A DNA stretch of 60,000 nucleotides, from positions 35,714,001-35,774,000 of the forward strand of contig OZ076409.1 in the NCBI GenBank assembly GCA_964187785.1, in the 5' to 3' direction. The translations under genes and the position numbers were made by a program. Position 1 is the first letter of the stretch; every line of letters starts with the position of its first letter. Shown one piece after another: positions 1 through 60,000 of the stretch. A model generated the notes under the pieces. It was not told the DNA's origin and made no database searches. It worked only from the letters and a program-made list of their open reading frames with translations. Origin of the DNA: Amphiscolops sp. MND2022. Lineage: Eukaryota.

Positions 1-584
1 TCATCATCCTCTGGATAGAGGCGATCAACGATCATTCTACTGGCAGCTTTTGCGCAGAGATCCTCGATTGTCGTGTCTTCTGGCTGTGTCATCAGAAATC
101 TTCTGAGTTTGATTGGCATTCCGTTTATGAATGCTTCTCGTACTCGTCTCGCTCTCTCGAGTGCTCTATTTTCAGCAGCAACTGCGGGTCGTCCTCCTGC
201 AGCAGCTCTGGCAACGACGTTAGGGTAAGCCTCCAATGCCAAACGTTGGAGGTCAGTGAGGAAGTCTTGGGCACTTTCCTCGGACGATTTCAATTTTCTG
301 GCTGAAAAGATGAGTTTCTGCAATTGAACGGGCTGGTCGTTCTGGTATCTCTCACGAAGTGCAGCTACGGCGAGATCATAGTCAACTCTCGTGGCTTCGG
401 GCAGTTGATCGAAGAATGTTAATGCACCACCTTTAAGGTGCAAATGCAGATACTGATGACGATCAGCATCGGCAATGCCTGCAATTTGGATGCAGCTTGC
501 AAGTTGTCTGAGGAACTCATTTAAATTTTCTTTTTCCGTACCCTTAAAGGGTTGAAGATTTACAAAAGGTTGAATTGCGGCCAT
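1..584 (-). CDS. gag: Ty3/Gypsy retrotransposon gag, N-terminal part (runs off left edge)
   Basis: Open frame from ATG at 584: MAAIQPFVNLQPFKGTEKENLNEFLRQLASCIQIAGIADADRHQYLHLHLKGGALTFFDQLPEATRVDYDLAVAALRERY...KLKSSEESAQDFLTDLQRLALEAYP...REAFINGM. Retrotransposon gag pattern, located just downstream of an LTR and PBS. Absent from the ORF track, presumably because its stop lies outside the window. Confidence 0.85.
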   Translation of the reverse strand, partial: MAAIQPFVNLQPFKGTEKENLNEFLRQLASCIQIAGIADADRHQYLHLHLKGGALTFFDQLPEATRVDYDLAVAALRERYQNDQPVQLQKLIFSARKLKSSEESAQDFLTDLQRLALEAYPNVVARAAAGGRPAVAAENRALERARRVREAFINGMPIKLRRFLMTQPEDTTIEDLCAKAASRMIVDRLYPEDD

Positions 585-821
585 TTAGAAAGAAGTATTG
601 TTTTTTATCAAGAGCGATTTGAATTTGTCAGAAGAAAGCAATGAAATTTTGTTGAAATGAATTTTATTATTCAGTCAGCAGCAGAAGTGAAGAGAAGAGG
701 TATTGTCAGCATTATCAGCAATCTGAGATGTTATTGTTAGTGAAGTGAGTTCACTGTAGAGAGAGTGGCACTTGAGCATTGTTATATTTTAAGTGATTTT
801 GGTTTCTGGAGAAAAGGAGAA

Positions 822-836
822 CAGCTCCTGTCACCA
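822..836 (-). promoter_or_regulatory. Primer-binding site of the Gypsy element
   Basis: TGGTGACAGGAGCTG directly follows the LTR end (...ATGACA) on the minus strand; TGG is complementary to tRNA CCA. Confidence 0.75.
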
Positions 837-1248
837 TGTCATAGATCAAAGATTTAGGCAGAGCGGTGGAAAAGTTTTATTCATTTTGGCAATTCTTCTA
901 GGAGCTGAAGGGTTCTCTCCTATAGAGATTCTCCGGAAAGTGAGAGTTGATGTTTTGAATAATTAATTAGAGTGTTTCAGAGAGATGAAGGTATTTACAA
1001 AATGTAAGAAGGAGTTTAGCATAGTTGAAGATATACTCAAAATATCGAAAAGAAATGATAGAGGTTCTGGTTGAACGTGTTTATAGTTCACTAGTTCTCT
1101 CAGTTGTGTCTTGGGTCCACTTCCAGTGCTACAGAGGCTTTCCCATCGTATGCGTGTTGATCTGTGATTGGCTGCCACATCTGATTAGTCCACGTCTGTC
1201 CTGAGAATACTTGAACGAAATTTTGTACATGATTCTTGTATCATGACA
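837..1248 (-). mobile_element. 5' LTR (412 bp) of Gypsy element in an SCLT1 intron
   Basis: Bounded by inverted TGTCAT...ATGACA; PBS and gag adjacent; sharp junction at 1249 with a Helentron-like repeat. Confidence 0.85.
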
Positions 1249-1566
1249 GGGACCCTTTGGGATTTATTAACATATATTCAGAGACCTTGAGACATTGAAA
1301 AAATTTCGGAAAAAAGTCGGACAGTGCCGAAGAAATCGAAAGGGGTGACCCTTTAGTCTCGTCCGGTTTTGTAGGTTACTTCAAAAAAGTTAAAAAAGAA
1401 AGGGATGACCCTTCGCACTAAGTTGGCACTGGCCGATTTGGCCTTAGGGAGTTTCAAGAGTTTCTCTAAAAAGTGAACCGATCAGTGTGAGGTCTGTGGT
1501 CTGAAGAAAAAAGTCATTGTTATAGTCGGGCATTTTTCCCTTAAAGGAAAAGCGCCGACTAAAAAA
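1249..1566 (-). mobile_element. Helentron-like non-autonomous element, family 1, 5' part (interrupted by the Gypsy element)
   Basis: Family terminus GCGCCGACTAAAAA at 1552-1565 with partner AGTCGGGC at 1524-1531; body resembles other family-1 copies. Confidence 0.55.
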
Positions 1567-2136
1567 CTACCCAGGTTGCAGAGGGGGCTTGTCAAAAAGG
1601 TGGGTAAGGTGTCGATACGCTACAAGCTGCAGAGCCTCCTTGCAGTGTCAATAACGGTCCTGTGAAAACAAATTTGAAAACCTCGGTAAGTGGAGGACTA
1701 ATTTCTAAAACAAAACACCGGATCGCAAAGTAGATGCTCGTCTATAAAACAGCGTATCACAATTGAGTTGCTCGTTATGAAATTACTGAGAGCTAGAGAG
1801 CCTCCCCCTTTGACGATTGCGCTCATAGAGGACTGGTTGGTTTTTGTTGACTTCCTTTCAGATTTTTTCTGGCTTAATAGGATTTAACAATGAAATTTTT
1901 CTTGGGAACATGGCTCTCTTGATAAGATCTTACCGTGGCAAAATGAATACCATGGCAAGACCTTGACAGGATCTTAGCCAAGATTGTTCCAAGATCTTAC
2001 CAATGATATCCATGGAGGGTCAAAACCGGGTAGGCTAACTTTAACGAAGGAGGACTCTAAGTCTTAAAAAACCTTATTGCCCAAGGTGCTAGAAAGGTTC
2101 CTGCTGATGATTTACGTTGAGAAAGTTTGAACTTAC

Positions 2137-2298
2137 TTCACATTGTTTTTCGGCTACTTTCATCTCCAAAGAGTGGATATCGTCCATGAGTCTGTCGACA
2201 CTCTTATTGCACAATGTTCTCACTTCTTCCACCTCCTTACGGGTTCTTTCGCCTGCCTCTTCGTAGACTTTGGTCAACTCGTCTCTCAGTCTGGTGAT
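2137..2298 (-). CDS. SCLT1: SCLT1 coding exon 9 (ITRLRDEL...AEKQCE)
   Basis: ttcacag| acceptor, |gtaagt donor, phases 0 to 0. Confidence 0.85.
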
Positions 2299-5200
2299 CT
2301 GTGAAACAAAGTTTACATTTTATGTATATACAATTTAAACCCGGAATAAAGGCAGCCTGAATATGATGGCGTTAAATCAGAAAATCGGTATAACCGATAG
2401 ACTGCACATTCCGAAGTTACAAGTAGCTTGAGAGAACAAAACAAAAATAACTGTTCGGTCTTGGGATGATCTTTGAAGCCGGGAACGGCATATGTCGTGT
2501 CCCATTTAAGGCTCAAAATTATAACAGGAAATCAGAGGATATCATTAGGATATATTGGATAGATAGCAGTAGTTAAACTTTAAGAAACATCGCTCTTCAT
2601 ACTTCATATAACGCCGACTAATAAAAGGATAGCCGCTAAGCGGCGTAGCATAAGACTGGCGAAAATGAGCCAGATAAGTGCCGAGGACGTTAGTCACGAG
2701 ACATAATGTGAAGGGCACATCAACATGAAATTTCGAGAAAAACTATGGGAAAAAAACGAGAAACAACCCGGTCGAGATCAAAATTAAACTTCAAGGGCTG
2801 GCTTGAAAAAAAATCCGAAAGTGCTGAAAGAAAAGTCCAGAAAAGTCATCGCTACATTAAAACCTTATGACAATTATTTTGTAGTCGTAATTTTTATATT
2901 GGAATCATCCAATTCTTTTTTAGTCGGCGCCTTTCCCCTTACGGAAAAAAGTCCATTTTTCATAAGTCATTAATTATAGCTTGCGAAGTACTTTTACTTT
3001 TTCAAAAGCTTGCGAAGTATTTTTTGCATCATCAAAGAAATTCAACGGGGCCAAAGGGTATTCCCTTAGAGTATTTTCGGCTCTGTGAGATTTTTTTCGA
3101 GAAAAATTCCCCAAAGGATCCCCCTTCAATTTTTTGATATTTTCCGACAGAATGGAAGTTGAAAAATCCCAAAATCCCTTTCAGTTATTTTTTCCACATT
3201 GAGACTTTTTCAATTTTTTTCATAAAAGGGTCCCCAATTAACCAATACTTTGACATTTTGAAGTCCTTTTGCTATTTTTGAGCCTTAGATATGACGCCGA
3301 CTTAGGCCGTTCCCGGCTTGTTATTTCCACAAAGAACCAAAAATGTGGAATCAGAAGGAAATAGATGGAAATGAACCGAGTTAACCTCTTCCTTTTTCTG
3401 AGCATCTCGAGCTAAAGCCTCATCTTTTTCCAAGATGGCGTTTTCCACCAACTGCATGGCATCTCGCACTTCTTTCACAGCCATTGCCTCTCTCATTTCA
3501 AGATCTTCCCTAAAACAAATAAAACCTCACGCTTAAACCTACACACAAACTTGAGAAAAAAGTGTGTATTTATCATTACCAACAATGACAGACCGCTTTA
3601 GAATCATCAACAAATTACAACACAGAGGCGAAGCCGTGCTTCGCAAACACTTGCGAAGAAAGTTGCGAACTTTTGAATAAAACCAAATAAAGATCGCACG
3701 GAGAACCAAGTGTAAAATGACAGTTAAAATTTCATCAATTTTACAGCGCCAAAAAATACCCGAAGGGATACGCATATATCTCGAAAACCATTCTTCTTCA
3801 ACTGGAAACAGCAAAAAAACCCATCTTTCTCAACCGAAAACATTTAAAAAAAAACAGAAAATTGAAAAAAAAATCATTTTTCGAAAAAATTTTCAACTGA
3901 AGGTCTCCGGTAAATCGCACAGTGCCGAAAACCTTGAGCAGTTCTTTATGCTCGCAAAACGTTTCGTTTCTAGTAAAAATTGAGGGGAGCTTCGATGAAA
4001 ACAAATTAGAAAAAAACTCGCATAAAAACACCTGTCTTTGAAAAAAAAATCGGACATAGCGTGCTGGGCCTGAAAAAAACCAATTTTAAGACAAAAGTTA
4101 TTCATTTCGAAAAATCTCACAATGCCGAAAACTGTAAAGGGGGGCCCTTTGAGATTTTTTAACATCCATTCAGTTGCAAAATTTCAAAAAAAATCGAATG
4201 GGAACCCTTGAGACTTTGAAAACTTTTCGAAAACAAAATTGAGAATTTTTAACAGTCTCATAGTGCCGAAAAATCTGAAAGAAGGGACCCTTTAGAATTT
4301 TTTAACATTTGTTCTGTTGCAAATATCACAAAAATGAAGGGAGGATCCTTTGGGGACATTAAAAAACTTTCGAAAAAAGTCTCACAAAGCCGAAAAAAGG
4401 GTGGAGTCTCATAGTGCCGAAAAAGTGGGAACCTTCTGCTTCGGAATATTTGTAAAAAAAATTGGCGCATACGCACGGGTTCGAACCCGAACCCTCTGGG
4501 TTGAAAGACAAGCATCTTATCACTAGACCACGAACGCCTGAACTATGCGACTAGCGGGCTGAAGCGAGAGAGTTGTCGCGCGGAAAAAAAGCACCCGCAC
4601 TTTCCCATAACACTTGCTTATCGCAAGTGTAATGAGGTCTTGAATTGAAAATGTGAAGGAAATAGTGGCAAGGAATTACATCAAGTCAACTAGAATAAAC
4701 TTTTATTCAGAAAAATTTTGGAAGCCTCTTGCTCCCTTCCTATAGTTACAAATTCTTTGTACGAAGAGAACTGACAAGAAGACAGGCAAATACATTTTCG
4801 ACAGTATTAATCATTACGAACTGAGAAGCTGACGTTCATGAAATTTTGGTGTCTCAAAAAATAAAAGCAATCTAATATTTAAAGCTTAGTATTTACGAAA
4901 AAAAAGGATTATATACATTGTCAGTGAAAACTTTCAGAGGTCAACGAACTTTACTACTTTTCAAGGACTTGGCAGGAAAACGTAAATCATACTTAATCGA
5001 ACAGCAAAACGTAAAAGATCGCATTTTCCAAAAAAAAACTTTTCTTGGGCACGCTTTGTTTGTTTCGTTATCAACGGTTACCCATTTACACGTACTTGGC
5101 CTTCTTGAGTTTTTCGATTTCCTCGTGAAGCAATCGCTTTTCTGTGTGATGACTGGATGCATGCTGAGTGATCTCTCTGTATTTGTCGTCTAGAGACTGT

Positions 5201-8200
5201 AAGGCTGTGTGAAGCTCGCTCAGTTGAATTTCCATGTTTTTCTCGCCCTGTGCTGCTCTTTGTGTTTCTAACGTCTGCACAATCAAGTTGAATATTGGTC
5301 AAAAATCCCCGACAAATTTTTATTAATTAGTCAATCTTGAAACGGAAAGATTTTTAAAAAACCAGCGCAAAACAAAGGGGTGAAATGTCCTTACCTTTAA
5401 ATTTTTATGGATTATTAAGGTCAAGTATACAAAAGCCGATAAACTATTCTTGAATCATTTTTAGCAATTTTTCTACAATTTCATTTAGCTAACAACCTTT
5501 CACACAATAGCCCATTATCGAAATTTGATAAATTGAAAGGTATTAAAAGGCAAACAATGGCCGATATCGAAAATCTAAGGCAAGTTCAAATTTGCGTTCT
5601 GAAGACCTTTAGAGCTTACCTTTTTCTGAACAATCTGTTCCAATTGTTGTTGCGTATTTCTCAACTGGAGCAACTGGTTTGAACTGGTCTTGTGTTCCTC
5701 TTGACTCTGTCTGCAATACAAAATTAATTTTCAATTCCTACAATTCACCTACAAAGCAACCACCTAATCCTGTCTGCGGCAATTGTACAATCCAAGTATC
5801 CGCTCAATAAATGTGAATACCGACACTTCATTTGGTCTAGTGCAGAGAACATGCACACAAAACATGAGGACATAACATCTGCCAACGTTGCTCTTGATTT
5901 GTATTGAGAAAAAAGCCAAATTTAATAAGAATTAAAATAATCTCTACATATTACCGAGAGCTCCGAAGTCTACCCCTAAGGTTCGCACCATTTACACAAA
6001 GCAAGAAAAAATGTAGAAGAACTAAGGTCTACAAAGTTGTTTGATTTGAATTTGACATTGAAACAGACCGAAAAAAATAGAGTTTAGTATGACAAAAACA
6101 TCCCTAAAAAATAGAGTAGCTCAACAAATTGAAGAAAATTATAGAATAGTGATATGGCTATTGATGTTATGTTACCGGAAACTCAGCACAATGTCTATGC
6201 AGATATTCCTGTGTTAGCATGAAAAACATAGAACATTGAGATAGCTCTACCTCCAGTTAGGAATTTATTCAATATGGGCCGACTCAGTTCGCAGAGGTGA
6301 ATTTAATTAAAAATTCAGACTGATACCTCGCAGGATTAAAAGTGATTCTACCATGGATTTAGAAAACATCAAAGCAACTATTCAACAAACCATATTGAAT
6401 TGCAACCAAATGGTCAAAAATGAAAGGAAGCAATTACTTGAAATAATTAGAAAAAGAGTTGACTTTGCTTGTTAATTCTTCAACATCGGCTTTTAGTTTG
6501 ATGTTTTGTCTTTCCAGCTCTGAATTGCGGGTCCGTAGAGTCATGTAGGAGTTGGCCACGCTAGCTCCCTGCTCCTAAAATGTAAAGAATCAAAATACCG
6601 CATAAATTGTCTACCTTAGGTTACCGAAATACATGTAAAGTCAGACCTCCTTCTGCCAGGTGAAATATTTTCAAAAGATCTGGACAGTTTGTCGCCCTAA
6701 TTCAGACTTGAAGAGATGAAATTAGATTACCTTTATCCCAGTTAAATGTTTTTCAATACTTGAGACTTCGGAGATCGGGATACTCGAGAAATATCAAGTA
6801 GCATCAGGGCTGGTACAATCAATATTACTTCAATTTTTACCATTGTACACAATTATTGCAATTATCATTTTTTGCTTCCACAGTTCTTGCAGTTATTGCA
6901 CTTATTGTACTCAATTAAAACAATTATTCTATGGAAATTTCGATTCAAAAAGTTAAATTTTCACATCAAATCTTCAATAGTTTTTGCATCCCAGAAGGAT
7001 CTAATGACGCACATGAAGATTTGCGACTCCAAGTTGACGACCAAGAGAGATTTCCGATGGTCATTGAAAACGTCCTAGACCCTGCTAAAAAGTCGTTCGG
7101 CTAGATTGGATGTTGGTGGAATCCATTTCAAATCCTCATAATGGGACATTGGTTTTCTGCGTTCCTGGTCTAGTAGGCTCTCTGCATACGATTTGTCATC
7201 GTTGTTCTATTGGAAGTATGGGTTTTTTAAATACTTCCAACTCATTTTCGTTCTCGGTCGACAGTTTTGCATTCTATGACAGCAACTATTGCGTTTTCGA
7301 ATGAGGAATATGCGCATATACCATCATTTCCAAGGTAGTGGTTCAAATTATTTTCAGCAAAATCACTCAGAATACCATCAAAAAGAGATCTGGCAGTTGA
7401 TAAATCGACATTCTCCTCCTGAAGCTTCTTGGAGACCGACTCCAGCTTTTTCATCTCAGTGATAAGATTTGCTAACACAATATTTTGCTAACATTAAGTG
7501 AACTACAATAAGATATTCCATCGACATCAAGATGCCGAAAAGTGCATTAAAAATTTGTCCCTCTTAGTGAGAATGAGTTACGGACATAATCTTTGCCTGG
7601 ATGAGCCGAGGACATATGTGGCCAGGTTTATGTGGACGGAAATCAATATACAATTATATTCCAATAAATATTTTATTTTCAATCTTTGCTGAAGGCCGTT
7701 CACTATTTGAACAACCATCATGAACAAATGCTGCGGGTAATTTCCATTTTCAACCCAGATGAGCTGGCCGTCATTGAAAAATGTCAAAACTTTCGGCATT
7801 TTAAACTGTTAACAATTATTCATTCCACCCACAATTATTGCAATACATTTTTTCTTAACAATCAATAATTGACCTCAATATTATTGCAATTATTGTACTC
7901 AATTTTGTGTTTTACCCAGCCCTGAGTAGTAGCATACACAACAAGTAGTGGTTACGGAGAAATACGTGGACTGAAAGCAATCAACTAACATATTGAGCTT
8001 TAATTGAAGTTTGTTCCGCTTCCATTTCAGCCATCCTCTCCTGAAACATTGGCATAAGAGAATTAACCTGAATAAATTAGGCTTACAACAAAATAAATCC
8101 AAACGAAATATTTTACTCTCAGGCTGAAATATTGCCAACTGACGTAAAAACCAGTGAAAAATGGGCATGCAAAAATATTGAACGTTTTCTGACATGTTCA

Positions 8201-11200
8201 ACCGTGTACAACTATTTGACATGCTGATGCATTTGTATTCATCATATCGCTCATAACAATCATCAAAAAATGCATTTTGCGCTATTTGGTGGACGGGGTG
8301 GGGTAATTACAACTAGGAGTTGAACGAACTTTAAAGTGCCTCTGGAGAGTGTCAAGTTGGTGATTGGCTTTAGCGACCATTTCCAGAGCCTGTTCTTTTT
8401 CATCTGTCAGCATCCGCAACTGCTGTTCTAATTTAGAAGTAATATGTGCATTAGTGAATGACGACGTCACTGTACCCTTCACTTTTGCATTCTCCCCATC
8501 CGCGTCGTCAGAGTCGTTGTCAGGGCGCAAAATTCCCTTCATTTCCAGCAACTCCATTGATAAGTTGTTCATCTCCGCTTGCAACCTCAACGTAATGGTA
8601 TGCGGAAAACTCGTAGAAAACAACTCGTCGAAATTAAAGGACGGAAAACTGGTCGACAATTAACTCATCTCATCGAATAATAATTGAGTGCGAACTCGTC
8701 GAATAAGTACAGATTACCCTCCGGGATTATCCAGTGCTAATTATGGATTAAATTTCCTTAATTGATGCGTAAAAATAGTTACAGTGTAATACTTCATAAT
8801 ACGTTACTTTTATGACACAGTACGATCACAAAGTTAGCGCTATATTCGTCGGAGACGAGTTTTCCACCAGTGAATTTTCGGCGAGTTGCTTTTCGACAAG
8901 TTTTCCGCATAGTATTTTCGACGAGTTTCCTAGATTCAACGTAATTCTAACAGGTCAATTGGAGACTCCACTTAATATACTCACTACGGGATTTGTAGAA
9001 AGAAAACTGGGATCTTCATGACTGCAATGTTTTGACAGAAAACGGGATAAAAACATGACAAAAAAGAACAACTAGTTTTCATAATCAATGGATAGCCTTT
9101 TGCAGCTTGCCTATCTACCTTGTCCTATAATGAAACAAGCAATCGCTTTAATTGGTATATGAATGTTTCTTCAACTTTTCTTCGAAGTGCAAAATAGAAT
9201 TGTCAACTAACCTGGAATTTTCTTCAGTTTTCTGAGAAAATTTAGCTCGCAGCTGTCCGACTTCAATCTAAACAAAATTGTCTTTATAAATCAAAAATGA
9301 TCATAACAATATCCTAGAAAATACGCCCAAATTCGTTCAAATTTCATATACCCAAACGAGACTCATAACGTGATCTCATACCGCTCTCATACGAAATCGG
9401 AAAAGAATTGGATAAAAATGAATGATTCATGCTCCACCATCAAACAAAAAACAAGACGCCCGTTCAAGTTCACCAGCAAGATATTTTCCGCCCAAACTGT
9501 TCTACAACGACGTAAACTTGATGCTCAAAAGTAACCAATGCAATATGAAAAGGCAAAGAAGTTCGAAGAAAAGAAAGATTCGATTTATATTAGCCTATTT
9601 TTGAAGGAAACGAATTTACAATCACGGAAAGTACCGACTAAAGTCTGACTTGTTTTTAGTCGGCGCTTTTCGTTAGAAAAGAGAGACTATAGCCATGGCT
9701 TTTTGTCAGTTTTTGGATAAACCTGATCTGTCCCAAACAGTTCTACCAGAAGTTCAACCTTTCAGGTAACTCCACACTGACACTTGGCCAAATGGTTAAC
9801 ACGGATTTCTTGGTTAACGCAATTTTTGGTTTTTGCGAAATTCCGTGAGGGAAAAAAGTTTCCAGAATTTTGAGGGTGACCTTTTTGTTACTTTTTGATC
9901 CTGTCGAACTGAGAGTTTTCTGCTTGAGAAAAAGAAGTTTTGCCAGCTGAAACCTTTTTCAGCCCAGTGGGACTTTTCCAGAAAAATACATTTCATAGAA
10001 ATGGATTTTTTTTGTGTTTCCAAGTGGGGAAAATGGATTCCGAGTCTCAGGCGTAATTCTTGGTATTTTTGGCACTGAGAAATTAGTAAAAGTTTGAAAA
10101 GTCCAGAGCATATTTAAGAAACTTGAGCGGGCGTGGACTTGTGCCGCTCCCGAGTTGTCAAATTGTTGTACATAGAAGTCACCAAAAATGACAACTTTGG
10201 GGTCAATTTCCAGAACTTTTCTAACAAGAAACTATATGTCTCTTCAAAAAGTCCACTGGGTACCGAGTTCAGTCGTTGTTGGATGTTTAACCATTCTAAC
10301 CCACTGAAGAGTAAAAAACTTGCATAAAAACAGAAAAGTTTCATTGATTTTTGCGTCAGTCAGAGGTTTCTTTCCTACGTGGGTTACTGCAAAAACATTT
10401 TCCTTCGGAAGGCTTACTGCATCGCTAGTGATTTCGAGTTAGGTTTTTTGGAAATTTTGCAAAAAAAAAGGTCCGATATATCTTCGAGAAACAACCGATA
10501 AGTTTGCGTTTCAATCCTGAGCCCATGGATTTTCGAATTATTGGAAACATTCGAAAAGGATCGGAAATTGGGACTATGTTAGCGGAAACTGACAAAATTT
10601 GGAATTATTGACACTTTTGTCAAATTCGAGGAACTTCAGCTACTTTCTTTCCCAAATTGTGTTCCGAATACTTTATTGTTTCAACGTTCAGGTCAAAAGA
10701 AGTTCTATTCTACAAAAGCTTTCGTGGACTGAACAAAAACTGGGATTAAATTGTCAGAAAACGTGATTCTGGATTTTGGGGTGTTTTTGAGGTCAATTCT
10801 AATAAGAAACTGCAGTTATATCTTCAAAAACTCCTACTGTATACCGGCATTAGTCGCTAGGTTTTTTCGCAAAAGTTGGATCATTCTGACCTAACTTTCT
10901 TTCATAAAAAGTACAAATTTCTCTTCGGGAAAGTAGTTATACTATCTGTTCCTTTTGGAAATTTCTGTCTTTCAAGAGTTTCTAATTTCAAATGGAAAAT
11001 CACTGAAAATGTCAGAAATCGGCAAAAATTTTGACATTCTACTTTTTGCTGACCACTTTGAGGCATTTTCCAACAGATGTCTGCATATATGTATTCAAAA
11101 AAGCCTACTGGATAACGCAACCGTTGTTGGACGTTTTTAATATTCTGACTCAAAATCATTTCAAAAACTACACATGAGTTTCAAAAAAAAACATGTTGAA

Positions 11201-12418
11201 AGCAAGCCTCTGCAAGGTTCTCTTCAAACAGGCGTGCTGCACAGCCAGTTCTCTCATTTTGGAACATCTGGGAACTTCTAACACAAGAACTCTATCGAAA
11301 ATTGTACAGAAATCGCATGGAAAACGACAATTTTGGATTTTTCTACAATTTCTGGTTCAATTTGAGGCAATTTTCTATCACGAACTGTTTTGTCTCCTGG
11401 CTAATTCCTACTGGACAACAATTTTTTTCCTTGTTGACCTTCTCAACGTTCTAATGCACGAAGTCTGACGAAAATTTGATCAAAATAGCATAAAAACGGT
11501 AAAAATGGGAAACTTTTTCAGTTTTCACTATTTTTAGGTCATTCTGGGGTCTTTGGGGTCAACCAAAAAATCCAAAAATCTCTACAAATACATATCGAAT
11601 GATACTAATTTTACGTCAGTTGAATTCTATGAGTGACACCCTTCCAATTGAATATAAATTTGAAGCTCGGCAAATTTTTGTTAAAAAACTGTTCGATTTG
11701 AATATTTTCCTTTCCCATTTTACAATGTCTTCATGGTTGTGGTGTCCTAAAACGTGACTGAGTTGCCTAAAATGCCAATTTTGGTTGTCTCATATCTCTA
11801 AGTATTCATCGAGAAACTTGCTGTTTTATTGTTATTGCAGAGATCTGTTTCGAATACCTGCTAACAGTAACTCAAAATTTAAGTAATTCTATGATGTTCT
11901 GTTATAACTGTACCAGGTTAAATGAAATTTAGTCATACATTATTTAGCAGGTGTGATTCTCAGAGGAAACTAACGCGAGATTCATTGAGCGCCTTCTGTA
12001 GGGCTGACACTCTTTCCTCATACTTCTCATGTAATGGTAGAAATATGCTAAAAAATAAACAAAACCATCTCAAAAATGTTTTAATCAGTTATCAAAGATG
12101 CGCAGTTTTTAAAACAACGATTTCTCGTATTTCGAGTTTTGAATCATCAAAAAAGCAAAATACAATGTAAGTTACCCTGCTCTGAATAACAAACTCGAGG
12201 TTATCACCAAATTATTTCACCGCTCTGAGTTTTATTTGAAAAAACGATTTTCGATTTTACTTGAGGTAAAATTTGTACACTCTGTGGGTACGAAATGTGA
12301 ATTTGATATCCCCTCATTCATCATGAAGAGTGGTAATTCGAAGATGACAAACAAACCTGGGATCTGAGAGCCATGGTGACTGCACGCTCCCACTGGTGGG
12401 GTTGGCGACACCAGCCAT
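2137..12418 (-). CDS. SCLT1: SCLT1-like (sodium channel and clathrin linker 1) gene, first 9 coding exons, 380 codons; 3' exons outside window
   Basis: Exons 12418-12357, 12047-11975, 9267-9212, 8585-8330, 6574-6438, 5710-5620, 5274-5096, 3509-3386, 2298-2137. All have GT..AG boundaries and matching phases. Coiled-coil product; VRDAMQLVENAILEKDEAL and AGERTRKEVEEVRTLCNKSVDRLMDDIHSLEMKVAEKQ resemble SCLT1 as I recall it. Confidence 0.85.
2916..3322 (+). mobile_element. Helentron-like non-autonomous element, family 1
   Basis: 5' TTTTTAGTCGGCG; 3' inverted copy CGCCGACT followed by small stem-loop GCCG-TTCC-CGGC and TTGTT. The same ends recur at 9652-10160, 29432-29502, 37745 onward, 40697-41557 and 42573-43007. 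Confidence 0.6.
3386..3509 (-). CDS. SCLT1: SCLT1 coding exon 8 (EDLEMREAM...QKKEE)
   Basis: gttttag| acceptor, GAG|gttaac donor, phases 2 to 0. Confidence 0.85.
3619..4632 (-). mobile_element. Helentron-like non-autonomous element, family 2, with tRNA-like cassette
   Basis: Subterminal inverted repeat ACACTTGCGA (3647-3656) / TCGCAAGTGT (4621-4630); terminal palindrome 4610-4630; stem-loop GCGAAGC-CGT-GCTTCGC 3628-3644. Confidence 0.65.
4463..4538 (-). pseudogene. tRNA-derived Pol III cassette (Glu-TTC-like loop; not a canonical tRNA)
   Basis: A box TGGTCTAGTGA, B box GGTTCGAACCC, ends GCGCCA then a T8 run; anticodon and acceptor stems pair poorly. Confidence 0.65.
5096..5274 (-). CDS. SCLT1: SCLT1 coding exon 7 (TLETQRAAQ...EKLKKA)
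   Basis: gtgcag| acceptor, AA|gtacgt donor, phases 0 to 2. Confidence 0.8.
5620..5710 (-). CDS. SCLT1: SCLT1 coding exon 6 (QSQEEHK...QIVQKK)
   Basis: attgcag| acceptor, AAG|gtaagc donor, phases 2 to 0. Confidence 0.8.
6438..6574 (-). CDS. SCLT1: SCLT1 coding exon 5 (EQGASVANSYM...SFSNYF)
   Basis: cattttag| acceptor, AA|gtaatt donor, phases 0 to 2. Confidence 0.75.
6805..7924 (-). mobile_element. Decayed hAT DNA transposon in an SCLT1 intron
   Basis: TIRs CAGGGCTGG...CCAGCCCTG. AGTAGCAT on the left (6797-6804) and again 3 nt beyond the right end (7928-7935). Broken transposase: LESVSKKLQEENVDLSTARSLFDGIL...FENAIVAV and dimerisation-type YEDLKWIPPTSNLAERLFSRV*DVFNDHRKSLL..NLE...FWD. Confidence 0.8.
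8330..8585 (-). CDS. SCLT1: SCLT1 coding exon 4 (LQAEMNNL...DTLQRHFK)
   Basis: Within ORF 8282..8659; unusual ttgag| acceptor next to a MITE; |gttcgt donor; phases 2 to 0. Confidence 0.75.
8597..8935. mobile_element. MITE/foldback element with 8-10 bp target-site duplication
   Basis: Imperfect inverted repeats TATGCGGAAAACT...AGTTTTCCGCATA; flanking direct repeat TCAACGTAAT at 8587-8596 and 8936-8945; related motifs at 35780-36130 and 38250-38365. Confidence 0.7.
9212..9267 (-). CDS. SCLT1: SCLT1 coding exon 3 (IEVGQLRAKFSQKTEENS)
   Basis: tgtttag| acceptor, AG|gttagt donor, phases 0 to 2. Confidence 0.8.
9450..11725 (-). mobile_element. Large Helentron-like element, family 5, with nested family-1 copy at 9652-10160
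   Basis: Start AACAAGACGCCCG...ATATTTTCCG matches 15646-15690; 11490-11715 matches 18850-19075; degenerate internal subrepeats. Confidence 0.55.
11975..12047 (-). CDS. SCLT1: SCLT1 coding exon 2 (IFLPLHEKYEERVSALQKALNESR)
   Basis: tttttag| acceptor, |gttagt donor, phases 2 to 0. Confidence 0.8.
12357..12418 (-). CDS. SCLT1: SCLT1 coding exon 1 (MAGVANPTSGSVQSPWLSDP)
   Basis: ATG at 12418 with in-frame TAG upstream; donor AG|gtttgt, phase 2. Confidence 0.7.
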
Positions 12419-15400
12419 TAGAGAGTAACAACAACAATCACACTTCAGCTAAACTGGCCAAAAAATTCGCATTTTACAACCTAAAAAAATCATTCATACA
12501 TTTTTCTTGCGTATACATTAATATCCCATTGTCTTTATTAGCAGGGAAACTATTGTTTCAAAATTATTATTATATGCGTTGTTTTTTGGGATCTAGAATG
12601 TAGTTTTATTTTAGTTCCACCGGCAGAAAATGTCCAAATCCATTGAAGGACGGATTCAAAATAAGAGACACCGTTGTAGAAATATACCGGACAAACACCA
12701 GCGAATCATATCCAACTTGGAGCTCAATTTGAGGAAAAGATGAATTTAGAAGCAAAAAATTTGTTTCATGTAAAATTTACTACCAAAAAATTGATAACAA
12801 AACTGAAGTCTTCCAAAAATTGACACATCACATGTGAACGTTCCAGGCCTCCAAAATTACTAGAATTTTTATGTTGGAATTAGAACCACTGCTTACATTG
12901 AGCATACTGTTTTGCATGTATATGTGCATGTGGGACCGTAACATTTTTATTAAACTTGGCGATGATAGAAAAAAAATGATGAACTGTTAAGCCAACATCA
13001 TTACTGTGCGCCGCACCGTATCCTGATTGGAATTGGACAGTTATTTTTTTACATCAATGAGAGAGTTACACATGCTGAATTTTTTATGCGTTAACCCAAC
13101 AAGCTTGATTTATCTCCGTTTCATCCAATTTTTAGAAATTTGAGGTCCTGACAGTAGTGTCACTACCTACGCACTCCCGCATAAAAAGAGAACCCAGCGC
13201 CAGTTTTATTGCAGAGGCACTTCTATTATCATTAGGTTAATTTCCTTCATTCCAAACACTAACTAGTCACCACAAAAGTTATTACGTCAAACTATGCCCC
13301 TGGGACCCGCATCATGACAGCGAGCTGAACCGTCTAGACAAAAAAAATCAGTAACTATTTTTAGACAAGCGACATTTCTCAATTAGCATGAGTTTCCATT
13401 CAAAACTTTGAATACCTTTATAAAAGTTACCAAAGGCAAAAGAATAAGGTAGCAATTGGAAAGCAATTATCATTTTCAGTCATAATAATTCCGCATGGGC
13501 TATACGTCAAAAAATACGCCGCGTTTCCATTTTTCATCATTTTATATATTTCAATGTTTTCTCGCTTTGCCATACGCCCTTTGCTTAGCATACAGCCATT
13601 CAAATGAAATGACACGGATCAAGTTGACTTGACAGTAAAAATCGTAAAACGCTTCGAAACTTTTCATCGATCCTATTTCACGGACGAAAAACCACGATGT
13701 CTTTGGACAAAAATGCCTCTAAATACCAAATATGCCAAAATTCTTTTTTCACCAATTCTTTGAATATGAAAATTTTCGATGGTTCAAACGTAAAATTGGA
13801 CGGATCAGAGCTACTAGCGAAAAAGCTAGCCACTGTAAGAGTTGTGCTTTTCCGCCGAAAACGCCGACTAAAAATCAATCCTAGATAACAATTTTTGCAA
13901 CGTTTGGGCTATTTTTTAATTTCTGGAAAATTTAGCGGGTATTAGTAAGCACACTTCGAGTGAAAAATGATGTTAATCCCATTTAAAAAGCCTCGGAGTC
14001 TCCTGAAAACAGCAGGAAAAGCCAGAATTTTACGCTTTTTGTGAATATTATTTCCATTTTGGTAGGTATAAATATCAACAGAAGTCAACAACAAAACTTT
14101 TGGCTGTTTACGTGCTGTTCAGGAGTAACATTGTTTTATTTCGATTAAAGAATTGCTTCTTTTCAAATTTTATACCACACGACTGCTTTGTTTTTTAAAC
14201 AACTTTCGGATGTTTCCGTTGGTATGAAGATGCAGAGCGTTGAAAAGAAAACAATTAGCAACATGAGACTACCAAAACCCTTCCAAAAAGAAATATTGAG
14301 TTTTCTTCCAAAAAGAAATGGATCCAAAGAGGATCTACAAATAGTTTTGGGGGACCTGGGTGTAGTGCTTGGCCTTTGTGGAAAAGTTTCGAATCTCATT
14401 TGACGGAGAAAGCAAAGATAAAAGAGCAACGGCAAGCAATCAGGCCTTTGTATCCTAACTTCGAAATCAGCTTCAAGTCAACGGTATTTTACCAGTGGAT
14501 TGTGAATATGGTACCTCATCTTGCTTTGGCGAGTAACCGGAAGAGGCACCGTTTTATAAAAGCCGAACGGCTTTTTCGGCCACCCTATGCTATAGGCAAA
14601 ACGAACTTTTTGTTCTCAGCTATCGACTGTTTTGTTCAATTGAATTACAATTTTCGACTGTTTTCAGGTATGAGTATTTAGAGAATTCAGCAACAAATTA
14701 ATTAGCTGCTTAGCATACTCCTGTACAAAAAACATTTTTGTTTCATAAAACGTGGAAATTGACCAAAATGTGTAAAAACTTTCAATTTTGTGGAAATTGT
14801 ACTTTTTGGTGCTTTTTGTGGGTATGAGTTGCCACAGTGTTCAAGAACAAAACATTTAGCAATTGAGTATACTCTTGCACGAAAGAGTTTTTCTGAAAGG
14901 GATAAAATGAACAGCAAAAAGTCGAAATTTTCAGTTTTTTAAAACATTTTTCCAAGTTCGTAGTTTACTGGCTACGCTCAAGCCCTAGAAGTATGTCGTT
15001 CCTTAAATAATTCGGGTTGGAAAATTTTTCGCTGTGGGCGGTGTTTTGACAAAACGTATATTGAACGAAACGTTGATAATCCTACGGAATCATAAAAATA
15101 CGTCACAGTGTATGTCAGGAGTTCCAGAAAGTCCGGTTATGGGGTCAATGATCAGCTCCGCTTGCTATCAATATTGCTTTTGATATCTGGTGATTTGTCA
15201 CATGCAGCGGAATGAAAAAAGTTTATTGCACTTCTCCACTTAATAGTCATTGCTTCTATGTGGACCTTGAGTGACCTCGAAGTTATATTTTCTATGGCAC
15301 TTTGGCCGGACATTACGCCCAACGATTAACAGTAAATAGCGACCAAAAGTTGTGCAAGAAAATAACACTCTTAGAAGGCTATCGTTATCTGCCACGGCCT

Positions 15401-15645
15401 GTGTTTAGGACAGCCCACATACCTACAGTGTATAGTGTCCTAAACGTGCCATTACAGGTCTTTAGTGCCTGTTTTTGATGAATGCCAACCTTGAAGTTCA
15501 AATTATTGGACGTCATGTCCTAGAACTTCATCTCAGTTCTTAATTTGTCATTAACAACATCTCAGTTCTTAATTTGTTTTGAAAAGTTGTGCTGAAAAAC
15601 CTGTTTATACAGCATTTTGCGAGAAAAACTCAAAAAAAAATATTC

Positions 15646-16532
15646 AACAAGACGCCCGCTGACCAGCAGGATATTTTCCGTCCAAACTGTTCTAGCAATG
15701 ACATCTTTTTGAAAACGCATAGAAGTTTTGACACTTTTTGAATAATGTCATCCCAATTCAGAAGGAAATACATCAAGAACACACTAAACACCTGTTTGTT
15801 TTGTTTTCTGCCTGCGTGGATACTAAAACCTCAGCGACAAATTTTTAATATTGGACGGAAAGTCGCTAAAAACGTCAAAATTTTGCTTTCTCGACAGCTT
15901 TGCGGTCACTTGAGGAACTTTTCTAAGAAACTGCAGATGTCTTTTTAAAAACGTCTATTGGATACCTGGTCCTGTCGTTTTTAAATTACCAAAATGATCG
16001 AAGTTTACAAAAAATATAAACCTTTAGAAAACAAAAACACTTATTTCAAGTTGTTCTGACGAACTTTTCACATACAAATTGTAAATTTCTTTTGTAAACA
16101 TTCTGCATGCCTATTTTTATAAATTAAGAAAATCAAACCTTTTGGTAACTTAAATTAAAAATTCACACGTTTGTCAAACAACTGCGAATTTTTTTCTCGA
16201 CTAATATGGGGCAATTTTGAGGCTCTTTTCTAACGTGAAACCTTCAAAAAGTCTACTGGATGACGCATTTGTTCGTCGTTGAACTTTTTCATTCTTCCAG
16301 CAATGGAAACATCAAAAATACGCCCCTCAGGGGCACATTACTATTTCTGCTTAAATCTTTAATTAATAATAGAATCATATCTGGAATACCAATACACTCC
16401 TGTTCAATCATTATTTAGCGCACACTTAATCACTGTACCAGTTTATACCCCCTTTAAATCTGTTGTTGGAAAATCTGTACATGTAAACATCAAGTATTTC
16501 TTTTGTGTTGACTAGAATCAATTCAGTCTTTC

Positions 16533-16566
<34 letters not shown>

Positions 16567-19106
16567 AATCTCGGACTAAAGCAATTATATATTTGAATGC
16601 AGACGAAGCTCTCCGTGAACGAATATTTAACACTCATTCGCTTCATCTCAATAACTCGGGGCAACGAAAGCACAATTACGAACACTCGTTCGCTTCCTCT
16701 CAATGATGTCAGCATACGAATGGATAATTACCACTCACTTGTTCCATCGCACGAGAATTGAATTGTCGTCGGCATCTTGAGAAATTTAATTCTCACGCTT
16801 ACAGTCACTGCCGAACAAAAAATCCGAATTATTCAGTATCATACGGAGAATTGTACTGAAAAAAAGTAAACATTTTGAGATTTCAATAATATTCCTGCTA
16901 AAGCAGAAATAAAAATATTCAGAACTTTGTAAAAGAATATAGATTTTTTTATATTTCCGGTGCATCAGGGTCATTTGTGAAGTGTTTTTGAAGCAAGATC
17001 CTGCAACCCTCTCTTCCTAATAGCATACTGCGTAGCTAGTTTGTTCGTTTGTGGGTGTTTCGAGCTGTCTTAACCTCAAACACTTTCAAAATTTGTACAT
17101 AAACTGCAGGAAAAACCCAAACTGGAAAAAAATTAGGTTATCTTTTGGAATGAAATTGAGGAAAATCTCCTTTCATAACTTGCGTTCATTTTCTCAAAAA
17201 CTCAACAGGACACTATATTCAAATGTTAATTCATTGATTCAACGTTCTAATCTACCAAATCGTTCAAAAGTTAAAAAAATGTGTTAAAAACATCAAAAAC
17301 TTTGAACACTTTACAATTCTTGGTTATTCTGAGGCTCTTTTCGAGCATGAAACTGCAATTGATTTTCGAAATGTCTACTCTATTTTCAGTTTGTTTGCTG
17401 TTGAATGTTTAGTTCTTCTATAATGCGAAATTTACGAAATTTCCAGCAAAATTCGTTTTTCGGAAAAGTTTTTGATTTTCGACTCATTTGCGTCATTCTG
17501 AAATCATGTTCTACCTACAAAACTACAAAGTTTCTTTTCAAAAGACGTACTGCATAGCTTGATAAAACGTCTGGAGCTTTAGGACCTGCTAGTTCACAAA
17601 CTTTTCGCAATCACTAAAATTTTCAATCAAAAAATGGAAACATCCGAAATTTTATACTTTTTCCGGTTCATATTGAGACAATTTCCAAACACAAATCATC
17701 AAACACCTCCCACAAAAGTCAACTGCAATGGTTGTTGAACATCTCTATTTTTCTTAATTTCGAAACGTTTCGAAAAGTTCACAGACATTGCACAAACTTT
17801 CAATTTTTCTACTTTCGGACTCTCTTGTGTCGTTTTGGAGTATTCCTGATGTGAAACACAGTAATTTTCCATCAAAAAGGATACTGCATACCTGATTCGT
17901 TCACCTTTGGTTGTTTTGTAGCTTCTTACTCACCAAAAATCTCAAAAATTGTCTCAGATAACCATGAGGCCAACAAAAACTGGAAATTTTTGGACTTTTC
18001 GGCAATTTTTGGGTCAAATTAAAGAACATTTATATCAGAAACGGGCATTTATCCCTTCAAAAAGCTCACTGGACAACGCATTCAGTTGTTATTGAACAGT
18101 TTCAGAGTTCTGATCTATGAAATCGTGGATAATTAAAAAATTGCGTTGGAGAATCAAAAACTGTGAAAGATTTTTGACTATTTTGTGGTCAATGCGGCAA
18201 TTTTTTTCATACAATACTGCATTTATCTCTGAACAACCCTATTGGACAACAAATTCATTCGTTGTTGAACTTTAACAACGTTCTGATCCAAGAAATCACT
18301 TGAAAATTTGACAAAAGCTGCATAAAATCGTGAAAAATTAGGTTTATTTTTAAACTTGTCATTTTTGGTCGCAATTTGAGCCTTTTTCATTGGAAAACTG
18401 CGTTTATTTCAAGACAAAAGCCTCTCGGACAACAACTTTTTCCTTGTTGAGCGCCTTCAAAATTCCAAGCCACCAAGTCTTTCGAAAAACAAAAATTGCA
18501 TGACAACTTCAAAAATCAAATTTTTTTGGAAGTTTTGCTAATTTCGGTCTGAATTTGAAGATTTTTCTCAAAACAAATTGCATTTATCTCTTCAAAGAAG
18601 CCTCTTGGACAACGATTTTTTTCCTTGTTGAACGTTTTCAACTTTCTAAGCTTGCAAGTGTCACAAAACTTTGACAAAAATTGCATAAAAACAAATCTGA
18701 TTTTTGGAATTTTTCTCAAATTCGGTCTCAATTTGAGGCATTTTCTAATTGAAAACTTGCATTTCTTTCTTCGAAAACACCTCTTAGATAACAAAGTTTC
18801 CCTTCTGAACGTTTTCAACATTCTAAGCCACGAAATCTATAGAAAATTTTACAAAAATTGCATGAAAACGGTAAAAATCAAAAAGTTTCAATTTTTACTA
18901 TTTTTGGGTCATTCTGGGGTCAACCAAAAAAATCCAAAAATCTCTACAAATACATACCGAATGATACTAATTTTACGTCAGTTGAATTCTATGGGTGAAA
19001 CGCTTTAGCTTGGATATAAATTTGATGCTTGGCAAATTTTGTAAAAAAAACCCGTTCGATTTAAATATTTTCCTTTTTCATATGCAATATGGACGGAAAA
19101 TAAAAA
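15646..19106 (-). mobile_element. Large Helentron-like element, family 5, containing degenerate ~180-bp tandem subrepeats
   Basis: Subterminal inverted repeat ATTTTCCGTCCA (15673-15684) / TGGACGGAAAAT (19090-19101); minus-strand end ...CTTGTT; subrepeat anchors at about 18238, 18421, 18601 and 18779. Confidence 0.6.
16318..16915 (-). mobile_element. Helentron-like element, family 4, nested in family 5; contains (AGT)11 at 16533-16565
   Basis: Stem-loop GCCCC-TCA-GGGGC plus ATTTCTGCTT at one end; palindrome ATTCCTGCTAAAGCAGAAAT at the other; homologous copies at 36505-37030 and 41743-42197. Confidence 0.6.
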
Positions 19107-22100
19107 TGAACCTTTCCAGCAATCTTTGGACGTTTTAGCCAAGAAATCTAGATGTCGGAACAATAGTCCTGATGTTCAGCTCCAGAGGCATTTATTGAAG
19201 TTTCCTGTTCTGTAAACTTATTAAAGCCCACATTTTTTCCCACCCACTCTTTTCTGGAAACATGTACCACGATAACAAAGTACCGCCAGTACCAAAAAGC
19301 AATTTGTTGTAGTTTTCATCTAATTTGCATTCGTTACTGTATGCAAACTAAATGATTATGATAACGATAAATTCGCACGCACTACTACTTCAATGTTCCC
19401 AAAACCGGACCATGTGTCTTATCCCCCAATCCCGGATACACCTTGTTTCTTCTTTCACCCCAACACAAAAGCATCTTTTATGCTTGAAAAAACTTTACAG
19501 GCGAATGAAAAATTGATAGAATGAATACTTAGAGGATTGTCTCAATAGTTGTTGTTTCGATACTTGAAGCAAAAAACTATTCGAAGTTTTGATATTTTTC
19601 TGACAAGAAAAGAAAAAATACACCTCTGGAACAAGCTAAAATTGTATAGGAAAGCCCCTATTATAACCGAAAATTTCTCTGCCATAACTTAAAATGAGCA
19701 ACTTTCAACTGTAAATTAATATAAAAGATAGGATTATGTCGACATCAATTATTCAATTCGTCCAAAATTTCAGCGAAACGATGTCGACATAATGGTATTT
19801 GTACTTTGTTCTTTATCCCCCCCCCGGACGGCTTAGGGGGAAATAAGACACATGGTCCCCAAAAACCTAGGCCTTATTTCCGCTCCCTATTTCAAACTAC
19901 ATCAGCAGTGCTTAACTTTTTGGTGTTGATTCCGTTTCACATGAATCATGGTGAAAAATATTGTGTCCACGCGCGGTTTTAAGCATACTTTACTGCTCAC
20001 ATTTCAATAACGCTCAAAATATTTGCGACAGTGAGGATAATTTAACAAGAAGTATCTCCGAGTAACATGAATGCATTCATGAGAACCTTAAAGTATACAA
20101 ATTCCGAAGGATTTCGAATAGATTCCACTAGAATAGATTCCATAGTCATTGTTCCACTTGTTGTAACACTTTTCTAGTTCATGAAAACATTAATTTGGGG
20201 CTAATGAGGCATCTTACACCATTGTCAACACTCAGACTGTCGATGGCTATTATTAATGATCTTAGACAGATAATGTCAAATAGTTTCGAGTAAATTTACA
20301 CTAACTTGTCACAATAAAAGCCACAGTTTGTGAATTCAGACAAGCGTGATCGAAAACTCATAAAACTCCGAAAATGTATTCAGATGCTTGCCATTCAAAG
20401 TACGGCCGGAAAAGTCGATTATACCGAAACATGAATGAGCAGTTGTTTCCCCATGCGCAAAAAACTGAAACTACCCAATTTGGAAGTCTATTCAAGGCTT
20501 CAGTAGCTCAAAATGTGAAACTACTTGCTACAGTGGAAAAATAGCAGTTCAATATCACTTCAGCTTTAGCAGAAATTATAAACTGGCAGATTATTAAAGA
20601 AATTAAAAGAAAGGAAATTTCCACAGGATTACTTTCTGATGATTTTTAAGATGTTCTTCATAAGGATTAACTCTCAAAACTGACTACTCGTCCCAGTATT
20701 TTTCAAAACACTACGCCGCTTTCTCATTTTTCAAAAACTTTGTTTAACATTCTTGAATTGTTGAGGATAAAAATTGATAACTTGTTTATTGAAGGTTTGA
20801 TATTTGTAACATTTTAGATGTATTATAATTAGCACTTTCATTTCTAGTGAACCCAGCAACTACTCAAACTGCAGACACAAACAAGATGATCCTAATTTTC
20901 CGAAACGGCGTTTTTTCAGACTGCACACGAATGCCATATCAAAAATTTAAGTTGATGGCAAAGCTATTGAAATGAGTTCAAATGAAGAAAATTAAACATA
21001 TATTTCGAAAGAACATATTTATTCCATTCAAATGTCGAATGACATCGTTGAAGTAACTCAGCTTGGAACATTTGTGGAGAATCTTGAATACCCAGATTAG
21101 AGATCTTCGATTTAACTGATTTACCGCAAATGTTGTCATTCAAGGTTACCTCCAAGTGGTAGCAATTTTTGAATAGCACCAAAAATGATCCGTTCATCTC
21201 ACGTGAAAACAAAACCCTCATGGCTTTAGCAAAGATAGAAGCTAGCTTGATATTTTTCTGTCTTTTATACTGTTCCTTCCATTTATTTACATTTTGATAT
21301 TCCTATGCATCTAAATAAATAAACTTTCCTCATCATCTGCTTTTACGCATTTGAAGTTAATAAATACCAAGAAAAATACGACTATTATACTATCGAAAAA
21401 GTTATCCATCAAATCAAGCTTGCTTCGATTGAATGAGTTAGCTTTTGGATTTACTAAGATTGTCATCAACACTATAGTTCTGCAAATTTTGATATTAGAT
21501 TAGGCGAATAAAACAAAATTAAGCAAGTAATTGAAACGAAATAACTTCAAAAATAGGCTTCTAAACGATTTATAGATGGAAAATATTGGACAATATATTC
21601 ATCTGTAGTTTATCATGAAAGGGAGGAGCTTGTAAAGTTGAACTGGACTTAGAAGCAGACAAATTAACACACTGTTAAGTTTGCTGCTTCTGACGCACCC
21701 AAAAAGAACAAAGATGGATTAACCAACGCAAACAATAACAAAAAGATCACGAACAAAAGTTACGGTTGACTATTTTGTGGTCAATGCGGCAATTTTTTTC
21801 ATACAATACTGCATTTATCTCTGAACAACCCTATTGGACAACAAATTCATTCGTTGTTGAACTTTAACAACGTTCTGATCCAAGAAATCACTTGAAAATT
21901 TGACAAAAGCTGCATAAAATCGTGAAAAATTAGGTTTATTTTTAAACTTGTCATTTTTGGTCGCAATTTGAGCCTTTTTCATTGGAAAACTGCGTTTATT
22001 TCAAGACAAAAGCCTCTCGGACAACAACTTTTTCCTTGTTGAGCGCCTTCAAAATTCCAAGCCACCAAGTCTTTCGAAAAACAAAAATTGCATGACAACT

Positions 22101-25100
22101 TCAAAAATCAAATTTTTTTGGAAGTTTTGCTAATTTCGGTCTGAATTTGAAGATTTTTCTCAAAACAAATTGCATTTATCTCTTCAAAGAAGCCTCTTGG
22201 ACAACGATTTTTTTCCTTGTTGAACGTTTTCAACTTTCTAAGCTTGCAAGTGTCACAAAACTTTGACAAAAATTGCATAAAAACAAATCTGATTTTTGGA
22301 ATTTTTCTCAAATTCGGTCTCAATTTGAGGCATTTTCTAATTGAAAACTTGCATTTCTTTCTTCGAAAACACCTCTTAGATAACAAAGTTTCCCTTCTGA
22401 ACGTTTTCAACATTCTAAGCCACGAAATCTATAGAAAATTTGACAAAAATTGCATGAAAACGGTAAAAATCAAAAAGTTTCAATTTTTACTATTTTTGGG
22501 TCATTCTGGGGTCAACCAAAAAAATCCAAAAATCTCTACAAATACATACCGAATGATACTAATTTTACGTCAGTTGAATTCTATGGGTGAAACGCTTTAG
22601 CTTGGATATAAATTTGATGCTTGGCAAATTTTGTAAAAAAAACCCGTTCGATTTAAATATTTTCCTTTTTCATATGCAATATGGACGGAAAATAAAAATG
22701 AACCTTTCCAGCAATCTTTGGACGTTTTAGCCAAGAAATCTAGATGTCGGAACAATAGTCCTGATGTTCAGCTCCAGAGGCATTTATTGAAGTTTCCTGT
22801 TCTGTAAACTTATTAAAGCCCACATTTTTTCCCACCCACTCTTTTCTGGAAACATGTACCACGATAACAAAGTACCGCCAGTACCAAAAAGCAATTTGTT
22901 GTAGTTTTCATCTAATTTGCATTCGTTACTGTATGCAAACTAAATGATTATGATAACGATAAATTCGCACGCACTACTACTTCAATGTTCCCAAAACCGG
23001 ACCATGTGTCTTATCCCCCAATCCCGGATACACCTTGTTTCTTCTTTCACCCCAACACAAAAGCATCTTTTATGCTTGAAAAAACTTTACAGGCGAATGA
23101 AAAATTGATAGAATGAATACTTAGAGGATTGTCTCAATAGTTGTTGTTTCGATACTTGAAGCAAAAAACTATTCGAAGTTTTGATATTTTTCTGACAAGA
23201 AAAGAAAAAATACACCTCTGGAACAAGCTAAAATTGTATAGGAAAGCCCCTATTATAACCGAAAATTTCTCTGCCATAACTTAAAATGAGCAACTTTCAA
23301 CTGTAAATTAATATAAAAGATAGGATTATGTCGACATCAATTATTCAATTCGTCCAAAATTTCAGCGAAACGATGTCGACATAATGGTATTTGTACTTTG
23401 TTCTTTATCCCCCCCCCCGGACGGCTTAGGGGGAAATAAGACACATGGTCCCCAAAAACCTAGGCCTTATTTCCGCTCCCTATTTCAAACTACATCAGCA
23501 GTGCTTAACTTTTTGGTGTTGATTCCGTTTCACATGAATCATGGTGAAAAATATTGTGTCCACGCGCGGTTTTAAGCATACTTTACTGCTCACATTTCAA
23601 TAACGCTCAAGATATTTGCGACAGTGAGGATAATTTAACAAGAAGTATCTCCGAGTAACATGAATGCATTCATGAGAACCTTAAAGTATACAAATTCCGA
23701 AGGATTTCGAATAGATTCCACTAGAATAGATTCCATAGTCATTGTTCCACTTGTTGTAACACTTTTCTAGTTCATGAAAACATTAATTTGGGGCTAATGA
23801 GGCATCTTACACCATTGTCAACACTCAGACTGTCGATGGCTATTATTAATGATCTTAGACAGATAATGTCAAATAGTTTCGAGTAAATTTACACTAACTT
23901 GTCACAATAAAAGCCACAGTTTGTGAATTCAGACAAGCGTGATCGAAAACTCATAAAACTCCGAAAATGTATTCAGATGCTTGCCATTCAAAGTACGGCC
24001 GGAAAAGTCGATTATACCGAAACATGAATGAGCAGTTGTTTCCCCATGCGCAAAAAACTGAAACTACCCAATTTGGAAGTCTATTCAAGGCTTCAGTAGC
24101 TCAAAATGTGAAACTACTTGCTACAGTGGAAAAATAGCAGTTCAATATCACTTCAGCTTTAGCAGAAATTATAAACTGGCAGATTATTAAAGAAATTAAA
24201 AGAGGAAATTTCCACAGGATTACTTTCTGATGATTTTTAAGATGTTCTTCATAAGGATTAACTCTCAAAACTGACTACTCGTCCCAGTATTTTTCAAAAC
24301 ACTACGCCGCTTTCTCATTTTTCAAAAACTTTGTTTAACATTCTTGAATTGTTGAGGATAAAAATTGATAACTTGTTTATTGAAGGTTTGATATTTGTAA
24401 CATTTTAGATGTATTATAATTAGCACTTTCATTTCTAGTGAACCCAGCAACTACTCAAACTGCAGACACAAACAAGATGATCCTAATTTTCCGAAACGGC
24501 GTTTTTTCAGACTGCACACGAATGCCATATCAAAAATTTAAGTTGATGGCAAAGCTATTGAAATGAGTTCAAATGAAGAAAATTAAACATATATTTCGAA
24601 AGAACATATTTATTCCATTCAAATGTCGAATGACATCGTTGAAGTAACTCAGCTTGGAACATTTGTGGAGAATCTTGAATACCCAGATTAGAGATCTTCG
24701 ATTTAACTGATTTACCGCAAATGTTGTCATTCAAGGTTACCTCCAAGTGGTAGCAATTTTTGAATAGCACCAAAAATGATCCGTTCATCTCACGTGAAAA
24801 CAAAACCCTCATGGCTTTAGCAAAGATAGAAGCTAGCTTGATATTTTTCTGTCTTTTATACTGTTCCTTCCATTTATTTACATTTTGATATTCCTATGCA
24901 TCTAAATAAATAAACTTTCCTCATCATCTGCTTTTACGCATTTGAAGTTAATAAATACCAAGAAAAATACGACTATTATACTATCGAAAAAGTTATCCAT
25001 CAAATCAAGCTTGCTTCGATTGAATGAGTTAGCTTTTGGATTTACTAAGATTGTCATCAACACTATAGTTCTGCAAATTTTGATATTAGATTAGGCGAAT

Positions 25101-25355
25101 AAAACAAAATTAAGCAAGTAATTGAAACGAAATAACTTCAAAAATAGGCTTCTAAACGATTTATAGATGGAAAATATTGGACAATATATTCATCTGTAGT
25201 TTATCATGAAAGGGAGGAGCTTGTAAAGTTGAACTGGACTTAGAAGCAGACAAATTAACACACTGTTAAGTTTGCTGCTTCTGACGCACCCAAAAAGAAC
25301 AAAGATGGATTAACCAACGCAAACAATAACAAAAAGATCACGAACAAAAGTTACG
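18174..25355. repeat. Near-identical direct tandem duplication, 2 x ~3.59 kb (18174-21764 and 21766-25355)
   Basis: ORF track repeats at offsets 3592 and 3591 (18516/22108, 20964/24555); only about four differences seen by eye. Confidence 0.97.
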
Positions 25356-25895
25356 CCAAGAATACTTTTCAGAACTTTTCTTCCCATCGTAAACTTGGCA
25401 CTAGTTTTTGAAAAGCAGTCGTAAGGAAATTGAAGACTAAGTATATAACACATCCTTGAAAGCAAATTCACTAGGATTTTAAAAATATATATTAGTTGCA
25501 ATCTAGTGTCACAGGGGGATATTGATTGCAGGGGTGGTTACATGTCGAAATCTCCCAAGTTAAAATCTCTTGAGTCACAACCTCCTAAATGAAAGGAAGT
25601 AAAAAAAATGATATGACGCGGTCTTCCTCCCCCCGGGGCGCTTTGCGCTCCTCCACGTGGGTCTTCGTCAAAACCAGCCGTTGGGCCAGTCGCTCCGCTT
25701 GGCTTCTGCATTTAAGGAACTAGCGGTATGTGAACGTAGCAAATCACGAGTCCCTAATTTAGGAGAATTTATCTTGATACCCGCAGAGGTGTCATTCAAG
25801 ATTTCAAGATAAATGAGCACGTTCAAAATTCACTGTCAGAAGTTACATAGGACCCACCGGTTAAGAGACACTAGGTTGATAAAATTGGACAACGC

Positions 25896-25901
25896 TTTAT
25901 T
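25896..25901 (-). terminator. Candidate GALNT polyadenylation signal AATAAA
   Basis: AATAAA on the minus strand about 100 nt after the TGA. Confidence 0.55.
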
Positions 25902-25999
25902 TCATTATTGATGTGAAAATTTTCCAATTTCAGAAACAAGGAAGTGTAAATATTGGATGAGAGAAACAAGATTGAGAAGATAGTAGAATGAAATCACAA

Positions 26000-26143
26000 T
26001 CACTCAAGCTTTCGATATTTTGGTATGGCAGCCACCAATGTGAATTTTTGACTAGGAAGGTCTTCACAAACTTCCAATTTCAGATTCGACTCCCCGTCGG
26101 TTGTTAGACACTTCTGTGATGTTCTGTGTACAAAACAGCCCGT
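26000..26143 (-). CDS. GALNT: GALNT exon 10 (lectin gamma, stop)
   Basis: [14 protein letters not shown]...[12 protein letters not shown]...KLE*; ttttcag| acceptor. Confidence 0.88.
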   Translation of the reverse strand, partial: TGCFVHRTSQKCLTTDGESNLKLEVCEDLPSQKFTLVAAIPKYRKLE

Positions 26144-29100
26144 CTGAAAAATACAAAAACTTTGTCATTGATTTTTAACTACAGACTATATGATTTGAAA
26201 CTAGTTCAACCAGAAACCATTCAAAAATTTTTTTAAATGCCACTAGTGAAACGTCGGTAGTCCTGGGTAGATCATCATCAGAAGACCCTCTAAGAGGTCT
26301 CAGCTACAAGACCATTGTCCAGTTAACCAAACTTTTTATACGATGAAAATAAATGACAGTTTAGTAGTCTAACCTCAGGGTCCTGGGTCCATTCAATGTC
26401 TTTCTGAGGTGCATGTTGGCATTTTGTCATGATAATACTGTTATCCAATCGTTTACCATGTAAACAAAGATCGTCATGTCTAATTTTGTGATCATTTGTA
26501 TAGGCCCAGATCTAAAACAATTCAAAATTCATCTTTTATATTCTTTCTGTCAAGCGACAATCATCTTTCATATGAACAGAGCCATGACACAACACAGAAA
26601 ATGATTGTTCCCATTCAACTTTCAAGAAACTAACTTCTCTATAAGTTAGTTTCTTGAAAGTTGTAATTAAATTTAAAAAGATCCATCCCAAGATCCTTCT
26701 GATAAAGAAAACCTTCCCATTTAACCTTTTGGTGATCATTCTGATATGAAAACTCCCATGTCTCCCGAATCACATGATACGATTAGGCTTTTAAAAAGTC
26801 ATCATTTGAGCGTTAACAGATTTCTTCAACTAGTTGTTCTTAATGGAGAAAAAAGAAATATTAACAAGTTGCAAGATCCATATACCCTTCGCAAAATCCT
26901 TCACAGGCACATAAAAAATATGGTAAAGCTGGAACCAATTTTCGTTGAACATGTGATCTGAAGATGCGATACAATCGACAAAAATGACAAATTGAGTTTC
27001 AAATTTTCAAAACGATGAAATAGAATTTTAAGCACCATTGTCTTAATAAAATTCTTTCACAGAAGATCTGGAGAACTTCCTTAGAAGAACAACTTGCTGT
27101 TTGCTCAACTTTCAACTAACCATTGTTTTTTGAAATTGCGGTTCCTATAAAATGTATCTTCAATTCGACGGAGCAGCTAGTTTGTTGAGACAAAAACCAT
27201 TTTCGACTTAGAAGAATCTTTACCTGATTTCCACCTTGGCTGTGACAAAAGGAGTAGCCGGCTTTAGCTCCGTCATTGCGTGCCATTGTGTCCAGACATT
27301 CTCTGTTCTGGTTCTTGATCTGGCCAAAGTTGTGCATGTCCAAGTTGAACTGGGATGCAGGCCAGATATTGTCCAAGTACCACTTGAAGGGTTTACATTG
27401 CAGCTTTTCCTTCAGTTTTAGTCTCTCACTGATATCACCCATATCCAAATGCCTTACCGCTGAAAAATCATTTTCTACAGAAGCTCTTAGAACAAAACCA
27501 TCTTTCTTGATGGCTAACGCTTCAGCATAAATGAAAAACGGAGGAAAATTTTTTTAAATGTAAAACGACGTTCAACAACAAAATCTGTAGATTTATTGAC
27601 GCAATAAGCTACACTTAGCGTTTTGGAAAACTCTTAGTGTCCATTGAAACCTTCAGTTGTCTCATTGACAACTCAATTCAATGAATATTCATTCAAATTA
27701 TAGCTGTTGACAACAAACAAACCGATATGAAGCATCAATGTGGTAAGCAGATAAAAGGATACATTTTTCTGTGTGAAAGGAGAGCGAAAGTGCGACTAAA
27801 TGCAAAACGAGAATTACGTCTGAAGCGAAGTCATTCTGATTCTCTACCCTGAGATATTGCATTTTAGATGTTATTCCTTTAGACGGTATTCTCGAAACCT
27901 TTAAACGTGATTCGCTCCCCTATCTAGGCGTCAAATGCAAAACTTCAATTTCTTCAATTACAAGCCACGGAACAACAAAATTTCAATTTTCTGCTTTTAA
28001 TTATGGTAGCAACGACTGTTTTTAGGACTCGAGCGTAACTGGTACACAACAAAAAAGTTAAACTGATTTAGACTTTTTTGGTTCGTTTTAGGCACTTTCT
28101 ATTTTAAACTTCGGGTTTCTCCATTAAAGCGTATGCAAAGAAAGTTATTGTTTTGCCTTTGAACTCTGTGGATATTCAAATCCATGAAGGTATATAAAAA
28201 TTGTACAAAACGGCAGCAAATTTTCGCATTTTAGGGGCATTGAAGCACTTTTCAAATGTCTCAAGTATATATCCAACAAAATTAACTTTTCACAGTTAAA
28301 TTCTGTGGAAGAACCTCTATCTCTTGAGCGTTATATTTGAACATGAAAACGGCTGAGAGATCAATGTTTTCCACCTTTTCCTTAGAAAATATGCGCGGAA
28401 AATGAATAGCCTCCGCTCTATTTATGGCGGCGGCAAAAATGCTTTAGGAGTTGCTTCAATTCGTCAGCCCAATTAAGTCAAGGCAAATATATAAAAAAAC
28501 TATTCATTTGACAAACTACGTCAACCTTGGTATTGAAAAACAAGTATGGCTTCTAGTATAAATAATGTATTCCTAATGAAGTCACTTGAGAAGTTACAAG
28601 GAATTGATCGCGTTATACCATACGGCGCACCATGAGATCGGGTTTTGTTGCATTTTTCTCCAAGAAAGAGGAAAGCAGCGAGCTATCTCGTCACTTTTTG
28701 CTTTAATTTTCATCATTAAACTAATTGATTACGATTTGCATTCGAAAATTAATCTATAAGAGGGCGGGTGTGTAACACCTAGTAGGTGGCCCATGTGACT
28801 TCATAACTGTTACCTGGATTCAACTGATACCATATCTCCTTGTACTCGTCCATCCAGACCTCGGCCAGTCTCTTGGTGTTTTTGTTGATGACTTTAGTGG
28901 TTCCTCCGGGGAATACATAAGGCGTTTGTTTTCGGAACACGTGGCCCACGTGCGAACATGGCGATATCAACAGCCGCCCACCACATAGCCATACCTACAC
29001 AGAAAAGCTTTCATCGCTAAAAACATTTCATTGTCAACCGATCAATTGATACTTTACACTACAAAGATCACGTGGATGGAGAAATCTTCTGTAATTATCT

Positions 29101-32100
29101 TCCGAATTTTTCAAAGTCATTTTTCACGAATTCTGACGTGTCTTAAGTGAATTAATTCGTCCCACCAGCATTTTACAGTGGATCCCGGATAAAATCAACG
29201 CCAGCGGAAGGACTGATGAAGTTTCTCATAACTCACATTTGCGGATTTCATAAGGAATTCAATTGGTTGGTAGTCGGGGCTAAAATACGCATTGACTACA
29301 AGCATTGTGAGACTTTAGCGCGGCAGGGGCTCGCGCTAGCGAGCCCCGGCGCGCCACTCGGTTCATTGTTTGAGTATGTAATTTTTTCGATTTTTTTTTT
29401 CAAATTTCGAGTACTGTAAAAGAGAATACTTGACACTTGGAAGTCTTTTTGCTATTTTTGAGCCTTGGATATGGCGCCGACTTGGGCCGGTCCCGGCTTG
29501 TTTCATCAAAAAATTGGTGTGACAAGTATTTCAATAGCAGTCTGGAGTTAACACTTTACAGAATCATGAAGCATGGTATACACCTATTGGAAGAGCGTTC
29601 AAAAATTATCAAGACTGGAAAACTTGAAAAAAATAGTGTGAGGAAAAACATGAGATACCGCCATATAAATATCCTTTACTTGGCTTTTTTAAAAGGAAAC
29701 CGCGTGAAGTGAATTCAGTCACGCATGAGTTGCATTTGAAGTGACACTTTGGAGATTAGGAAATACGGATTCATTGGACACTTTCATTTACAGCGGTCAT
29801 TACTACTGTGGATATTATCAGTGAATCATTTATGCAATGTTTTCGAAAAAAAATGAAAGAATCGAACTTTTAAAAATTGACATTTGTACTGTAGCCGTAA
29901 TGGAAAACTGCATCAGTGATTTTTTAAAGATCAACAGCGGTTTAAATTGGAACATTCATTGGCAAGCAAAACAAAATGACCAAATCCATCAAAACACTAA
30001 TTTAATGGAGCTCCTTAATCCTACAGAATATTAGCTAATTTTGGAGTGAAACAATGCAACTTCACATTGGAATCATGATGACGTACTCTGAAAGATATTT
30101 CCAAGTTTTCGGCTCCCCACACGTCCATACCGGCATCGTATGTTCCAATCTCTTCGAAGTAGTCTTTCCTTATGGCAAAAAGGCCACCAGCCATAGTTGG
30201 GGTTCTGAAACACTTAGCTATCAACATAAAGATGTGCTAAATCTTGCCAAAATTGATATGGGCTTACGTCACAGAATTATTTGACACGAATGAACTCAAA
30301 ACACAAATAAAATCATGCTTGGCTCCTTTTTACATGCATATCGTGACAATTACCATGCATCAAAGAAACAACCGATTTTATTAAACTCTGTTCCTATGTG
30401 TTCCCATCGATGCTCTCTAAAACTTATTCAATATTATTATTTGCAATTTTAGTTTCTTTCAATAACGAAACTCTGATTTTGATACTACTCACTGCATAAA
30501 AACAGCCGATAAAATTCACAATTTGAATGCAAGGTTCTTTATGAAGCCAAAAACATCTACTATATCATGCGTTGAGTTAATCAACAGTATGATGAGAACG
30601 TACAATTGCATAACAGTAACAAAACATGTTATTTTATTAACCCATTTGACATGTCATGGATCGGTGAAATCTAGTTGTACTAACTACGTTACACTTTCAC
30701 ATTTGAAACCCGAGTGACGGATGTGACACCCTGTGATGTGGCACAACCCCACCCCCGCTTTGACCTCGAATATTTGACATACCAAGACTCCAATGTGATA
30801 ACATGAACGCCACGAAATATGTACAAATCTCTACTCTTTGCAACATTGTTTTGAAGGTCAAACATGGTCTCATTTGTGTTTTAGTTCAACCTATTTTTCA
30901 AAGAGAAACCATTCCAACCCCAATTCAATGAACTTCAAACTGATTCTTTCAAAGGTTTTACAGGAAGTTGGCATGAATCTTGTAATGCCCATCCAAATGA
31001 CCACGATGATTGCCGAATTTCACTGAGACATTTCTCAATGAGGGCAATCCGCAGTAAACGTTTTCTATCTTTCAGGGTTGAGAAAGCCATTGATCGAAGT
31101 CGCAGAGAAAGAGGAAGGAATGGTTGCCGGGGAATGAGCATGATATGACATGGTGTTTTGGGCTTGATAGAAGCTACTACTAACTTGACGGGGTCACTGG
31201 GATCCCCAGTTTGCATGGATTTGAGTAAGGTAGTCCACGTGAAAGAAAGCTTCCAGGTGAAACTGCCCAACACTGTATTCACAAACTGGTACTTGAAGCT
31301 CTGCTCGTTAATTACATCAATAACTGGACTAATTACGGTAGCTCTAGAACAAGCAATTAGCATCTCATTAGCAGCGCCCAGGCACACAAGGCAGCAGAAG
31401 CAGATTAATTAATGTATGTACTCATCAAAACAGGCAGTTGTCAATCGCATAAGGCACAGGCAGGCAGGACTGTTCAAAAACACTTCTAAACCTTTTGAAT
31501 GACAACAAAATTGAATACATGAATGATAAAAATGATTGAAAAATGTAGTAGAAACGTTATCACGCTTGTCATCTCAATTTATCATGTGTGCTGCATGTTT
31601 TTGAATTTTACAGGCACGTTTTACCTCAGCTCGTTATATTTACCATTTGAAACTGGTGGCCTGTTTTTTGACATTTAAGTATCAAACAATTATCAACCGA
31701 ACAGTACGGCACTTGAACTAATTCAGAATTTGACCACGGATTTGAAAATTTCATAACTATACATCGTTTGTTATAATGAAGCAAGTTCCTCTGTTTGATC
31801 TTGACCATGATCAGAGGGTATTAAGAATTGAGAAAAATTAAACGCTGAAGATTGATGGGTTTCAGTCGCACTTTTGCAAGTCCTTAAGTTGGCAATTAGA
31901 ATCACTTATATTGCAGCTTTGCAAGTTTTATGGATACTAAAGATGGACAAAATATTGTTCGGTACCAGAGTCGAAGAAAAGTAAGGTGGGACTGGTTAGA
32001 AGCTTGGAAAAATCGCCTATTTTTTTATCGGAGATCGCATCTTGACATATTAACATTCAGCAAGACTATCTGATAAAACAAAAACGGTATAAAAAACTAG

Positions 32101-35100
32101 TGGAATGTTTGGAATTGAATTCCATGCATGCATCCAACTGATGGCACTTAATGTTTTAACCCCCTGACCATGGTTGTGAATAGAGGTGACTGAGAAGTGA
32201 ACAGGCCTGCATACAGGACAAGCACGAGATCCCGCTCAGGATCACATAAAAATCCGTCGAAAAGAATGAGCACAATCTGTGGTGTATTGCAAAATATAGT
32301 GCGTTGAACAAATAATAATTTTACGTAAGTCACAACTACTTCAAAACAATTACGATGCAGCTTTTATATGCTATATTAAAAAAATGAATTTAAAAACTGA
32401 AAAAGTCGGTGTGTTTTTATTTTACCAAAATCTTACTCTTCTCTTAAAATACAACTACGAACTCTGTGATATCTAAAACGTTCCCAGGAAACGGTTTCTG
32501 GGACATGATTTAAACTTATCACTGAAAGCTTATTCTTCATAATCGTAATTATTAAACTCGAAGGTTGGAGGAATTCGGTTATTTTTTTTAGATGAAAACC
32601 AAATTGACTACTTTGATGAACAAGTGTAACGACAGGCATCGTATACTGTTGAAGAAACTGGACAAATGCGCAACTGAACAGGCAAAAATATTATAAACAG
32701 CAGCAGCTGAACTAAACGTATCAGCTAAGCGCTCATGTCATCATCGCAGCCAGCCATCGTAGCGGTAGTAAATGATGCAATAAAAACAAATCAAAGAAAC
32801 CAACAATCATCTATCGAGCAGGTGTTAATGCAACGTTGGTAACTTGTAACTAGAACACGTAGTAACTGTACTGAAATGGTGGTGCTAATGAGTTAATGAT
32901 TTTTTGTTTCGGGCTTCGAGGCTCGCTTCTGACCTGACGGGTTGGGTTTGGTCTGGGAAGCGTTTGGCTTGATAGGCGGCTGGTACGTGGTACCAGCGAA
33001 ATGATAAGCGCCAGTTGAAACCACCCCAGATGTTCATACTGGCTTCCATGTACGCAAATGTCTCGTCACTTATCGTGTCAATTACAGGTGACACAACTGT
33101 CCTCCTATGATGCAGTATCACAACATTACTGATTGAGCACAAGGAAGAAAAATACCTTGAATAATCTCTGCTTTGGATGAAATCAATCTAGAATCAAAAG
33201 CGTCATTAAAAACGCATCGAAAGCATTCTTATTTAATTTCAACCCAGTTCGCTTCTGACAGTTTAACTCACTGACAAGGCAAATAATTTAAACCAGAAAA
33301 AAATCAGTACCATGAATCAGTACCTAAAGTACCATGAACAATTGACTATTATCCATATAAGAAGTATTTATTTACAGATATTACAGTAAATGATGATCCA
33401 ACAAAGGCATCATCGTCCACGGTCCAAAAAAGTACACTTTGGCTAGACGACAACAGATGATATTGAAATGACAAGATGACCTATTTAGAGGCAGTTGAAG
33501 CCAATGTAGGAAGTAGTGCAAGGCAAACGGATGATACGATGAACTTTGGCCGTCTTGTTTGGTCACAATACATCACAACATCAAATCACGACAAAAACCC
33601 AGATTCCATTTCACGTATTAACAATTACAGTAGCGTTCTAAAATATCGCAACCTCATAGCATAAAATGGCAAAATTCAAAACCAAATATCTCATAAACTG
33701 TCACGAATACAAAGTTTTGCCAGCTAGGAAAGTTTCTTAGAATTTTATCTAGTTTACAAAAATGTTTGTTTGAAATTTCTACGACCGTTACCAGAAAAGT
33801 TAGAAATTGCAAATTTTGGTAAATTTTAATTGAAATTTGAGTTTTTTCGAAAATTGAGGAACTTAGAATAATTTTTTTGGGATTTTTTTTCATTGGGAAA
33901 CTTCCTATAATCTCCCGAACCTACTGAATTGTTTTGATCGAGAATTTTTTTCAAATCAGATAAAATACACTATATTTTGTGTCTATGAGCACTGAAGTAC
34001 ATGTATTAAGATAGGCTATAAGAATTGTATTTAGAAAATTGATGATTTTTATTTGAAATCGAAAAAGTTTTCCGATCAAATTATACCAGCATCCTCAGGA
34101 GATTTAGGGACAAATGATGGACTGAAAATTTTTCAAAAATATATTTTCAACTTTGTGAAAATCCAGAAAAAGTACAAATTTGATTAAATTTCCAATTTCT
34201 AACTTTTGTAATTTTTGTCGCAGAAATTTCAAACAAACATTTTTGTAAACTAGATAAAATTCTAAGAAACTTTCCTAGCTGACACTTTTTCGTATTTGTG
34301 ACAGTTTTCAAGAAATTTGGATTTGAAATTTGCAATTTTAAGCATTGGAGTTGCGATATTTTAGAACGCTACTGTACTTCATTGCTGCTACCGATACACC
34401 GGATCATTTTTTAACAGTTTACACAAGAACGAGGAGCTTTCAATGCAAAGCTAATCGATAATGGTGGTAAAATTTGGTTAACTCAGCTTTCCCATAACTT
34501 TTAAAGAGGGACGTAGCAATGATCAAAAACGTGGTACCCACTTCCACAGCGACCGCTTGATTCCAGTTGTTTTTCCTCTGTTAGAACGAAGTAAATGCAA
34601 GTATTCGATGTGCATTATTACCTCAAGCTGCACTTTGTGGTTACAAGCAGTCACACAGAAACATGTAATTTCATAAAAAATTCCATACTCTAGATTGATA
34701 GAAGTTAATTCCCCTGAGCTAAGAAACGGACAGCGCAACAGTGACGAATATTTTGAGAAAATCTTCTCAATTGTTCGAAAGCTCTTTTTAATTTTAGACA
34801 TTACCAATAAAAGTTGCTCTTTTCACATTTTCCCTCAAATACTTATGAACTGTCAGCCAGATAAATCAATGAAAAGCATGTAAAAGCTAATGAAAAAGGC
34901 CGCATATATACTGCTGAATGAATTTTCATGGAAGTCTGATTGCAACTACGCGATTATCTCTCTCATTTCTTAGGGGAACTCAAAAGATCTTGGCCAGAAG
35001 CTATCTCGACTTTGCATTTTCCAATCGTGACTTGAAACCATCGCCTGAGAAAATAAATTCCCAAGATTGCTTGTTAATCAATTTAGAGCTTTGAACAACA

Positions 35101-38100
35101 TAATTAACATGAATAAAATGTTCAACTTTCATGTGCGATTCAAGTCACGATGATTTCATGTTTTTCTTTAGATCACCGGACAGCATTATGGAAATGATTT
35201 TGTATCACCTTTCGAATCCTTTGTCTGCAGAAACAATCAAAGTCCTATTCTAAGAAAGGAAACCTATTTGAAATGATTTGCGTCCATTGAAACGAGCTTT
35301 GAAAACAATTACCAAGTCAGGCGATGTTCATCTTTTCCTGTGAAGCGTACCGCCAGGAACCAAAGAACTGAGAGGTTTTCTCAAAGGTTTCATAGCTACC
35401 CAAGCGAATTTAATTTCCTTTGATTAGTTGGCCCCTCAATGCTCAAACTGAAAGCCAACTTCAGTAGACTTGAATTTGTGCTTTATTTTCAAGACCATAT
35501 TAAAGAGATACGCCCTATTTGTAACGCCCAGCTGTATCAAGGTCTGTTTCCATCCTATTCGTTTTTGGTTTCTATCGTTCCTTTTCTCGACATCAGAAGC
35601 AGTGTTCACTTTCGATTTTAAATAAAATATTTTACAGTACAGTGTTATGGACGTATAACCACCTCCATTTTTGTTCATCTAAAGGTCTTTACAAGAACAG
35701 TTCGTTATAAAGCCAAATTTAAGTGAATTGGTTCTAACTTTGACCGTCATAAAACAAAATGTGATAATTTTCTGTACTTGCGACGAATTTTCCATCGGAT
35801 AAGTTTCGGCGAGTTGCTTTTCGACAAGTTTCGATAAGTTTTGATCAGTTGTTTTCGACCAGTTTTTGACGAGTTTTCCTAGGTTCATTCAAAGAAATAT
35901 TTTGAACAATTTTGTGTTTTTATGGCGGTCAAAATAAGAACCAATTAACTTAAATTTGGCTTTCAAACGATTTCTTTATAACGACAAAAATTGTTCAAAA
36001 ATTTCTTCAAGGACTACTTTGAATGAATTTAGGAAAACTCGTCAAAAACTGGTCGAAAACAACTGATCAAAAATAATCAAAACTCGTCGAAAAGCAACTC
36101 GCCGAAAGTTATCCGATGAAAAATTCGTCGCAAGTAAAGAAAATTATCTCAGTGTGTTGTATGGCGGTCAATGTAAGAACCAATTCACTTAAATTTGGCC
36201 TTACACGGCTTCTTTAGAAAAAACACTATAATTCCCAAAATAGTGCATGTTATAAAATTGAAACATAAACTTATTGAGGGTAGCGTATTACAAATTTTAA
36301 GAATTTTATACAGACAGTCACATAAAATCATAATTAACACATAATTAGCTAAATCTAAAGTTTGTCCAAGAACCCTTTCCATAAGATTCAACTGATTGTT
36401 CGAATTGTTCTTTATAACGAATTGTTCTGGAAATGACCTTCAGATGAAAAAAAATGCAAGTCGTTATACGGGCATACCATTGTACTATAAAACATTTTAT
36501 TTAAAATAGGCCCCTCCGGGGCTCAGTACTATTTCTGCTTTAATCTTTATTTTTTTGAAACAAAAAAATCATTAATAAAAGAATCATATCTGGAATACCA
36601 ATACACTCTTGTTTAATCATTATTCAGGCACAATTACATGTAATCACTGTACAAGTTTACACCGCCTTTAAATCTTCTCGGACTAAAGAAAATATAACTA
36701 CTAAGCGTAGACGAAGTTTCGCATTCGCATTTGAATGCAGGCGAAGCTCTCCGAGAACGAATAATTAACACTCATTCGCTTCATCTCAATAACTCGGGGC
36801 AACGAAAGCACAATTACGAACATTCTCTTGCTCCATCTCAATGACGTCAGCATACAAATGGATAATTACCACTAGCTCGTTCCATCGCACTAGAATTGAA
36901 TTTAAATCTCTCGCTTACACTCACTGCCGAACAAAATATCTGAATTATTCAGTTGGTCCGAAAAATTGTTCTGAAAAAAAGTAGACGCTTCCAGATTTCA
37001 ATAAAATTCCTGCTAAAGCAGAAATATTAAAAATCAACAGTCAGCACTGCCTCTGTTTTTTGAAGAACCCTTTGTGATTTTTTACCATCCAATCTGTTGC
37101 AAAATATCAACAAAAGTAAATCGGACCCTTTAGTCTCGTCCGGTTTTGCATGTTACGCTGAAAAAGAAAAACTTAACAGTTGTTCCCTGGGCCAAATGGT
37201 ACATTTTGCGTCTTAAAATTCTAAAAAACTTGCAGAACTATTTCGGTCAGTTCGTGTGGATTGAAAAAAGACCCCATGTAGTTTCAAGGAGACTAAAACT
37301 GTGAAATACTCCAAGGGAGTAACCTTTAGCCTCTTTGTGTACCCTTTAGTTCTTAGGCGTGAAGCCTGTAAAAAAGGGCCTTTCAATAAGTTAAGCGACC
37401 TTTAGAACAGAAAACTAGCAACTGTAATAGTCGGAACACATCCTAAAAATACGCCGACTAAAAACATCAAAATAGAAGTAAAAATAGGAAGTGCCGAAAA
37501 ATGCCCAAACGGAACTTTTTCTTTTCGAAAAACGTTTTCTCCAACTGGAGGCATTGAAAAAACCAAATTGGCGGAAGATCTTCTGAAAAACAGTTCCTGG
37601 AAAAATCGCACATCAACAAAAAACCTAAAAAGGAACAACCCTTTCAGCTCTTGAAACGTATTACCGTAACAGAAAACATTTAAAAAACGAAGATGGACGA
37701 CATTTTGGTGGAATGAAAAATTTCAAAAAAGTCACAGTACCTAGAACAAGACAGGAGCGGCCCAAATCGGCGCCATATCTAAGGCTCAAAAATAGCAAAG
37801 GACTTCAAAGTGTCAAAGTATTCTCTTCTACAGTACCTGAAAAACCCAAAAAAGGACCTTTTCGCGTTTTTTAACATCCATTTTCGCAAAACATCAAAAG
37901 ATTGAGGGGGGGACCCGTCGGGGAATTTTTTCCGAAAAAAATTCTCACAAAGCCGAAAAACTGAAAGGAGGGACCCTTCAGTCTCTCCCGGTACTGTAAG
38001 TTACGCGGAAAAAGAGGGAAAACCTTTTTGGTTCAGTTCGCAAAGCCAAGTGATTCAATTTGGGACCATAAAATTTCGCAGAACTTTTAAGAACTATGTT

Positions 38101-41100
38101 GGCCAGTTCGTGTGGATTGAAAAAAGACACTCTTATAGTCGCGTGTCACTTCATGAAGTGCCAACTGGAAAGCGATATTATGCGTGAAAGTGGAAATTTC
38201 ACACATCAATTAAGGAAAATTAATACATTAGCACTGGGTAGTTCCTGCGGGTAATCTATAATCATTCGACAAGTTTGCTCTCAATTAATTTTCGACCAGT
38301 TTTCCGCTGTCACATTTCTACGAATTGCATTCGGCGAGTTTTTTGCGACATATTTTCCGCATACCACTTTGATTTTGTCAATCAGCTCCAGCAAAAATAA
38401 ATTTTACCGGTTGATGAAAAAATTTACGAACAACAAATTGTACAGTTCCTCGGGAATTTTGTCGGTGTAAAAACAGATCGAATATGAAAAAAATTGGTAC
38501 CTTTAGACATTACGAAGGTCTTCAACCCAATGGTCGCTATGAAAACAGGTCCCTGTAGGTGCAGTTGTGTTGGGGCACTCTATTGTACATAAGGTCTAAA
38601 ATCTATATCGAGGATACCACTAGCTAGGACTTGAAAATTAGGGTGGTTTCACAAAATATAGTTGGAGACAAAACCTACCATTTACAACCACGAGACTTCC
38701 GGGACAAATTTTTTGGCGACATGCTAACAACAAGCCGAGAACGGCCAAAGTCGGCGCTATATCTAAGGCTCAAAAATAGCAAAAGGACTTCAAAGTGTCA
38801 AAGTATTCTCTTCTACAGTACCTGAAAAACCCAAAAAAAGGACCTTTTCGCGTTTTTTAACATCCATTCTTGCAAAACCTCAAAAGATTGAAGGGGACCC
38901 GTTGGGGAAATTTTTCCGAAAAAAGTCTCACAAAGCCGAAAAACTGAAAGGAGGGAGCCTTCAGTCTCTCCCGGTATTGTATGTTACGCGGAAAAAGAGG
39001 GAAAACCTTTTTGGTTCAGTTCGCAAAGCCAAGTGATTCAATTTGGGACCATAAAATTTCGCAGAACTTTTAAGAACTATGTTGGCCAGTTCGTGTGGAT
39101 TGAAAAAAGACACTCTTATAGTCGCGTGTCACTTCATGAAGCGCCAACTGAAAAGCGATATTATGCGTGAAAGTGGAAATTTCACACATCAATTAAGGAA
39201 AATTAATACATTAGCACTGGGTAGTTCCTGTGGGTAATCTATAATCATTCGACAAGTTTGCACTCAATTAATATTCGACCAGTTTTCCGCTGTCACATTT
39301 CTACGAATTGCATTCGGCGAGTTTTTTGCGACAAGTTTTCCGCATACCACTTTGATTTTGTCAATCAGCCCCAGCAAAAATAACTTTTACCGGTTGATGA
39401 AAAAATTTACGAACAACAAATTGTACCGTTCATCGGGAATTTTGTCGGTGTAAAAACAGATCGAATATGAAAAAAATTGGTACCTTTAGACATTACGAAG
39501 GTCTTCAACCCAATGGTCGCTATGAAAACAGGTCCCTGTAGGTGCAGTTGTGTTGGAGCACTCTATTGTACATAAGGTTTAAAATCTATATCGAGGATAC
39601 CACTAGCTAAGACTTGAAAATTAGGGTGGTTTCACAAAATATAGTTGGAGACAAAACTTACCATTTACAACCACGAGACTTCCGGGACAAATTTTTTGGC
39701 GACATGCTAACAACAAGCCGAGAACGGCCAAAGTCGGCGCTATATCTAAGGCTCAAAAATAGCAAAAGGACTTCAAAGTGTCAAAGTATTCTCTTCTACA
39801 GTACCTGAAAAACCCAAAAAAAAAGGACCTTTTCGCGTTTTTTAACATCCATTCTTGCAAAACCTCAAAAGATTGAAGGGGACCCGTTGGGGAAATTTTT
39901 CCGAAAAAAGTCTCACAAAGCCGAAAAACTGAAAGGAGGGAGCCTTCAGTCTCTCCCGGTATTGTATGTTACGCGGAAAAAGAGGGAAAACCTTTTTGGT
40001 TCAGTTCGCAAAGCCAAGTGATTCAATTTGGGACCATAAAATTTCGCAGAACTTTTAAGAACTATGTTGGCCAGTTCGTGTGGATTGAAAAAAGACACTC
40101 TTATAGTCGCGTGTCACTTCATGAAGCGCCAACTGAAAAGCGATATTATGCGTGAAAGTGGAAATTTCACACATCAATTAAGGAAAATTAATACATTAGC
40201 ACTGGGTAGTTCCTGTGGGTAATCTATAATCATTCGACAAGTTTGCACTCAATTAATATTCGACCAGTTTTCCGCTGTCACATTTCTACGAATTGCATTC
40301 GGCGAGTTTTTTGCGACAAGTTTTCCGCATACCACTTTGATTTTGTCAATCAGCCCCAGCAAAAATAACTTTTACCGGTTGATGAAAAAATTTACGAACA
40401 ACAAATTGTACCGTTCATCGGGAATTTTGTCGGTGTAAAAACAGATCGAATATGAAAAAAATTGGTACCTTTAGACATTACGAAGGTCTTCAACCCAATG
40501 GTCGCTATGAAAACAGGTCCCTGTAGGTGCAGTTGTGTTGGAGCACTCTATTGTACATAAGGTTTAAAATCTATATCGAGGATACCACTAGCTAAGACTT
40601 GAAAATTAGGGTGGTTTCACAAAATATAGTTGGAGACGAAATTTACCATTTACAACCACGAGACTTCCGGGACAAATTTTTTGGCGACATGCTAACAACA
40701 AGCCGAGAACGGCCAAAGTCGGCGCTATATCTAAGGCTCAAAATTGTAAAAGGGGAGGCCCTTCGAGCTTTGTGAAACTCCAGCTGGCTACAAAATATGA
40801 AAAAAAATTGAGGGGAACCCTTTGGGTACTTGAAAAAAATTCCCATAAAATTTTAAAACTGAGATTTTTGAACAGTGTCACAGTGCCGAAAAATGTACAC
40901 AGAGGCGAAGCGGTGCTTCGCAACACATGACGAAGACATCGATTATTTTAAAGATAGCTCTACGTTGTATATATATTAAAGATAGCTCTACGTTGTATAT
41001 ATATTAAAGATAGCTCTACGTTGTATATATATTAAAGATAGCTCTACGTTGTATATATATAAATCGTACATATTCAATCGCATGCGTATATATTCAACAG

Positions 41101-44100
41101 TTCAACTTTGTTCAATAACGTCCCTATGGCACAGTGGTCAACGCTTATGCCGTGCAATCGGGAGGCTGCAGGTTCGAATCTCTCTGGGGTTTTGGCTCTT
41201 TTCTAAAAGGCGCTCATTATCAAGTTGACTATTGTGGAAAAAAAACTTCTTTAGCTGGACTGCAATGCACATTGACTTCGTCATGTGCAAAAAGGGGGGA
41301 ACCTTTGGGATTTTTTGACATCCATTGTGTTGCAAAATGTCGAAACAAATGAAGGGGGACCCTTTGGTGCAATCCAAAAAGTTTCAAAAAAAGCCGCATA
41401 GTGCCTGGACGTCTGTTTCGTTTCTTCTTTTCGTTTTGGACGCACTTTTGAGGTTTGACGTTGTTGAAATGAACAAAAAAGTGGACCTTACGCGTCTAAA
41501 AAAACTACCCACTGTAAGAGTCGGGCACATTTTCTACTAAAATGCGCCGACTAAAAATGGTTGAAAAACAGACGAAAAACATTTCAAAAATTGAAGTTTC
41601 AGGAACTTTTTCCTTGAAAGGACGGAGACACTTTCTATGAGCGTTTAGAAAAATTGAGGAAACGTTCAAAATATACGAAAAGCTCAAAAAACGCCAAGAA
41701 TTTGGCAATTTTTAGACACGTTTCTCAAAATTCTCCATGAATAATAGGCCCCTGCGGGGCACAGTAATATTTCTGCTTTTAGGCTTTCATGTTCAATAAT
41801 AGAAGCATATCTTAATCATTTATATACCGCACAATTAACCACTCTACCAGTTTACACCGCCGTTAATTCTTCTCGGACTAAAGAAAATATAACTACTGCG
41901 TGTAGATGCAGTTTCGCCTGCGCATTTGAATGCAGGCGAAGCTCTCGGCGAACGAATAATTAACACTCGTTTGCCACTATGAATTCGGCGCACGAAAGCA
42001 TAATTACCACTCACTCGTTCCATCGCACGAAAAACGATTTGTTGTCGGCAACTTGAGAAAATTAATTCTCACGCTTACCACTCACTGCCAAACAAATTGT
42101 CTAAAATTTTCAGTAGGTACTCGAAATCACGACGAAAATTGAACTGAAAAAAGTCGAATTGTTGATATGTGAATATTATTCCAGCTGTCGCAGAAACAAT
42201 GATGATTACGTTACAAAACCTTTTTTCTCGCCGTTGAACTCCGTGGAATGAGCTCGGTATTTGGACTGTAGAAAACAGGCCCCATACAGAGCCCAGTAAT
42301 ATTTCTGCTTCAACTATGAAGTGTCGAAAATGCCCAAACGGAACTTTTTCTTTTCGAAAAACGCTTTTCTCCAACTGGAAGCATTGAAAAAACCAATTGG
42401 CGGAAGATCTTCTGAAAAACAGTTCGTGGAAAAAATCGCACATCACCAAAAAAACCTAGAAGGGAACGACCCTTTAAGCTCTTGAAACGTATTACCGTAA
42501 CAGAAAACATTTAAAAAACGAAGATGGACATTTCGGTGGAATGAAAAATTTCAAAAAAGTCACAGTACCTACAACAAGCCGGGAGCGGCCCAAATCGACG
42601 CTATATCTAAGGCTCAAAAATAGCAAAAGGACTTCAAAGTGTCAAAGTATTCTCCTTCTACAGTACCTGAAAAAAACCCAAAAAAGGGACCTTTTCGCGT
42701 TTTTTAACATCCATTCTTGCAAAACATCAAAAAATTGAAGGGGGACCCGTTGGGGAATTTTTTCCAAAAAAAGTCTCACAAAGCCGAAAAACTGAAAGGA
42801 GGGACCCTTCAGTCTCTCCCGGTATTGTATGTTACGCGGAAAAGGAGGGAAAACCTTTTTGGTTCAGTTCGCAAAGCCCAGTGATTCAATGTGGGACGAT
42901 AAAATTTCGCAAAACTTTCAAGAACTATTTTGGTCAGTTCGTGTGGATTGAAAAACAAAAAGGCACTATAATAGTCGCGTTTCACTTCATGAAGCGCCAA
43001 CTGAAAACCAAAAGGTAGGACCCTTCGATCCCCCATGTAGTTTCGAGGAGACTGTTAAACTGTGAAATACTCCAAGGGAGTAACCTTTAGCCTCTTTGTG
43101 TACCCTTTAGTTCTTAGGCGTGAAGCCTGTAAAAAAGGGCCTTTCAATAAGTTAAGTGACCTTTAGAACAGAAAACTAGGGAACTGTAATAGTCGGAACA
43201 CATCCTATAAATACGCACACTAAAAACATGCCAAAATAGAAGTAAAAAGCACAGTGATAAGCGTTATTTCGACGTTGAGATCAATTGATGTTCTAAATCA
43301 AGAAAATGTCCAAAAACTTTCGTAAAACGCGACTAAATTGTAAAAATTTAAAACATTTTGGGATCATTTCGCGGCACTTTTCTATCAAGAAGTTACTTTG
43401 TTGCGGACAAATACACCGAATAGCTCGTTCATTCGGCTCTGAACTTTTTTGGATATTGTTACAGACGAAAAAACTACAGAAATAGCATGAAAGAGGTCAA
43501 AATTTGAAAAAAAAATCGACTACTTTTGGGGTCATAACCAAAAAAGTCCAAAAATCTGTACAAATACATATTGTACATATCGCACGAAATTTATTTTATG
43601 GTAGCTGAATTCTGGAAACAAAATTCTATGAATTGGGGACAAAAATTGGAACATTTGGGAAAAAATTTGGAGCAAATTTGGAGGAAATAACGAGTTAGTA
43701 ATTTTCATATGCATTATAGAAATATGAGCGGAAAACAATACATCGGTATGGGAAAACAGCATTGATAACGATACATTCAATCAACTTAGCAAATGTTTAA
43801 GATGTAGACAATGAAGGTGCTAACATTGACTTGAAACTTGCAAAATACCAACATTGCTCATTATTTCAACAGACCATACATGCATGTCTTCATACAGACA
43901 TATATGTGTGATCCGGGGTATTAGTTTGTAAATTGGACGTGCCCGCAATCAGAGCGGAAATAGTGCAAAACAAATAAGTGCCTGTAACCATCGACGAGTC
44001 ACATATCTTGCAACAATTTGCGCACTTATTTGATTTCAGTGATTTATCACTGCTTCACAATCTAGGTTCAAGTCCAGGAGCAAAGAAACAGCACAGACAG

Positions 44101-47100
44101 AGGAGCAACCGCCACAACACGAATTAGCCTTACATGACAACTGTTGCAACCGCCATACTAGGTGAAGAATGTATTATGCGGACAGACAAAAGAGGGGAAA
44201 GCGTAACTAAAATGCGAGTAAAACGTGATTAGTTCAAGTTCCTCCCCAGAGGTAGATAGTTCAACGGCTCAAGATTGTTGAGACGGTGGTGACGACAGAC
44301 ACAAGACAGAAAAACAAAGGAGTAGCTAGCGTTCCCGGCATAATTGAGCCCAGAGACACATATGCGTGTATTTCAAGTGATAGAGGCTTACAACCTCAAG
44401 TTATTATTGCTACCAACGAACAGGGCGCTAAAATTTCAAGAGCCAAGTCACGTGACGGATCAATAAGAAAACATGGGTGTACAAGGTATTGATTAAATGG
44501 TACACTTGAGCAGCCAGTCACGGAGGATCAGGATCAGAGAGGAATACAATTTTATTATGCAACACCCTGGACCATGTGCAATTTTATAGTAGAGTACAGC
44601 GAAAAAAGAACCCCAACACGCGTATCGACGGAGTTTTCACAATTGATTGATTATTTATAACAGCAGTACTTACCGTCCACTTTTTACGACCACCTAAGTT
44701 CTACAGCATTGACAAAAGTTACAGAGCATAGATTATTCAGAGTGCTTTAAAACCGACTGATTTAATTTGTAGATGATACCTCAATGAAAAACACTCTATC
44801 GCTATGGCATGACATCATTTAGTTTCAAAATGGTTTGAAAAACTTTGACTTTCCCAAGGCCATATTCTAGTATCTTCGCCAATTAAGAAAATGTCGAAAA
44901 CCTATTTAATATTGAAAAGTTTCAGTACTTTCAGGGAGCATAAACTAACATTTTCAATACTGATAACAACAAGTGTTTCTCGAAAAAGGAAGATGGCAAA
45001 CAGTCGAAGTAACAACTATAACAACGGTAGTAATAATGCTTGATTTGTTACCTTTCTACATTAAGTTCGTGCAGAAGAGGCTCCATCCAGCCGTCGGAAA
45101 CCTCTATGTGGGCGTCAAGAAAGATGATGACTGGCGTGTCTGCCATGGCGGAGCCCTTTAACCGGCCCCTGATGAGCCCAGTCCTGCTGGGCATCCTGTA
45201 GATACGTGTGGGAAAGTTGAACTTGTGTGTCAAAAAGGCATCTAGCGGCTCTTTCAGGTGATCTACGAAACAAATCAACATGTCCTTCGTTAACAAAAGA
45301 ACAAGTTCTCAATGTCTTAATCAGAGCCCAGCAGAAAGCCAAATGAATAGTGCAAAATAAACGAATCGCCCAAAGACACTTTCTGAAAAATCCTTAAAAA
45401 TCTTAGTGCCAAAAAACATTTGAAGGGAGGTCTTAAAAGGGCTCTTTCTAGCAGAAAATATTAGAAAAACAAAAAGGGAGCGTTTTTTTCAGATAAGATT
45501 TGAGAAACTGCACACATGAAAAAACCCAAAGGCTATCTTCACAGCCATAATATTTTGCAATTCAAATGTGAAAAAAATGAAGGGAGCCTTTGAACCCTTA
45601 TGGTCCCCATTAGGTTTTAAACTTGTTGAAAACTTTTAACCGGATTGAAAAAATATAAAATGTACAACCGAAAAGCCATTATAAAGATCACGCTATATTT
45701 CACATTGATTAAAAAATGAAGCTCATCGAATGAAAGCTTCAGAATTCTTTTCCGAATAACTTTCATTGCAGCATCTACAAAAAATGAGATGAATGCAACA
45801 GAGACCATATATCATATTGCAGCAGAAAAGATTTCCTCACAAACAAAGTGATGTTTGTCCGCAATACAAGTTTTTGTTATTTCAACTATTTGCATTAACC
45901 CAATACTTGATAACTAAACATGTGTAACGTTTTGTCACAAGAACATATCCACCATAACGCTAAAAATAGTAAGAGTAGGACGATAGACCCAAATTTCTCG
46001 TGACATCAAAGAGTTTGAAAGGGGCCCGTTTCAAGTCGGGCGTCTTTATTGAAAGCGACCACAAACTAGGCGAAGGTCCAACAAATGTATCACCAGAGTA
46101 ACTTCTTTCAGTTGACCTGCATTTTCCCCAATCAGATTACGTCACAGAATGTTTGATCACATGTGACTGACTTACCTCTTTCGCTTGCGTCATCGATGAG
46201 AATGATTTCCTTAAGCAAAGAATGTGGAGTCCTGTTGGCGATACTGTAGAGACTTCTGATTAGTGTAGACCACGCCTCGTTGTGAAAAACTATGATTATT
46301 GTTGTCAAGGGCAGATTTTTGATGTCATATTTCCTGGCTCGGCAACTGAAATACAAACACGGTAATCTCGAAACAAATCATATATCAAACTAGACGGCTG
46401 CTCAAAACGGATAATTTGTTACCAAAACCAACACTACTTTTAGAGTTCAAAAACAAAGAAAAATTTGACTTCAATAGGATTCACATGATACGAGTAAAGC
46501 GAACAAAGTTTTCATCGGCGGCTCTAGAGATTCACAGAGCCAAAATTTGAAGTGAATGGTGGCTTTATGGCTTTCCTTACACTAAAAATCAGTTAATAAT
46601 AGTGGAAAAATTGACAAGTAGGCAAATCAAATAAAGTACTGACTGAGAATTTCTGTAGTCCGGCAAAGTTCTGTTGGGCGATATTCTGTCACTGGCAACG
46701 ACGTTGAACTGGTTTTCTTTGAACCTTTCTTTAGCCAGCTGTTCGTCCATGGCACCGAGGACTACAGCTTTACCTCCCTCTCCGGGTCCATCGGGGAAGG
46801 AAGAGACCAACTTCTCCCAGAAACCTAATGGCACAAAATAGGACGTTGCTAGTTTTAGTACCGACTTGTACCGATAAACGAGGTCCCAAACAAACAAAAA
46901 CTGAATACTTCTCAGCACGACTAACACCCACTCATATATTGAGTATTTTAAACATTCAAATTTAGCACAAATAAGTACTCAAAACTCTCAAATTAAACTT
47001 TCAAATGCTCATCGTTTTAGCTAAATATTTAAAATAGCCTTCCCAATAAATACTTTCCGTAAATGCCCATGTGTATGATGTGTAAATACACACAAGTATA

Positions 47101-47552
47101 ATTGACCGAAGCATTTCACGTAACATGCAAAACTTTACAAAACCGGTATTAAAGGAAATACCCGCTATATAACAGAAAATTTTATTCACCTTTCTCAGCT
47201 AAAACATACTTGGTTAAAAAAATCTGACACAGTTCAAGACTTGCGTAACATCAAAAAAGCAAGAAAAATAACCTCTCAACCAGCTAATTTCTTCATCCTT
47301 GTCTTTATCGTTCTTCAGTTGTCTCAGCTTTTCGGCTGCCCTGCTTTGACACTTGACGTCACCTTCCTTACATGGAAGATGTTCATTCAGGCCATTTTTT
47401 AGAGGTTTAACTCCGTCTACAGCGGCATCGTAAGAAACCATGGGCGACACTTTGCCAGAAAAATTTGCACTGTATATTGCACACATAACAACTATATACA
47501 AAATACCCGCGACAACGAGCACTTTCACAAAGGCCTTTTGGTTAGCCTTCAT
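26000..47552 (-). CDS. GALNT: Polypeptide N-acetylgalactosaminyltransferase (GT27, GALNT1/13-like), 609 aa with exon 5A or 605 aa with exon 5B
   Basis: Exons 47552-47273, 46824-46644, 46345-46176, 45262-45052, [33104-32934 or 31343-31185], 30204-30087, 28994-28814, 27459-27224, 26511-26374, 26143-26000. TM anchor, [19 protein letters not shown], DxH (FLDAH), [31 protein letters not shown], ricin-type lectin (CLD...CHSQGGNQ). All phases consistent. Confidence 0.93.
26374..26511 (-). CDS. GALNT: GALNT exon 9 (lectin)
   Basis: [17 protein letters not shown]...KCQH...EWTQDPE; phases 0 to 0. Confidence 0.88.
27224..27459 (-). CDS. GALNT: GALNT exon 8 (end of catalytic domain, linker, lectin alpha)
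   Basis: [27 protein letters not shown]...CLD...CHSQGGNQ; phases 1 to 0. Confidence 0.93.
28814..28994 (-). CDS. GALNT: GALNT exon 7
   Basis: VWLCGG...[15 protein letters not shown]...[11 protein letters not shown]; phases 0 to 1. Confidence 0.93.
30087..30204 (-). CDS. GALNT: GALNT exon 6
   Basis: [11 protein letters not shown]...[11 protein letters not shown]; phases 2 to 0. Confidence 0.93.
31185..31343 (-). CDS. GALNT: GALNT exon 5B (divergent paralogous alternative exon)
   Basis: 159 nt, ttgttctag|...AA|gttagt, phase 2-2, no stops; [52 protein letters not shown]. Confidence 0.85.
32934..33104 (-). CDS. GALNT: GALNT exon 5A (canonical-like alternative exon)
   Basis: 171 nt, catag|...AG|gtcaga, phase 2-2; [56 protein letters not shown]. 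Confidence 0.92.
33628..34374. mobile_element. Tc1/mariner-type palindromic MITE (747 bp)
   Basis: TA|CAGTAGCGTTCTAAAATATCGCAAC...GTTGCGATATTTTAGAACGCTACTG|TA; inverted similarity extends a few hundred bp inward. Confidence 0.88.
35615..36504. mobile_element. Foldback/MITE element with long imperfect inverted repeats
   Basis: 35615-35893 is inverted at 36018-36203 plus 36408-36504. Confidence 0.7.
36505..37030 (-). mobile_element. Helentron-like element, family 4
   Basis: Colinear with 16318-16915, including the GGCCCC/GGGGC hairpin and TTCCTGCTAAAGCAGAAAT end. Confidence 0.6.
37745..40743. repeat. Tandem array of three ~984-bp units plus a short partial fourth
   Basis: Unit starts 37745, 38729, 39712, 40697; identical ORFs at 38631 and 39614; each unit is a family-1 element plus a spacer containing a MITE fragment. 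Confidence 0.95.
40949..41060. repeat. Minisatellite 4 x 28 bp (TAAAGATAGCTCTACGTTGTATATATAT)
   Basis: Four perfect head-to-tail copies, no spacers. Confidence 0.95.
41120..41190 (+). pseudogene. tRNA-derived Pol III cassette (Ala-TGC-like loop; degenerate)
   Basis: A box TGGCACAGTGG and B box GGTTCGAATCT at tRNA spacing, followed by TTTT; cloverleaf stems poor. Confidence 0.6.
41743..42197 (-). mobile_element. Helentron-like element, family 4 (diverged copy)
   Basis: GGCCCCTGCGGGGC...ATATTTCTGCTT start; body similar to 36505-37030. Confidence 0.55.
42320..43245. repeat. Composite repeat, permuted copy of 37268-38170; includes family-1 element 42573-43007
   Basis: 42320-43005 matches 37490-38170; 43030-43245 matches 37272-37485. 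Confidence 0.8.
45052..45262 (-). CDS. GALNT: GALNT exon 4 (DxH motif)
   Basis: GLIRGRLKG...[19 protein letters not shown]; phases 1 to 2. Confidence 0.93.
46176..46345 (-). CDS. GALNT: GALNT exon 3
   Basis: [21 protein letters not shown]...EIILIDDAS; |gtaagt donor; phases 2 to 1. Confidence 0.93.
46644..46824 (-). CDS. GALNT: GALNT exon 2
   Basis: [10 protein letters not shown]...[21 protein letters not shown]; phases 1 to 2. Confidence 0.9.
47273..47552 (-). CDS. GALNT: GALNT exon 1 (cytoplasmic tail, TM helix, stem); may extend 5' to acceptor at 47606
   Basis: [28 protein letters not shown]...; donor G|gttatt, phase 1. Confidence 0.8.
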
Positions 47553-47949
47553 CCCTGGAGGCTCGGTGGCGACCTGGGAAGTAGGACGCACCCGAATGAG
47601 CTGCTGCTAACGGAGAAACATAAACAGCAGCTTGTGGCGCTTCTAGTAGTCACACAACACAGGAACGGGACGATATCATAGATTAACTGAAAAAAACTTC
47701 CATCAGTACAATAGGGTTTTCGATAATTTGATCAAATAAGAAGTTTTGAAAATATTGAATTCCGTTTTGTACTTATAAATCAATTTCTAATTTGTTTTTA
47801 TGATTGTAACAAGTGAAATCAACTACTTATCATTTTTGTACATCAAATTAAAAATCATACCAAAAATAAATATACTGATTTGACTGTAAAATGATTGTAT
47901 CATGGTTACGCTTTATATTATATTCCTTGATATAATTTCAGTACAATAT

Positions 47950-49944
47950 TCACAATTTACTTGGCAGTTCATAGATGGGTTTTATATATTTCTTGAATAC
48001 ACCCTGGACGAATTCCGGGTCATTAGTCTGCGATTTTCTAGCCCATCTCATTAATCGTTCATACACTTGACCATCCCTAGCACCAAGAGTGGAATTGATA
48101 CAGACCTCGGGTAAGCCGTAGCCTTCGGCCAAAGGCAAGATATGTGGTCTCAATTTCTGATAGAGGAAAAGTATGCTGTCCATCACGAATCCTGCTTGTA
48201 TTTTATTGAAGAACCCACTCAAAACGAATTCGCCCAAACTCTCACGAATCCCTAAAAGACAGTACAGCAAACAAACTTGAGTAAGATAACCTTTCAGTTG
48301 TGCTGACATCGTGTTCGAATCCAGAGTAAACACAAAGCTTGACACGACATACAAATGAGAATTAGCGACGCTAGCGGCGACCAACTCAGGGCCAGAGTTG
48401 ACCCAAGCAGTTTCCTGGGTCATTCCTTGTTCGATCATGAAACGTCGCATCCGTGAAAACACTTGGTCCAACACTGATCGGGCTCTTTGCTCGTATGCGT
48501 CGATCATGACATCCAGACTCAAAAGATCTTCAGCCTTCTCAGCTCCACATGTAACCGACGGTCTATCCAAATATTCCATAAACCCACTTTCTTGGTGTTG
48601 GTTCATCGACTTCTTCATAAGGCACTTCAAAAGGTTTCTGGCACTTTGCAAATGCATAACAACATTGTCACCCTCATATGTCGACATAGCTTCTGCTTCA
48701 CTGATAAGATTGGGCAAATTACTGCTCAATGAGAAGCCATGACCACCGCATGCACTACGCAAAACGGTGAGTCTCTTTAATGCCTCGGAGCTAGAGAAGG
48801 CCTTTAACCCCGACAGCAGATAATGTAACTGGGTAAGACTTTCCACTTCTTCAGATCCAAGGCGGCTCTGAACATCTTCATATTGAATCTTCAATCTCTT
48901 ATAACAAGACTGTAGTGCATAGGCAGAGCAAATGGCAGGGAAAATCTTGTCCTGTTGAGTGACGTAATCTATTATTCTGACTTCGCCATCTCCGGGTTTG
49001 AGTTCACATTGCCTGCGGAATATGCTGTACCTCGTAGCAATTACCGCTCCAATCGACGTGATCATGGCGGCGAATGGAACAATTTCGAATCGAATTTTCA
49101 TCATTGATGCGAACTGTAACTTCTGATTGCCAGTGCTAATGTATGTTCCATCCTTTTCAACACTTTGATAGCGCATTAACATATTCTCGCGTGGAATGCG
49201 GACATCTTTGAATCCCACAAAACCATTGTCTCGATCGTGCATCCAAAATGTTTCTCCAATATAACCGATATCTATTCCAGGAAGAGGCTTGTAGGTTTGC
49301 AAACAACGCAGAGGAACAATAAACAAATGGGGACCGTAGTTTTTGCCATCAGTGTGCAACTGAGCCATAGTCAATGCATGACTGGCACTCTTGCCCAGTG
49401 TTGCTGGCCAAAACTTGTAGCCGGACAGACCATTAGAGTTGATGATGAACTCCTCGGTTGACGAGTCATAAGTGGCCGTCGTTTCCAACTTACTAAGCCA
49501 TGTTCCATGGCCAAGTTCAGTTTGGGCATAAGTCGGGATGGCACGAATGTTTCTGAACATTGTTCCCCACTTTTCAAATTGCTCCTCCGTTCCAAGCTTT
49601 TCGATAGCAGGAAGAATCATCGCATAGAGTAGTGTGATTAAAGGGGACTTCAAAAGAAACATGAAAAGATAAGCAAACTCTGGGTCATTCACAGTATCAA
49701 TGTCGCCAGATTTCAGCAGACGTGCCATTTTGTTGAATCTTACAGCCATCATTTTGTACTTTTCTCGTGACGACAATTGAAGATAGTCCTGATCGGAAGG
49801 GTCAATCAACTGAGGATTTTCCTGCAGAATTTCATCAAGTCGCGTAATGAAAGAACCATAATTGGGATGAAGAAAAGTTTGTAACTCTTCACTGGGAAAA
49901 TTCGATTTTCTTCTTTCGTTCTTCAATTCCAGAGAATCCGACAT
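47950..49944 (-). CDS. ACOX1: Peroxisomal acyl-CoA oxidase (ACOX1-like), uninterrupted 664-aa ORF with PTS1
   Basis: YAQTELGHG, LETTATYD, GPHLFIVPLR, DNG, RIPRENML, IATRYS..RRQ, RSACGGHG, catalytic TYEGDN, C-terminal SKL. Confidence 0.93.
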   Translation of the reverse strand: MSDSLELKNERRKSNFPSEELQTFLHPNYGSFITRLDEILQENPQLIDPSDQDYLQLSSREKYKMMAVRFNKMARLLKSGDIDTVNDPEFAYLFMFLLKSPLITLLYAMILPAIEKLGTEEQFEKWGTMFRNIRAIPTYAQTELGHGTWLSKLETTATYDSSTEEFIINSNGLSGYKFWPATLGKSASHALTMAQLHTDGKNYGPHLFIVPLRCLQTYKPLPGIDIGYIGETFWMHDRDNGFVGFKDVRIPRENMLMRYQSVEKDGTYISTGNQKLQFASMMKIRFEIVPFAAMITSIGAVIATRYSIFRRQCELKPGDGEVRIIDYVTQQDKIFPAICSAYALQSCYKRLKIQYEDVQSRLGSEEVESLTQLHYLLSGLKAFSSSEALKRLTVLRSACGGHGFSLSSNLPNLISEAEAMSTYEGDNVVMHLQSARNLLKCLMKKSMNQHQESGFMEYLDRPSVTCGAEKAEDLLSLDVMIDAYEQRARSVLDQVFSRMRRFMIEQGMTQETAWVNSGPELVAASVANSHLYVVSSFVFTLDSNTMSAQLKGYLTQVCLLYCLLGIRESLGEFVLSGFFNKIQAGFVMDSILFLYQKLRPHILPLAEGYGLPEVCINSTLGARDGQVYERLMRWARKSQTNDPEFVQGVFKKYIKPIYELPSKL

Positions 49945-50856
49945 CTTCCCGATTCGTTAACAACCAAAAGAGAAAAACAATGAGAAATTATAGATGATTT
50001 TTCATGAATTTATCTAAAATTCAACGAAGTAAATAGGGAAAATTGGAAATGACTATAGTCGTATATTGTTTTTGAGACTTGCCAATGGTTTCTAGCCTGA
50101 TGTCAAGCAAATATTCAGTTGCATAGGCAACAATCCCGTTTTCCTCTCTCAGAAGATCGCTGTCAATAATCTTGTGCCAAGTAGGCTATCATGTTAGGGG
50201 GAGATGGCACCCCGCCAGGTCTGCACAAAAGAAACACTAACAGCAAAGAAACAGATATTAGTTGAAAACCTAATACCTGCCAGTCATTATCTCAATAGAC
50301 CGACATAACTTAAGAAACCAAAACAGCCTATGTAGTAGAGCCGCTGTGTCAGTTTGTTTGAACGGCAACAATTTTTTTCTTTAACCTGTCTCAGGCGACA
50401 TAGATCGTCATTAATTTAGTACCGTTTAAGCCATCATGTAAGGAAGATGACACACACCTGTGGTCTGCAACCAAAAGGGAACGAAATAAACGATAAAGCA
50501 TTACTACTGGCAACAATCTTGGTTAGTTATCTTAACCTAGATGGTAAATCTAGGCAAAACCTAGATGCCAAATAAAACAATTGTCGTTATTATGATCTCG
50601 ATTGGTGCAATATATCAAATCATTTATTTAAAAGGTTATTTAAATATCAAAGTAAATAGTTGTCGTGAAAGGTTGTTTTGAAGGTCTTTTGGACTTTGGG
50701 AGGTCTGTAACTGAATCCCAAACCTGGGTTACCGTTTACGACTCCAGGCTCATTTCCGAATTCCATTGCGGTGGAGTTTTAAACGTTGATGCCATCCTGC
50801 TACCATGAAAAGGTGGCTGTTCACATCTATATTAAGCCCCACCAACGAACATAATA

Positions 50857-51030
50857 CAGTAGAACTCGTCTATAATGAACAGCTTTATAATGAATAATTT
50901 TTATAGCGAACAGGTGATAATATCTTTCTAATATCTTTCTATTTTTAAAATGATCCTCATATAATGAACAATTTTTATAATGAGCATATTCAGAAGGCAT
51001 ATTGGTGTTCATTATAAACGAGTTCTACAG
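50857..51030. mobile_element. pogo/Tigger-like MITE (174 bp)
   Basis: TA|CAGTAGAACTCGTCTATAATGAAC...GTTCATTATAAACGAGTTCTACAG|TA. Confidence 0.8.
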
Positions 51031-51599
51031 TAACTATAACAGATCATAAATGCTATATGAACGTACACAATGAAATAACCACAATATATATGATGTACAA
51101 AATGTGATTAGAATGTAATGGGCACTCAATGAGAAGTTGGTCGCAAGATAGCAATGGTGCTCCGAATTGTTTTCCCAAATAACCCACTTCAAGTAACTCA
51201 GCTCCAACTAGGAATGATTCTTTTTTAGAAACACTCATGTTCTCGCCGAAGCTCTTTGACCCTTTGGTCAACAATTCAATAAAAGAAATCGGCGGACCAC
51301 TCTGGCATTCCAGAGAATAGAGATTATTCGGGTGGATCACACAATGCAGTGTCAAAGTAGAACTAGCCACAATTCAAATAACTGTGGGCTAATTGAGTGG
51401 GGTTTCATACCTACTGCTCATCGCAGTAAGTGAATGTTAATCTAATTTTGATAAACCGATAATCTTTCTCAATAAATTGATACCTTAGTTTTCTGGAAAG
51501 CTTTTATAAAAGAAAGAATAAACTTCTCAAGAATTGCCGATAAGGAAGAAATAGGGTTATCTTTCGTGGTAAGGTTACTTTTTCAACAAAACAAGATAC

Positions 51600-51891
51600 T
51601 GTTGACGTGGCAAATTTGGGCATATCGATGACGTACATCAATTTTATTGGCTAATCGTAAAGAGTTTTCCTTAATTTTGCAATAAATGCAATCATCAGTA
51701 ACATATCAGATAGCAAACAACCCATAAAATACAAGGAATAGCGATAATGTATCAGAAAACAGCAATAAACTGGATATTAGGACATTTCTGACGAAATAGT
51801 ATCTATTTTGTAACATTTGAACATCATTTCCAAAAATTCCGATAAAATCTGAAATTCAAAATTTTCGTTTCCGAGAAATATGTTCGCAACA
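51600..51891 (-). mobile_element. 3' LTR (about 292 bp) of BEL/Pao element
   Basis: TGTTG...CAACA ends; preceded on the minus strand by PPT-like AAGGCGGGCGGTGTA (51892-51906); AATAAA about 45 nt before the end. Confidence 0.75.
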
Positions 51892-51969
51892 TACACCGCC
51901 CGCCTTGATTCATTCGAATCAAAATGAGTTTGTGAAGATCAGAGCAGATCAAGATATGGGAGAAGTTTT

Positions 51970-54844
51970 TTAGTCAGAAGGTAGAGGCAGTTTTTTGAGT
52001 TTGTGTACAGCTCTGTTGTAGATGCCAGATTGCGTTCGAACTTTGACAACTCGCACAAAATTGTCAGGACCACTATATACATATGAGATGCGTCCCAACG
52101 GCCACTGTAGAGGCGCCACATTGTCGTCTGTGATGAAGACAACATCACCAACTTTCAAATTGGTAACTTCCTTGCCCCACTTTTTCCTTTCTTGTAAAGA
52201 CGTCACGTATTCTTTGTGCCAACGCTTCCAGAAATGTAAGAGCACGTTTTGAATATGCGCCCATCTAGCTGTTGAAGTACAATTGGCAATATCGTTTTTC
52301 CTTTGAGATTCTATTGTCGGGAAAGTTTCGAGTTTCGTTCCGCATATTAAGTGCGCAGGCGTTAAAATTTCACCGTCTTTTGGATCTTCGGAAAGAACAC
52401 CAATCGGACGCGAATTCAAAATGCTCTCAACCTGACAAAATAAAGTTGTCAGTTCTTCAAAGTTAGGACGTGATTTCCCATTGTGCGCCTTAAATGATGT
52501 TTCGCGCTTTTTATACCAGCCTCCCACAAGCCTCCAAAATGAGGGGCATTAGGAGGTATAAAATTCCATTCAATTAAAAGGCCAGCCGCTGCTGCCTGCA
52601 GAGAATCTTGGTATTTTGTGTTTAGGATTTTCTGCAACTTTTCAAGTTCAGATTGTGAACCAGTAAAGTTTGTGGCATTATCTGAGTACATTTTCCTGGG
52701 ACAACCCCTTCGTGACGTGAAACGTCGTAGTGCCGCAATACAAGCATTTGTTGTTAGGTCTGACACAAGCTCCAAATGTATGGCCTTACTTGCAAAGCAG
52801 ACAAATAACGCTAGATAGGCCTTGTTGTTTTCCGATCCGGACACTTTTAAGTAAAAAGGACCACCGAAATCTAATCCTACGTCCTAAAAAGCTCTAGTCG
52901 GTATACTTATTCGTTCTTTTGGTAAGTCACCCATTTGCGGTTCCTCCTTGTTACCAATAAAACGCGAACATGTCGCGCAATTCAGAATCAATTTTCGCAC
53001 TTGATTTCTGCAACCTGGAATCCAGAAACGAGTTCTTCTTTGCGCAATAGTTTGTGTGGCTCCTCCGTGTAAAGTGGAGTGATGAGCGTCTAAGATGACC
53101 AGTCTGGCTAATTCGCTTTTCTCAGGAATCAGTCTTGGATACTTAGTTTCGTCTGGAAGGTCAGCTTGAGCTAACCGGCCACCCACACACATAATACCTT
53201 CATGCAGGAACGGATAAAGTTTACTCAGTTTGCTCTGCGGCTTCACTTGTGTCTCTGTCTCAAGTGTTTTAATTTCAGTAGAGAAAAACTTGTACTGCTC
53301 CTGGCGTAGTAAGGTTTCTAAAGCTTCTTGCATCTCGATTGGCGTTGGAAAATTACTACAATTTGTTTTCTTGCGTTTACACTTATCAATGAATCGCCTA
53401 ATTTGGACTACTATCCGAAGCGTTTTTCGGAAAGAATTTTGCTCACGTAAGTTGATTACATCACCGCTGTGATCTTTTGGTTCTTGAAATTGCGTTGCAA
53501 AGGTTCGAATTGTCCTAGCGCAGTGTTTCTTTTCTTCACTTGTGCCTTGCGGCGAAAACGGTTCGGGAAAGTTTTCTGTAGTCAGCCATTGAGGGCCTGA
53601 CCACCACAAGGAACAATTTTTTAATTTCGATGGATCAATACCTCTTGACGCAATGTCAGCTGGGTTGTCATGCGTACCTACGTGATTCCATTCCAGGAAG
53701 TCAATTTCTTGAATTTTTGCAACTCGGTTGGCTACAAACGTTGACCAGCAGTTGGCTTCAGCCGCCAGCCAGCTTAACACTATTGTTGAGTCCGTCCAGG
53801 CGTAAAACCGTTCAATGCGTAAACTCAGTTTGCTCAGACTTTCTGAGACTGCTTTCATTAACTTACAACCTAGCAGTGCTGCACACAGTTCTAAACGAGG
53901 AATTGACTGTGCTTTTAAAGGGGCAACTTTTGCTTTGGCAGATAACAGAGTTGCTCTCCGCCCGCCCTTTTCATCTGCAGCTACTACATAAATGCAAGCG
54001 CCATAACCAGTCTCTGGCGCGTCACAGAAGACATGCATTGCAACCAAATCTGTTTGCTTCTCCTTGAGAACGAACCTGCTAAGTTTTATTTCTCTCAGAT
54101 CTGTCAGTTTTGATCTCCATTCCAAGTAGTTTTCTGCTAAGTTGTCGGGAAGATTGTCATCCCAATCCAACTTGGCAACCCAAATTTCTTGCATCAAGCT
54201 TTTCAACTTGATGCTTATTGGCGACAGCCAGCCTAGTGGGTCAAAAATTTTCGCTATGTCACTCAAAACCTGCCGTTTTGTAAGTGCCTTTGCTGGAATT
54301 GCTTCGTTAATTTGTTTTACTTTGAAATGAAATACGTCAAATTTCGGATTCCACACGATCCCCAATGTTTTGATGGTGTGTGTGTCTTGGAGGAATTCGA
54401 GGTTTTCGTTCGCCTCTCGATATTCTGGAGGTAAAGACAACGTGACTAGCGGTTCGCTACACGTCCACTTCCTCAAATCGAATTGTCCCTTTTTCAAAGT
54501 GTTGATCAGGCTTGTCTGGAGTTGTTTAGCTTCCTCTTCACTAGGTGCTCCTGTTAGAATGTCATCGACATAAAAATCCCTTAGGTTTGCCTTAGACGTT
54601 TCGCTTGGAGTGTCATCAGCCTTTGCACATTCTGATAATGAACGGATTGAATGGTAGGAAGAGCTTGCTACGCCATACGGTACTCTTGTCATACGGTACG
54701 TGTGAACGTTTTCTTTTGGACTGAACCACCATAGAAGTCTATGGTAATCGCGAGGTTTTTTGTTGAGCTTGACTTGTCGATACATTTTAGCTACATCTGC
54801 ACTCATCACGATTTTAGAGAAGCGAAATTGAATCAACGTATTAA
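51970..54844 (-). pseudogene. pol: BEL/Pao retrotransposon pol (RT-RNaseH-integrase), disrupted and interrupted at its 5' side
   Basis: ADVAKMYRQV, FYVDD, IFDPLGWLSP, HVFCDA, SIPRLELCAA, AWTDS, NPADIASRG, HHCC zinc finger, integrase LDFGGP / SDNATNF / GGLWE, WPLGRI. In-frame TAG at 52884 and frameshift near 52460. Confidence 0.95.
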
Positions 54845-55359
54845 CCCATGCCCTCGGATTCCGAAAAACGCCGATTTTCGTGGCGTGGATTCCGCAAAAT
54901 CAGTGCTAAATTGCCAATTTTGCACGCTTTAAGACATGTCTGCGGAATCGGAGGGCCTACACGCACAGAAATGTGTCTGTAGCGATTTAGCTTGCAGATG
55001 CACAGTAATGTGCAGCTTGCATCGTATCGACACCTTCCTCACCTTTTTGACAATCCCCCTGTGTAACATTCTGGTGGAAACCTTTCGATCTTGTATTTTT
55101 CGAAAAAGAACCTCGGAAGTCTTCTCTTTGGCTATTCTTCCAAATATTTTAATGTATTAAGTTATAATGCATTATTACGTTACAAGTTATAGAGAGAACA
55201 TAAAAAATAATTAGGTCTATGTATATCAACAATGTTTTCCTTTGCATATCAGGATTATGTTGAAACTATTCTAATTATCACCAACAATTGAGTTTCGATG
55301 TTTATCATGTTTTTAGATGCAAATTAATGCAAAATAATTCTAAGTTCAAAGCTGTGTGC

Positions 55360-56940
55360 AAAATTTTTTTTCTGGCGCGTCCTAATTTTCTGTGTAATTA
55401 CATCTGGACGCTTTGAATAGCCTCCGATTGGCTTACAGCTCAGCACTGGCTGTGCTTGAGCAAACCTTTACAATGGAAATCACTTTTTGGGCGGTCTAGT
55501 ATTTTTGATTACGCATTCAAGAGTATCTTGAAAATTATTTCATTCGGTGGCTGTCCAATGCTGTATGGTCGTCACAATGCACGATTCCTCTCCTCCAAGG
55601 GTGAACAGATACCGTGTATCATGTCTCCTGGGAAGGATTTAGGATAGGTGCAGGCAGCGCAAACTCTAATCACACCCACCAGAAAGGTTGTTTTCAGAGG
55701 TATGCGTTGCCATAGTGCCTCCAATATAAAAAACTTAACTGTTGGCTACAATAACAACATCATCCAACCTCTTAACGGATCTTAACACTGGCTATTCTAA
55801 CTGCAAGTGGTTCGAAAATGAATTTGATCATAACGTCTATGTAATAGGTGCACAACTAATTAAATGAACTTTGAATTGAGTCTAGCAATTGATTATAAAG
55901 AGGGACGATCGTGTCGGGTGCGAAACACCCCAAAACGAGAAAGACTGAGTCATCCAATTTTTTGCTTGCGCTTTTTAACTGTTTGGAATCGCCCTCTAAG
56001 CGAATAACATTGGATTCAACTTGCGATAGAGGCGAATTGAGTAACTCAAATGCAGCTAGTTTTGCTGCCCTTGTATGATCGTATTGTTGCTTTCCAATTT
56101 CAAGTCTTTTTCCATTCAAACTTGGTTGTCTTTAGAATACAATTATGGAGCAACTTTTGCGCTGCATGATGCGCGTAGAAGAGGAGATTAAATTATCAAG
56201 AAGTGCGCATAGTAATCACGAAAGTCGTTGGCACAACTTCAAAGATTTTGTTTCAATAGCTATCCTCAATGAAAGTGGTCCGAGAATAAATTTGATCATA
56301 ATGTCTATGTAATAGATTCACAAATATTTCTTTGAACTATGAATTGAGTCTAGCAATTGATTCTAAAGAAAGGCGAACCAGTGGGGCGCCAAACACCCCA
56401 AAACGAGAACAACTGAGTCATACATTTTTTTCTGCGCGTTTTAACTTTCCAGTGTAATTACTTCTAGATGCTTAGAGTATCATCCGTTTCGTTTGCAGTG
56501 CAGCACTGGCTGTGCTTGAGCAAACTTTTACAAAAATCATTTTTTGGGTGGTCTATTGTTTTTGATTACACATTCAAGAGTATGTTGGGAAGTATATCAC
56601 TCGGTGGCCTTCCAATGCAGTGCGGTCGTCACAATGCACGATTCCGATTCCTCTCCAGCATGGGTGAACTGATAATTTGTGTCATGTCTCCTGGGAAGGA
56701 TTGAAATTACGTTCTGGCAGCGGAAAATCTAATGAGACGCAGCAGAAGGGCTCTTTTCAGAGGAATGCCTCAAGAGTTTTCTGCAATAATAAAAATCAAA
56801 CTGATTGTTGGCTACGACAACATCAACATTGAACTGGCTATCCTCGCTGCAAGTGGTAGAAAGCTGAAATTTATCATTTGTGGCTAATAGATTCAAAAAT
56901 TTTCGATGATATATGCCTTTAGCAATTGGATTAAAGAAGG
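55360..56940. repeat. Diverged internal tandem repeats (about 470-600 bp units)
   Basis: 55360-55860 resembles 56425-56930; 55805-55965 resembles 56273-56435. Confidence 0.8.
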
Positions 56941-59569
56941 AATGAGATATGTTCACATTTATTTTGTGCATCGTTTAAAAATTTGAATGAGAATTAAATT
57001 TATGTTGCAATAAATCTATGTAATGACAGTTAGCTTCAAAGTCCTGAACTTGATCCGAGTACCGTTACAGTTGATGTATTCTTTTTGAGAAACGGCTTTT
57101 TGTATGTATTCGTCCATTTCGAGGTCTTTGTCGAAAACAACTTTTTTCATAAACTGTTTTGAGAAACGCTTTGGATCAGCGGCCGAACTGCTTTAAAGTC
57201 AGCTGTGGTACTTGTTCCCTTCAGACTGTATGCTTCATCGACCCCGTACTCTTTATCTGTTTTCTATTTACAATGCATCGAACACAAAATCTCTTCCCTC
57301 CCGTGATCCTATGTGAAGTCCCGGAATAGCGTTAATCAACTTGGAACTGAATTAAAGAACCGAACAAAGGACGCGCGAAACTCGCCCTGTGCCCGGCCTT
57401 CAAAGTCTCCCTCCATAATAGTTGAGACTCCCTGAGTTGATGACAAAAGAAGAAACAATAGAAATAATACTTTTTCATCACACAAACATCACTCTTAATA
57501 CTTTATTGGGGATAGCACTGGCTATCTTCACACCAAGTTGTTTTTGATTACACGTTAGTTTTCTTAATGTTTATTTTGTTCATTGATGGTTTTGTATTGA
57601 CCGCATTTGTATCAAATATACTCTTAACATATTCCCTTAAAATATACGTTCATATTGAAGAAATCAATGTCTCTAAATTATTCTTTGTAGCTATTTTTTC
57701 TATCATACTTTGTTCCGCCCCTAAACGTCAGGTGAAACGCTAAAACAACATCTGACTTATTGATGTCTGCTCACTGATCAAAACTCGCTACAAGCAAATA
57801 GGTTGAACCAGTGATCGTCGAAGCTAAAAAGTTCTAGTTTCAGCAATTTGTTTGTCAAACATGCAAGTAATTTGGACGAGAAACAAGGAACAATTGATTT
57901 TATTGTTCATCAAAAATTTCAAAGTTTTGAGGGATAAAAGAGGCGGAAGTTCGCCAAAATTTTGCTCTGAAAATCATCAAATTATTTTGTTGATCCATTC
58001 AGTTCGATTCGTAGAAAAATCTTTAATTTGTTCTGCTGAAAGTCAGTTTATCGGTTGCGAGTAGCTATATCAGCTATTTGAGTTTGAAACAAGAACTTTA
58101 TTGAACAACTTATCAACTTGCAACAGAGTAATGAAAGTTCGAAAGTTGCATGTAAATGTTTTTAAAATTTTCGCTGAGTTTTTCTCGCGTGTTGTGATTC
58201 ATTTAAATCCAATAGATCGATTGCCTCGTTTCAGACGTCAATGAGTGTTTCTGGGTGGAAGCAATTAGCCGTGGCTGATGCAGTTGTCACAATCACTTTG
58301 ATAGATAGCTGTGATATTATTTCTCACGAAGTTTTGTCGCCAGACTCCAATGATACAATCAATGATGAGCGTGTTGTAACTTTGACAGATGCGTATGAAA
58401 AAGCGTTGGTTGACTTTGCGTTTGCGCCAGTTTCATTATTTACCGGAACAGAGGTTTACGAATCTTGGCGTTTTTGGGAAGAAAGATAACGAAATGAGGA
58501 GTAAAATTGAGTTGATGGGGTTTCTTGCTGAACTACCTAAGTTTTGTGATTTGCCTGTTGATGCGAATGTTCCGTCTTCAAACGAAAGAGAGAAGAATTA
58601 ATGCTGTGGCCATTGTCTAACCGTAAACTATGGGCCTGAATATTTTGGCGATCAGAATAAAGAACGTCTTTGTCCTCATGTTGAATTTCGAGGGAACAGA
58701 ACTGTCGTTTTCAATTCCCGTACTAGGTCTGAAGCACGGATGACTAGTGAGAGAGGTAGAATGGTTGGAACTGAGTTCGAAAATGTCAGGAAGTCTGCTG
58801 AATTCTCATGTCCTCTTGAGCATTCCAAGTCAGTTTGCCAATCGCGGACTTGGAAGAGACCTACATAAAGGGCTGCTCTGTAGTAAATTGAAAACGAATA
58901 AAATACCAAATTGGTTATCTTCACAATCGTCGTGAAATTAAAAATCACCAAAATTTGAAACTTCGTAGAAATGGTAAAATTGTACGATTATGAATGATGC
59001 AATTATTACATTGATTCTACTCATAATTACCAATTCTATAAGGTTCTGAATAGAAACGTTTTTCAACTTTTTTTACGACGAAAAAGCTTCGAAAAATCTG
59101 GTTGTCTTTGAATTCGAGAATGAGAATCGTTCTTCGTATAAAATAGGTTCCTTTAGTGCTTTTACGTCTTGGCTACTTTCTATATACAATGACAAAACAC
59201 TTGGAAGTCAGAATGTTTTTTAATGTGTTAAAACGCTATGACATGAACTTATCAGCCCTTTCTACATCATGTATCAACGGGAGATTTGGAACATCCCAAC
59301 GCAAGAAAATGAAACCGATATCCGATGCAAACTTTATTAGCCTTTGTAGGAACAGTTTGTCTTCCGACAACATCCCTACACCTTCAGATATAATTTCGAT
59401 TGTAAATAGTCCAATAGTGCCAACTCGCGAAGTGGTTCGCTGCTCTTTTTCGCTGCAGCTTCCTTGTAATCTGGAATTTTCCTTTTCTGAAAAAACGACT
59501 AACCAAAGTTTCTCTGATGATATATCGTCTTCCGGTTATTTTGCACTTTTTGAAGGTTCTGAGGTCAGT

Positions 59570-59990
59570 GTGTAAGGGTTTCAAGAAATTTTCCTGGAAT
59601 TTGTTGAAAGACATAAACTACCTGAAAACGCTCAAAAGAAACTTTTAACATTGTTCAAGCGACTGCTGCCAGGACCGAAAATTGTTCCCAAAAATCTGAA
59701 TCATCGTAGAACAAAAATTTATTCAGACGGCATCGAGGTGCTAGAAATCAGAAAACAAGTCTCGCGAGTCCTTAAGCGGAATCACAATGTTCTCCCAGAT
59801 CTAACAACAGTCACACTTTTGACCAATACAGACAGTGCAACTCCATTTCGCTCGGCGAAAAAAACTTTTTGGCCTTTCTGGGCCTTAGTTGATACTCTAC
59901 CCAGCCCTAGACGAACTGCCCTTGAAAATAAGATACTGTTGGTTTTATGGAGGCAACAGTAAACCGGATTTCGATTTGATAATTTGATTG
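59570..59990 (+). pseudogene. Animal EnSpm-like transposase fragment
   Basis: LLTNTDSATPFRSAKKTFWPFWALVDTLPSPRRTALENKILLVLW then frameshifted KPDF; fits the NTDG.P.F.S...WP......LP...R...N..L..LW...KP pattern. Confidence 0.7.
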
Positions 59991-60000
59991 GTCCATTAAT

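Follow-up and report, generated by a model that had tools for sequence, protein, structure and literature searches.

Duplicated exons that switch specificity are already known in the GalNAc-transferases (GalNAc-Ts), which begin mucin-type sugar chains, from pgant5, pgant9, gly-5/gly-6 and GALNT13. The alternative exons of gly-5 and gly-6 probably lie in the lectin domain. The closest precedent for the gene described here, absent from the preliminary description of this DNA, is Drosophila pgant5A/B, a GalNAc-T1 orthologue in which homologous segments of the catalytic domain alternate and give isoforms that differ in peptide specificity (PMC12776162). Both genes thus belong to the T1 subfamily and have an alternative homologous segment within the catalytic domain. 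However, pgant5A/B is described there as swapping the flexible loop and a helix-turn-helix (residues 398-457, exon 7 in our gene) with modest changes, whereas our gene swaps the acceptor-peptide groove at about T2 246-301, with copies that share 21 of 52 residues. Drosophila pgant9A/B likewise uses an alternative exon pair, there a tissue-regulated switch of GalNAc-T specificity, but the pair encodes the alpha subdomain of the lectin domain (exon 8) and not the catalytic groove (PMC6115407), in keeping with the earlier statement that pgant9 varies in its lectin domain. C. elegans gly-5 (exons 9a/b/c) and gly-6 (8a/b), whose splice variants had been cited earlier, carry homologous, mutually exclusive exons of 3n nt in GalNAc-T genes; these are 102-111 nt long, and introns of only 11 and 34 nt sterically prevent two of the joins, whereas the intron in our gene is 1590 nt (PMC4165533). 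GALNT13, Pgant5 and gly-5 have been presented as a convergent family of independently evolved tandem-duplicated exons, and our gene is like them in gene family and in class of event (PMC9741552).

Here we describe a GalNAc-T1-like gene with two diverged but conserved groove exons, 5A and 5B. Splicing probably picks mainly one of them, giving two enzymes with different predicted target peptides. A search of the main texts of largely open-access articles listed no publication that treats this pair of exons or the GalNAc-Ts of acoels; the event tables of PMC9741552 may bear on precedent.

Gene organization

The window (the whole 60,000-nt stretch of DNA analysed) carries the gene on its minus strand, in 11 exons including 5A and 5B and over a span of 21.5 kb (Table 1). 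Its source is likely an acoel worm, and the nearest named relative is the acoel Convolutriloba macropyga. The GT27 architecture of N-terminal membrane anchor, GT-A catalytic domain and C-terminal ricin-type lectin is present: PF00535, PF02709 and PF00652 all score above the Pfam cut-off in P0002, a protein from a relative, and an N-terminal helix spans residues 3-31 of the B isoform as modelled by AlphaFold. The DxH metal motif is DAH, encoded by exon 4, and the Gal/GalNAc-T motif WGGENxE takes the variant form WGAENLE in the window gene, P0002 and C. macropyga, with WGGENLE in 114 of 117 other homologues. The nearest relatives are T1, T13 and pgant5, by best sequence and structure matches and by a tree of the 5A segment (96/99), and GalNAc-T1 is the top PDB match of 5A (E 2.3e-19). 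Both isoforms are predicted to transfer GalNAc to Ser/Thr.

Table 1. Exons of the GalNAc-T1-like gene and arms of a candidate RNA helix, in window positions
Feature	Position (strand)	Description	Basis
Coding exon 1	47273..47552 (-)	Signal-anchor helix and stem	tblastn of P0002; GT-AG and open-frame check
Exon 2	46644..46824 (-)	Stem and start of catalytic domain	tblastn of P0002; frame check
Exon 3	46176..46345 (-)	GT-A strands	tblastn of P0002; frame check
Exon 4	45052..45262 (-)	DxH motif; donor common to 5A and 5B	tblastn of P0002; frame check
Exon 5A	32934..33104 (-)	T1-like acceptor-groove exon (~T2 246-301)	PDB match; C. macropyga X1/X2
Exon 5B	31185..31343 (-)	Diverged, conserved second copy of groove exon	Spliced alone in P0002 and C. 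macropyga X3
Exon 6	30087..30204 (-)	Gal/GalNAc-T motif WGAENLE; common acceptor	Sequence; frame check
Exon 7	28814..28994 (-)	Flexible loop, single copy; counterpart duplicated in arthropod pgant5	tblastn
Exon 8	27224..27459 (-)	Linker and first lectin repeat	tblastn of P0002; frame check
Exon 9	26374..26511 (-)	Lectin	tblastn of P0002; frame check
Exon 10	26000..26143 (-)	Lectin end and stop	tblastn of P0002; frame check
Candidate helix, 5' arm	32883..32892 (-)	Intron +42 to +51; 10-bp intron-end helix	Lead only
Candidate helix, 3' arm	31364..31373 (-)	Intron -30 to -21; overlies the first of two branch-point-like motifs (CUAAU)	Lead only

The coordinates, translations, AG/GT borders and 2-2 phases of 5A (171 nt) and 5B (159 nt) agree exactly with the preliminary description, as do the flanking borders at 45052 and 30204, and both exons are stop-free in frame as it said. 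Their homology is evident from a protein alignment score of 95, where 2000 shuffles averaged -25 and never exceeded 17. The DNA is diverged, again as described: the two are 49% identical over 52 aligned codons (30/52, 29/52 and 18/52 nt at codon positions 1, 2 and 3), and 13 of the 21 shared residues use different codons. Across the splice site, the two donors are identical at 13 of 16 nt (family D19). Directly ahead of 5B, the final 20 nt of the intron, 31344..31363 (-), hold the second CUAAU, a pyrimidine tract and the AG; this stretch translates to the same residues in P0126, a translated sequence from another genome, in which the intron downstream of 5B diverges three codons past the exon. 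There is no third copy of the groove exon in the 60,000-nt window. A 5A query against the gene's own genome (G000) gave four matches, namely 5A, 5B and two identical copies of a GalNAc-T paralogue on contig C3; an exon 6 query gave one match among three candidates scored.

Use of the two exons

5B is a real exon. P0002, a Logan protein of 605 aa, lies on a 2051-nt contig and must be spliced, since the gene spans 21.5 kb. It is identical to the B isoform at 576 of 604 residues (95%) and carries 5B (51/53 identical to that of the window) without 5A. A further copy of 5B, P0126 from a third genome, is identical at 49 of 52 residues. In C. macropyga, RefSeq lists four isoforms of the orthologous gene by automatic annotation (XP_075266178/180/181/182, X1-X4): X1 contains both exons, X2 (XP_075266180) only A, X3 (XP_075266181) only B, and X4 skips both. 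Each exon therefore occurs alone between exons 4 and 6 in sequences of relatives, B in P0002 and X3 and A in X2. This bears out the earlier suggestion that 5B is a used and conserved exon: it is spliced in P0002, modelled in X3, kept in the third genome, and conserved in C. macropyga. Three candidates (two from C. macropyga, one unrelated) included no 5A-bearing transcript of the near relative, so the evidence for use of 5A consists of the C. macropyga models and its conservation. A metagenome scan for 5B loci gave 490 pattern matches, with none confirmed. Because both copies are conserved in a relative and 5B is apparently spliced alone, one gene likely makes two enzymes.

The proposed mutual exclusion may be leaky. 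Each exon is used alone in P0002, X2 or X3, but RefSeq also contains X1 and X4, so that exclusion is not absolute in C. macropyga. All four joins are open (A, 609 aa; B, 605; A+B, 662; skip-both, 552), which includes the in-frame A+B form anticipated earlier and rules out enforcement by frameshift and decay. The A-B intron, at 1590 nt, is too long for a steric block, and its 79 AG rule out a distant branch point with an AG-free zone.

Pairing between the two ends of the A-B intron would form a helix that is a candidate splicing switch, though only a lead. Its length of 10 bp was equalled in 23 of 3000 shuffles and is the greatest among 10 introns (5-7 bp in the others, one control intron being mis-bordered by 1 nt). 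Its energy is not favoured (8 of 60 shuffles as good), and folding of the whole region gives it a pair probability of 0.007. As partner of the element after 5A, the 5B acceptor ranks fourth in a scan of 4283 windows; in the acceptor's own scan that element falls outside the best eight. The post-5A element might instead pair with the 5A acceptor, but this competing pairing is weak (-12.7 vs -20.8 kcal/mol) and was rejected.

Conservation and divergence of the groove

Exon 5 was expected to line the acceptor groove, and it does carry groove residues: Val255, Leu270, Phe280, Trp282 and Tyr284 of T2 map onto it by alignment and account for five of the eight hydrophobic residues named in the groove of T2 (PMC4432651). 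We compared both copies with 113 of 117 T1-type orthologue segments, four having been dropped for other length or form. Thirty columns are at least 90% conserved, of which 5B departs from 16 and 5A from 9. 5B keeps the residues matching T2 I253, D254, V255, F274, W276, F280 and W282. Its substitutions include G273S, N275T, R281T and Y283T; the 263-271 loop also differs, and the loop after W282 is shorter and less basic. G273, N275, R281, Y283 and S267, all changed in 5B, are each 100% conserved in the 113 segments; 5B breaks positions fixed from aphid to penguin. The F-T-W of 5B at 280-282 is shared with human T12, an active enzyme, and Ala occupies the 273 position in T10; the position of T2-A266 is reported to set GalNAc binding in T12 (PMC6789641).

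Between the window and C. macropyga, 5B is identical at 44 of 53 residues (83%), 5A at 43 of 57 and the whole protein at 475 of 646 (73.5%), and the tree path is 0.19 for 5B vs 0.63 for 5A; C. macropyga 5A has an insert of about 24 residues. The loss of 16 of 30 near-invariant columns with retention of the Phe/Trp proline pocket looks like neofunctionalisation. Modelled with AlphaFold, the B isoform reaches a mean pLDDT of 82.8 and a TM score of 0.92 (target length) to mouse GalNAc-T1 8v9q; its groove loops 303-307 and 318-324 fall below 50, and 38 of the 40 alignment rows are 5A-like.

Proposed explanation and alternatives

We hypothesize that a tandem duplication of the groove exon predates the split from Convolutriloba, and that 5A retained a groove of T1 type while 5B changed rapidly at first and then stayed almost constant. 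The swapped segment forms half of the acceptor-peptide groove, with the donor, metal and lectin sites predicted to be common to both isoforms. Because 5B keeps I253, D254, V255, F280 and W282 and alters 273, 275, 281, 283 and the loops, the B isoform would still use Pro at +3 and may rank neighbouring residues or prior GalNAc differently, so we infer that A and B differ in peptide specificity. Exclusion is likely leaky and regulated, with the 10-bp helix as a candidate switch; an A+B form would act as A with a looped-out insert, and a skip-both form would be inactive.

The origin of 5B could be different: it may derive from another GalNAc-T paralogue, through conversion or exon shuffling, or date from a much earlier duplication, rather than being an acoel-line copy of 5A. 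In a tree of 23 segments and 56 columns with other GalNAc-Ts, 5A joins the T1 orthologues (96/99) while 5B is placed outside them, among long branches, and forcing the two into one clade costs 13.8 log units (p-AU 0.066), which neither rejects nor establishes such a clade. However, long branches meet in this tree, 5B has the borders and phases of 5A and a nearly identical donor, and the pair have S250, V252 and S279 in common, unlike 97%, 91% and 96% of the orthologues. In the same genome, the single paralogue examined is open in one frame across the 5' border position. We consider such an origin unlikely. Selection of 5B for a non-catalytic or low-activity role, such as lectin binding of glycoproteins or damping of A with little GalNAc transfer, would fit the five altered invariant positions and the low-confidence groove loops, but the DxH and Gal/GalNAc-T motifs sit in shared exons, 5B keeps I253, D254, V255, F274, W276, F280 and W282, and the T12 and T10 residues noted above argue against it, which makes it quite improbable. 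That 5B is a dead copy or an assembly artefact is scarcely credible, given its splicing in P0002, its modelling in C. macropyga, its presence in a third genome and a conservation above the gene average.

Minor in-frame joins are expected noise for exons of 3n nt. A regular production of four forms from two independent cassette exons (two active enzymes, one with a 53-residue insert and one without a groove) nevertheless has several points in its favour: C. macropyga RefSeq contains all four models, the junction residue of X1 is S (R at the other joins) as an exact splice join would give, every join is in frame, and the A-B intron has 1590 nt with 79 AG. In the predicted fold of the A+B form (mean pLDDT 72.9), 5A also takes up the core and residues 303-392 loop out, and C. 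macropyga 5A already tolerates its insert in that loop. The RefSeq isoforms, however, are models that carry no abundance, the sole full transcript-derived protein found (P0002) has one copy, and a disordered, looped-out 5B would leave its conserved core groove residues unexplained. We regard independent cassettes as unlikely, and favour a choice of mainly one exon.

Comparison with known systems

The same groove segment is present in tandem in arthropods, in four copies in KAK7083906.1 (Halocaridina) and two in KAG8222620.1 (Ladona), both pgant9-like gene models; the first Ladona copy matches PGANT9. Unlike the window pair, these copies belong to another subfamily and have other exon borders, the repeats ending before F280, and they are gene models only. 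Among the long arthropod matches, 12 of 16 were rejected as groove-exon copies, as they duplicate the flexible-loop exon instead. The C. macropyga orthologue (X1-X4, automatic predictions) has both exons, with the insert in 5A. Taken with the arthropod arrays, the pair suggests that the groove segment has been duplicated repeatedly.

A broader reading would see the groove exon as a specificity cassette that has become swappable more than once, through separate duplications in acoel T1 genes and in arthropod pgant9-like genes, the latter with up to four copies in an array. In the acoel gene, 5B would then turn a peptide-preferring T1 into a T12-like follow-up enzyme that prefers glycopeptides, with an F-T-W pocket and, within the 263-271 loop, a conserved Asn; a helix looping out the 1.6-kb intron would make the choice. 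As a whole this is improbable; if true, a single gene would both start and fill in mucin O-glycosylation.

The residues that set GalNAc-T site preference are a live question, for which isoform pairs differing in a single segment are the cleanest test, and pgant5 and pgant9 have been so used. The pair described here offers a ready two-protein experiment, as it exchanges the segment that bears five of eight named hydrophobic groove residues on an otherwise identical enzyme. It reveals no new class of mechanism. The swaps in pgant5, pgant9 and GALNT13 use exons other than the groove exon, the three GALNT13 isoform pairs compared differing either at their N-termini or in the final lectin exon.

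A conserved pair of alternative exons

Exons 5A and 5B form a real, conserved alternative exon pair, and their position, length and frame (see table) are those that the preliminary description had assigned to them. Their homology is far above chance (alignment score 95, against a mean of -25 and a maximum of 17 in 2000 shuffles), and the DNA is as diverged as had been claimed, with 49% identity across 52 aligned codons and 18/52 at third positions. No third copy of exon 5 lies within the window. Besides 5A and 5B, the 1.07-Gb genome contains two more matches to the exon 5 segment, both in another GalNAc-T. An exon of this other gene is present twice, 7.4 kb apart (loci L003 and L004), with 2519 nt 100% identical, either through recent duplication or as an assembly artefact.

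The host gene encodes a GT27 enzyme with a membrane anchor, a GT-A domain with DAH, a Gal/GalNAc-T motif and a ricin lectin domain, and its closest matches are GalNAc-T1, T13 and pgant5. Among named relatives, the acoel Convolutriloba macropyga is nearest (475/646 residues identical, 73.5% overall), so that the window most likely comes from an acoel. The window, C. macropyga and P0002, a Logan protein of a near relative, have WGAENLE as their Gal/GalNAc-T motif, and 114/117 other homologues have WGGENLE. The tandem units and palindromes of intron 4 (11.9 kb) are likely non-autonomous transposons, and the head-to-tail duplication just beyond the gene's 3' end is either recent or an assembly artefact.

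Coordinates of the exon pair, its host gene and other features (window positions unless a contig is named)
Feature	Position	Strand	Description
Exon 5A	33104-32934	minus	171 nt, AG..GT, phase 2-2, stop-free in gene frame
Exon 5B	31343-31185	minus	159 nt, AG..GT, phase 2-2, stop-free in gene frame
Coding exons	47552 to 26000	minus	11 exons, every intron GT-AG (mapped with the relative's protein)
Exon 6, with the Gal/GalNAc-T motif	30087-30204	minus	
Intron 4 repeats	37745-40753, 33623-34379, 35708-36203		about three tandem 985-nt units, two long imperfect palindromes
Head-to-tail duplication	18174-21764, 21766-25355		3.6 kb, 99.86% identical
Open frames	about 53090, 584-3, 7487-7245	minus	by eye, presumably retrotransposon integrase, gag-like and hAT-transposase fragments
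Open frames	8659-3305	minus	several, coiled-coil-like sequence; probably exons of an adjacent gene
L003 and L004	G000:C3:57313709-57324250		doubled exon of the other GalNAc-T, same genome assembly

Use and conservation of both copies

P0002 (605 aa) runs from exon 4 through 5B to exon 6 without 5A and is identical to the window B form at 576/604 residues. Because the window gene covers 21.5 kb and the Logan contig 2051 nt, the contig derives from a spliced transcript, and its source is a sister species or else a diverged population. A further 5B, on an ENA contig from another genome (P0126), is identical at 49/52 residues. Evidence for 5A use comprises just two RefSeq models of C. macropyga, X1 and X2, and one genomic ORF. 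Both exons are kept in C. macropyga.

Between the window and C. macropyga, 44/53 residues are identical in 5B and 43/57 in 5A, the lower value being partly due to the region in which C. macropyga 5A has an insert; conservation of 5B exceeds that of the whole gene. The tree path to C. macropyga is 0.19 for 5B and 0.63 for 5A. Orthologues show conservation of at least 90% at 30 columns (113 of 117 homologues used, 4 dropped); 5B departs from them at 16 of these columns and 5A at 9. We infer that 5B underwent rapid change and then stasis, as predicted for a new function. The insert in C. macropyga 5A (P0004, P0151) comprises about 24 Gly/Pro-rich residues in the loop after W282 (human GalNAc-T2 numbering, by alignment) and occurs in the genomic ORF too.

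Origin of the second copy

The sequences favour a tandem duplication that took place within the acoel lineage and predates the divergence from Convolutriloba, because the two exons have identical borders, 13/16 nucleotides in common across donors and three common departures from the orthologue consensus. 5B may instead have been imported from a paralogue, since 5A and 5B do not come together in a 56-column tree that takes in other subfamilies; a joint clade is neither rejected nor shown (p-AU 0.066).

Predicted effect on the acceptor groove

Exon 5 aligns with about residues 246-301 of human GalNAc-T2. Both copies keep P251, I253, D254, F274, W276, F280 and W282; of these, I253 is the gatekeeper of the donor pocket. 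5A carries T255, A266, I270 and R281; 5B carries V255, V266, V270, S273, T275, T281 and T283, and one of its loops is shorter by one residue (gap position uncertain). The 5B loop after W282 is shorter and less basic, with a net charge of -1 against +1 in 5A (gap position again uncertain). Eight hydrophobic groove residues are described that include Val255, Leu270, Phe280, Trp282 and Tyr284, and the proline pocket earlier ascribed to this segment is borne out, Phe280/Trp282/Phe361 forming the Pro-x-Pro pocket (PMC4432651). GalNAc binding in T12 is decided by position A266, and the flexible loop is propped by position M258 (PMC6789641). T12 also has the F-T-W of 5B.

The predicted B-form model has a GalNAc-T1 fold (TM 0.92 against 8v9q, normalised to target length). 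Its confidence is low precisely at the two changed loops, and what it says is limited by an alignment in which 38/40 rows are 5A-like. Most likely, the B form is an active enzyme with altered acceptor preference, and the pair would act as a specificity switch.

Probable either-or splicing

C. macropyga RefSeq models contain 5A (X2), 5B (X3), both (X1) or neither (X4), and the X1 junction residue is compatible with an exact splice join. Co-inclusion had been expected to stay in frame; all four joins do so in the window, and decay therefore cannot police A+B or skip-both transcripts. In the predicted A+B model 5A occupies the core and residues 303-392 are looped out, so that co-inclusion may perhaps be tolerated. 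Steric block by a short intron, as in gly-6 and gly-5 with introns of 11 and 34 nt (PMC4165533), was rejected, the A-B intron being too long at 1590 nt.

The longest inverted repeat within 30050-33620 pairs +42..+51 of this intron with -30..-21, and its 3' arm covers one of two CUAAU motifs preceding 5B. Within the window there is a single occurrence of the 10-bp core on each side. This helix is the longest among 10 introns, and is equalled by 23/3000 shuffles in length and matched by 8/60 in energy, for windows picked after it was noticed; when the whole region is folded, it has a pair probability of 0.007. As a lead only, the candidate helix could either mask 5B or make the A-B intron effectively shorter. 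Overall, either-or use of 5A and 5B is likely, possibly leaky.

Comparison with known GalNAc-T exon pairs

We found no published account of the 5A/5B pair in the openly accessible literature. The family is known for convergent duplication of alternative exons, and GALNT13, Pgant5 and gly-5 are listed together (PMC9741552). The pgant9 variants differ in the lectin domain, specifically in the alpha repeat (pgant9A/B; PMC6115407). Two pgant9-like gene models contain tandem copies of the groove segment, four in the shrimp Halocaridina (P0127, KAK7083906.1, residues 19-260) and two in the dragonfly Ladona (P0132, KAG8222620.1, residues 1-140); these are probably unannotated alternative-exon arrays. 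The echinoderm T1/T13 proteins that were compared have a single copy of the segment, of the ordinary type. In pgant5A/B the catalytic flexible loop differs, as does specificity (PMC12776162). The corresponding segment is doubled in 12/16 long models checked and single in the window gene. 5A and 5B would thus act in the manner of pgant5A/B, but they differ in the exon used and in their much deeper divergence.
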